In this document: piece after piece, positions 1 to 64,000 of the stretch
Numbering within the stretch: position 1 is the stretch's first letter
How the letters are laid out: every line of letters starts with the position of its first letter
Source of the DNA: Eledone cirrhosa
Lineage: Eukaryota
Direction of reading: 5' to 3'
Assembly (NCBI GenBank): GCA_964016885.1
Contig: OZ024748.1
Location: forward strand, 31,496,001-31,560,000
DNA: 64,000 nt
The notes under the pieces: generated by a model
Told to the model about the DNA's origin: nothing
The model's input: the letters and a program-made list of their open reading frames with translations, nothing else
Database searches by the model: none
Position numbers and translations under genes: made by a program

Positions 1-78
<78 letters not shown>

Positions 79-156
79 GTATTTATATATATATATATAT
101 GTATTTATATATATATATATGTATTTATATATATATAAGTATTTATATATATATAT

Positions 157-1434
157 TATATTATATTAAGAGTTATAAACTCAAACAGTTCTTTACAATT
201 AATTAGCTCAAAGAAAGAAGCATTTCTGAGGCGTGATATACAAGTTAATATAAAATTAATATATGATAAACACAAAAGTGTTTGTATTGTAAACGACGAA
301 GTCAGCTAGAATGAAATAAACTAATTCAAATAAATATAGTTTGCCTGTCTCGATTTAAAATAATAAATCAATAAAAACAAACCCATATTGGCAAATAGCC
401 GTGGTACCTGGACAAATTTAAATTTCAAAATCCAAACCTGTTCCGTAGAAAAATCCTAATTTCAAAATCCAAATAAGTTTCGCAACGGTAGTATAAAAAA
501 TGAAATATACCAATTTTCTGTGCTTATCAACGTATACCCAGAAAAATTAGAATGTTTCACCTCTAAAAAATTTTGGAGGTCTGGTTACTAGCGCAACCGC
601 ACGAGGTTTTTGCACGAGGTTTTTCCAGCTCACTAGCTATCCCATATTCATGGGGCTAGAAATAACAGCCGTTTATATGGGATTAAAAATTAGCTCAACA
701 GAAGGAGCAGTAATATTATATTATATTTAGAGTTATAAACTCAAACAGTCCTTTACAATTAATTAGCTCAAAGAAAGAAGCATTTCTGAGGCGTGAAATA
801 CAAGTTAATATAAAATTAATATATGATAAACACAAAAGTGTTTGTATTGTATACGACGAAGTTAGCTAGAATGAAATAAACTAATTCAAATAAATATAGT
901 TTGCCTGTCTCGATTTAAAATAATAAATCAATAAAAACAAACCCATATTGGCAAATAGCCGTGGTACCTGGACAAATTTAAATTTCAAAATCCAAACCTG
1001 TGCCAATATGGGTTTGTTTTTATTGAATATGGGATTGCTAGTGAGCTGCAAAATCCTCGTGCAAAAACCTCGTGCGTTTGCGCTAGTTAACCAGACCACC
1101 AACATTTTTTAGAGGTGAAACATTCTAATTTTTCTGGGTACCTGTTGATAAGCACAGAAAATTTGTATATTTCATTTTTTATACTACCGTTGCGAAACTT
1201 AATTGGATTTTGAAATTAGGATTTTTCTACGGAACAGGTTTGGATTTTGAAATTTAAATTTGTCCAGGTACCACGGCTATTTGCCAATATGGGTTTGTTT
1301 TTATTGATTTATTATTTTAAATCGAGACAGGCAAACTATATTTATTTGAATTAGTTTATTTCATTCTAGCTAACTTTGTCGTTTACAATACAAACACTTT
1401 TGTGTTTATCATATATTAATTTTATATTAACTTG

Positions 1435-1435
<1 letters not shown>
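157..1435. repeat. Unclassified ~560-bp unit: 1.5 direct copies followed by an inverted partial copy, flanked by (TA)n
   Basis: 157-440 recurs at ~717-1000; ~236-650 recurs inverted at ~1024-1435; no credible ORF. Confidence 0.8.
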
Positions 1436-1484
<49 letters not shown>

Positions 1485-1659
1485 TATGTATTTATATATA
1501 TATATATATGTATTTATATATATATATATGTATTTATATATATATATGTATTTATATATATATATGTATTTATATATATATATATATGTATTTATATATG
1601 TATATATATATATGTATATGTATATATATGTATAAATATATATATATATATATATGTAT

Positions 1660-2010
1660 TCAGGTTTGAGGTTCACCACTGTATAGAGCTGGTCTATTCC
1701 GTATGGTCAATCGTAATGCAATAATATAGAGAGTACTCAACGTAAAGCAGTTCAACCGTCTTTGTTTTTGTAGTTGGTGGTGCTATTACGTTAAATATTA
1801 TAATGAAATGACAGGAGGCTGGATTTGTGTAAATCCTTGAAAGGTTTATTATACTATGATCATTTCAATGACCGGGTTCCGTATGAATCCGGTGATATCA
1901 TCAGGTATTCGAAATATAATACGTGAATGTAATAGGTAAAATCCATGGGGCTGAAAATCGAGACCCGAGGGCGACCGCTATTCTGTTCCTTCAACCTCAG
2001 CCGGTCGCCC
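1660..2010 (-). mobile_element. Pseudo-LTR-like fragment (family C) carrying a hammerhead
   Basis: Sequence shared with 5385-5600 (same orientation) and 6517-6720 (inverted); TA-flanked; PLE origin inferred from the minimal hammerhead and geometry. Confidence 0.65.
1851..1908 (-). ncRNA. Type I hammerhead ribozyme (family C)
   Basis: Minus strand: ATAC-CTGATGA-[tatcACCGGATTCatacgGAACCCGGTcatt]-GAAA-TGATCA-TA-GTAT; palindromic helix III, AUA cleavage triplet. Confidence 0.75.
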
Positions 2011-2057
2011 TATTATATATATATGTATATATATATATGTATATACATATATATATG

Positions 2058-2147
<90 letters not shown>

Positions 2148-2250
2148 TATATAGAACGATCGACTTTTGTCAAATCGGACCGAGGGAACAATGTTTCCGT
2201 TGATCTTGCCAATTGCTAATACTATCTATCGGTTGCAACTCCAGGTAGAA

Positions 2251-2358
2251 GGAGCAACGTGAAATAAAGTGTCTTGCTCAAGGACATAACGCATCACCCG
2301 GCCCAGGAATCGAACTCACAACCTTACGATTGCGAATCCAATTCTCTAACCACTCAGC

Positions 2359-2364
<6 letters not shown>
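2251..2364 (-). mobile_element. tRNA-derived SINE 5' part
   Basis: Minus strand A box TGGCTGAGTGG, B box GTTCGATTCC, then the SINE core-like TGTCCTTGAGCAAGACACTT. Confidence 0.8.
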
Positions 2365-2417
<53 letters not shown>

Positions 2418-2454
2418 ATATATATGTATATATATATGTATACATATATGTATA

Positions 2455-3895
2455 ATTGGTTATGCACGAGTGCATTAATGTTTTCCAGGACACAGTGTTA
2501 TGTACCGTGTAGTGGAATGTCAGCTTACAACAGAGTGGTGCTCAACGAAATGCAGAAAAAAGGTGTATATTCCAGTTTAGCTATATTCCGGGGCGTGTAT
2601 AAAGAATTAAAAAGAACAGAAAGATGCAGTAAAAGAGATTTATTCGGTTCTTACGTACGTTTCAATAGACATCTATTTGCCTAGATCTCGCTACATCTAT
2701 AATATTATTTATTTAGTAGAGCATTCGATATCCAATGCACAATCGATCCCATATCATCAGAGATTATGTTTACCGCACCAGAATGTTCAGATTTTTATAG
2801 GAATTCATGTGAAGTTGAAGTAGAGAAGAAGGAGGATGTGACAAAGACGAGAGAGATAGGGGGGTTTTTCATAGTTGTTGAGGTAAAACAGAGGGGAGGA
2901 TAAAATATGATAATGAAGTCTAGATATGGACTAGTCCAACTATGTGTGTGTGCTAGAGAGATGGTAGACGTTGATAGGTTTACGATCTATGATAGATGGA
3001 GGCAAGGGAGATTATGTCGAGTGACTTGTAAAGTATGGAGGAGGGGATGTTGAATAGGGGAGATGTGGTTAATAGAAGGCATAGCAATAATCCATGGGGA
3101 TAGATAGAAGAGGTAGAAGGAAGATAGAGGAAGGCAGCATTCGCAGGATCAAATCAAGCCAGGTTTGTATTTAGAGAAGGTAGCCTTGAGTCTGTGATTG
3201 CAGTATAGAGTCCTTTCCGTTCTGTTGTTGAGAAGAGTATATTTGGATTTTAGTATGTAAAGTAGCTCCATATTGCATAATCGGCAGTAAGGCTGGCCTG
3301 CACGATATGCGGAAGCACTAGAAAGTTTTGTCCATTTCAAAGTGTATTGCAGGTTACTTTCGCGCAACTGCCAAATTGTATTGGCTAAGGTAGTTACGGA
3401 ACGGTATTTGATGTTCTTTATCGAACTACGGTGTTGGTACCAACGAGATTTAAAAGTGGTAGAGGTACAGCCGATATAGTGCCATCTTCGGTTATCCGAT
3501 TCAACGGTGCATTGATACACCAAATTGGATTCCATGCATTTGTTATTCAGAGGGCAACGATCAGGTAGGTTGCAGTTGCACTTATCAGCTCCTGTAGTAT
3601 TATTATCTTGTACAGATTGCGTTAGGTTTATATGTGTGTCTGCTGCAGGAGGGTTTACATTCAGTGGTTGAGAGTTTGAGGAAGTGTTAATGTAGTTTGG
3701 GGTGCTTCGTGTGGATGTGCTGACTAATCGTTTGGAGTTAAGTTTTTTAATAATTAGATCGAGGTTGGGTGCTGTAGAATATGAAAGCTTAATGGACCTT
3801 AGATTTAGTATCTTAGCGTATCGATGTGCAGGAGGAAAATGTGTTTTGATTAAATTGAAGAAAAGTGAGGAAATTTTAGGAGATGTTGAGGCATT
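2455..3895 (-). mobile_element. 5'-truncated PLE (Hydra-clade-like): thumb/linker + GIY-YIG endonuclease + 3' UTR
   Basis: [17 protein letters not shown]-x5-CP, LVYQC...[18 protein letters not shown]; ORF track 3149-3535; same motifs as the 36749-39211 protein. Confidence 0.85.
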
Positions 3896-3896
3896 G

Positions 3897-3929
<33 letters not shown>

Positions 3930-3948
3930 GTATATATATATGTATATA

Positions 3949-3999
<51 letters not shown>

Positions 4000-4054
4000 G
4001 TATATGTATATATATATGTATATATATATGTATATATATATATATATATGTATA

Positions 4055-4103
<49 letters not shown>

Positions 4104-4104
4104 G

Positions 4105-4151
<47 letters not shown>

Positions 4152-4345
4152 GTATATATATATATATATATATATGTTGTATATATATATGTATAAATAT
4201 ATGTATATATATATGTATATATATATATATAATGTATATATATATGTATATATATATGTATATATATATGTATATATATATATATAATGTATATATATAT
4301 GTATATATATATATATATGTATATATATATGTATATATGTATATA

Positions 4346-4424
<79 letters not shown>
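3896..4424. repeat. Interrupted (TA)n microsatellite, representative of dozens of tracts (e.g. 8494-9120, 21886-22256, 27433-27841, 50631-51002, 54874-55487)
   Basis: Direct reading: TA dinucleotide with sporadic TG/CA interruptions. Confidence 0.99.
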
Positions 4425-4427
<3 letters not shown>

Positions 4428-4554
4428 TTGAAATAAAATGAAAACGAAATTTAATTTCTCAATCTTAGTACGGCACTTACTTAAATATAAGTATGTGTGT
4501 ATACGTACATACATATATGTATACAGACGTACAGTAGCATGCATATATATGTAT

Positions 4555-5383
<829 letters not shown>

Positions 5384-5384
5384 T

Positions 5385-6720
5385 AATTATAATGAAATGA
5401 CAGGAGGCTGGATTTGTGTAAATCCTTGAAAGGTTTATTATACTATGATCATTTCAATGACCGGGTTCCGTATGAATCCGGTGATATCATCAGGTATTCG
5501 AAATATAATACGTGAATGTAATAGGTAAAATCCATGGGGCTGAAAATCGAGACCCGAGGGCGACCGCTATTCTGTTCCTTCACCCTCAGCCAGTCGCCCT
5601 GGAGTGACGTGGCTAAATTTTATAGTATGCTACTACCGGTCAGATGAACGAAAACAGAAAGGGATGGGAGCATAAGTTAACGTCGATCTCATGACACAAG
5701 GTAAAAGAAAGAAAGAAAGGAAGGAGAGAGAAGAAGGGGGAAGAAAGAAGAAGAGAAGCCAGGGTTAATGTCAGCTAAAAGAGGAAGGCAACTACTACTG
5801 GTCAGATATAGGCAAGCAAGAGGGGGAAGGAAGATAAGTCTGCGGGAGGAAGACAGGAGGAGGGGAGAAGAGAAGGAAGGGAAGAGAGAAGTAGAAAAGT
5901 AAGGGTTGATGGCTACAAGAAGGAAGATAGAAAGAAAGAGGGAGAAAGGTCGATATTAATGTCAGACCACAGTCAAGCCAGGAGTGGCGCGAGAAAATGT
6001 TCACAGGGACACGCATCTTAGCAGAGGTGAATATATTGGGAGTCAGTGTGTTACAGCGTTTAGACTTTTAGGATGAAGTTAAAAAAATTAATAATCAATA
6101 TTCAATATTAAAGAGGTTAGAAAATTTAAAGTTCAACAGTTTAACATTTAATTATATAATAGTTCCGATTTGTTCTGTAATTTAAAGGTACTATGTGGCG
6201 GTTAAAACACCGGCCGCGCCCCGGGCCCCATGGCGAACTAAGCCACGCCGAGTATGGGAGTTCAGTGTGAGTTATACATGCCCAGAAGTATAGGGTAGCC
6301 ATTTAGTTAATTCAGTGCAGTACAATACAGGTTATGGTCCAGTCCGTGGAGTTTCGTCAAAGTTCGGATATTCTGTGAGGGGAGTAGCAAAGGGCCAGGC
6401 GAAAGCACCGGGTAGCCAAAGTTCGAATTGTGGTTAGATATATTCAGTCCCATGCCGCTGTTGATTATTACATTTTGAAGTGCTCAACATTTCAGGAGCG
6501 TTATTTATTGGCTATAATCATAGTATAATAAACCTTTCAAGGATTTACACAAATCCAGCCTCCTGTCATTTCATTATAATATTTAACTCCGTAATAGCAC
6601 CACCAACTACAAAAACAAAGACGGTTGAACTGCTTTACGTTGAGTACTCTCTATATTATTGCATTACGATTGACCATACGGAATAGACCAGCTCTATACA
6701 GTGGTGAACCTCAAACCTGA
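5385..6720. mobile_element. Family C remnant: pseudo-LTR + purine-rich putative 3' UTR (minus) joined to an inverted pseudo-LTR piece (6517-6720, plus)
   Basis: Homology to 1660-2010; inverted arrangement typical of PLE insertions; no coding remnant seen. Confidence 0.6.
5440..5497 (-). ncRNA. Type I hammerhead ribozyme (family C, copy 2)
   Basis: Identical to 1851-1908. Confidence 0.75.
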
Positions 6721-6748
6721 ATATATAAATATATATATATATATGACA

Positions 6749-8580
<1,832 letters not shown>

Positions 8581-8631
8581 ATATATATATGTATATATAT
8601 ATGTATATATGTATATATATATGTATATATG

Positions 8632-8673
<42 letters not shown>

Positions 8674-8977
8674 CATATATACATATATATGTATATACAT
8701 ATATATATACATATATACATATATATGTATATATGTATATATGTATATATATATTTATATATGTATATATATATGTATATATATATATATACATATATAT
8801 ATACATATATACATATATATGTATATACATATATATGTATATATGTATATATATATATATATGTATATATATATGTATATATATATATGTATATATATAT
8901 ATATGTATATATATGTATATATATATGTATATATACATGTATATATATATGTATATATATATGTATATATATATATG

Positions 8978-10018
<1,041 letters not shown>

Positions 10019-10026
10019 ATTTCATA

Positions 10027-10091
<65 letters not shown>

Positions 10092-10259
10092 TATTAAAAA
10101 AATAATGAATAAACAAAGAAACAGTTCCTTATATTAAACAAAAAAAGTTCATTATTTTACGATCGTTTCTAGGATATATATGTGTTAGAATTGGACGGAT
10201 TGGACACTACCGTAAACTTTTGGTAGATTTATCTACATAAATGTATATATATATATATG

Positions 10260-10335
<76 letters not shown>

Positions 10336-10339
<4 letters not shown>

Positions 10340-11290
10340 TATAATATATAAGATCAAAAGATGGTTAAAAGAGTTCCATGTATTTTATTATGCGCATTTC
10401 ACAAACAAATATCATCATGCAATAACATTTGCGTTTTCGTCAGATAAAATAGGGAGACATGATATGAAGGTTAAAACACACTTGTGAATAGTGCAGTTTT
10501 AAATCAACATATGAAAAGTAGTTTTAGATTGATGTGTGATATTGGGCGGGGGGAGGGGGTTGAAGGGGGTGGGGTGGAAAGGATGAAAAAGAGGAGGAGG
10601 AGTATGAGGAAGGATGAGATAGGAGGAGAGACGGGTGATAGAGAGAGAGAGATAGCTTTTATAACTGAGAAAAATATATTGTTTTACATAGAGAAGTTGA
10701 AAAACCGTTGGAAGATAATATATAAATTAAAAGAATTTGAAAATTAACGAAGAGAAAAATTTAGAATAATGTTAAGTTAAGGTTTGAATATTTAAGGGTT
10801 TAATAATATGTGCGATGAAAAGAAATTGTTAATATGTATTAAGAATAATATTTAAGGGTTTAATAATATGTGCGATGGAAATAAATTGTTGACATGTATT
10901 ATTAAAAAAATATAAAAATATAGCAATAGTAATGTAAGTAAGGATATATTGTGAAAGAAGTAGATGATTGGATGAATAAGTGTAATATGTATAAGTTAGA
11001 TGAGCATGAAAGGGAGAAAAAATAATGAATTGAGGATGAATAATCTAACGTCAAAAAAATGTTTATGTTTACGAAGGATTTTTTCAAGGTGATATAAAGT
11101 AAGAATATATTGTGCTGTGTAATAATTGTTTCTACGTTAGGCACAATGATAATTGAGAAGTATCTAGGAAGAAAAGGTACAGATTAGGGGTTAGAAATTA
11201 AAAGAAAAAGGAAAAAAGAAAAGAAAAAAGAAAAAAAGAAAGAAAGGGAAGTGATAAATAGGAGTGATATAGAATGAGTTACTAGTATTA
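10336..11290 (-). mobile_element. Inverted 3' UTR + pseudo-LTR of PLE A1
   Basis: Reverse complement of ~17775-18790; intact hammerhead at 10381-10451 (-). Confidence 0.9.
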
Positions 11291-11329
11291 ATGTATATAT
11301 ATATGTATATATATATGTATATCTATATG

Positions 11330-11366
<37 letters not shown>

Positions 11367-11479
11367 GTATATATATATGTATATATATGTATATATATAT
11401 ATGTATATATATATATATGTATATATATATGTATATATATGTATATATATATATATATATATATGCATATATATATATG

Positions 11480-11510
<31 letters not shown>

Positions 11511-11512
<2 letters not shown>

Positions 11513-13812
11513 CTTGGGGATTCCATAAGCCTGTAAGATCTTCATCAGGCAGTAACGGTCCACAGAATCAAAGGCCTTCCTAAAGTCAATGAAAACCATG
11601 ACCGCAGGAAGGCACTTTGCTCTAGCTCCCTCTAATATCCTCCTCAGCATCAGGATGTGACTGGTGGTTGATCTACCCTCTCTGAAGCCGTTCTGGTTGT
11701 CCCTGAGCTTCTTCTCCATCTCAGGCTGGATCCTGTTAAGAATCATCCTGTTGAGGGTCTTTGCCACAAGTGACGTCAGTGAGATCCCCCGGTAGTTGTT
11801 GGTGTTAGAGAGATCTCCCTTCTTTGGCACTGGGACGATGTTACTGATCCTCCACTGATTCGGGGCAACTCCTTTCTCCAGTGCCCCGTTACAGAACCCC
11901 AGGATGATATCATCAAAATCACACCTCTTCATCACCTCTGATGCCACTCCATCTTCTCCATGAGCCTTGCCCTCCTTGATCTTCTTCTTGGCTCTCTGAA
12001 GCTCCTCTCTGGTGAAGGGCTCTGTCTCAACATCCAGTTCCTCAAACAGCCGCCTGATCTCCCCAGTGCTCTGGGCTGTGGAGGGTGGCTCTCCTAGTAG
12101 GGTCCTAAAATGGTCTAGCCATTTCCTCTTCCTATCCTCGGGCCCCGTTCCCTGGATCTGACTCGAACACCTTTTCTTCCTCCCTGTGATCTCGTTGATG
12201 ATCATCCAGCTCTCCTTACATCCAGATCTGTCAACCGCTCTCTCCACACTTCTGATCTTCTCTATCAGTGCCTCCTCTCTGACCTCAGTGTAAGCGGTAC
12301 AGAGCTCTTCCCTCATCACCTCCACAGTCTCCATCCTCTCCTCCGTAGGATCAGCATAGAATTGGTCCCTGGCAGCTTTCAGGTGTTCTCTGGCTGCACA
12401 CACTTTTGGGTTTGCAGAGCTGACGTGCTTCCCTTTGTTCTTTTTCCTCGGCACCAGGGTTTCACTTGCTTTCGCCACTGCATTAGTGAAGTGCCCGTAC
12501 CTCCTCGTCACACTCTCCCCAGTCCATCCAATCTCTCTCTCCTCTGACTCTCCACACAGAGCACTAAACCTGTTTCTCACTTCCACTGGGAACCTCTCCT
12601 GTAGCTTATCATCTTCCTTGAAAGCTCCCCAGTCATAGATTGTTCTCCGAGGCTGAGCCTTGCTCTTTCTTAAGCTCACGCGGACCTCACTCATAACAAG
12701 CCGGTGGTCACTACCCAGTGTACTGAAATAGCTGTATGGTTCCGTGTTCAGAACACTATTCCGCCACTTTTTCCTCACCAGAATGAAATCAATCTGGGAC
12801 TTGGACAGGTGCATATCTGAGAAATAGGTCCACATCTTCCCCAGATTCTTCCTAAACCTTAGGTTGGTCGCCATCAAGTTCGCCTCCAGCAGGGTGTCTC
12901 TCAGTAGTCTTCCATTTCGGTTGGTGTTGTTATGGAAGTACCAGCAAGGATCTTCACTGCCCTCCTTACTCAGATGTGCATTGAAGTCCCCCAAAACAAG
13001 CAGGATATTGTGTGCCTGAGTGGTGTTGACAGCTCTACACACCTCCTCATGGAACTCCTCGGCATTCACATCACTGTCCCCCTCGGTTGGACTATAGGCT
13101 GAGATGACTGTCAGTCTTGGGTTTCCATTGAAGGTCACCCTCAACACTCGCGGGGAGATAGGCATTATTTCCCTCACCAACAGATTGGTTTTTGCACTGA
13201 ACACAAAACCCACTCCTCCTACTGCAGCATTTGTTGTGTTCTTCACTGCCGATGTAGTGATGAGCTGGCTCTTCCTCCCGATCATCACACTCCTCACGGG
13301 CTCATCGTGTAGAATCCCGTGTTCTTGGATCGCAAGTATCTGTATACCACTCTCCTCGAACAGATGTCCCAACTCCTCTCTCTTCTCCAGCGTTCGAATA
13401 GTCCTCACATTCAAAGTGCCCATTTTGATGGCTCTTCTGCAGGACAAAACTGCATTCTTTATATTTGTCTCAGAGACAGCTGATCCATCATCCACTGGCC
13501 CTCTCTGTGGCTCTAAGCCAGCAGAGTCATAGCGACCAGGCTGCTCCTTGACAGTGTAATTAGGGGCTCTAACCCTAGTGCTGTCAGATCGACTCTCCAT
13601 ATTTCTTTTCAATGGCTGACAATACCTTACCGGCGCCACTCGAATAAGGTAGTTATTTAACCCATAAATGGAGCCCTAACAAGTACTACCACCCCGGGCC
13701 AGGGCAGACCTGGGAGTCATGACAACTAAGGGGTAACTCCACATTCCCCACATCTCCTGAACTCCCGAACTGGAGCCTTGCCACTGGTTGTAGTTTAATG
13801 TCATATCCAGGA
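11511..13812 (-). mobile_element. RTE-type LINE, inverted 5' half: 5' UTR, APE endonuclease, N-terminal RT
   Basis: [30 protein letters not shown]; then [32 protein letters not shown]; ORF track 11288-13639 runs into TA after YGIPK. Confidence 0.93.
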
Positions 13813-14850
13813 TATGGAATCCCCAAGAAGATAGTGGACCTGATATCACTGCTCTACACCAACACCAAAGCCCAAGTCATTACACCTGATGGGATGACAG
13901 AGTTCTTTGAGATACTGGCTGGAGTGCTCCAGGGAGATACATTGGCTCCCTACCTTTTTGTCATCGTAGTGGACTATTGTATGCGCCTTGCACTGGAGAA
14001 ACACCAGGACACTGGCTTTACTGTGGCACCGGCTCAGAGCAGGAGAGTTGGGGCGAAAAAGGTATCGGATGCTGAATTTGCCGACGACATAGTTTTGGTG
14101 ACAAATACAGTGAAGGAGGCAGAGGATTTGATGCGGGAGGTTGAGACTGTGTCGATGAGTGTGGGGCTGAGAATGAATGAGACTAAAACAAAATATCTGG
14201 TAGAGAATGTTGAGAAGCCAGAGGGGATCACTAATGTAGGCGGGAAGCCGCTGGAATTGGTTGAGGACTTCCTGTATTTGGGAGCAAAGATTGGGAATAC
14301 GGAAGATGATGTGGTTGAGAGGAAGAGCAAGGCCTGGGCGGCGTGTCACAGCTTGAGATCGGTGTGGAAGTCGGACCTTCGTAGAGACCTGAAAATCCGC
14401 CTCTTCATTGCTATAGTGGAGTCTGTGCTGCTGTATGGGTCTGAGACTTGGATACTGACCAAGAGACTCACTCAGATGGTGGATGGGTGCTACACGAGAA
14501 TGCTGAGGATGGCTCTGAACATTGATCAGTATACACTGAGGATGAAAAACTCAGAGCTGTATGAGAGCATCCCAAAAGTCAGCTCAAAAGTGACACAGAG
14601 GAGACTGAGGTTGGCTGGGCATGCTCACCGACATCCAGAGTTGACATTGCACTCAGTGCTCCTTTGGGAGCCCCTACATGGACACACTAGAAGAGGAAGA
14701 CCAAGGTTAACATATGTTGATGCCCTAAGGACAGACACTGGTCTGTTGGAGATGCAGGATATGGCAGCGATAATGAGGGACAGAGACCGCTGGAGAGAAC
14801 TCGTCCATGGATCTCGGGAATTTTACCCGCCTTAGATAGATAGATAGATA
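13813..14850 (+). mobile_element. RTE-type LINE, 3' half of the same element, with (TAGA)n tail
   Basis: Resumes at YGIPKK; GVLQGDTLAP, FADDI, FLYLG, LLYGSETW, LRLAGH, GRPR; stop at 14835 then TAGA repeats. Confidence 0.93.
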
Positions 14851-15248
14851 TATATATATATATGTATATATATATGTATATATATATATATATATATAAA
14901 ACTACTTTTCATATGTTGATTTAAAACTGCACTATTCACAAGTGTGTTTTAACCTTCATATCATGTCTCCCTATTTTATCTGACGAAAACGCAAATGTTA
15001 TTGCATGATGATATTTGTTTTTAAAATGCGCATAATAAAATACATGGAACTCTTTTAACCATCTTTTGATCTTATATATTATTTATACTCCAGTCCTACA
15101 AACAGTAGAGTGCTACTTATCCGATATCTGCATTGCTTTATTGTACTACAATAAAACTCACCTCCTACATTAACTTGCTCTTTAACGGTTGAGCGCTAAC
15201 TCTCATATTGGATACCTTTTGATGGTCCTTTACCTTTTCTTCTACAAC

Positions 15249-17649
15249 ATGGATTATTACAACATAACCAATTCAACTAAAGACATTCCTATACCTGGTA
15301 AATCGGAATTCACCAAACTTCAAATTGAAAAAACTGACTCCTATGTAAGAAGGCTTAGATGGATAGCTTATTTCTATGACCAGCGCCTAAAAGGGAACTT
15401 CTATACTAAGGAACATAACTTCCTCGATCATCTATTTAATTCTAGAAGAAATCCTCCTTCCAACAAAAATCTAGTGCAATTCGAGGAGGAGTTAACTAAC
15501 ATTATAAAAAATCTTAAATTCAAGAGAAACCCTTACAGAGGACAGGAGCACCTTGTAAATCTCAAGAACACAATTTCAAACCTAAATTCCTCAAAAAATG
15601 TTTTAGTCCACTCTGACAAAACCAATAATTTATATGGTATTTCCAAGGATAACTATAACAGCCTTATCCTAAAGGAACTTATGAAAAAATATCGCAAAAC
15701 CAACCATGCTAATTTAGAATCCATAAACTTTGAAGCTTCTGAGATTATGTCGAAACTTGGCATCGGAAAAAAGACCGAACCATTCCTCCCAAGAACTCCG
15801 AGGATAAATCTCAAGGATCACAAAAACAATTTTCGTACTGAACTACCTGTTAGACTAATCTCCCCCTCTAAATCAGATCTGGGGGTTGTTAGCAAAGCCA
15901 TCTTGGATAGAAGTTCGTTCTAATTGCTCTTCTTTGAACTTAAATTTATGGTTTGGTACTTCTGAAGTGATTGGCTGGTTCAACAAATTGAATAAGAAAA
16001 ATAAACAAAAATGTATTCAATTTGATATTGACAGCTACTATTCTTCTATTTCGCCCTTACTTCTCAACAATGCTCTATCTTTCGCTTACAAATATTCAGA
16101 CATCACCACAGATGAAATTCACATCATTCTCACCGCACGTAAAACTATCCTAGAGTTCAACAATGAATATTGGACCAGAGTTGATACCTCTAACAACTTT
16201 GACATCACAATGGGAGCATCCGATTCATCCCAATTGACAGATTTAATTGGTATCTTTATTTTGAACTCTTTGAATCGGAAAATTCCTCAACTTCGCGGTG
16301 GAATTTATCGTGACGATGGACTCTTTACTATCTTAAATTGCAACATAGTTAACCTTAATATTATTAAGAACAATATACGTAATCTCTTTAACCAACATAA
16401 CTTAAAAATTGAATTTGATAACAGCATCAAACTAGCTAATTTCTTGGATGTATCTCTTAATCTTGACACTGGCCTATATTACCCTTACCATAAAAACAAT
16501 GAGAACCTAAATTATGTTAATTTTAAATCTAACCACCCTACCAATATTAAGAATGCTATAGTTAGTAATATTTGAAAAATAATATCTAACCTATCTTCTA
16601 ATAAAAACATCTTTTATGCTAACGCCAATTACTATAATAACGCGCTTTCTAAAGCTAGTTATCCTGATAAAATCAAATATAGTAAAGAAACAAATTCTAG
16701 AAGATCTTACAGTAGAATAATTAATCATGATCATTCCAATAACTTTAATAAAAGACCTAGATACAAAAACATAATCTGGTATAATGCTCCTTTCTCCATC
16801 TCTATTAATAATAATATTCCTAAATTATTCTTTAGTGCCTTAAATAAATGCTTCCCTCCCTCACATATCTATAGTAAAATATTTAACAAACACACTATAA
16901 AATTTTCCTATTCGACCTCCTCCAATATCTCCAACATTATCTCTAAACACAACAATAAAATACTAAATACTAAATCTCTTCCTTCCAACACTGAATATCA
17001 TAATAATAGTAATAGTACTCCCGACGTCATTGTAAACTCTAGGCTAATTTCTGCAAACCTAAATACAACGTCAAACGCAACTTCGCTAAATGTTCTTAAT
17101 CCCATTCTAAATCAAGAAACTATTATTCCTATCGTAAATAACTTCTCCAATCCTTCTATAGATCACTTGTTCACTTGTTCACTAGGTCACTTGTTAATAA
17201 CTCTGTTAATCTCTCTAATCGCAATTGCCCTGTTAAAAATAAATGTCCTCTCAACAACCATTGTCTTGAAAAAAAACTTAATCTACGAATGTAAAGTTAT
17301 AACTGACACCAATTCCTTTACCTATTTTGGCTCCACTTCCACCTCCTTTAAAGCTCGTCTTTATAATCATCATTCGTCTTTTAAATACCAACTTAAAAGA
17401 ACCAACACGGCACTCTCAGAACTCATATGGTTCTTGAAAGACAAAAATATTAACTATAACATCTCTTGGAAGAAGGTTTGTTCTGCTTCTCCATACTTGA
17501 ACAGTTCTCTCTCCAAGACATGCAATCTCTGTTTATGTGAACAATTTACCATTATATCTAATTTAGATTCTATAATAAATAGACGCACTGACTTGTTTTC
17601 TCTCTGCTTGCATAAATTCCACAGAACATTCCATAAAGTATACAGCTAA
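15249..17649 (+). pseudogene. Disrupted PLE RT/GIY-YIG ORF
   Basis: LKDHK, FDIDSYY, MGASDS, YRDDG, FLDV, IYEC..YFGST; frameshift ~15910, stop 16573-16575, further shifts ~17165-17275 relative to intact A2. Confidence 0.92.
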
Positions 17650-18678
17650 TATCTAATACTTTATCAATTTAAAATCGTTTTCTCAAAGGCACATATATAT
17701 ATATACATATATATTTCTTTAAAAATATACCCATCTTTCTACCTTATTTCAATGTTATTTATTATACATTATATAATACTAGTTACTCATTCTATATCAC
17801 TCCTATTTTCTCACTTCCCTTCTTTCTTTTTTCCTTTTTTCTTTTTCTTTTAATTTCTAACCCCTAATCTGTACCTTTTCTTCCTAGATACTTCTCAATT
17901 ATCATTGTGCCTAATGTAGAAACAATTATTACACAGCACAATATATTCTTACTTTATATCACCTTGAAAAAATCCTTCGTAAACATTAAAAATTTTTTAA
18001 ACAGTAAATATTTTTTAAACAGTAAAAATTTTTTAAACAGTAAAAATTTTTTGACATTAGATTATTCATCCTCAATTCATTATTTTTTTCTCCCTTTCAT
18101 GCTCATCTAACTTATACATATTACACTTATTCATCCAATCTTCTACTTCTTTCACAATATATCCTTACTTACATTACTATTGCTATATTTTTATATTTTT
18201 TTAATAATATATATCAACAATTTATTTCCATCCCACATATTATTACACCCTTAAATATTATTCTTAATACATATTAACAATTTCTTTTCATCGCACATAT
18301 TATTAAACCCTTAAATATACAAACCTTAACTTAACATTATTCTAAATTTTTCTCTTCGTTAATTTTCAAATTCTTTTAATTTATATATTATCTTCCAACG
18401 GTTTTTCAACCTCTCTATGTAAAACAATATATTTTTCTGTTATAAAGGCTATCTCTCTCTCTCTATCACCCGTCTCTCCTCCTATCTCATCCTTCCTCAT
18501 GATACTCCTCCCCCTCCACTTTTTACTCTCATCTCCTCCTCTTTTTCATCATCGCCCCGCCACCCTCAACATTTTTTGTCTCCCCCAATATCACACATCA
18601 ATCTAAAACTACTTTTCATATGTTGATTTAAAACTGCACTATTCACAAGTGTGTTTTAACCTTCATATCATGTCTCCC

Positions 18679-18749
18679 TATTTTATCTGACGAAAACACA
18701 AATGTTATTGCATGATGATATTTGTTTGTGAAATGCGCATAATAAAATA
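18679..18749 (+). ncRNA. Type I hammerhead ribozyme in PLE A pseudo-LTR (other copies 10381-10451 -, 14972-15042 +, 35426-35496 -, 39356-39426 -, 39818-39888 +)
   Basis: TATTTTAT-CTGACGA-[long helix II]-GAAA-TGCGCA-TA-ATAAAATA; 8-bp helix I, palindromic helix III. Confidence 0.85.
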
Positions 18750-18887
18750 CATGGAACTCTTTTAACCATCTTTTGAACTTATATATTATTTATACTCCAG
18801 TCCTACAAACTGTAGAGTGCTACTTATCCGATATCTGCTGCATTGCTTTATTGTCCTACAATAAAACTCACCTCCTACATATATATG

Positions 18888-18941
<54 letters not shown>

Positions 18942-18988
18942 TGTATATATATATATATATACATATATGTATATATATATGTATATAA

Positions 18989-19056
<68 letters not shown>

Positions 19057-19071
19057 GTATATATATATATA

Positions 19072-19196
<125 letters not shown>

Positions 19197-21885
19197 GATT
19201 AAGTTAAAGTGTACATCTACATATGTATACGGAAGTATTAGTATGCATATAAATACACACATGTATACATATGTACATGTACTCAGCTTTTCACTAGACA
19301 CTTTACAGTGAGTGTCAGCTAGTCTGTATGTAACCATACAGGCGGACGGGGTTTTAGAGTCATACGAGTTTTCAAGGAAACACATTTCCTCTATTCTCCA
19401 GAGGGCCAGACAGGAATATTGGACTAGTTTCGATGTTATTACATCTCATCAGCAATATTTACCCATCTTCCGGCTTCTCTGGAGAATTGTAAAAGCACAT
19501 ATCGTTATATGCTTTTTCTATGAAAATTAGTAGTGGGTAGACTAATTTGCATAGAACGTGAGTCATTGTACGCACCGGTTCAGCGGAAACGATAAAAACA
19601 AATAACGAAACGAAATTAAATTTCGTTTCGCTTCTAACTCACTTTTGTATGACTGACGCTTAGACAATTAAGTTAAAGTGTACATCTACATATGCATACG
19701 GAAGTATTAGTATGCATATAAATACACACATGTATACATATGTACATGTACTCAGCTTTTCACTAGACACTTTACAGTGAGTGTCAGCTAGTCTGTATGT
19801 AACCGTACAGGCGGACCGGGTATTAGAGTCATACGAGTTTTCAAGGAAACACATTTCCTCTATTCTCCAGAGGGCCAGACAGGAATATTGGACTAGTTTC
19901 GATGTTATTACATCTCATCAGCAATATTTACCCATCTTCCGGCTTCTCTGGAGAATTGTAAAAGCACATATCGTTATATGCTTTTTCTATGAAAATTAGT
20001 AGTGGGTAGACTAATTTGCATAGAACGTGAGTCATTGTACGCACCGGTTCAGCGGAAACGATAAAAACAAATAACGAAACGAAATTAAATTTCGTTTCGC
20101 TTCTAACTCACTTTTGTATGACTGACGCTTAAACAATTAAGTTAAAGTGTACATCTACATATGTATACGGAAGTATTAGTATGCATATAAATACACACAT
20201 GTATACATATGTACATGTACTCAGCTTTTCACTAGACACTTTACAGTGAGTGTCAGCTAATCTGTATGTAACCATACAGGCGGACCGGGTTTTAGAGTCA
20301 TACGAGTTTTCAAGGAAACACATTTCCTCTATTCTCCAGAGGGCCAGACAGGAATATTGGACTAGTTTCGATGTTATTACATCTCATCAGCAATATTTAC
20401 CCATCTTCCGGCTTCTCTGGAGAATTGTAAAAGCACATATCGTTATATGCTTTTTCTATGAAAATTAGTAGTGGGTAGACTAATTTGCATAGAACGTGAG
20501 TCATTGTACGCACCGGTTCAGCGGAAACGATAAAAACAAATAACGAAACGAAATTAAATTTCGTTTCGCTTCTAACTCACTTTTGTATGACTGACGCTTA
20601 AACAATTAAGTTAAAGTGTACATCTACATATGCATACGGAAGTATTAGTATGCATATAAATACACACATGTATACATATGTACATGTACTCAGCTTTTCA
20701 CTAGACACTTTACAGTGAGTGTCAGCTAGTCTGTATGTAACCATACAGGCGGACCGGGTTTTAGAGTCATACGAGTTTTCAAGGAAACACATTTCCTCTA
20801 TTCTCCAGAGGGCCAGACAGGAATATTGGACTAGTTTCGATGTTATTACATCTCATCAGCAATATTTACCCATCTTCCGGCTTCTCTGGAGAATTGTAAA
20901 AGCACAGATCGTTATATGCTTTTTCTATGAAAATTAGTAGTGGGTAGACTAATTTGCATAGAACGTGAGTCATTGTACGCACCGGTTCAGCGGAAACGAT
21001 AAAAACAAATAACGAAACGAAATTAAATTTCGTTTCGCTTCTAACTCACTTTTGTATGACTGAAGCCGGAAGATGGGTAAATATTGCTGATGAGATGTAA
21101 TAACATCGAAACTAGTCCAATATACCTGTCTGGCCCTCTGGAGAATAGAGGAAATGTGTTTCCTTGAAAACTCGTATGACTCTAAAACCCGGTCCGCCTG
21201 TATGGTTACATACAGACTAGCTGACACTCACTGTAAAGTGTCTAGTGAAAAGCTGAGTACATGTACATATGTATACATGTGTGTATTTATATGCATACTA
21301 ATACTTCCGTATACATATGTAGATGTACACTTTAACTTAATTGTTTAAGCGTCAGTCATACAAAAGTGAGTTAGAAGCGAAACGAAATTTAATTTCGTTT
21401 CGTTATTTGTTTTTATCGTTTCCGCTGAACCGGTGCGTACAATGACTCACGTTCTATGCAAATTAGTCTACCCACTACTAATTTTCATAGAAAAAGCATA
21501 TAACGATATGTGCTTTTACAATTCTCCAGAGAAGCTGGAAGATGGGTAAATATTGCTGATGAGATGTAATAACATCGAAACTAGTCCAATATTCCTGTCT
21601 GGCCCTCTGGAGAATAGAGGAAATGTGTTTCCTTGAAAACTCGTATCACTCTAAAACCCGGTCCGCCTGTATGGTTACATACAGACTAGCTGACACTCAC
21701 TGTAAAGTGTCTAGTGAAAAGCTGAGTACATGTACATATGTATACATGTGTGTATTTATATGCATACTAATACTTCCGTATACATATGTAGATGTACACT
21801 TTAACTTAATTGTTTAAGCGTCAGTCATACAAAAGTGAGTTAGAAGCGAAACGAAATTTAATTTCGTTTCGTTATTTGTTTTTAT
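19197..21885. repeat. Family E: 469-bp tandem repeat with one hammerhead per unit (4 units, then ~1.75 inverted units)
   Basis: Exact 469 period; inversion at ~21063; hammerheads at 19415, 19884, 20353, 20822 (-) and 21080, 21549 (+). Confidence 0.95.
21549..21593 (+). ncRNA. Canonical minimal type I hammerhead ribozyme (family E representative)
   Basis: AATATTG-CTGATGA-GATGT(AATA)ACATC-GAAA-CTAG-TC-CAATATT; perfect helices I and II, GUC triplet. Confidence 0.93.
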
Positions 21886-21960
21886 ATATATATGTATATA
21901 TATATATATATATGTATATATAAATATATATATGTATATATATATGTATATATATATATG

Positions 21961-22252
<292 letters not shown>

Positions 22253-22255
22253 TAT

Positions 22256-24811
<2,556 letters not shown>

Positions 24812-24838
24812 GTATATATATATGTATATATATATAAG

Positions 24839-24891
<53 letters not shown>

Positions 24892-24896
24892 GTATA

Positions 24897-24940
<44 letters not shown>

Positions 24941-25218
24941 GGCTGCTCAGCCGTTAATTTTCATAAGGAAAGTATATACTTTCGAACGTTCAACTATCTG
25001 GCAGATGGGTAAACGGTGCTGATGATAGCTAACAAGCTTGAAACTAGTACATCGTTCCTGTGTCAGTGTTGAACAAAAAGGTGACGTGGTTGCCTTAACA
25101 CCGTATGGCATAAATTCAGGCTGTTCGCTTTGTTGACAAACAAACGAACAAAGCGGCCGGCGTTATAATAAACGTAGGCTAAACTGATGCGTGCATATAT
25201 GTATGTATACCTGTATGC

Positions 25219-25292
<74 letters not shown>

Positions 25293-25753
25293 ATATATAT
25301 ATATATGTGCATGCTACTGTACGTCTGTATACATATATGTATGTACGTATACATACATACTTACATTTAAGTAAGTGCCATACTAAGAGTGAGAAATGAA
25401 ATTTCGTTTTCATTTTTTTTCAACTAATCGTTTTCGGTATGCCTGACCGATTTAACTCACTCAATATGCAAATTAGGCTGCTCAGCCGTTAATTTTCATA
25501 AGGAAAGTATATACTTTCGAACGTTCAACTATCTGGCAGATGGGTAAACGGTGCTGATGATAGCTAACAAGCTTGAAACTAGTACATCGTTCCTGTGTCA
25601 GTGTTGAACAAAAAGGTGACGTGGTTGCCTTAACACCGTATGGCATAAATTCAGGCTGTTCGCTTTGTTGACAAACAAACGAACAAAGCGGCCGGCGTTA
25701 TAATAAACGTAGGCTAAACTGATGCGTGCATATATTTATGTGTACATGTATGC

Positions 25754-25825
<72 letters not shown>

Positions 25826-26272
25826 GTGCATGCTACTGTACGTCTGTATACATATATGTATGTACGTATACATACATACTTACATTTAAGTAAGTGCCAT
25901 ACTAAGAGTGAGAAATGAAATTTCGTTTTCATTTTTTTTCAACTAATCGTTTTCGGTATGCCTGACCGATTTAACTCACTCAATATGCAAATTAGGCTGC
26001 TCAGCCGTTAATTTTCATAAGGAAAGTATATACTTTCGAACGTTCAACTATCTGGCAGATGGGTAAACGGTGCTGATGATAGCTAACAAGCTTGAAACTA
26101 GTACATCGTTCCTGTGTCAGTGTTGAACAAAAAGGTGACGTGGTTGCCTTAACACCGTATGGCATAAATTCAGGCTGTTCGCTTTGTTGACAAACAAACG
26201 AACAAAGCGGCCGGCGTTATAATAAACGTAGGCTAAACTGATGCGTGCATATATGTATGTGTACCTGTATGC

Positions 26273-26312
<40 letters not shown>

Positions 26313-26774
26313 ATATATATATATATGTGCATGCTACTGTACGTCTGTATACATATATGTATGTACGTATACATACATACTTACATTTAAGTAAGTGCCA
26401 TACTAAGAGTGAGAAATGAAATTTCGTTTTCATTTTTTTTTCAACTAATCGTTTTCGGTATGCCTGACCGATTTAACTCACTCAATATGCAAATTAGGCT
26501 GCTCAGCCGTTAATTTTCATAAGGAAAGTATATACTTTCGAACGTTCAACTATCTGGCAGATGGGTAAACGGTGCTGATGATAGCTAACAAGCTTGAAAC
26601 TAGTACATCGTTCCTGTGTCAGTGTTGAACAAAAAGGTGATGTGGTTGCCTTAACACCGTATGGCATAAATTCAGGCTGTTCGCTTTGTTGACAAACAAA
26701 CGAACAAAGCGGCCGGCGTTATAATAAACGTATTCTAAACTGATGCGTGCATATATGTATGTGTACCTGTATGC

Positions 26775-26873
<99 letters not shown>

Positions 26874-27318
26874 CATGCTACTGTACGTCTGTATACATAT
26901 ATGTATGTACGTATACATACATACTTACATTTAAGTAAGTGCCATACTAAGAGTGAGAAATGAAATTTCGTTTTCATTTTTTTTTCAACTAATCGTTTTC
27001 GGTATGCCTGACCGATTTAACTCACTCAATATGCAAATTAGGCTGCTCAGCCGTTAATTTTCATAAGGAAAGTATATACTTTCGAACGTTCAACTATCTG
27101 GCAGATGGGTAAACGGTGCTGATGATAGCTAACAAGCTTGAAACTAGTACATCGTTCCTGTGTCAGTGTTGAACAAAAAGGTGACGTGGTTGCCTTAACA
27201 CCGTATGGCATAAATTCAGGCTGTTCGCTTTGTTGACAAACAAACGAACAAAGCGGCCGGCGTTATAATAAAAGTAGGCTAAACTGATGCGTGCATATAT
27301 GTATGTGTACCTGTATGC

Positions 27319-27360
<42 letters not shown>

Positions 27361-27432
27361 ATATATATATATATATGTGCATGCTACTGTACGTCTGTAT
27401 ACATATATGTATGTACGTATACATACATACTT
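24941..27432 (+). repeat. Family D tandem array, ~5 units of 502-544 bp, each with a hammerhead and an internal (TA)n
   Basis: Hammerheads start at 25012, 25547, 26066, 26568, 27112; length variation is almost all in the internal TA tract. Confidence 0.95.
25547..25591 (+). ncRNA. Minimal type I hammerhead ribozyme (family D representative)
   Basis: AACGGTG-CTGATGA-tAGCT(AACA)AGCTt-GAAA-CTAG-TA-CATCGTT; 7-bp helix I with one G.U, GUA triplet. Confidence 0.88.
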
Positions 27433-27449
27433 ATATATATATATATATC

Positions 27450-27528
<79 letters not shown>

Positions 27529-27551
27529 ATATATATATGTATATATATATG

Positions 27552-27842
<291 letters not shown>

Positions 27843-27907
27843 TCTTTTACCTGTTTTAGCCACCCGGCTGAGGCCATGCTGGGGCACCGCCCTTGTTGCT
27901 ACACATT

Positions 27908-30870
27908 TTATCTCCAGCCTGTATAGGATGGCCACTGGTGTAAGAGGGAGTTTGTTGCTGCAGCTCTTACCTTTCCCTCGTGTCTTGCTGTGGGCTCATC
28001 CGGGATCCTGGATAACAAGGTGTCGAGATGTTTCTTGAAGACATCCACCTTCACGTCATGCAAATCTCTCAGATCCCTCGGCAGCCTGTTGAAGAGTTGA
28101 GGGCCCTTGAATCCCAGTCTATTGCAATACCTGCTCCTTATTCTAGATGTGGAAGACGGGACCTTTGGCACCACACAATGACGTCCTGTTCGACGGTTGG
28201 TCCAGCTCCCAATGCCAAAGTGTGGTGCTAGTCCCTCCAGGATTTTCCACATGTAGATCACTGCGTATCTCTCCCGTCTTCGCTCCAAGGAATAGAGGTT
28301 CAGTTCCTTTAGCCTCTCCCAGTAGCTTGTCTCCCTCATCTTGGCAATCCTCTTGGTGTAGCTTCGCTGGATTGCCTCAAACTCCGTGGTTAGTTTGACA
28401 CTATGGGGTGACCACAACTGGGAGCAGTTGTCCAGGCGGCTTAGGACAAATGTCCTCCATAGTGTCAACATGGTGTCTCGATCTCTTGTCCGGAAAGTCC
28501 TCAAGATCCAGCCAGCGAGTCGTCTGCACATTGTCGCCACTTTCATGATGTGTGAAGAAAAAGATGCATCATCGCTAATGTCTATGCCCAGGTCTCGTAT
28601 CGATTTTAACACGGGGATATCGGTCGGTCCTGATCCTGTGTTGTTGTGTTCCACTATATTTGTGTTTGCAGGTTTGTTTGGAGGTTTCTATTGTAGGGCT
28701 TGGAATTTGCCAGCATTAAACTGCATGTTGTTTTCTTCCGCCCATTTGTATATGGCATCCAGATCCTGCTGTAAAAGAGCAGCGCCAGCCGGGTTTTTGA
28801 TTGCCTGTGCTACCTTAGTGTCATCAGCATAGCTAGTGAGGTATGTTGTCGTATGTACTACAGAGGGCATGTCTGAGAGAGCCACCAAAAACAGTAGTGG
28901 TCCCAGGACTGTCCCCTGAGGCACCCCACTTGTTATTGGTGTTTGCTTTGAGAGGGTCCCATTTGATGCGACTGCCTGGCTTCTGTCCCTTAGGAAGCCA
29001 TGCAGCCACTCACCTACTTTTCCAGTTATGCCGAGTCCATATCATTCCGTGGGCGACCTTGTCAAAGGCCTTCGCAAAGTCAAGATATATCACGTCCGCA
29101 TGTGAGCTGTCTAGTAGTTGTCTCAGTACCCAGTCGTAGTGATGTAGCAGCTGTGTAAGGCAGCTTCTTCCTGGGTGGAAGCCATGTTGCATGCTAGTCA
29201 GGCGGTATTTTTCCTCGAGGAAAGTGATCAGTTTCTTTCTGACGACTCGCTCCATGACCTTACTGATATGCGACGTCAGGGAGACTGGCCTATAGTCTTT
29301 GGCCTCCGCTCTGCTACATCCTTTATGGATAGGGCATATTATGCCTTCTTTCAGCTCCCTGGGTAGTACACCGCTAGCCAAGGAGCTTCTGAAGAGCATC
29401 TTCAGTGGAGTTGCTAAGGCCCGCTTACATATTTTTAAGAGAACTGCTGCGAATCCATCAGGTCCAGCAGCCGAGTCTGTTCTAATTTCATCAATGGCGT
29501 ACACCACATCCTCCTCCGTTATGTCTATGTGGTTGATGGTTGCCATTTCTTCATGTAGTGTTGTGGCACCAAAGAACTCCTCTGGCTTCGTTATTTGCAT
29601 GTGCCTCAGTGGAAATGTGAACACACTTTTGTACTGTTCGTTCAGTATTTCACATATCTCTTGGGGGTTTTCGGTTGATGAACCGTCCGTATGGAAGAGT
29701 GGCCCAATCTTGCAGTTTACTGTGCCAGTTTCTTTTGCAAATTTAAAGAAGGCTTTAGGGTTTGTTTTAATGTTTTCTATGGCCCGATTCTCTTTCTTTG
29801 CCCTCTCATTCTCATGGGAAAGCTTGAGTGCAATCTCGGTGCCAAGTAATGCACATTTCAAATAGGATTCCTTCTTGTTTTTGTTTTGTTGACTATTCAA
29901 CTGGTTTGAGAGTTTAGTTCTACGTCTCATAAGGATTTTCCTATCTCTGGGAATAAAATTTTTGAGTCTGTTTGCCTTGTTCTCCGGGACCAACTTTTTG
30001 CATATAGTGTGTATCGTTGTCATGAAGTGTTGAAATTGTGTGTTTGTGTCTTGTGTGGCGGTGTTTTCACTCCATGATTGCTTCCGGATTTCTCTCTTAA
30101 TCTTTTTCCAGTTAGCCTTGTAGAAGTTAAGGCTGGATAACGTCCCGGAGCTTCTTAGTGGTTTTGTCTCTGTTGGTTCTCTTGGACCACATATCATTAG
30201 CTCTACTAAGTTATGATCCGAGAGAATTGTTGGTGTCACCTTTACATTGTGGATGAACACTTCGTTGTTTGTAAAACAGAGGTCCAGGACATTTTCGCCT
30301 CTTGTTGGAAGGAGTATTGCATGGACAGCCTGTGTGTGAGGGCCAGCAGGGATTCCGTCTGTCTCTGTTCTATTGACGTCATTCCAGGGAGGAGGTGGCC
30401 CTCAGGCCATTTGACCTTTGGTAGGTTGAAGTCTCCCAGCAGTAGAATGTTGAGACCCTGGTCCAGTTTGTCAAGGACCTCTTCTATCCTACTTAGGCTA
30501 TCCTCAAATTTACCCTCATGACTGGGGCATCGGGCGGCCGATATGTGACACATATTACTGTCTGTAGTTGCTTCATATGTACTATCAGTGTGTCACAGAC
30601 TGAGTTTGAATGTGTCAACAGTACAATTGGTGTGACATCTTCACGGATATACAGAGCAACCCCACCATGAGTTCTCTCCTTCCTGTCCGAACGAAATACA
30701 GTATATTTCGGTATATGTATTTCTGCATCTGCTATACTACTTGTCAGGTGCGTTTCGGTTAGTGCCATGCATAGTGCTTGATTGCTTATGGCTAAGTCTC
30801 CCAGGTAGGAAATTTTACTCATGTTACTGAGTTTCACCAGGCCTCTGGCATTCAGCAGCAGCACTGGTGT
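27908..30870 (-). pseudogene. LINE ORF2 (APE endonuclease + RT) broken by several frameshifts/stops
   Basis: LNARGL, LTETHL, GGVALYI, YRPP, LGDFNLP, SDHN, AAGPDG, YRPVSLTS, QHGF, YLDFAKAFDKV, PQGTVLGP, YADDTK, RDLGI, SLERRR across six ORF fragments. Confidence 0.92.
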
Positions 30871-31739
30871 GACTTTTGGAGTGCCAGTAATGGCTGTCGG
30901 TATGACACCTGGTCTGGTGACAGCGGCGGCCACTCTGGGTCCTTTAATTGTGGTGGTCTCGAGTGCTGGTGTGGATGTGGATAACCCTGGCTCTGGAGAC
31001 GATGCAGCCAGGTCAGCTGTCCCACAATCTTCTCTGCCATTACTAAAAAAATGTTCTGCTCTGCTGCTGCCATCTGTATCTCGTCGGCATGTGCGTGCCT
31101 TCTCCTTGTTGGTGCGGCACGCGCGACATCAGCATACTTCTGGAGCGGCTTATTTCGGCTTTGGCTGGGGCATGTTGCGCGAGTAAGATGGGCATAGTTC
31201 GTTTGAGACCTAGGGTGGGCGAATCTGCATCCCATCCCTGTCTCTCCATGACAGCATGTCCCGTTCTTGAAAAACTTGCACATTACTTGGGTTTTTTGGC
31301 TCCCAGTGTCTCGGTGCTTTCTGTTCTTCCTTTGAACAGTTGTCCACTGGTCCCTCTGCGCTTGGTTCTCCTTCGGAAGGTGATTTCGCTTTTCACCTTT
31401 GCCCTTTGCTTGTTGGTTGCCCGGCCTGCCCTCCCTGCCTGTGGCGGAGGGTATATCATTTTCTTTCAGGTCCGTGTTTGTGCTCTCCTCCTTTTCTTTT
31501 TCCTTTTCCTTCTCTTTCTCCTCATCCCTCTCTTCGGTTTTCTCCTCCCTGAGGACACGGCTTAGCATCGCCATATGTGGCGCTATGAGGACATACGCCT
31601 TCTCAATTTCTTTTCTCTTTCTCTCTATCTGTGCCAGGGTCCTTAGAAACCCATGGCTTTTCAGGTTCTCCGCCATCTTTTTGCTTGGTGGAGACCCATC
31701 AGCCATGGTCCACCCCTTGATCAAAACCTCTAGTTCCAT
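30852..31739 (-). CDS. LINE ORF1-like protein with charged coiled-coil segment and a CCCH-type zinc finger
   Basis: Lies directly upstream of the APE domain; CKFFKNGTCCHGETGMGCRFAHP; C-terminal part probably frameshifted. Confidence 0.6.
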   Translation of the reverse strand: MELEVLIKGWTMADGSPPSKKMAENLKSHGFLRTLAQIERKRKEIEKAYVLIAPHMAMLSRVLREEKTEERDEEKEKEKEKEKEESTNTDLKENDIPSATGREGRPGNQQAKGKGEKRNHLPKENQAQRDQWTTVQRKNRKHRDTGSQKTQVMCKFFKNGTCCHGETGMGCRFAHPRSQTNYAHLTRATCPSQSRNKPLQKYADVARAAPTRRRHAHADEIQMAAAEQNIFLVMAEKIVGQLTWLHRLQSQGYPHPHQHSRPPQLKDPEWPPLSPDQVSYRQPLLALQKSHQCCC

Positions 31740-32797
31740 CTTTGACCAGTTTCACTGACTCCTAATTTCACCTTTTTCCTGTATGCAGCCATTGCGCTGT
31801 GGAGGGGAGAAAGAGAGACAGTGGGAAGTGTAGGGTAGAGGTTAGAGAGGGACAGAGGGAGGGAGGGAGATATAAGTCCAGTGAGATATTGAAGGAGCGA
31901 TCTAGAGGAAAAAAGAGAGAGAGCTTGTGCGATCCAGAGAGAGAGAAAAAGAAACAGAAGAAAAGGGGAGAGAGACAGAAGAGAGGAGCGAGAGAGATAG
32001 CGGGAAGAGTGGGGGGAAAGGTCAGAGAGAGAGGAGACAGATATGTCCGGTGAGAAATTCAAGGTGCGATTTAGAGAGAGAAAGAGAGGGGGAGAGAGAG
32101 AGAGCTCGTGGATCTAGAGAGAGAGAGAGAGAAAGGAAGGAGAGAGATATAGAGACAGCGTCAAAAATAGCAGTTCATGAAATAAGAATAATAAATTTTA
32201 AATTAAATGAATGAATGGAAGAAACCGAATGAAAGAAACCGAAAATGTTAAAGATATAGAAACACGATGTAAGTTGTATATAAGTTGAATTTAAATGTTT
32301 GTTTACAAATATAAATAACGGGAAACGTATAGATTGACCATAGTTATTGTAATATCAATATATAAAAACAAGAAACAACAAACACACAAGCTCACCGAGT
32401 CAAAAACAAATAAAATTATATTAAATTATGTTACTCAGAAAAATCAAAATAATACAAGATCTACTTAAGTTAAATTAAAATTAGATTACGTACTCTGTAT
32501 GGTAGTCAAGAAAAATAGAAAGCACGTGTGTGTGTTGTCTCCTATGAGGGTATCACACGGTGAAAATAAACATGTTTAAAACGCTAATATATGTAAAATA
32601 TACTTCAAAATAATTGCGTCAAAGCTCAAAAACTTATCTTTTTTGTATGTTTTCCGTGTCTTCTGAAAAACTAAAGCCATACATAATTCCGATCACTGTC
32701 GATTTAAAATATTAAAATTTCAAATCTGAACGTTCAACAATTCACGTCCTATACCAACAAGTTGCCAAGCCTATATATCTGTATATATATGTATATA

Positions 32798-32920
<123 letters not shown>

Positions 32921-32929
32921 GTATATATG

Positions 32930-33036
<107 letters not shown>

Positions 33037-33099
33037 GTATATATATATATATGTATATATATGTATATATATATGTATATATATATATATGTATATATA

Positions 33100-33148
33100 A
33101 GTATGTATGTATACGTACATACATATATGTATACAGACGTACAGTAGC

Positions 33149-33185
<37 letters not shown>

Positions 33186-33517
33186 CAGGCACACATATAT
33201 ACATGTACGTATCAATTTAGCCAATATTTATTATAACATTCGCTTTGTTCGTTTGTAAACAAACGGACAGCCTGATTTATGCCGTACGGTGTTAAGGCAA
33301 CCACGTCACTTTTTTGTTCAACACTGACACAGGAACAATGTACTAGTTTCAAGCTTGTTAGCTATCGTCAGCACCGTATACCCTTCTGCCAGATGGTTGA
33401 ACGTTCGAAAGTAAGTATATACTTTCCATATGAAAATTCACGGCTGAGCAAACGAACAAAGCGAATGTTATAATAAATATTCGCTAAACTGATACGTACA
33501 TGTATATATGTGTGCTG

Positions 33518-33611
<94 letters not shown>

Positions 33612-33937
33612 CATGCTATTGTACGTCTGTATACATATATGTATGTACGTACATGCATACTTACATTTAAGTAAGTGCCGTACTAAGAGTGAGAAATGAA
33701 ATTTCGTTTCATTCTATTCCAACTTATCGTTTTCGGTGCGCCTGGCCGACTGAACTCACTCGATATGCAAATTAGGCTGCTCAGCCGTTAATTTTCATAA
33801 GGAAAGTATATACTTTCGATCGTTCAACCATCTGGCAGAAGGGTATACGCTGCCGACGATAGCTAACAAGCTTGAAACTAGTACATCGTTCCTGTGTCAG
33901 TGTTGAACAAAAAGGTGACGTGGTTGCCTTAACACCG

Positions 33938-33981
<44 letters not shown>

Positions 33982-34090
33982 CATGCTACTGTACGTCTAT
34001 ACATATATGTATGTACGTATACATACATACTTACATTTAAGTAAGTGCCGTACTAAGAGTGAGAAATGAAATTTCGTTTCATTCTATTCC
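33100..34090. repeat. Diverged family D units, divergent orientation
   Basis: Hammerhead with CTGACGA at 33334-33378 (-); core-mutated CCGACGA copy at 33846-33890 (+); inversion ~33450. Confidence 0.85.
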
Positions 34091-34171
<81 letters not shown>

Positions 34172-34525
34172 GTATATATATATGTATATATATATGTATA
34201 TATATATATATATATGTGTGTATATATATATATATATGTGAATATATATATATATATATATGTGTATATATATATATATGTGTATATATATATATATATA
34301 TATGTGTGTATATATATAAATATATATGTGTATATATATGTGTATATATATATATATGTGTATATATATATATATGTGTATATATATATATGTATATATA
34401 TATATATAAGTGTATATATATATATATGTGTATATATATATATATGTGTATATATATATGTGTGTATATATATATATATATGTGTGTGTATATATATATA
34501 TATATATGTGTATATATATATATAA

Positions 34526-34927
<402 letters not shown>

Positions 34928-35070
34928 TACACTCCTCGTTTGTTCGTGTTTCCACTACAGAATCCCTACCAACCTGTCGAGTCACCTTAACGTATGTTGA
35001 GAACTTTCCTCACAACTTGTTCTACCAAGCTTTGGAATACTCCTAATAACTGAATATATATATATATATA

Positions 35071-35175
<105 letters not shown>

Positions 35176-35291
35176 ATATATATATGTGTATATATAGATA
35201 TATATGTGTATATATAGATATATATGTGTATATATATATATATGTGTATATATATATATATATGTGTATATATATATATATATGTGTATAT

Positions 35292-36516
35292 ATGTAGGAG
35301 GTGAGTTTTATTGTAGTACAATAAAGCAATGCAGATATCGGATAAGAAGCACTCTACAGTTTGTGGGACTGGAGTATGCATAATATAAGATCAAAAGATC
35401 AAAAGATGGTTAAAGGAGTTCAATATATTTTATTATGCGCATTTCAAAAACAAACATCATCAAACAATAACATTTGTGTTTTCATCAGATAAAACAGGAG
35501 AACATGATATGAAGGCTAAAAAAACACTTGTTGATAGTGCAGTTTTAAATCAACATATGAAAAGTGGTTTTAGATTGATGTGTGATATTGGGAAAAATAT
35601 TTTATTTAGAGAGGGGGGGAGAGAAAAGGATGAAAAGGGAAGGAGATGAGAGGGAGAGATGGGTGATAGAGAGAAAGAGATAGTTTTTATAACAGAGAGG
35701 AGATATATTTTATATAGAGGGGTTGAAAACCGTTGGAAGATACTGTATAAATTAAAAATTTTGAAAATTAACGAAGGGAGGATATGTGCGAGGAAAAAAT
35801 ATATTATATTTAGGGAGGGGTGGGGGTGGAAAGGATGAAAAAAAGGGGAGGAGATGAGAGTGAAGGTGGAAAGGGAGAGATGGGTGATAGAGAGAAAGAG
35901 ATAGTTTTTATAACTGAGAAAAAGATATAATGTTTTAATATAGAGAGGTTGGGAACCGTTGGAAGATAATGTATAAATTAAAGGAATTTGAAAATTAACG
36001 AAGGGAAATTATGTATGGAGATAGAGAGAAAAAAATAACGAAGGGAGATTATGTATGGAGATAGAGAGAAAAAAATAATAATTGTGGGTGAATATTCAAA
36101 AGGAGAAATGTAGGAATCTTAAAATTAGCAAAGAGAAAATGTTTATGTATAGGATTTGAGAAAAATAATGTGAAGTTAAAGTTTTTATATTGAATTCATA
36201 TGTATTAATAATGAGTTCGTTGATGGGGAGAAAAAAATAATAATAAATTAAGGATGAAATTGAGATTAAAAAGATTTATGATAGAGAGAAAAAATAATAA
36301 TGATTGCGGATGAATACTCAAAATGTCAAAAACAAATGTTATTGTTTTACGAAGAGATATAATGAGGGTGATGAGTAAACGGGTATTATAGAGTGTATAA
36401 TGCCCTTTAAAGTAAGGTAGATGGGTATATTTTAAAGAATATATGAGTATATATTAAAAAATATATAATAATAAATTAAGGATGAAATTGAGATTAAAAA
36501 GATTTATGATAGAGGG

Positions 36517-36551
<35 letters not shown>

Positions 36552-39500
36552 ATAATGATTGCGGATGAATATTCAAAAAGTCAAAAACAAATGTTATTGT
36601 TTTACGAGAAGATAGGATGAGGTAAATGAATAAACGAGTACTATAGAGTGTATAATGCCCTTTAAAGTAAGGTAGATGGGTATATTTTAAAGAGGTGTAT
36701 GTATATGTGCCTTTGAGAAAAGATTCTAAATTGATAAAGAATTGAATATTAACTGTATACTTTGTGAAAAGTTCTATGGAATTTATGCAGGCAGATGGAA
36801 AACAAATCCGAGCGTCTATTTATTATGGATTCTAGGTTAGAGATAATGGTAAATTTTTCATTTAGGCAGAGATTACAGATTTTAGATAGAGAACTGTTCA
36901 AGTACGAGGATGCAGAAGAAATCTTTTTCCAAAAGATGTTATATTTAATGTTTTTGTCTTTTAAGGACCATATGAGTTCTGAGAGAGCAGTGTTAGTTCT
37001 TTTAAGTTTGTATTTGAAAGATGAATGATGATTATAGAGACGAGCTTTAAAAGAGGTGGAAGTGGAGCCAAAATAGGTGAAGGAGTTGGTGCTAGTTATA
37101 ATTTTACATTCATAAATTAAGTTTTTATCGAGGCAATGGTTGTTGAGAGGACATTTATTTTTAATGCGGCAGTTGCAATTAGAGAGATTATTAATGAGTG
37201 ATCTAGTGTTATCTATAGAAGGAATTGGATTGGAGAAGTTGTTTGCGATAGGAATAATAGGAATAATAGTTTCTTGATTTAGAGTTGGATTATGAACATT
37301 TAGCGAAGTTGTGTTTGACGTTGCATTTGGGTTTACAGAAGTTAGCCTAGGGTTTACAATGACGTCGGGAGTACTATTATTGTTATTATGAGATTCAATA
37401 TTGGAAGGAAGAGATTTAGTATTTAATATTTTGTTGTTGTGTTTAGAAATGATGTTGGAAATATTGGAGGATGTAGAATACGAAAATTTAATGGTGTGTT
37501 TGTTAAATATTTTACTATAGATATGTGAGGGAGGGAAGCATTTATTTAAGGCACTAAAAAATAATTTAGGAATATTGTTATTAATAGAGATGGAGAAAGG
37601 AGCATTATACCAGATTATGTTTTTGTATCTAGGTCTTTTATTAAAATTATTGGAATGGTTATGATTAAATATTCTACTGTAAGTTTTCCTAGAATTTGTT
37701 TCTTTATTATATTTGATTTTATCTGGATAGCCAGCTTTAGAAAGTGCGTTATTATAGTAATTGGCGTTAGCATAAAAGATGTTTTTATTAGAAGATATGT
37801 TAGATATTCTATTTCCAATATTATTAACTATAGCATTCTTGATATTGGTAGGATGGTTAGATTTAAAGTTAACATAATTAAGATTCTCATTGTTTTTATG
37901 GTAAGGGTAATATAGGCCAGTGTCAAGATTAAGAGATACATCCAAGAAATTAGCTAGTTTGGTACTATTATCAAATTCAATTTTTAGGTTATGTTGGTTA
38001 AAGAGATTACGTATATTGTTCTTAATAATATTAAGTTTAACTATATTGCAATTTAGGATAGTAAAGAGTCCATCGTCACGATAAATTCCACCGCGAAGTT
38101 GAGGAATTTTCCGACTCAAAGAGTTCAAAATGAAGATACCAATTAAATCAGTCAGTTGGGATGAATCGGATGCTCCCATTGTGATGTCGAAGTTGTTAGA
38201 GGTATCGGCTCTGGTCCAATATTCGTTGTTGAACTCTAGGATGGTTTTACGTGCGGTGAGGATGATGTGAAGTTCATCTGTGGTGATGTCAGAATATTTA
38301 AGTGCGAAAGATAGAGCATTATTGAGAAGTGAAGGCGAAATGGAGGAATAGTAGCTGGCAATATCGAATTGAATAAATTTTAGTTTGTTTTTATTATCCA
38401 ATTTGTTGAACCAGCCAATCACTTCAGAAGTACCAAACCATAAATTTAGGTTTAAAGAAGAGCAATTAGAACTAACCTGTGGGATAATCCTATCCAAGAT
38501 GGCTTTACTAACAACCCCCAGATCAGATTTAGAGGGGGCGATTAATCTAACAGGTAGTTCAGTGCGAAAATTGTTTTTGTGATCCTTGAGATTTATCCTC
38601 GGAGTTCTTGGGAGGAATGGTTCGGTCTTTTTTTCAATGCCAAGTTTTGACATAATCTCATAGGCTTCAAGGTTTATGCATTCTAAATTTTCATGGTTGG
38701 TTTTACGATACTTTTTCCTAAGTTCCTTTAGGATAAGGTTGTTATAATTATCCTTGGAAATACCATATAGGTTATTGGTTTTGTCAGAGTGGACTAAAAC
38801 ATTTTTTGAGGAATTTAGGTTAGAGATTGTGTTCTTGAGATTTACAAGGTGCTCTTGTCCTTTGTAAGGGTATCTCTTGAATTTAAGATTTTTTATAATT
38901 TTAGTTAATTCTTCCTCGAATTGTGCTAGATTTTTGTTGGAAGGAGGATTTCGTCTGGAATTAAAAAGATGATCGAGGAAGTTGTGTTCTTTGGTATGAA
39001 AGTTCCCTTTTAGGCGCTGGTCATAGAAATAGGCTGTCCATCTAAGTCTTCTTACGAAGGAGTCAGTTTTTTCAATAAGAAGTTTGGTGAATTCAGATTT
39101 ACCAGGTATAGGAATGTCTTTAGTAGAATTGGTTATGTTGTAATAATCCATGTTGTAGAAGAAGAGGTGAAGGACCATCAAAAGGTATCCAATATGAGAG
39201 TAAGCGCTCAACCGTTAAGGAGCAAGTAAATGTAGGAGGTGAGTTTTATTGTAGTACAATAAAGCAATGCAGATATCGGATAAGAAGCACTCTACAGTTT
39301 GTGGGACTGGAGTATGCATAATATAAGATCAAAAGATGGTTAAAGGAGTTCAATATATTTTATTATGCGCATTTCAAAAACAAACATCATCAAACAATAA
39401 CATTTGTGTTTTCATCAGATAAAACAGGAGAACATGATATGAAGGCTAAAAAAAACACTTGTTGATAGTGCAGTTTTAAATCAACATATGAAAAGTGGTT

Positions 39501-39923
39501 TTAGATTGATGTGTGATATTGGGAAAAATATTTTATTTAGAGAGGGGGGGAAAATTTTTTAATTTATACAGTATCTTCCAACGGTTTTCAACCCCTCTAT
39601 ATAAAATATATCTCCTCTCTGTTATAAAAACTATCTCTTTCTCTCTATCACCCATCTCTCCCTCTCATCTCCTTCCCTTTTCATCCTTTTCTCTCCCCCC
39701 CTCTCTAAATAAAATATTTTTCCCAATATCACACATCAATCTAAAAACACTTGTTGATAGTTGATTTAAAACTGCACTATCAACAAGTGTTTTTTTAACC
39801 TTCATATCATGTTCTCCTGTTTTATCTGATGAAAACACAAATGTTATTGTTTGATGATGTTTGTTTTTGAAATGCGCATGATAAAATATATTGAACTCCT
39901 TTAACCATCTTTTGATCTTATAT

Positions 39924-39927
<4 letters not shown>
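35292..39927 (-). mobile_element. Full-length PLE A2 with direct pseudo-LTRs and an inverted 5' pseudo-LTR
   Basis: Direct repeats ~35292-35620 and ~39231-39550; inverted copy ~39551-39927; three hammerheads; TA at both ends. Confidence 0.95.
36749..39151 (-). CDS. Intact PLE reverse transcriptase / GIY-YIG endonuclease (~800 aa from MDYYN), Hydra-clade-like
   Basis: Uninterrupted ORF: SDKTNN, LKDHK, FDIASYY, MGASDS, YRDDG, FLDV, WYNAPF, CNC-x5-CP, IYEC-x9-YFGST, CNLC..E, CLH. Confidence 0.93.
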   Translation of the reverse strand: MDYYNITNSTKDIPIPGKSEFTKLLIEKTDSFVRRLRWTAYFYDQRLKGNFHTKEHNFLDHLFNSRRNPPSNKNLAQFEEELTKIIKNLKFKRYPYKGQEHLVNLKNTISNLNSSKNVLVHSDKTNNLYGISKDNYNNLILKELRKKYRKTNHENLECINLEAYEIMSKLGIEKKTEPFLPRTPRINLKDHKNNFRTELPVRLIAPSKSDLGVVSKAILDRIIPQVSSNCSSLNLNLWFGTSEVIGWFNKLDNKNKLKFIQFDIASYYSSISPSLLNNALSFALKYSDITTDELHIILTARKTILEFNNEYWTRADTSNNFDITMGASDSSQLTDLIGIFILNSLSRKIPQLRGGIYRDDGLFTILNCNIVKLNIIKNNIRNLFNQHNLKIEFDNSTKLANFLDVSLNLDTGLYYPYHKNNENLNYVNFKSNHPTNIKNAIVNNIGNRISNISSNKNIFYANANYYNNALSKAGYPDKIKYNKETNSRKTYSRIFNHNHSNNFNKRPRYKNIIWYNAPFSISINNNIPKLFFSALNKCFPPSHIYSKIFNKHTIKFSYSTSSNISNIISKHNNKILNTKSLPSNIESHNNNNSTPDVIVNPRLTSVNPNATSNTTSLNVHNPTLNQETIIPIIPIANNFSNPIPSIDNTRSLINNLSNCNCRIKNKCPLNNHCLDKNLIYECKIITSTNSFTYFGSTSTSFKARLYNHHSSFKYKLKRTNTALSELIWSLKDKNIKYNIFWKKISSASSYLNSSLSKICNLCLNEKFTIISNLESIINRRSDLFSICLHKFHRTFHKVYS

Positions 39928-40018
<91 letters not shown>

Positions 40019-40031
40019 GTGTGTGTGTGTA

Positions 40032-41824
40032 TATAAAGGTGATGCATTAGATAGAGGAAATTATAGAGGTATGAAGTTGATGGACCAGGTCATGAAAGTA
40101 ACAGAAAGAGTTATAGCACAGTTGATTAGGGACCGGGTGAAAATAGACGAGATGCAATTTGGGTTTGTACCAGGAAGAGGCACCACTGATGCCCTCTTCC
40201 TTGTGAGGCAATTACAGGAAAAGTACCTAGCTAAAAGTAAGCCACTCTACTTGGCATTTGTCGACCTTGAGAAAGCCTTTGACAGAGTTCCACGTGCTGT
40301 AATCTGGTGGGCTCTTAGAAAACTAGGAGTAGATGAATGGCTTGTGAAAGCGGTCCAAGCCATGTATAGGGGAGCAGTCAGCAAAGTTAGGATTAGCAAT
40401 GAGTATAGCGATGAATTTAGCGTACAGGTTGGGGTCCACCAGGGCTCTGTTCTTAGCCCCCTCCTGTTCATCATAGTCCTGCAGGCAATAACGGAGGAGT
40501 TTAAGATCGGATGCCCATGGGAACTCCTGTATGCTGATGACCTCGCACTCATAGCTGAATCTATGGTAGAACTAGAGAATAAATTCCAACCTTGGAAGCA
40601 GGGACTAGAAAGAAAGGGTCTCAAAGTCAACATGACAAAGACTAAGGTCCTTGTAAGTAGACGAGAAAACAGAACCCAGATCCCCTCAGGGAAATGGCCT
40701 TGCTCAGTATGTAGGAAAGGTGTAGGTAGGAACTCCATTCTCTGCCCCAAATGCAAACAATGGGTACACAAGAGATGTAGCGGGATCTCAGGAAGCCTAC
40801 ATTTTTAATTAAGCTTCTCAGGAAGCTTAATTAAGAATGTAGGATTCACATGCAGCAGCTGTGCTGAAACAGCAAGCAAACAGCCACAGGAAACAAGTAC
40901 CACCAATCTCTGGGAGGGCTCTGTAGAAACAGTAGACAGCTTCTGCTACCTAGGTGACCGAATTAGCAGCGGAGGTGGGTGTTCAGAAAGTACAATAACT
41001 AGGGTAAGATCAGGATGGAAGAAGTTTAGGGAACTACTACCACTGCTAGCTGCAAAAGGCTTCTCCCTCAGAATGAAAGGCAGACTGTATGATGCGTGTA
41101 TCCGAACAGCAATGTTGCATGGTAGTGAGACCTGGGCGCTGAAGGTGGAAGACTTATGTAGATTAGAGAGAAACGAAGCCTGCATGCTCCGATGGATGTG
41201 TAACAGTAATATACGTGAACAACAAAGCATAAATGAATTGAGAGAGAGACTGAGCATAAGAGGAATCAAATGCTGTGTGCAGGAGAGGCGGTTGCGCTGG
41301 TATGGACATGTGATGCGTATGAAGGATGACGGCTGCATAAAAAGGTGCAGAGCACTAGAAGTTGATGGAAACCGCAGAGTGGGGAGACCCAAGATGACCT
41401 GGGATGAGGTGATAAAAGCCGACCTTACCCAATTACACCTCTCAAAGGCAATGACACACGACCCTGACTTCTGGCGTCACGCAGTAATACAGAGTGCCCG
41501 AACTTCCATGGGTACAAGCTGAAGCATATAGACAATATGCCCCCACACCCCCCGCCGCAAGGTGGTCGTGGAGGTGCCACGGCAAAAAAGCACCCAGCCC
41601 ACACTGTAAAGTGGACGTGTAGGCACCACGAAAAAGCACCCAGCACTAACTGTAAATGAGGTTGGTGTTAGGAAGGGCATCCAGCTGTAGAAATCAAGCC
41701 AGATCAGTTCCTGTATGAGCAAGGCATGGTCAGCCGACCAGACACTGCCCACAACAGGACAACCCGTCTAACGCATGCTAGCATGGAAGAACGGACGTAA
41801 AACTGTGATGATGATGATGATGAT
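40032..41824 (+). mobile_element. 5'-truncated RTE-type LINE with (GAT)n tail
   Basis: NYRGMKL, QFGFVPGRGTTDA, FVDLEKAFDRV, GVHQGSVLSP, YADDL, Cys-rich insert WPCSVC, MLHGSETW, LRWYGHV, GRPK; GATGATGAT at 41807-41824. Confidence 0.92.
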
Positions 41825-42006
41825 ATACATATAGACACACATATATATATATATACACACATACATATACACACACACATATATATACATATATATATAT
41901 ATATACACATATATATATATACATATACGCATACATATATACACATATATATACACACATATATATATATACACATATAGACACATACATATACACACAC
42001 ACACAC

Positions 42007-42109
<103 letters not shown>

Positions 42110-42155
42110 TACACATACATACACACACATATACACATATATACATATATATATA

Positions 42156-45100
42156 TATTTCGTTTCTGAATTTGTTTAGCAAGATTCTTTATCTGAAATC
42201 GTGTGTTGAAACCGATATTGTTATACTTTGGGAGGGTCATGTTGCCAATAAGAAACACACGCACCAGCTGCTTTCATTTAAATTTATTATAATAAATTTA
42301 TAAATTTAGGAATTTATAAATTTCTGGTTGGTTGGTTGGTTCCACAACCAGATAGTTGTTTATATATTGTCAACATCACTACTTACAATTAAGGACAAAT
42401 TGAAAACACACACACACATAGAACAAACAACCAACCGGTAACATGTAAATAAACAAATAAATAAACGAATATAAAGACACACAGACACCCGGATGCGGCG
42501 CATGCGCACACTGAGCACACAACACACACACAGAAACAAAATGGCGTAGGATAGAACAAAGGAGAGGCACAAAAACAAAGAAAAGAATCCCCAGTCACTG
42601 AAGAGGTCACAGAATGTGTGACGAAAGAACTTTGACAATATATAAACAACTATCTGGTTGTGGAACCAACCAACCAACCAGAAATTTATAAATTTATAAA
42701 TTCCTAAATTTATTATAATAAATTGAAATGAATGCAACTGGTGCGTGTGTTTCTTATTGGCAACATGACCCTCCCAAAGTATAACAATATCGGTTTCAGC
42801 ACACGATTTCAGATAAAGAATCTTGCTAAACAAATTCAGAAACGAAATATCGTAAGCCTTAGCCAGGCTAACAAGATATTGAAAACCACCATGTTCTGTT
42901 GTCTACGAAAAACCATAACATCTCGACAACTACACTTCATAAAAGAATGTGCCTCGTCCCGAGTTTACACCAACACCATCAACACCGACGTAAGAAGATT
43001 ACAACTCACCAAAAAACAAGCAGATAGGCTAAAACGAACACTAATTCTAAACATAAAAAAGAAGATCTATAGAGAATTAAGTGATCAAGAAAAACATAAG
43101 CGTAACCTAATACAAGAAATAACTAGTATCACCATACCAAGAGAGAAACTAATATTTATAAGCCTTATACGTCCTGAAGAACAGTACATTGCTCAAGAAT
43201 ATGATTAGCACTTTAACAAAAAACTAAAAAGTGTCTTAAGCAGATAAAACTAAAACTAAATCAGGATACTGTAGAGAATACCAATAGATATCCCGACAAA
43301 ATTGACGGTATAAATATGGCCGACACCTCATTAACAGATGAGTTCAACAACAACAACAACACAAATATATACGGCAACACGGCAATAGACCCTGATGAAT
43401 TATCTGTATTACTTCTACCACCGAAATGTGCGACATTCAAGAATGTAAATATGATTAGTTGTCTGTCAGAAATAGAAAAATCATTTACAAAATTACGTTG
43501 GAGCCTCAAAAACAAAAACAAAAACAAAAGTAACAACATACGTACACACATATACAACACACATCCCAACAACAACAGACACACAGACACAAACAACAAT
43601 AACAACAACACACACACCAACAATAATATCATACTCAGAAACAACAACAACAGACACGCAGACACAAACAACAATAACAACACACACAACAATAATAACA
43701 CACACGGAGACAACAACAACAACAACACACATCAACAACAGCACACATCAACAACAACAACACACACACATTCAATGCTTCTCACCACCACAACAATCTT
43801 AACAAACACACAGACACAGAAAACAAGTAATGACAGTAGCACAGAAATCACAGAAATAAGGGAAAGTAATAGGATTAAAAGGAGAAGGGAGACTATGGAC
43901 AAAGAAAATAACCAAGACGAACCCACAGACACACAAAATAGAGTAGATAATAACAATGAGCCAGTGGAAAGAGACAAGAGTAATTATGAGAGACATAGAA
44001 ACAACCATGAGGCTGTTGGTTGAAATAGAAATAGAAACAACACAACTAACAATAACAATAGCACTAGTACACATAAAGCAGCAGCCTGGAACTCTACTTT
44101 TTATAATCCCTCCGATAAGTCGTTCGACCTGCGACGAGTCCACGCTACGACTTTACCATTTAACAAACGCACGCAATTGCCGTCGCAGGTCGATGAACAA
44201 ACAGAAGCACAATTTAGTATAGCTAAATCCGAACTTAGAAATATTATAGAACAGTATAGCAAGAAGCATAATAGAATGGAGGCCCAGCAACTGGGAGAAA
44301 AATCTGCAAATGGCTTGCGTAAGCTCATGCAGCGCTCGCGTAATGGAGAGATAGCATGCTTTCCAACAGACAAGTCTGGCAGAATGTCGGTTGACAGCCT
44401 GCCAAACTACATCCAGGCAATGCAACCCCACATCACTAACACAAGAGAGGTAACACCGCAGGAGCATGAGGATAGAGAAAAAGCCCTCAATGCCCATATG
44501 GTGATGTGGACGAATATAATGCAGCCCAACAAAAGGACTGCCAACAACTTCCAGACCTGGAACAATGACGTGCCGGCGTTGTATGGGCTTCAAAAAGACC
44601 ATAAAACGGGCAGTGACCCTGTCACCGGACCACCAACAAGACCAGTCTGTGGAGCTAACATTGCTAGTAACTACAGACTGTCCTACTTCCTCTCCCTGAT
44701 CATACGCCCCATCATTGAAATGTTCCCAGATGTATGTGACAGCACGGAGGACCTCCTCAGCAGAATCGACGAGAGTAACCGATCTAGGGACCTAACAAAC
44801 TGTATAATAGGTAGTATGGATGTTGTGTCCCTGTATCCATCTATTGACGTGGATTTTGCTGTGGAGAAATGCGTAGAAATGATCAGTGAGAGCAATGTTG
44901 AGTTCCGTGGGATTGATACCAGTGAGCTGGGACTCCTACTTAAACTTACCTATAGTAATAATTACCTAGACACATATGACCTTAGCAACCTGTGCCCTAC
45001 AAGACCAGCAAGAGGCAGACCACCTACCATTACCTCAATGGCCAAGAAAACCCACACAGATAGATGGAACGGGTGGACCAGAGCCAAACGGACACCCGAA

Positions 45101-46848
45101 AACCACGATGAACTGAAGAAAATGATTGCACATGCGGTAGGAGCCAGCATAGAACTAACCCTTAAGGAACATATGTTCAAATTTAATGGAAAAACATATG
45201 CCCAAGAGGAAGGAGCAGCCATTGGTGTTAGCATTGCAGGCGACATAGCTAACTTATTCATGGTATGGTGGGACAGTAGACTTAAACTTAAAGAACAATT
45301 AGAAGATCCCTTAACCCTGATAATGTACTCCCGCTACGTTGATGATATAAACATCGTAGTTAAAACACCCCCACTAGAGAACAGTCAGGAATTAGAGAAA
45401 TACAATGGAAAGCATCCAGCAAATAGCTAACTCCATCCACCAGAGTATTAGAGTTACTATAGACTACCCAAGCAAACACCCCAACCATCGATTACCTGTA
45501 CTAGACACAGAGCTCTGGTTAGATACCATTAATAACAAAAGAAAAAACCTCCATTCCCATTATTCCAAACCCATGACTTCCAAATATCTGATCCACCGAA
45601 ACTCAGCTGTTTCGGACCATACCAAAATCAACATACTGATTGCAGATTTGGTACGGGTGATGAGAAACGTGTCCCGCATGTGCAACCCCGAAGAACGAGA
45701 GAGACACATACAACACTTCATCCACCGTATGCAGTTCTCTGGTTACAATCAGAGAGATAAAATCAGAGTGTATAGAGGAGCCAGAACCAAATGGGAAAAA
45801 ATGGGAAATAATGACACAAATGGGACCTGCCCCTTGTATAGGAGCAAATTTTGGAATAGAATAGAAAGAACTAGGAATAAGGCTAATAGAATAAACTCAT
45901 GGTATGATAGCAATAAATACCAGAGTATAATGTTCATCGATACAACCCCTAGAGGTGAATTAGCTTACAAATTTAGAAGAGCCCTAGATAAACATAAACT
46001 CAATATTAAGATAGTAGAAAGACCAGGTACCTCCGTAAAAACACTTATTAGCAAAACATACTCTTTTCAAAGACCCCCCTGTATAGATAAGAAATGTATA
46101 ACCTGTAAAATAAGCCCCCATATTAACTGTAAAACTAGAAATGTAGTGTATAGCATAAGATGTACTGAAGGACAATGTAGAGACAAAAATATAGTGTACA
46201 TAGGTGAGACAGCTCGTAGTGTAGGGGAACGGATAAATGAACACTGGCGAGACCTTCAAGATAGTAAAGAATCATCTGTACTCTACCAACATGCTAAAGT
46301 AGTACATAAGGGAAAATTAGAGAACATAGAAATAAAAATAGAATCTACACACAGAAAAGACGCAATGTTTAGACAAATCACAGAGGCAATAAACATAAAA
46401 GAATTACAACCAAAATTAAATAGAAAATATGAGTGGAACAGCAACATCACAACTTACAATTAAGGACAAAATGAAAACACACAACCAACTGGTAACATGT
46501 AAATAAACAAATAAATAAACGAATATAAACACACACAGACACCCGGATGCGGCGCATGCGCACACTGAGCACACAACACACACACAGAAACAAAATGGCG
46601 TAGGACAGAACAAAGGAGAGGCACAAAAACAAAGAAAAGAATCCCCAGTCACTGAAGAGGTCACAGAATGTGTGACGAAAGAACTTTGACAATATATAAA
46701 CAACTATCTGGTTGTGGAACCAACCAACCAACCAGAAATTTATAAATTTATAAATTCCTAAATTTATAAATTTATTATAATAAATTGAAATGAAAGCAAC
46801 TGGTGCGTGTGTTTCTTATTGGCAACATGACCCTCCCAAAGTATAACA

Positions 46849-46850
<2 letters not shown>
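42156..46850 (+). mobile_element. Full-length PLE family B with direct pseudo-LTRs and an inverted 5' pseudo-LTR piece
   Basis: Direct repeats ~42371-42790 and ~46441-46848; inverted 42156-42370; hammerheads at 42593 and 46647. Confidence 0.93.
42765..46463 (+). pseudogene. Disrupted PLE B ORF (N-terminal domain, Asn/Thr/His low-complexity linker, RT, GIY-YIG)
   Basis: DELSVLLLPPK, PTDKSG, YGLQKDHK, PTRPV, SMDVVSLYPSI, QEEGAAIG, RYVDDI, LPVLD, VYSIRC..YIGETAR; stops ~43208-43245 and frameshifts ~43730-44170 and ~45400. Confidence 0.9.
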
Positions 46851-46925
<75 letters not shown>

Positions 46926-46926
46926 T

Positions 46927-46975
<49 letters not shown>

Positions 46976-47183
46976 TATATACACACACACACATATATAC
47001 ACACACACACATATATAAATTATAAATAAATAAATACAGACACAGAGAACCACACAAATACCCACACACACACACGCATATATATATATATATATATACA
47101 TATATACACACATACACACATATATATATATACATATATATACACATACACATATATATATATACATACACACATACACACAT

Positions 47184-47242
<59 letters not shown>

Positions 47243-47257
47243 TATACACATACACAT

Positions 47258-47793
47258 ATGGTGGCTGCCAACTCGTTTTCGAGTACGGCCACTACTTTAT
47301 ATCCATGTAGGAGAACCCCTACCGATGCGCTGAATAAGTGTGACTTTTTAGTCCAGCCAGCGACTTGAAAACTACACTTGTGACAATTATTGACACATAG
47401 TGCTGGGCCCATGGTAGCATGTGACGACAAGTGCAGAGAGATCTCCAGATATAAAGCAATGCCTGTGCTGTGAAGCTTTTATAGTGAGCAAAGGCACTGC
47501 ATCTTAACCAAGATGATATTTACCAAAAAGAAGAACAAGTCAACATCATTGGAAACCATCAGGGTTGCAGGTGTTATATCAGAGTTTTCCTTCTCCTAGA
47601 ATTCTGCCTTGACAAAGGCTAAGCGGTCATCTCTCCTGACAGGTTTTGTTTTTAGTCCTGCAGGATGTCCAAAGTCACCCTCCTCACCAAGAAACCTTGG
47701 TGGGGTTGCCAGTTTAGTCGCCAACGACCCGACCATGGGACAGGTTGTACTGGGATACATGTTACCAGTAGCACCAACTGGTGACCTGACATA
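47258..47793 (-). mobile_element. Non-coding dispersed repeat, copy 2 (see 4555-5160)
   Basis: Colinear with 4555-5160 with small indels; same end points. Confidence 0.7.
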
Positions 47794-48314
47794 CAGCGAC
47801 CCACTCCCTCCTGCTCCGCAAAGAGAGCAAAAGAGAAAAAGCAAACGGGGCGAGCGAACGAGGCGGCCGCTTTCTCGAAAGCCGATCAGAAATTTTAATG
47901 GATATTAAAAAAACCAACCTAAGCATATACGAACGGCGCTGCGGCTGATAAAGGAACACGCGCGTTTGTCCCGTCCCCGCCTGTTAGCCGTGCCTGGGAC
48001 GATGAAAACCACCGCCGAGCGACGGGCCCGGTCGAGAGAAGCGCTGTTTTCGGAAACCCGCTTCGAAAGCGAACCGGGACGCAGCTCTGCGACCTGCGGA
48101 CACCGCGCGCCTGACGGGAACGGGTCGCGACGACGGATCGAAGGGGAAGTGCGTCCGATGCCGGCACCCCGCGAATCGTAACGCCGGCGAGGCGGTCGGC
48201 GGTCGACTCGTCGAAACGAGAGACCGCCGCCGACGCGATCGCCGACGACGACGGCGCCTTAAAACAGCAGCGGACTGAGTCCCCTCGCGATCGCGGTGAA
48301 CGGTCCTACCCGTA
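47794..48314 (-). pseudogene. Probable 28S rRNA D2 expansion-segment fragment (retro-copy)
   Basis: GC/CpG-rich island with many hairpins; minus strand ACGGGTAGGACCG...GAGGGACTCAG, CGCACTTCCCC...GTCGCGACCCGTT and TTATCAGCC resemble conserved metazoan D2 landmarks as recalled, not aligned. Confidence 0.55.
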
Positions 48315-48469
48315 CACATATATATATATATATCCATACATATATATACACATACACATATATATATATATACATACACACATACACACATATATATATA
48401 TATATATACATATATATATACACATACACATATATATACATACACACACACATATATATAAATATACAT

Positions 48470-48552
<83 letters not shown>

Positions 48553-48639
48553 TACATGTGTACACATACACACACATACATATACATACACATACATATA
48601 CATACACATACATATACCCACATACACACAAATATATAC

Positions 48640-50630
48640 ACATACAAATAAATAAGTACTCAATAAATATACGCATATACACAGGCACATAAAAACAGCT
48701 CTACAGGCAGAAAATGCAGATAGGTAAGAGGTACTCACATAATGCAGATAGGTAAGAGGTACTCACATAATGCAGAGAAGTAAGAGGTACTCACATAACC
48801 ATAGTGGCCGTATTTCAGGTTGAGGAGGGGTGGGGTAGGGTGGGATGGAGGTTTAGGGGCCAATAGGAGGAGGTCGTTTTTGGCCATCGGGCTTTAACAC
48901 TGGCTTAAAGTATTTGAAAGTTGTAAAGTTCTTGTGCATGCAGTTCGGGCAGTGTTCAGAGAGTTTGTTCAGTAGCGGGCCCTTGGCGAATAAAATTTCG
49001 TAGCTTGGTGACATACAAAGTTCGCAGCCCTTGTGTCCTCCGTTGTAAGAGCGCGCTTTCTGGAGTATTTTACATTTAAGCGTGAAGGGGGTGGAGTTCC
49101 TTTTGAGGTTCCAAACATAGGAGGCGAGTGTTGTCTGGTTTGATTTGTCCGGTCTTCTGAAGGAGTGGGTATGGGCATACCAACGGGTCTTAAAGTTGTT
49201 GTAGGTCATGCCGATGTAAGTTTTTTTGCAATCATCAGGGCCTGAGATGACATCGCATTTGTATACGATATCATTTGTGAGGCATTTGTTTTCGAGTGGG
49301 CATGCTTCCTTATTTAGGCAATTACACAGAGCCCCAGTCCGGGCATTGGGTTCGGAGGTGGTTGGCTTATTTAATTTTTTAGAATTGTGGTTGGCTATAT
49401 TCCTAGCTAGGTTAGGTGTGGTGGAGTAGGAGAGTTTTATTGTTTTCTTGTTAAAGATGGTGTGGTACCTATGTTGTATGGGGAAGTGTAATTTCAGCAA
49501 AGTGAAGAAAATCCTAGCTATCGGTGTAGAGACCTCTCTATTGAAGGGAGGGTTGTACCAGCTAATCAGCCTATGTCTATTCCTCCTCTGCAATCTTGCG
49601 GTGGTTTCTAGGTATATTATCTTTTCTTTAAATCCGCTGCGGGCGAGGGCGTCATTGTAGTAGGAGGCAGATGCGTTAAAAAATCTTTGTTGGCGGAGAG
49701 GCCAGATATTCTAATAGAGACGCTTTTTACTAGGTTATCAGTGATGTTTTGGGGGTGGTTTGAATTAACATTAATATATCTAAGGGACTCGTTAGGTTTC
49801 TGGTACGGGTAATAGAGGGAAGTATCTAGGTCGAGAGTGACATCTAAGAAGTTGGCCCTAGTCAAATTAGATTCTATAATTATACTAAATCCTAGATTAG
49901 AGAAGAATGAGCTTAAGTTTTTCCGAAACTCATCGGTGGTTCTGGGGTTAACCGTGTGCAGGGCGAAGAAGCCGTCGTCTCGGTATAAACCTCCGGTTAG
50001 GCCGGTAAAGAGGTTCTTCAGGTGATGTAGGATGTACAAGCCCACAAGGTCGCTAATTTCAGCCGAGTCACTCGCTCCCATGCTAACGTCAATTGGGGTC
50101 TGAGATTTCTTGTTGATCCAGTAAGATCCATCGTGGTATAGAAAGGTCTTACGGGCGTGGAGGATAACAACTTGCTCAGCATCGGTAATGGTGGTAAAAT
50201 TCCTGGCAAAGTTAATTGCGTCCTTCGGGAGGGGCTCCGAGATAGAGGCATAGTAGTTTTCAATGTCGAGCTGCAGGAAACGAGTGTGGTGTTTGTCGGG
50301 TAATTCTTGGAACCTTATTGCCTCAGATGTTCTGCTCCAGAGTGGAAGTGGTAAGGCAGCCCGCAATGATGGTAGAACTCTATCCAGGAACTTCTTACTG
50401 ATAGAGCCGATGTCTGAACGAGTGGGGTTGATAAGTATGACTGATGGTTTGTTGAGGAAGTTTCCCTTATGGTCATTCAGGGTAAAGTGCGGTTCGGTCG
50501 CGTAATTTAAGGGACTTGGCGATTTCTTTTCCGGCTGCGTTTGTCTCAGTCAGTGCCATCTCTATTACCTTTTTGTAGGTGGTCGTGGTGGCATTTTTTG
50601 CCAGCTTATTGTAGGTCTGTGGGTCTACCT
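48640..50630 (-). mobile_element. 5'-truncated, frameshifted PLE (Hydra-clade-like, distinct family)
   Basis: LDIENYY, MGASDS, YRDDG, FLDV, WYNPPF, CNC-x5-CP, VYKC..YIGMT; ORFs 49617-50366 and 48853-49593; 3 x 28-bp tandem at 48713-48798 in the 3' UTR. Confidence 0.9.
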
Positions 50631-50642
50631 CATATATATATG

Positions 50643-50674
<32 letters not shown>

Positions 50675-50687
50675 TATATGTATATAT

Positions 50688-50719
<32 letters not shown>

Positions 50720-50732
50720 GTATATATATGTG

Positions 50733-50765
<33 letters not shown>

Positions 50766-50768
50766 GTG

Positions 50769-50799
<31 letters not shown>

Positions 50800-50814
50800 G
50801 TATATATATATATG

Positions 50815-50845
<31 letters not shown>

Positions 50846-51002
50846 GTATATATATATATGTATATATATATATGTATATGTATATATATATGTATATATA
50901 TGTATATATATATATGTATATATATATGTATATATATATATGTATATATATATGTATATATATATATGTATATATATATGTATATATGTATATATATATA
51001 TG

Positions 51003-52542
51003 TATCAAACAACCCCGCACTCGATGCCTTCGAGCTGGACCTTATGAACATGATAAGTGAAACTAAATTTAAAAAAAGAACAAATCACAACAAATTGCAA
51101 AATGACTTAAATACATTACTTAAAAAACTAAAAGACACTAACGGTGTCATAGTAAAAGCAGACAAAACATCAAACGTATACTCTATGGACATTAACACAT
51201 ACAATAACTTTATTCAGCGTGAACTACATAAAAAATATAAAAAAACTAATGAATCTACACTCACCAGCATAAACATGGAGGGCCTCAAGATAGTTAATAA
51301 ACTCGGAATTTCAGATAGGATCGAACCGCTTACCCCGTGCAACCCTACATTTAACCTGAAAGATCACAAAAATAACTTTGAAACTAATCCCACCATTAGA
51401 TTAATATGCCCATCCAAGTCAGACATAGGTAAAATTAGCAAAAACATTCTAGATAGGGTAATCGCACAAATAAAGGGTAAACTAGAAATCAATTTATGGG
51501 GCAACACTAACGAGGCAATTAAATGGTTCAATAAAATACAAAATAGGGAGACGTGTAACTTCATACAATTTGATATAGACGACTATTATGCATCCATATC
51601 CCCAGCTACCCTAGATAAGGCGCTTATATTTGCCCAAAATAACTCTAATCTTACCCATGATGAAATTGAAATAATAATAGCGGCTAGAAGGACTATCGTA
51701 AAATTTGAAAATAACTACTGGGTAAGAAAGGATAGAATAAATAGCTTCGATATTACAATGGGATCAAATGATTCTGCGCAAATTACAGATATCGTGGGGC
51801 TATTCATAGCACACAACCTACATAAGGAATTCAGTAACCTCCAAGGAGGAATTTATAGGGACGACACGTTACTTATAGCTAGGAACCTAAACAACCAGAG
51901 CATGGAAAGACTAAGGAAAAATATTAGAATATTCTTCAAAAAACTAGGCCTAAGTATTACCTACGAACTAAACCATAAGAAGGTAAATTTTCTAGATGTA
52001 ACTCTAAATCTAAATACTGGATTAATAGAACCTTTCCACAAAAATAATGAAAATCTTGCCTACATTAGTTACAACTCAAATCGCCCCAAATCCATAATTA
52101 AATCCATAGCACGTAGTATATCCCTCCGAATATCCCGCCTATCCTCAAACCTAGAAATCTTTAACGAGCATGCTGACTATTATAATGCAGCATTAAGTAG
52201 GGCCGGTCATAAAGATAAACTACAGTATATAGTGAATAAGGACAACATAAACAATCCTAGTAATTTCTACTCCAACCGCTCACATAATAATAGGAATAGC
52301 TTGACTAGACATAGGGTTAGACATGTAACACCTAGAGTAAACGGCCAAAACACTAATAACGTAAACCCTAGAAACAATAGAAGAAACAGACAAAGAAAAT
52401 ACCTATGGTTCAACCCAATATTCAACTCCTCTATAAAAACTAGACTGCCCTCTACATTCTTTAAACTAATAGATAAACACTTCCCTATCTCGCATAGATA
52501 TCACAAAATACTCAATAGATCTACTATAAAACTCTCTTTCTT
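51003..52542 (+). mobile_element. Internal RT fragment of another Hydra-clade-like PLE, open frame, truncated at both ends
   Basis: KADKTSN, LKDHK, FDIDDYY, MGSNDS, YRDDT, FLDV, WFNPIF; ends at TIKLSF with no endonuclease. Confidence 0.9.
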
Positions 52543-54192
52543 GACATAGCTAACTTATTCATGGTATGGTGGGACAGTAGACTTAAACTTAAACTTAAAG
52601 AACAATTAGAAGACAGCTTAACCCTGATAATGTACTCCCGCTACGTAGATGATATAAACATCGTAGTTAAGACACCCCCACTAGAGAACAGTCAGGAACT
52701 AGAGAAAAACACAATGGAAAGCATCCAGCAAATAGCAAACTCCATCCACCAGAGCATTAGAGTTACTATAGACTACCCAAGTAGACACCCCAACTATCGA
52801 TTACCTGAACTAGACACAGAGCTCTGGTTAGATACCATTAACAACCAAAAACAAATCCTCCATTCCCATTATGCCAAACCCATGACTTCCAAACATCTGA
52901 TCCACCGAAACTCGGCCATTTCGGACCATACCAAAATCAACATACTGATTGCGGATTTGGTACGGGTGATGAGAAATGTGTCCCGCATGTGCAACCCCGA
53001 AGAACACATACAACACTTCATCCACCGTATGCAGTTCTCTGGCTACAATCAGAGAGATAGAATCAGGGTGTATAGAGGAGCCAGAACCAAATGGGAAAAA
53101 ATGGTAAATAATGACATAAATGGGACCTGCCCCTTGTATAGGAGCAAATTTTGGAATAGAATAGAAAGAACTAGGAACAAGGCCAATAGAATAAACTCAT
53201 GGTATGATAGCAATAAATACCAGAGTGTAATGTTCATCGATACAACCCCTAGAGGTGAACTAGCCTACAAATTTAGAAGAGCCCTAAATAAACATAAACT
53301 CAATATTAAGATAGTAGAAAGACCAGGTACCTCCGTAAAAACACTTATTAGCAAGACATACCCGTTCCAAAGACCCTCATGTATAGATAAGAAATGTATA
53401 ACCTGTAAAATAAGCCCCCATATTAACTGTAAAACTAGAAATGTAGTGTATAGCATAAGATGTACTGAAGGACAATGTAGAAACAAAAATATAGTGTACA
53501 TAGGTGAGACAGCTCGTAGTATAGGGGAACGGATAAATGAACACTGGCGAGACCTTCAAGATAATAAAGAATCATCTGTACTCTACCAACATGCTAAGAT
53601 AGAACACAAGGGTAAATTAGAGAACATAGAAATAAAAATAGAATCCACACACAGAAAAGATGCAATGTTTAGGCAAATTACAGAGGCAGTAAGCATAAAA
53701 GAATTACAACCAAAATTAAATAGAAAATATGAGTGGAACAGCAACATCACAACTTACAATTAAGGACAAAATGAAAACACACACACACCAAACCAACAAC
53801 ATGTAAATAACAAACAACCAACCAACAACATGTAAATAAATAAACAAATAGATAAATGAACACAAACACACACAGACACCCAGATGTGGCGCATGCGCAA
53901 ACTGAGCACACAACACACACACAGAAACAAAATGGCGTAGGAAAGAAGAAAGGAAAGGCACAGAAACAAAGAAAGGAATCCCCAGTCACTGAAGAGGTCA
54001 CAGAGTGTGTGACGAAAGGACTATGACTATATATAAACAACTATCTGGTTGTGGAACCAACCAACCAACCAGAAATTTATAAGTTTGTAGATTTGTAAAT
54101 TTATAAATTTATAAATATATAATAAATTGAAGTGAAAGCAACTGGTGCGTGTGTTTCTTATTGGCAACATGACCCTCCCAAAGTATAACAAT
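52543..54192 (+). mobile_element. 5'-truncated PLE B (RT C-terminus + GIY-YIG + pseudo-LTR)
   Basis: ORF 52561-53763 matches 45260-46463; hammerhead 53984-54028. Confidence 0.93.
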
Positions 54193-54210
54193 ATATATAT
54201 ATATATATAC

Positions 54211-54295
<85 letters not shown>

Positions 54296-54300
54296 TATAC

Positions 54301-54379
<79 letters not shown>

Positions 54380-54873
54380 TAAAAAAATAATGAATAAAAC
54401 AAATGAAACAGTTCCTTATATTAAACAAAAAAAGTTCATTATTTAACGATCGTTTCTAGGATATATATGTGTTAGAATTGGCATGCATATTCAACAGATC
54501 TATGTACAAAATTATACAAAATTATACAAACTATCAAAATTAAATATACATACCAAACACATATATATGCCGTCTTCAGAAATAATGAAATATATTTATT
54601 GATAATAACAACAATTCAAAATTTCAGGTCTGTTTGGGAACAGAATTCAAATTGACCAATGAAAATACAAAAAGTTTATGCAGTTAGGTGTGTGTATATA
54701 CATGTAATTAACTTCGTTCACAGATATGCATAAAGATATGTGTTCACATGCATACGCATGCCAAAAAGATGTATGTAAATACAAAAATTCAAGGCTAATG
54801 TCTCTGTAAGTTTATAATCTACAGATAAAATGCGTATAGATACATAATTATAAAATAAATATATACAACCTTC

Positions 54874-54905
<32 letters not shown>

Positions 54906-54974
54906 TATATACATATATATATATACATATATATATACATATATATATATACATATATATATATACATATATAT

Positions 54975-55043
<69 letters not shown>

Positions 55044-55126
55044 CACATATATATATATACATATATATATATACACATATATATATACATGTATATATAC
55101 ACATATATATATACATGTATATATAC

Positions 55127-55194
<68 letters not shown>

Positions 55195-55197
55195 TAT

Positions 55198-55264
<67 letters not shown>

Positions 55265-55283
55265 TATATACATATATATATAT

Positions 55284-55336
<53 letters not shown>

Positions 55337-55339
55337 CAC

Positions 55340-55370
<31 letters not shown>

Positions 55371-55440
55371 CACATATATATATATATATATATATACATA
55401 TATATATACATATATATATACATATATTATATATATATAC

Positions 55441-55488
<48 letters not shown>

Positions 55489-56139
55489 CAATATATTTAG
55501 AAACACACAGATACATGCGGACACACACATATACATGAATGCATCCGCACCCAACCGTGAGTTAAGGGTGCCAACTTCATCGATGTTGCTCAATGAATGA
55601 TTGGGACAGACCAATCCGGTTAAACTAGACTGAACCAGTATCAGAGTTAAAATACATTATGAAGAGAGAAGAAACATTTAGATATAATTAGTAATAAAAT
55701 GTATCATACCTAAACTGCTCCTAGATTCCTCGACTACGTAGTTTCGTGGCATAAACAAAAACAATACATCATAAAGATATAGAGTCCTTGCGAGGTCTGC
55801 CGACTTATCAAGAGGATACCTCATTTTAATAGTCTCAAGAACGCGTCTACACGACGTGAGAAAGAATCCCAAAAGGCGGAGGGGGAGATAGTCACGCGAT
55901 ATAACGGTCGAGAAACAGAGCTAAGCCTCTTATAACCCCGAAGAAAATACCACGGAGGCGGAGGGGGTATTTATATCGCAGCCGTAGAAGAGGTGGTGAA
56001 GGGGGCGAGAAGTATGAGTAATGGAAGCTTTCCAGCAGTCCCCACACTTCAAAGATTGCTCGACCAGAGGGAGTTATTAACAATATATTTAGAAACACAC
56101 AGATATGTGTGTTTCTAAATATATTGTAAAAATATATTC

Positions 56140-58901
56140 TAAACTATATTCTAAAAAAATCAATCTTTCGAATAAAATGATCAATTTGTGAAAAACCTAA
56201 AATAATCAATTTTTTTATACTTTTCGAAATATTTACTTCTGATTTCTAAAATTGATTTTTTTAGGTTTTTCACAAATTGATCATTTTACACAGTATTTGT
56301 AAAAAATGTTTTTTTTCATAAAAATGCGTTTATACATGTTTCGACACGTTGAAAAATTTTTGAAAAATACAAAATATATATCAATTTTCGAAAATAGAAA
56401 GTATATATTTCGAAAGAAAAAAAATCAATCTTTTTTGAAAAAAAACAATTTTTCGAATAAAATGATCAATTTGTGAAAAACCTAAAATAATCAATTTTTT
56501 TATACTTTTCGAAATATTTACTTCTGATTTCTAAAATTGATTTTTTTAAGTTTTTCACAAATTGATCATTTTACACAGTATTTGGAAAAAATGTTTTTTT
56601 TCAAAAAAATGCGTTTATACATGGTGTTTCGACACGTTGAAAAATTTATGAAAAATCAATTTTCGAAATCAGAAAGTATATATTTCGAAAGAAAAAAAAT
56701 CAATCTTTTTAAAAAAAATCAATTTTTCGAAATACTGTGTAAAATGATCAATTTGTGAAAAACCTAAAATAATCAATTTTTTTATACTTTTCGAAATATT
56801 TACTTCTGATTTCTAAAACTGATTTTTTTAGGTTTTTCACAAATTGATCATTTTACACAGTATTTCGAAAAATCAATCTTTTTTGAAAAAAAACAATTTT
56901 TCGAATAAAATGATCAATTTGTGAAAAACCTAATATAATCAATTTTTTTATACTTTTCGAAATATTTACTTCTAAAATTGATTTTTTTAGGTTTTTCACA
57001 AATTGATCATTTTACACAGTATTTGTAAAAAATGTTTTTTTTCATAAAAATGCGTTTATACATTGTTTCGACACGTTGAAAAATTTTTGAAAAATACAAA
57101 ATATATATCAATTTTCGAAATCAGAAAGTATATATTTCGAAAGAAAAAAAATCAATCTTTTTTAAAAAAAAACAATTTTTCGTAATACTGTGTAAAATGA
57201 TCAATTTGTGAAAGACCTAAAATAATCAATTTTTTTATACTTTTCGAAATATTTACTTCTGATTTCTAAAATTGATTTTTTTAGGTATTTTACAAATTGA
57301 TCATTTTACACAGTATTTGTAAAAAATGTTTTTTTTCAAAAAAATGCGTTTATACATTGTATTTCGACACGTTGAAAAATCTTTGAAAAATACAAAATAA
57401 ATATCAATTTTCGAATTCAGAAAGTATATATTTTTCGAATAAAATGATCAATTTGTGAAAAACCTAAAAAAATCAATTTTAGAAATCAGAAGTAAATATT
57501 TCGAAAAGTATAAAAAAATTGATTATTTTAGGTTTTTAACAAATTGATCATTTTACAAAAAATTGTTTTTTTTAAAAAAAGATTGATTTTTTTTTCTTTC
57601 GAAATATATCCTTTCTGATTTCGAAAATTGATATATATTTTGTATGTTTCAAAAATTTTTCAACGTGTCGAAACACGATGTATAAACGCATTTATTTGGA
57701 AAAAATGTTTTTTTTCAAAAAAATGCGTTTTTGAAAAAATGTTTTTTTTCAAACAATTTTTCGAATAAAATAATCAATTTGTGAAAAACCTAAAATAATC
57801 AATTTTTTTATACTTTTCGAAATATTTACTTCTGATTTCTAAAATTGATTTTTTTAGGTTTTTCACAAATTGATCATTTTACACAGTATTTGGAAAAAAT
57901 GTTTTTTTTTAAAAAAATGCGTTTATACATTGTGTTTCGACACGTTGAAAAATTTTTGAAAAATACAAAATATATATCAATTTTCGAAATAAGAAAGTAT
58001 ATATTTCGAAAGAAACAAAATCAATCTTTTTTTAAAAAAAACAATTTTTCGAATAAAATGATCAAACTGTGAAAAACCTAAAATAATCAATTTTTTTAAT
58101 ACTTTTCGAAATAATTACTTCTGATTTCTAAAATTGATTTTTTTAGGTTTTTCACAAATTGATCATTTTACAGTTTTTCGAAAAATTGTTTTTTTTCAAA
58201 AAAGATTGATTTTTTTTCTTTCGAAATATATACTTTCTGATTTCGAAAATTGATATATATTTTGTATTTTTTAAAAATTTTTCAACGTGTCGAAACAATG
58301 TATAAACGCATTTTTTTGAAAAAAAAACATTGTGTAAAATGGTAAATTTGTGAAAAACCTACAAAAATCAATTTTCGAAATCAGAAGTAAATATTTCGAA
58401 AAGTATGAAAAAATTGATTATTTTAGGTTTTTCACAAATTGATCATTTTACACAGTATTTCGAAAAATCTTTTTTTATCAAAAAAGATTGATTTTTTTTC
58501 TTTCGAAATATATACTTTCTGATTTCGAAAATTGATATATATTTTGTATTTTTTAAAAATTTTTCAACGTGTCGTAACACGTTGAATAAACGCATTTTTG
58601 ATTTCGAAAATTGATATATATTTTGTATTTTTTAAAAATTTTTCAACGTGTCGTTCAATGTGTCGTAACACGATGTATAAACGCATTTTTTTGAAAAAGT
58701 GTTTTTTTTCAAACAATTTTTCGAATAAAATGATCAATTAGTGAAAAACCTAAAATAATCAATTTGTTTATACTTTTCGAAATATTTACTTCTGATTTCT
58801 AAAATTGATTTTTTTAGGGTTTTCACAAATTGATCATTTTACAAAGTTTTTTTTTCAAAAAAATGCGTTTATACATTCTTTCGACACGTTGAAATATTTT
58901 T
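56140..58901. repeat. AT-rich complex satellite built from fold-back subunits, ~300-bp irregular period with internal inversions
   Basis: Recurrent AAAATGATCAATTTGTGAAAAACCTAAAA...TTTTAGGTTTTTCACAAATTGATCATTTT and TTCGACACGTTGAAAAAT in both orientations. Confidence 0.92.
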
Positions 58902-59076
58902 GTAATAACATCGAAACTAGTCCAATATTCCAGAATAGAGGAAATGTGTTTCCTTGAAAACTCGTATGACTCTAAAACCCGGTCCGCCTGTATGGTTACA
59001 TACAGACTAGCTGACACTCACTGTAAAGTGTCTAGTGAAAAGCTGAGTACATGTACATATGTATACATGTGTGTAT
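58902..59076 (+). repeat. Family E fragment starting inside the hammerhead
   Basis: TGTAATAACATCGAAACTAGTCCAATATTCC... matches ~21565-21755 with a short deletion. Confidence 0.9.
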
Positions 59077-59085
59077 TATTTCTAT

Positions 59086-64000
<4,915 letters not shown>

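Follow-up and report, generated by a model that had tools for sequence, protein, structure and literature searches.

Two tandem repeat families that carry hammerhead ribozyme cores, D and E, lie close together in the genome of Eledone cirrhosa (3.0 Gb). The locus raises the question of whether such arrays are passive satellite DNA or copies of an RNA whose fold and cutting are under selection, and of how they reached the genome. A preliminary description of the D array had proposed that D and E are homologous, that their helices were replaced with pairing kept around an invariant core, and that both are functional RNA replicons of one lineage and not passive satellite DNA. We examined positions 31,496,001-31,560,000 of contig OZ024748.1 (64,000 nucleotides, hereafter the window), together with related copies elsewhere in the genome. 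Our reading is that D and E are mobile, non-coding RNA-derived elements, and that a Penelope-like enzyme probably wrote them into DNA.

Results

The D and E arrays

(TA)n tracts and Penelope-like elements (PLEs) are plentiful across the window (Table 1). No partner arm accompanies the D array. Its five cores delimit cut-to-cut units of 535, 519, 502 and 544 nt, the inner (TA)n accounting for most of the length variation; overall, units measure 422-545 nt, the shortest being the 422-nt unit of an older subfamily (old D), and G+C is 28-35% in 2-kb bins of these arrays. A core is present in every tandem unit (5/5 in the D array, 6/6 in the E array). D and E hold no protein frame, all frames above 120 aa being driven by (TA)n, and no open frame with RT plus GIY-YIG, so that neither qualifies as an autonomous PLE. 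An LTR layout is absent from the mapped D/E loci, and the insertion ends sit in (TA)n, where target-site duplications are unreadable.

Table 1. Positions of D, E and PLE-A features in the window
Feature	Position	Strand	Remarks
D array, single arm	24941..27432	+	5 hammerhead cores; 5'-truncated within octamer stem; 3' end at site A, joined to (TA)n
Type I hammerhead, one of D's five	25538..25596	+	core 25554-25584; U·U at helix II base; helix III of 1 bp with palindromic loop
Predicted D cut sites (GUA)	after 25584; others after 25049, 26103, 26605, 27149	+	from sequence
Extended helix I and outer stem, closing monomer ends	25523..25609	+	predicted fold
Octamer-containing stem	25465..25500	+	5' arm near-invariant across subfamilies; 3' arm different in old D
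P1 domain (stem GAGTGAG/CTCACTC), with ACTCAC and AATTTCGTTT blocks and site B	25387..25462	+	
P2 domain, with inner (TA)n hairpin and site A	25103..25383	+	long-range stem, 25103-25109 with 25377-25383
Site A, short 3' insertion end	25361..25369	+	putative reverse-transcription start 1
Site B, long ('tailed') 3' insertion end	25425..25428	+	putative reverse-transcription start 2
E array, minus arm	19198..21066	-	4 cores; 469-nt units; end at site A in (TA)n
E array, plus arm	21062..21885	+	2 cores; end at site B in (TA)n
Older two-armed D insertion	33092..34090	both	minus arm to A, plus arm to B; minus core C7; plus core damaged
Rearranged D insertion(s)	6721..8496		2 full cores; one arm ending at site B
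D copies in local rearranged duplicate	61107..64000	+	4 cores; interleaved with Penelope terminal repeats
Two-armed PLE-A fragment between E and D arrays	22257..24525		tailed end 22257, short end 24525, minimal hammerhead 24334

Positions 58901-64000 repeat 21096-25865 in rearranged form and with internal deletions, comprising an E fragment, PLE-A arms, (TA)n and D. At the end of this copy, a PLE-A terminal repeat with a minimal hammerhead, (TA)n and part of D make up a new tandem unit of 1.1 kb, which looks like a composite two-ribozyme repeat at birth; as a mobile family this chimera was rejected, its 2 genome matches both lying inside the window. The window also holds an AT-rich cluster of 166/285/453-bp repeats without a hammerhead core (56149-58905) and LINE-type endonuclease/RT frames at 11288-14835, 27842-31751 and 39885-41522, the first of them broken by (TA)n at 11291-11512.

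Homology of D and E

Local alignment of the D and E monomers scored 75, against 21.3 ± 2.6 for shuffled sequence, and none of 300 dinucleotide shuffles scored as high. The part upstream of the core scored 50 alone (17.9 ± 2.6 shuffled; 0/300), so that homology is beyond chance with the core excluded too, and the middle part scored 45 (20.7 shuffled; 0/300) in a match that falls in TA-rich sequence. Identity in the 3' region is 61% (150/245 aligned columns); the same region is 85% identical between D and old D and 93% between E and its sister family F. The eight shared blocks and four helix pairs of the preliminary description were all located where expected (D unit 25400-25609, E unit 21391-21613). 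The block order given there is correct as a circular order, since AATTTCGTTT precedes ACTCAC in the cut-to-cut unit.

Helix pairing is expected of any hammerhead, and many dispersed single hammerheads in the genome carry the identical helix III palindrome. D and E might therefore be unrelated repeats that converged on the core and paired helices that every hammerhead needs. We give this idea practically no credence and regard it as already refuted by the homology beyond the core, unless the shared blocks turn out to occur in unrelated repeat families. D and E also agree in domain order, fold and homologous end sites (A and B, below), and a covariance model built from D only gave dispersed hammerheads 12-16 bits (three of seven, the other four not being among the matches listed), against 52-61 for full E and F copies. 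Judged from their sequences, D and E are two branches of one non-coding repeat lineage, as first proposed.

The hammerhead core

The cores have the canonical type I residues C3-A9, G12-A14 and A15.1-U16.1 and a cut triplet of the form NUH; among those tabulated, position 17 is A, C or U and position 7 is U or C. The triplet is GUA in D, GUC in E and GUU in F, so the GUA first quoted as the cut triplet is right for D but not for E. A position-7 variant does exist in the window, though its core lies at 33341-33371 on the minus strand; C7 is frequent in older D subfamilies, and the adjoining plus-strand copy (33853) has a damaged core. Helix II is paired in both families, although the first comparison set a 4-bp D helix against a 5-bp E helix and overlooked a U·U in D: the D helix has four Watson-Crick pairs plus U·U at 10.1/11.1 (in 9/9 D rows), where E and F have G10.1-C11.1. 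Helix III of D and E is 1 bp with a palindromic loop, which implies dimeric cleavage (PMC4209133; PMC7229834). Rfam gave no match at gathering scores in the whole window; below threshold, D matched HH9 with 18.5 bits (E-value 0.74), and the other sub-threshold matches in the window were discarded as miRNA-family artefacts of (TA)n.

Of 115 units picked by the octamer and not by the core, 101 keep an intact core. Lineage-level variants, defined as common to at least three loci, touch 0/15 core columns in D, where 52/233 of all columns vary (p 0.02), and 0/15 in E, where 30/245 vary (p 0.13). The core is thus invariant at this level, with 0/30 columns hit in D and E together, and because it was spared, cutting appears to matter for spread. 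From sequence and fold, the D/E ribozyme would be functional. D is probably a weak one, by analogy with axolotl ribozymes in which its two weakening features, the U·U at 10.1/11.1 and the 1-bp helix III, occur singly. HHR_Amex1 has a single-pair helix III with a palindromic tetraloop, the form shared by D and E, and is active as a dimer; HHR_Amex2 has the U·U at the helix II base and is an active natural precedent for D, this U·U type cutting 22% per hour as a monomer (PMC7229834). D unites the two.

Covariation and common fold

Covariation was scored on 13 subfamily representatives (rows out of 23 clusters). Seven of the 26 in-register pairs are altered on both sides, all seven in helices I and II, and the score of 0.239 compares with 0.089 ± 0.015 for shuffled rows (0/500 as high) and at most 0.099 for slid controls. 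Between D and E of the window, two-sided changes fall in exactly the same 6 of 12 helix I/II pairs, and all six pair in E (p ~1.5e-6). The positions often unpaired are a U·U at the end of helix I (8 rows) and the U·U at 10.1/11.1 (9 rows). The octamer stem and helix III have no two-sided change and so are not covariation evidence. Outer stems and side hairpins are paired in both families, as first described, but they are out of column register in the MAFFT alignment, and they were for that reason left out of the pair count.

The shuffle control disregards relatedness among rows, and independent events were therefore counted. Five separate D from E, in addition to the U·U versus G-C difference. 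Further pairing events are G·U to U·G in old D (helix I) and A-U to U-A in F; P2 contributes two (three paired states in 12, 26 and 31 loci, with 2 off-diagonal) and P1 one, in a few old-D copies. The covariation amounts to about nine independent events on a two-branch tree without deep sampling.

A model that has not seen E nevertheless recognizes it by its pairing. Trained on nine D sequences, the D-only model gave full E copies 59-61 bits with pairs and 30-32 without, and F copies 52-54 and 20-23, respectively; for D itself, pairing information adds only 14 bits. Whole D and E monomers are predicted to share a five-armed layout (z -9.6 and -11.4) in which helix I joins the two cut ends. Covariation with retained pairing was thus borne out both by the shuffles and by the held-out E copies (61 bits against 30). 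The events are few, but these compensatory changes, together with core sparing, give good support for selection acting on RNA structure and the catalytic core.

Taken by itself, covariation in a hammerhead is unremarkable, and a precedent exists. For the pDo500 hammerhead satellite of Dolichopoda crickets, selection was argued from compensatory stem changes and core conservation before the D/E case (PMC2837043). Unlike in pDo500, covariation in D/E reaches stems beyond the ribozyme and is tied to the insertion ends.

The octamer block

The invariant block is what we take to be an octamer, and we name it so. A near-invariant 5' arm paired with a 3' arm that differs in old D suggests that selection acts on the sequence. 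A snRNA-type promoter, such as newt satellite 2 reportedly has, found no support: D/E do not match the host U1/U2 promoter pattern, the best matches in D and E being equalled by 82/200 and 41/200 shuffles with an admittedly crude matrix. The host U1/U2 genes have a common TCAGT element near -57 and AT-rich boxes, and the octamer upstream in 1/13. The host U1 and U2 genes themselves stand in tandem arrays (L131-L133, L163-L178).

Copy number and subfamilies

The young D/E/F stem has 17,259 exact genome matches (control 0), the old-D stem form 14,444 pattern matches (control 377) and D-type cores 11,814 (control 0), and a further genome pattern search gave 64 matches, nearly all F. The lineage totals about 31,000 units genome-wide, dispersed over many contigs. 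D spread recently, because the best 40 matches to a 261-nt D piece are 100% identical; they lie on two contigs. Among four sequencing-run contig sets, X1 gave subfamily variants and each of the others just 1-3 contigs; no RNA run was listed among those that contain the repeats. A search for sister families returned 123 matches (control 12). Twenty were fetched; 4 proved to be old D copies and the other 16 lone hammerheads that lack the upstream blocks, and no new sister family was accepted. Lone diverged cores in unique DNA (L071-L084, L089, L090) have a D/E-type helix III palindrome and neither D/E blocks nor a PLE frame nearby; they are possibly relics of older families.

Two fixed insertion ends

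Arms were walked from the last ribozyme in 95 stretches (the window and 94 loci, taken from early hit lists, mostly on contig C1 and not at random). Five of the 149 arms lay at stretch edges and were dropped. Among the remaining 144, 53 end at site A and 71 at site B (124/144), in windows that span 11% of the D unit and 7% of the E unit; one counted A end is the local PLE junction at 62016. TA-rich DNA abuts 109 of the 124 A/B ends. The other 20 arms comprise 13 that end elsewhere and 7 that run on via a damaged core or to the stretch end. Arms often stand back to back (36 pairs), and where both ends were classed (27 pairs), 26 are A+B, one is B+B and none is A+A (p 1e-7). The single B+B pair is probably a secondary inversion.

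Sites A and B are homologous between D and E, and old D uses both too (its ends were read by eye). Site A is located at a small hairpin that immediately precedes the 3' strand of P2, and B just past the first hairpin in the P1 domain, 60-75 nt beyond A; neither coincides with the ribozyme cut site. Two fixed ends and the A+B rule correspond to the 'tail' footprint of Penelope elements.

PLE insertions have an inverted 5'-truncated partner copy, often with a tail at one end only, and the Naiad and Hydra clades favour (TA)n (PMC8557442). A purified PLE protein, predicted to form a dimer, cuts and extends both DNA strands and begins reverse transcription at a pair of internal RNA positions, which delimit the genomic tail (PMC11167929). 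Since D/E carry this footprint, we infer PLE-driven copying from both sides of a break.

These ends also bear on the claim that D and E are RNA replicons. Viroid-like copying from RNA to RNA, only occasionally written into DNA, would suit viroid-sized, strongly folded units with an end-closing helix and many close haplotypes, and RNA-RNA replication was raised as one possibility for the heterogeneity of mussel retrozymes (PMC7229834). We nonetheless judge it highly unlikely for D and E: no minus-strand ribozyme was found, genomic subfamilies explain all diversity seen, and there are about 31,000 DNA copies with a retrotransposition footprint. That part of the preliminary description is unsupported, the copy ends pointing to reverse transcription by a Penelope-like element.

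Penelope-like elements in the window

PLE-A has, among 21 ends, 12 short, 8 tailed and 1 running on, with a spacing of 60 nt, and its junction has five bases in common with site B. It is abundant (115 scored copies of 94-100% identity, some with long open frames), and we tentatively choose it as the best candidate helper family, at somewhat less than an even chance. PLE-B showed one end type in 5 junctions. A third family, PLE-C (1659-2014, 5386-5600, 6514-6721), carries a hammerhead of its own; its two ends are separated by about 135 nt, and its tail is likewise about 135 nt.

Pfam applied to seven PLE frames gave one weak RVT_1 match (E-value 5e-4) and PDB none; PLEs were therefore identified by visual comparison of GIY-YIG and linker motifs with PMC8557442. 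By such linker motifs, PLE-A appears Neptune-like and PLE-B Hydra-like. The minus strand at 36749-39214 carries a PLE frame open over 821 aa, which has Hydra-type motifs and terminal repeats with hammerheads; a disrupted 89% copy lies at 14894-17812. At G000:C8:31575846-31576907, 34 kb downstream, a PLE-A copy encodes a protein 100% identical to that of window positions 45399-46460, the pair being either a recent local duplication or an assembly duplicate.

Comparison of 16 window regions (PLE ends and other repeats) with D and E gave no credible match in 32 comparisons; the only two with at most 1/100 shuffles as high were both TA-rich. The PLE ends of the window were thus rejected as sequence donor of D/E. 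With respect to the PLE families of the window, D/E show no terminal-repeat homology by which descent from a PLE could be recognized.

Circle, multimer and later expansion

Across 175 arms, the 5' ends scatter and do not accumulate at the cut site. Eighteen arms reach a full unit upstream, and 16 of them continue past the cut site into a whole or damaged core (2 are unclear). A linear cut monomer was therefore rejected as template, and because arms pass through the cut site, the template would be either a circle, which we favour, or an uncut multimer.

The latter would be a read-through transcript of an existing array, copied by the same kind of PLE-like helper, with the ribozyme retained for stability or for 5'/3' processing. 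Such a template accounts equally well for junctions that run across the cut site, and the E array of the window shows a 2-unit periodicity. The purified anole PLE uses unprocessed RNA, inserting it uncut with the ribozyme dispensable for insertion (PMC11167929). D is probably a weak ribozyme (compare the slow axolotl U·U type), and 8/9 Xenopus retrozyme dimers stayed uncut in vitro (10.64898/2026.07.22.740005). A core free of lineage-level change speaks against an uncut template, however, as do the predicted union of the cut ends in helix I and ten arrays of 4-11 scored units without common internal variants, as expected from a one-unit template. Circles were moreover demonstrated for coral, mussel and axolotl retrozymes (PMC7229834). 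On balance, we consider an uncut template rather unlikely.

D units within an arm and in opposite arms of one insertion have a median divergence of 0, against 6.1% between loci. Seven longer arrays do have variants common to units (L040/41, L048, L091, L099, L102, L106, L039), several in 2-3-unit blocks, which indicates later tandem expansion. A dimer-circle reading of 2-unit periodicity was set aside as inseparable from such later duplication. L048 (G000:C1:14042500-14052400) is a 15-unit E array in which 4 units have a damaged helix III palindrome at a 2-3-unit spacing. Arms or units of one insertion form mosaic haplotypes in L056 and L117, which suggests template switching between two RNA variants. 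A>G makes up 11/35 locus-fixed changes against 13/168 unit-private ones (p 4.5e-4), an excess that may hint at RNA editing; among locus-fixed changes, A>G does not differ significantly from T>C (11:5, p 0.21).

Long arrays with blocks of common variants are what a minisatellite would leave if it spread passively at the DNA level, by unequal exchange or extrachromosomal DNA circles, with the ribozyme as a relic, and the rearranged duplicate in the window, with a D-to-PLE junction unique to it, is in keeping with this. For origin and spread, this account is already largely refuted and we hold it very improbable, in view of the two fixed ends, the A+B rule, the (TA)n target, dispersal over many contigs, compensation between RNA stem strands separated by as much as 270 nt and the G·U to U·G exchange in helix I. 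That D and E are not passive satellite DNA is thus right as regards their mobile origin (ends and dispersal), but several long arrays show later satellite-like expansion.

Discussion

We consider it probable that the D/E lineage, with its conserved core, predicted five-armed fold and two ends, consists of non-LTR retrozymes whose self-cut circles are copied into (TA)n by a Penelope-like enzyme. Tandem transcripts would cut themselves as double hammerheads, and the units would be ligated into RNA circles. A Penelope-like endonuclease/reverse transcriptase would then copy the circle into (TA)n DNA from both sides of a break, one DNA strand being primed at A and the other at B, and the two cDNAs would join at variable points. 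Some arrays would expand passively afterwards.

From sequence, D/E most likely belong to a known class, the non-LTR retrozymes. As in metazoan retrozymes, the units are non-coding, tandemly arranged, a few hundred bases long and low in G+C, each with one type I hammerhead; the copies run to thousands, a genome holds several families, and PLEs co-occur. For metazoan retrozymes, mobilization by PLEs was already proposed from co-occurrence or homology (PMC7229834; 10.64898/2026.07.22.740005). The units are at or above the published range of 150-450 nt (PMC7229834), and D/E have no PLE terminal-repeat homology, whereas 24/57 Xenopus families do (10.64898/2026.07.22.740005). Circles and cleavage were demonstrated in that work, while for D/E they are predicted from sequence. 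The two fixed ends, the A+B rule and the back-to-back arms found no counterpart in the accessible text of either source. More widely, a partial search of the literature gave no account of fixed ends, tails or back-to-back arms in retrozymes, nor of a cephalopod retrozyme; the supplementary life-cycle figure of PMC7229834 and the tables of 10.64898/2026.07.22.740005 may bear on this.

EN+ PLEs are the other close known system. With them D/E share the inverted 5'-truncated partner arm, the tail at one end only and the (TA)n target and, to judge by the footprint, two internal reverse-transcription starts with both strands extended (PMC8557442; PMC11167929). Unlike EN+ PLEs, D/E have no protein, a canonical and not a minimal hammerhead, and no sequence likeness to a local PLE. 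Their tail measures 60-75 nt, compared with 60 nt in PLE-A and 30-40 bp in published PLEs (PMC8557442; PMC11167929). Multicopy head-to-tail non-autonomous PLE derivatives are known in Chlamydomonas (PMC8557442), and we group non-autonomous Chlamys elements such as MRC1 with the EN+ PLEs in this respect.

It is conceivable, though somewhat short of probable, that one self-cut and re-ligated circle is bound once by a Penelope enzyme dimer. The D/E fold would then be a protein-free handle in which the P2/P1 module presents A to one cut strand and B to the other, and both strands would be copied round the circle. If this is true, animal retrozymes would be circular-RNA transposons whose helper signal is set by structure, independently of sequence; covariation could map that signal, and it could be transplanted.

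The enzyme that writes animal retrozymes into DNA, and its template, have so far been proposed, not shown. That two families only 61% alike keep both end sites and the surrounding stems names a candidate enzyme class. The end sites give exact predicted start points and the stems mark the RNA module to mutate, so that the question of the helper becomes a direct in vitro test, for which an assay exists for one PLE.

Follow-up and report, generated by a model that had tools for sequence, protein, structure and literature searches.

The octamer-containing inverted pair shared by the related repeat families D and E is best explained, if tentatively, as an RNA hairpin within the module from which reverse transcription starts in a non-autonomous retrozyme of Penelope type, where it would be bound by the reverse transcriptase (RT). 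The motif itself is a real feature and exists as described at the sequence level. In the window, by which we mean the whole 64,000-nt stretch of Eledone cirrhosa DNA analyzed here, the octamer ATGCAAAT is located at 25466-25473 in D and at 21456-21463 in E, within inverted pairs that extend from 25465 to 25500 and from 21455 to 21489, respectively. It is present in all 13 window copies of D and E that span the left arm, once per copy, and is separated from the CTGATGA core of the hammerhead by 80 nt in D and by 92 nt in E, in line with the original prediction of an octamer and an inverted pair conserved in both families 80-95 nt upstream of the ribozyme. The window holds 15 octamers (D has 8, E has 5, and a LINE-type coding region contains the other 2) versus a shuffle mean of 5.9; this enrichment was rejected as a signal, because the copies are recent duplicates of two families and the excess thus reflects repeat copy number.

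By sequence criteria, D and E would classify as homologous non-LTR retrozymes. Consecutive tandem units of both families carry a complete type I hammerhead with a minimal palindromic helix III; the units are non-coding, lack LTRs, and have monomer lengths of a few hundred nucleotides (519 and 469); and insertions of both families, placed in (TA)n, are of partial-tandem and inverted form and carry a terminal tail on one side, the pattern of Penelope mobilization. Four E units occupy the minus strand at 19198-21066, joined by the inverted partial tandem at 21062-21885, and further partial-tandem/inverted D insertions are found at 6844-8493 and 33100-34094; D also carries an internal TA tract. 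Hammerhead cores are located at 25019, 25554, 26073, 26575, and 27119 in D, and at 19452, 19921, 20390, and 20859 (minus strand) as well as 21087 and 21556 (plus strand) in E, with hammerhead helices I and II covarying between the two families. At the Rfam gathering score, no match was obtained in the window, the D and E hammerheads scoring below this threshold. The longest stop-free frame across the motif comprises 78 codons, a translated search returned three weak unrelated matches, and no tRNA was detected. Both families fit the working definition of non-LTR retrozymes given by Li, Clavereau & Pollet 2026 (bioRxiv 10.64898/2026.07.22.740005) and match the metazoan retrozymes of Cervera & de la Pena 2020 (PMC7229834). 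In metagenome contigs, a hammerhead-anchored scan gave 97 loci, with a single 36-nt match (E value 0.003) as the only alignment to D or E; of 13 among these loci chosen as resembling hammerheads more closely, one had the octamer, located downstream. Nothing resembling D or E was seen at the loci from a motif scan of viral contigs (8 loci) or a helix-I scan of prokaryote genomes (3 loci). Several metagenome loci (L004, L010, L018, L021, L039, L051, L054, L059, L070, and L077) carry hammerhead-like motifs and share with D/E an ACTAGT helix III, being unrelated to them in other respects.

Table 1. Features of the D and E families and of the Neptune-type element in window coordinates.
Feature	Position	Strand	Evidence or details
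Family D tandem array between (TA)n tracts	24941..27433	+	monomer 25585-26103, 519 nt
Small hairpin P0 with proximal D 3' end (~25363)	25360..25375	+	insertion ends
Helices around D start sites	25376..25460	+	folds, D/E helix register
Distal 3' end of D insertions, TAT/CG	25426..25430	+	ends 8494 (+), 4425 (-)
Left arm of D hairpin, contains octamer	25465..25476	+	no variant of at least 5% in run X1
Upper stem and loop of D hairpin, diverged versus E	25477..25489	+	folding, comparison with E
Right arm of D hairpin	25490..25500	+	varies at 25494, 25496 (X1), 25490 (one window copy)
Type I hammerhead, D	25548..25590	+	core 25554-25560, 25575-25578; predicted cleavage after 25584
Family E, four tandem 469-nt units and inverted partial tandem, between (TA)n	19198..21885	.	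repeats
E tail region	21336..21418	+	proximal end near 21341, distal TAT/CG 21414-21418
Homologous E hairpin	21453..21491	+	arms 21455-21466, 21479-21489; z -6.66
Type I hammerhead, E	21550..21592	+	predicted cleavage after 21586
5' region, Neptune-type Penelope-like element	42740..42900	+	3' end sites 42790, 42850, both TAT/CG

On their 3' side, D and E insertions pass into (TA)n at either of two sites, which are homologous between the families (Table 1). At the distal D site, a third insertion end (34094) falls ~7 nt earlier, and position 25426 is an A in this window copy and a T in 99% of X1 depth. Proximal D ends lie near 7726, 7754 (minus strand), 27432, and ~33100 (minus strand), the D tail being 25363-25428; E insertions end at 19198 (minus strand) at the proximal and at 21885 at the distal site (21416). 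Tail length is 65-76 nt in D/E, and the TAT of the junction overlaps the target repeat (TA)n. We infer that the distal TAT/CG site of D is where reverse transcription starts. The paired 3' ends that define a tail in both families are a Penelope signature. For the Poseidon element of Anolis, RT has been reported to start at two internal sites defining a tail (+111 to +118) and to need RNA to +172, which is ~55-60 nt past the start (PMC11167929). Measured from the distal site in the 3' direction, the hairpin begins at 37 nt in D and at 39 nt in E and extends to ~+73, a near-fixed position relative to the presumed RT start in these two families; from hairpin start to ribozyme core, the distance is 89 nt in D and 101 nt in E, a difference of 12 nt.

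The TAT/CG junction of D and E (25428, 21416) is common to the Neptune-type element (42790, 42850; 60 nt apart) and is the one similarity seen between it and D/E, while the ends of the Hydra-type element in the window differ from it. Judged from its sequence, this common junction points to a mobilizer of Neptune type as a candidate partner. A hairpin like that of D/E was not found 3' of the Neptune-type start sites, the motif hairpin was not seen in the three terminal-repeat families folded besides D/E, and a D/E profile search of the window gave no match outside the D/E copies, hence no partner with the signal.

The window as a whole consists of nested retroelements in (TA)n tracts, with D and E residing among Penelope-like elements. 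One of these has an uninterrupted 821-codon (821-aa) Hydra-type frame (36749-39214, minus strand) with DKT and CxCX5C features, both of which are given for Hydra-clade Penelope-like elements by Craig 2021 (PMC8557442). Its best named match, at 38%, is an Argonauta hians protein annotated as GATA zinc-finger-like, which is probably a mis-annotated transposon. The second Penelope-like family has a CX4CxxC linker, and its Neptune type is assigned from this linker motif only; among named relatives, the best come from Octopus vulgaris (top match at 65% identity) and Argonauta hians, which makes an octopod host probable. At least three further hammerhead-bearing terminal-repeat families are present (14899-18880, 35294-39928, 1660-2010, 5385-6729, 42484-42846), their hammerheads featuring the palindrome TGCGCA (Hydra type), TGATCA (another family), or a non-palindromic minimal core (Neptune type). 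Two tandem/inverted repeat families in (TA)n lie at 169-1432 and 9121-10020, where a strict pattern found no hammerhead core. A ~1.1-kb higher-order tandem (60355-64000 and 24107-25194) combines three parts: a piece of a Neptune-type pseudo-LTR, which has a minimal hammerhead of its own; a TA tract; and a D unit that is truncated at the 5' end and lacks the left arm. Because the four TA tracts have interruptions in common, this tandem represents one event that was duplicated. A very AT-rich nested satellite with periods of 166, 285, and 453 and with inverted blocks (56113-58870) is followed by a 5'-truncated E fragment (58901-59077). An RTE-type frame (40032-40805) had its best match, at 83% identity, in P0026, which is labelled a bacterial MAG protein and is probably animal DNA in a bacterial MAG bin.

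The hairpin is predicted in linear and circular folds of both units, and in circular monomers of both families nine of the ten motif pairs form with a probability of at least 0.86. Compared with shuffles, the hairpin has z scores of -2.4 (D) and -6.7 (E), and entire units fold with z -4.9 and -10.1, respectively. Each family lengthens the stem by complementary bases of its own, in E by two basal and two apical pairs. Predicted circle energies (sense versus antisense) were -182 versus -139 kcal/mol for D and -155 versus -137 kcal/mol for E. The motif hairpin is folded by the minus strand as well as by the plus strand, so the stem alone does not tell which strand matters. Around the D start sites, the folds include a long-range helix P1, whose 5' strand within 25376-25460 pairs with 25638-25645, helix P2 (25389-25393 pairing with 25456-25460), a tail hairpin (25394-25415), and a small hairpin after TAT/CG.

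D and E are homologous throughout, with 63-65% identity over aligned columns versus 55% for shuffles processed with the same aligner. Their longest identical runs are the two arms of the motif (12 and 11 nt), the blocks of the hammerhead core measuring 9 and 9 nt; for two such runs, the permutation p is 0.011 with gap columns and 0.15 without them. Another 11-nt identical run, AGATGGGTAAA, located in the helix I bulge region (25538-25548 and 21540-21550), is probably a ribozyme tertiary-contact element. Ten homologous D/E helices, the motif included, were registered by hand; the small hairpin directly after TAT/CG was not registrable between the families and was excluded from helix counts. In the nine non-motif helices, all 55 pairs form in both families, 36 of them unchanged, 19 changed, and none broken, which bears out the earlier observation that stems neighboring the motif covary. 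In the motif stem, all 10 pairs are unchanged versus the 36 of 55 in the other helices (Fisher p = 0.023, uncorrected and post hoc for one of ten helices). P2 (5/5 pairs) and the tail hairpin (7/8) are largely unchanged too, and with the motif excluded the helices around the start sites retain 22 of 26 pairs unchanged, those toward the ribozyme 14 of 29 (p = 0.005, for a grouping chosen post hoc). The hairpin loop has diverged and altered its length between D and E, with both arms kept. On the basis of the two families compared, conservation of the motif would seem to exceed chance to a moderate extent.

Variation within D was assessed with public sequencing contigs aligned to this family, from four of 24 listed runs, namely X1 (n = 5767), X19 (n = 6), X20 (n = 2, unlike D), and X23 (no reads). 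In X1, the 5% level is reached by 22 variant rows, which fall on 21 of the 396 positions, with depth not equaling copy number and with X1 possibly stemming from another species than the window. Neither the octamer and left arm nor the loop has a variant at or above this level, as is the case for 375 of the 396 positions overall. Two right-arm variants, 25494 T>A and 25496 T>G, account for ~54% of summed depth each (105 and 101 contigs), and these equal depth shares lead us to infer that the two are linked on one molecule. Combined, they close the C.U mismatch and open an A.A mismatch two pairs further up, changing the predicted hairpin energy from -8.9 to -11.9 kcal/mol; with 25494 alone it would be -5.6 kcal/mol. 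The mismatch had originally been considered conserved along with the arms. The C.U is indeed common to D and E, but its role as part of the signal is weakened, since the X1 variants shift the mismatch. Among the eight other window copies compared, one alters 25490, one (the 7k copy) alters 25476, and none alters the octamer. The simplest description of these sequences would be a left arm that is fixed in sequence and a stem pairing that carries the right arm along.

A protein or RT recognition stem was one of the readings offered in the original prediction, and it fits best with the circular folds, the extended stems, and the 37/39-nt spacing, the mismatch as part of the signal having lost ground. 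Array transcripts of the retrozyme class self-cleave and are then ligated into circles. Here, the D or E array would be transcribed, cut by its hammerheads, and circularized as in other retrozymes. A Penelope-like RT-endonuclease would bind the conserved domain around and 3' of TAT/CG in trans, nick (TA)n, and prime with TAT microhomology at the internal site, and by rolling round the template the RT would produce tandem copies. The hairpin, lying 3' of the start, would not be the first part to be copied, and its role would be to contribute to the binding site. The left arm would be fixed in sequence and the right arm would follow by pairing, and we propose that the lack of covariation in the motif stem may be due to this; the octamer match would then be incidental. 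In favor of the RT module, the family-specific extra pairs and the X1 double variant both reinforce the stem. Against it stands that the mismatch, a natural recognition point, appears to move in X1, and that no partner element with the hairpin was found in the window. Furthermore, pairing by itself needs no fixed sequence, and sequence within an RNA helix is hard to read.

The fixed left arm could instead reflect a dual use, the left arm acting as a POU/Oct site through which Pol II transcription of the array is activated, though not necessarily in the snRNA manner, and the right arm pairing in the RNA, an alternative that we consider unlikely though worth keeping in view. Every change observed either lies in the right arm or leaves the octamer untouched, an asymmetry that suits a DNA site in the left arm, and the exact octamer is retained in 13 of 13 covering copies. 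Had the word been named beforehand, the probability of meeting the octamer among the 20 8-mers common to D and E would be ~0.001; however, it was picked post hoc among many known motifs in AT-rich DNA, and an exact octamer arises in 5% of D+E shuffles. Its invariance in X1 is not distinctive either, given that 375 of 396 positions lack a variant of at least 5%, and none of the eight stretches checked in other families, whether terminal repeats or other repeats, contains the octamer. Penelope tissue-specific regulatory sequences have been reported to include the tail and the ORF start (PMC2377424), and newt satellite 2 to have an internal promoter (PMC2220036), both of which would be compatible with a dual use. 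The sense strands of both units contain T-runs of 4-8, which would favor Pol II over Pol III. A Pol III internal promoter was rejected, as there is no tRNA, no sense B-box-like word, and several T-runs; a promoter combining octamer and TATA was rejected as well, the TATA-like word, 42 nt downstream, occurring only in D, which also speaks against a dual use. An AP-1-like word before the E octamer was likewise rejected, since it turned out to form the 3' strand of helix P2 and is not the same in D. Newt satellite 2 reportedly has an snRNA-type promoter that involves an octamer, as Coats, Zhang, and Epstein are said to have found in 1994. The original prediction envisaged that each unit carries its own promoter element. 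A newt-like version of this, with the octamer as the distal element and a proximal sequence element in each D/E unit, fared poorly, so that we regard it as very improbable. A hammerhead-bearing satellite offers a precedent (cited in PMC2220036), and the octamer in the 13 of 13 covering copies would represent the putative distal element. The conserved blocks, however, are helix strands or the insertion end, leaving no candidate for a proximal element; the block ~150 nt downstream forms a hairpin in which 4 of 8 pairs have changed, and the octamer is absent from the eight other stretches. In addition, the distal element of sea urchin U6 is described as an E-box, not an octamer (10.1101/2023.01.09.523328), and mollusc U6 promoters with an octamer were not found in our literature search.

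It is also conceivable, if rather unlikely, that the motif is a member of the set of ten conserved helices, its unchanged sequence being residual identity with no sequence-specific role. The p of 0.15 for the two runs in ungapped columns, the p of 0.023 uncorrected for ten helices, the likewise unchanged pairs of P2 (5/5) and the tail hairpin (7/8), and the variation of the right arm in X1 would all agree with such a purely structural role. This is difficult to reconcile with the longest D/E identical runs (12, 11 nt), which exceed the core blocks (9, 9), and with arms that stayed unchanged next to a loop that diverged and changed its length. If the octamer match is due to chance, the motif would be an ordinary stem of a known repeat class. 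Very little credence is given to a signal at the DNA level, be it for the endonuclease or as a cruciform promoting local tandem growth and truncation. Two independent D 5' ends lie inside the hairpin (24941 and 33450, corresponding to ~25475 and ~25480), both strands fold the hairpin, and the Penelope endonuclease of D. virilis needs tail DNA (as reported in PMC11167929). Yet two of about nine independent 5' ends are not clearly above chance, the four copies starting here share one TA pattern and represent a single event, and integration sites are (TA)n rather than the motif. Finally, a dual-coded element that unites a POU site in the left-arm DNA of each unit with an RNA hairpin bound by a Neptune-type RT 3' of TAT/CG is, in our estimate, improbable. 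If true, an invertebrate retrozyme would carry promoter and mobilization signal in one 36-nt element, and would have reached a POU site independently of newt satellite 2.

Returning to the RT-bound hairpin as the preferred reading, the retrozyme class and its Penelope link are already published, and going by the sequence the hairpin and tail sites of D/E are a candidate RT signal. In the literature searched, which comprised few subscription papers and did not extend to Repbase, octopod retrozymes, the motif hairpin, and mapped retrozyme tail sites are undescribed; the word 'octopus' is absent from the main text of PMC7229834, and the extended left-arm word had no match in the supplement of PMC8557442, where line breaks could hide matches. 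D and E resemble the metazoan non-LTR retrozymes described in PMC7229834 and by Li 2026 in their non-coding tandem units of low GC with a type I hammerhead each, in their highly self-paired monomers, in co-occurring with Penelope-like elements, and in lengths within the reported 51-972 bp. Unlike what the accounts in these papers describe, D and E show two 3' end sites with an adjoining conserved hairpin, reside in a probably octopod host, and include an internal TA tract in D. Features shared with Penelope pseudo-LTRs (Frangieh 2024, PMC11167929; Craig 2021, PMC8557442) are the partial-tandem/inverted insertions, the (TA)n targets, a hammerhead upstream of two 3' end sites, and conserved RNA 3' of the start. 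As distinct from these, D and E have no ORF, a tail of 65-76 nt instead of the 30-40 nt reported, and a non-coding hairpin 3' of the start in place of the 5' part of an ORF; a homologous autonomous element for D/E was not found in the window. Newt satellite 2 (PMC2220036) is likewise a hammerhead tandem repeat with an octamer in the unit and a minimal palindromic helix III, whereas D and E occur in an invertebrate, yielded no proximal element, and have the octamer as an arm of a conserved RNA stem. The Discussions of PMC7229834 and Li 2026 leave open how retrozymes are transcribed and which signal directs RT copying. To this, D and E contribute two mapped start sites, a junction that also occurs in a Neptune-type element, and a conserved RNA domain of compact size. 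They provide a defined substrate for an existing in vitro assay, and the same mutants could separate the promoter from the RT-signal reading.

Follow-up and report, generated by a model that had tools for sequence, protein, structure and literature searches.

A young Hydra-clade Penelope-like element and hammerhead retrozymes with Penelope-type insertion junctions in one 64-kb window of Eledone cirrhosa

In a stretch of 64,000 nt (the window), we compared an intact Penelope-like element (PLE), termed A2, with two hammerhead repeats, D and E. Our reading, to which we give a probability of about 65%, is that A2 is a young member of the Hydra clade and that a PLE, most likely not one of the A2 family specifically, copies D/E in trans. 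That PLE-class machinery would move D/E is well supported, and A2 is probably not their dedicated carrier.

By their sequence, D and E are related, non-coding and non-autonomous hammerhead repeats, that is non-LTR retrozymes. D was taken as a unit of 362 bp plus (TA)n (e.g. 25360-25878) and E as a unit of 469 bp (19198-21885), both inferred by fit to the preliminary description. Each tandem unit carries a type I hammerhead. Fourteen cleavage motifs were found in D and seven in E, and the longest ATG ORFs reached 85 and 64 aa. The homology between D and E scored 65 (vs 19.8 +/- 2.1), and 12 of 69 predicted pairs showed two-sided change in an alignment of only four rows. The tandem non-coding units, the single type I hammerhead in each and the highly paired predicted circles (69%) are like those of metazoan non-LTR retrozymes, as far as the available text of Cervera and de la Pena (2020, PMC7229834) and Li et al. 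(2026, 10.64898/2026.07.22.740005) describes them. In contrast to the retrozymes of these sources, the D/E units measure 469-540 nt with internal (TA)n or a purine-pyrimidine hairpin, the tail and inversion junctions of PLEs can be seen, and the neighbouring pseudo-LTRs (pLTRs) are not their source. D was present in 20/24 runs, which cover 16 organism labels and 15 studies, whereas invertebrate retrozymes were described as species-specific. None of the runs listed with D was an RNA run, which counts neither for nor against expression of D. A search of metagenome and viral contigs with the D/E pattern gave no matches.

The main evidence comes from the junctions. The 3' ends of D/E fall on two homologous sites, end 1 and end 2, which are 65-75 nt apart. 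In E (19198..21885), four minus units that stop at end 1 are joined head to head to 1.7 plus units, which stop at end 2 with a tail of 75 nt. D forms a tandem array (24940..27431, plus strand) with (TA)n inside each unit, which stops at end 1. A head-to-head D composite (33102..34090) has its minus arm at end 1 and its plus arm ≤7 nt from end 2, and two more D composites (4423/7724 and 7751/8496) lie within 4423..8496. Where D/E run into flanking (TA)n at the 3' end, all nine junctions were located within 7 nt of the two sites, with the two-site windows set post hoc and the data taken from one 64-kb window; the unit offers 33-35 TAT/ATA sites. Three D/E junctions lacked (TA)n at the end and one was ambiguous. 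All head-to-head composites in the window were discordant (9/9; for D/E 4/4), with one tailed and one tail-less arm, which corresponds to the PLE two-start signature as given in the available text of PMC11167929. A simple-repeat 3' tail of the RTE type was present on both RTE copies and on no D/E copy. Thus, two-site ends and discordant arms support the mobilisation of the non-autonomous D/E by PLE machinery better than was known when this was first proposed.

The window elements were compared with Poseidon PAc of Anolis (Frangieh et al. 2024, PMC11167929). In the portions of that paper available, PAc has two internal reverse transcription starts and a tail on some ends, as the junctions indicate for A2, B (a second PLE of the window) and D/E, and both strands are cleaved and extended at AT-rich DNA, as would be the case for the window elements. 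In contrast, PAc belongs to another clade, its starts lie inside the ORF and not upstream of it as in A2 and B, and its published tails have 30-40 bp compared with 60-137 nt in the window. By analogy to PAc, the A2 protein would bind the RNA of its own element close to where pLTR and ORF meet, and nick both strands of (TA)n. Reverse transcription from two internal sites would leave a head-to-head pair in which one arm is tailed and the other tail-less. A PLE enzyme may recognise a structured two-start domain within the D/E unit and in this way copy tandem D/E transcripts or self-cleaved circles in trans; some arrays may have been copied afterwards at the DNA level.

Ever since animal retrozymes were defined, it has been asked which enzyme copies them. 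The partnership of retrozymes and PLEs is already proposed in print, with PLEs as helpers (PMC7229834; 10.64898/2026.07.22.740005, in the available text), and the published support consists of the joint occurrence of the two and of homology to pLTRs. To this, the D/E junctions contribute a mechanistic fingerprint, namely two fixed starts and one tailed arm per inverted pair, which can be counted genome-wide and names exact RNA positions. Junction evidence of this type was not found in our literature search; subscription papers, Repbase/Dfam, the O. vulgaris repeat library and preprint supplements may describe D/E or their ends.

A2 (35292..39926, minus strand) is a complete Hydra-type PLE with an inverted 5' arm, and (TA)n abuts it at both ends. 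As first described, its ORF is unbroken: it runs from 39151 to 36749 on the minus strand, encodes 800 aa without a stop and joins a telomerase-like RT to a GIY-YIG EN. The RT motifs DKT (38785-38777), QFD (38371-38363) and YRDD (38083-38072) are followed by a low-complexity linker (37411-37178), CxCx5C (37177-37151) and the GIY-YIG EN (37126-36755). The catalytic positions are kept. In an 18-row RT/GIY-YIG alignment including A2, D263, YRDD357-360, Y680, Y693-G695, R704, H708 and N778 are invariant and E765 is nearly so. TERT was the top fold match, and the ESM Atlas neighbours of the protein carry HTH_animal/GIY-YIG. The best database relatives were 28-43% identical over long stretches; the Pfam search returned no family, and a single-protein query for related loci gave 126 pattern stretches, none confirmed.

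The 3' UTR (35621..36748, minus) contains duplicated segments and, at 36517-36549, a run of 33 T. The 3' pLTR (35292..35620, minus) includes an 88-nt tail, and its (TA)n junction at 35292 is end 2. The 5' pLTR (39230..39551, minus) is 5'-truncated and carries both end 1 (at 39318) and end 2 (at 39230) as internal copies. It is joined head to head to the inverted arm (39552..39926, plus), which is tail-less at end 1. A2 therefore has the layout of an EN+ PLE: partial-tandem pLTRs, an inverted 5'-truncated arm, a tail at one end only and a pLTR hammerhead called by motif and fold, with predicted cleavage. The direct pLTRs (39230-39551 vs 35292-35620) were near-identical as reported, with 321 matches, no substitution and two indels, and the inverted arm differed by 6 substitutions per 374 nt.

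Two further copies of the family are located in the window. In the sister copy A1 (14898..18880, plus), which stops at end 2, the ORF is ~91% identical and is disrupted by a deletion of 11 nt and by a nonsense codon; A3 (10340..11290, minus), a 5'-truncated 3' fragment, stops at end 1. Between A2 and A1, dN/dS was 0.14 (dS 0.286, dN 0.041). In one organism (organism A), 6371 contigs matched the family, 1907 of them at ≥99%, with 30/30 bins covered. A loose (TA)n end is placed at 39230 by 25 records and at 39331 by 46, and contig depth drops from the 3' toward the 5' end of the ORF. These sequence features identify A2 as a complete, young and recently inserted Hydra-clade PLE under purifying selection, in agreement with the preliminary description; by itself, A2 is an ordinary new member of the PLE family.

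The clade assignment follows the available text of Craig et al. (2021, PMC8557442), including Hydra-1_Obim and Hydra-1_Amil. Like these, A2 has DKT (DKT123) in place of DKG, no GxKF/Y match, a CxCX5C linker without CX2-5CxxC and without CCHH, CxxC and CxH flanking the conserved E and N (residues 759-765 and 778-789), a pLTR hammerhead and insertion into (TA)n. The motif order, compared by eye, is that of the published Hydra proteins. Unlike them, A2 has RWT (RWT37) in the aligned RWK column, YFG for YIG, a linker insertion of ~75 aa, a long 3' UTR, a unit of ~3.9 kb compared with generally <3 kb, a long helix II and the 88-nt tail. In our tree, which is built from unnamed hits, A2 groups with two window families, apart from B.

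Hammerhead cores of A2 lie at 39418 and 35488 (minus) and at 39826 (plus). The type I hammerhead of the 3' pLTR (35428..35494, minus) has its core at 35488-35442 and a predicted cleavage after 35434; that of the 5' pLTR has its core at 39418-39372. The hammerhead of the inverted arm carries a G at the cleavage position (39880), and hammerheads are not known to cleave at a G. Rfam detected no hammerhead at A2, so the call was made by motif and fold inspection; no hammerhead was detected on family G of the window either, and E gave a weak HH9 match. Many Rfam miRNA matches in the window were rejected as (TA)n artefacts. Dimer cleavage is expected for A2 as for known type I hammerheads with a palindromic helix III. 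In contrast to usual hammerheads, an A-U pair replaces G10.1-C11.1 and helix I is all A/U.

The hammerheads of A2 and D/E had been described as sharing one design. Type I and the palindromic helix III are indeed common to both, but this combination is generic among metazoan PLE hammerheads (PMC4209133, available text), and the details differ: A2 has a helix II of 12+ bp, a palindrome of 8 nt and an AUA site, compared with 4 bp, 6 nt and GUA/GUC sites in D/E. The helix III strands of A and D/E do not pair (+0.3 kcal/mol, vs -4.8 for D:E). Helix III was therefore rejected as evidence for a partnership. The shared (TA)n target and inverted geometry are present as claimed, but they are not specific: the insertion signature that A2 has in common with D/E is equally that of PLE families B, F and G, and (TA)n adjacency was rejected because the ends of B, F, G, RTE and CR1-like copies show it too. 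Since (TA)n flanks, inversion and palindromic helix III also occur in families B and F, they lend no specific support to A2.

Further comparisons argue against the proposed pairing of A2 with D/E. Sense-strand alignments of the A2 termini with D/E revealed no similarity (p 0.23-1.0), nor did tail against tail (p 0.42, 0.86, 0.71), and no shared terminal or initiation sequence was found. Co-distribution was likewise not seen: of the 15 other D-holding organisms, three were tested, and in 3/3 the A2 family was not seen at ≥80% identity, in contigs that cannot prove absence. At 80%, the A2 stretch gave four partial contigs in organism B, none in C and five partial reads out of 12.8 million in G, where the raw-read run differs from that in which D was found. 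The A2 pLTR had zero depth in all three, and the short partial matches may be distant Hydra relatives. The earlier proposal had named an abundance of D in species lacking such PLEs as evidence against itself, and this applies in part, with D in 16 organism labels and the A2 family unseen in those three. As the distribution of D is much wider and its initiation region has no sequence in common with A2, the helper is most likely not the A2 family.

The B family is one tentative candidate, as helper of D/E or as ancestor whose initiation motif they mimic. B (42155..46852, plus) is a full-length, frameshifted PLE of another clade, Neptune/Nematis-like when compared by eye, with a CX4CxxC linker, a C-terminal CCHH EN and a 60-nt tail. 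The best tail matches of D (14/16 nt, p 0.014-0.015) and E (10/10 nt, p 0.047) are the same motif at end 2 of B; CG follows the end-2 site in D, E and B and not in A, tail lengths are alike (60 vs 65-75), and a 64%-identical relative of B is annotated in Octopus vulgaris. However, the motif match is post hoc, short and AT-rich, the motif lies 20-25 nt before end 2 in D/E, and the comparison of whole termini was not significant (p 0.23-0.61). All B copies in the window (further ones at 22254-24529, 52543-54194 and 59080-60663) are broken and older, and the B arms differ by 1.7-3.7%.

Possibly, D/E are instead pLTR-derived remnants of a PLE family absent from the window and still mobilised by it, which we consider about as probable as a role of B. 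In Xenopus, 24/57 retrozyme families correspond to known TEs, in nearly all cases to the termini of PLEs (10.64898/2026.07.22.740005, available text). D/E show the full pLTR-plus-tail anatomy, and 31 recently active PLE families are known from O. vulgaris (PMC13282606). In contrast, metagenome and viral contigs gave no parent match, and none of the D/E copies in the window runs from end 2 into an ORF.

It is similarly conceivable, if speculative, that D/E are a free-standing RNA parasite and no leftover of a single pLTR. They would possess their own structured two-start domain, a (TA)n target hairpin and possibly an octamer promoter. Several PLE clades would read them in turn, and they would persist nearly unchanged across many species as helpers turn over; the junctions would then prove directly, from the genome, that PLEs copy a retrozyme by twin priming. 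Newt satellite 2 may have an snRNA-type octamer promoter, for which our literature search gave no confirmation.

We consider it unlikely that the A family is the working helper in this species through structure-based or promiscuous recognition, with other Hydra families acting elsewhere. A2 has the only intact PLE ORF in the window, its age overlaps the youngest D/E arrays (A2 0%, D array 0.3%, E arms 0.8%), the family is young and abundant in organism A, and Hydra elements are nearly all inserted in (TA)n (PMC8557442, available text). By eye, the D hammerhead layout resembles published Hydra-clade hammerheads. A 30-nt antisense match between D and the A 5' UTR (p 0.016, reached by 0/88 control tiles, one of 124 tests) is absent in E (p 0.52) and is a weak lead. 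Against this stand the missing sense homology, the different predicted tail folds, the three D-holding organisms without visible A2 family, and at least two more Hydra-type families besides B in the same window. For PLE copying in trans, A2 supplies an intact Hydra-clade enzyme ORF and B a contrasting candidate, so that a two-by-two comparison in vitro is possible; the PLE literature cited here, in its available text, holds no biochemistry of Hydra-clade enzymes.

It is very improbable that D/E spread chiefly through amplification at the DNA level or through RTE/CR1 LINE enzymes. RTE and CR1-like copies adjoin (TA)n too, but such routes cannot place the ends at two conserved sites or make the arms discordant in composites that arose independently, and D has no terminal similarity to RTE or CR1 3' ends. 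DNA-level copying does explain part of the D copies in the window. The B-(TA)n-D junction has been copied four times with the same microsatellite interruptions, and 22854-24094 and 59080-60321 differ by 0.4%. At 59080..64000 (plus), a duplicate of this junction region is followed by tandem B-fragment/(TA)n/D units. A, B, D, E and other families co-locate because (TA)n is the target of them all, also where it lies inside D; the D composite 4423/7724 has been interrupted by insertions that later entered its internal (TA)n.

The weight of the case for PLE mobilisation lies in the junctions of the tandem non-coding hammerhead repeats D and E and not in A2, the Penelope-like element (PLE; 35292-39926) with hammerhead pseudo-LTRs (pLTRs) proposed as their helper. 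D and E were undefined in the preliminary description; D was taken as the 362-bp + (TA)n repeat and E as that of 469 bp, these being the two hammerhead repeats in which helix III is a 6-nt palindrome. In the ribozyme sense, each family had two 3' ends, a tail-less end 1 and a tailed end 2, spaced 88 nt in family A (A2 and its broken sister A1, 14898-18880), 60 nt in B (a frameshifted PLE with a CCHH endonuclease, 42155-46852 and further copies), 65 nt in D, 75 nt in E, 137 nt in F and 90 nt in G. Family A's two ends were seen again as loose ends in sequencing data of organism A (organism and run labels are distinct from family letters). All nine D/E junctions into flanking (TA)n lay at most 7 nt from the two end sites; this count omits a D end in internal (TA)n (~6768) and three junctions to sequence other than (TA)n (59077, 62007, 63118). 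The two end sites are homologous between D and E, and 33-35 TAT/ATA sites are available per unit. The omitted D end was read as an interrupted arm resuming at 4554-4423.

A tail-less arm was paired with a tailed one in 9/9 head-to-head composites (G, F, A2, two B, E and three D), with a chance of 0.002 if arms choose ends independently; D/E composites alone gave 4/4 (chance 0.06). Craig et al. (PMC8557442) describe PLEs as tailed at one end only, and Frangieh et al. (PMC11167929) show that such a tail is the sign of RT initiation at two internal sites and that both strands are primed. The 3' ends of the window RTE copies are simple-repeat tails, unlike those of D/E. Based on the two-site ends, the discordant arms, the one-end tails of PLEs and the different RTE ends, a PLE-type reaction probably inserted D/E. 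We regard D/E as non-LTR retrozymes mobilised by PLEs (probability about 0.85), in agreement with the machinery first proposed. PLEs were put forward as retrozyme helpers in 2020 (PMC7229834), and a 2026 preprint (10.64898/2026.07.22.740005) bases its argument for them on co-occurrence and on homology to pLTRs in Xenopus; its main text mentions neither 'tail', 'junction' nor molluscs. Within the limits of accessible literature, no published tail or inversion junctions for retrozymes were found.

A2 itself carries a stop-free ORF of 800 aa (39151-36749, minus strand). An alignment with 17 of 21 relatives found shows the RT aspartates conserved, as well as Y, G, R, H, E and N of the GIY-YIG domain. 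TERT was the first match of the predicted structure (pLDDT 76.7), and a Pfam search of the protein matched no family. Among the Hydra-clade diagnostics, taken from Craig et al. 2021 (PMC8557442), DKT, CxCX5C, CxxC and CxH are present, CCHH and GxKF/Y are absent, and RWK reads RWT; compared by eye, motif order is like that of the published Hydra proteins available. By these motifs, A2 is a new member of the Hydra clade, for which the same source already records an Octopus bimaculoides element. Between the direct pLTRs there are 2 indels and no substitutions over 321 nt, and A2 has a dN/dS of 0.14 against A1. Judged from sequence, the ORF, the near-identical pLTRs and this ratio uphold A2 as intact and potentially active. 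In organism A, 24 of 31 ORF variant sites were synonymous (among 40 listed of 101 variant sites), and family A matched 6371 contigs, 1907 at ≥99%, with 30/30 bins covered. Depth there, which is no copy number, was much higher over the pLTR than the ORF and fell from 3' to 5', as expected from 5' truncation. In run X1, the pLTR (39230-39551) was some hundred-fold deeper than the ORF 5' end; thus pLTR-only fragments may be family A's own non-autonomous partners.

The hammerhead design said to be shared by A2 and D/E held for the palindromic helix III, a general trait of metazoan PLE hammerheads (PMC4209133). In contrast, helix II has 12+ bp in A2 and 4 bp in D/E, helix III 8 and 6 nt, and the cleavage triplets differ as well. 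A motif search found three hammerhead cores at the A2 termini, the inverted one with G at the cleavage site. Helix III strands of D are predicted to pair with E, those of A with neither. Given a generic palindrome and no predicted pairing between A and D/E, common design was rejected as evidence of partnership.

As to which PLE helps D/E, an unseen one and a B-type PLE are both possible, with similar and rather low probability. For B, a motif at its end 2 gave the best D/E tail match (p 0.014, 0.015, 0.047, post hoc), but whole termini were not significant and B arms are older (1.7-3.7%). Family A is unlikely to be the main helper. Its ages overlap the youngest D/E and mildly favour it (A2 0%, D array 0.3%, E arms 0.8%; older D composites 2.1-4.4%), and one antisense D-A match was found (n=1, p 0.016), but this is missing in E, D and E showed no sense-strand similarity to the A2 termini (p 0.23-1.0), and A and D/E tails did not match significantly (p 0.42, 0.86, 0.71). 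Of the 24 runs listed, 20 contained D (25360-25721), with 16 organism labels from 15 studies and word shares of 0.34-0.76; D is conserved or transferred to a degree unusual among retrozymes. A2, compared at 80% identity with 4 of the 24 listed runs, gave 4 partial contigs in organism B, 0 contigs in C and 5 partial reads among 1938 million letters in G, where the run was not the one containing D; no match in B or G covered the pLTR. This distribution disfavours A2, although contigs cannot prove absence of these PLEs and distant Hydra relatives may be present. A non-PLE enzyme or process is the least probable mover of D/E, and DNA-level amplification accounts for part of the copies while the PLE-type junctions remain.

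Such copying is indicated by a B-(TA)n-D junction present four times with identical interruptions, so part of the D/E number is, from the sequence, of DNA-level origin. Compared with 22854-25860, region 59080-64000 shows a recent duplication, one part of which is 0.4% diverged, and then a ~1.1-kb tandem whose units combine a B pLTR fragment, (TA)n and a D fragment and bear two different hammerheads each.

D-E homology spans most of the unit, with compensated pairs in helices I and II (12 of 69 predicted pairs; 4 rows only). The octamer ATGCAAAT is kept in both, ~90-100 nt upstream of the hammerhead (e.g. 25466, 21456). Of its 15 window matches, 13 fall in D/E units and 0 in A, B or F termini; it lies in a predicted stem and might be an snRNA-type promoter.

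The window is a retroelement mosaic with (TA)n tracts between elements. In a tree of window families and relatives, at least three Hydra-type ORF families cluster together and B lies in a distant clade. The named protein closest to B is from Octopus vulgaris (64% identical), which makes an octopod the probable host. Further broken Hydra-type families lie at 48853-50549, 51005-52549 and 3149-3894, two of which, when compared, were 33-44% identical to A2. F and G have no ORF. Non-coding G (153-1432) has the complete layout of a PLE, with tandem structure, an inverted arm and a tail of 90 nt, and motif and Rfam searches found neither hammerhead nor Rfam ribozyme in it. F (5386-6720, 1660-2013) is the 3' part of a PLE, bearing a hammerhead of its own and a tail of 137 nt; it is apparently inserted in a D unit's internal (TA)n, as is a further repeat (4556-5156); D thus appears to supply landing sites for other elements. 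Two LINE copies presumably RTE-like (11288-14847, 40018-41834), one interrupted by (TA)n and the other with a PHD-like finger (Pfam), and one presumably CR1/L2-like (27842-32779) are also present, as are a 274-bp direct-repeat element within (TA)n (9120-10022), a long-hairpin element (34650-35053), an AT-rich satellite with inversions (56113-58900) and a short element (2153-2358) that by eye is tRNA-SINE-like.
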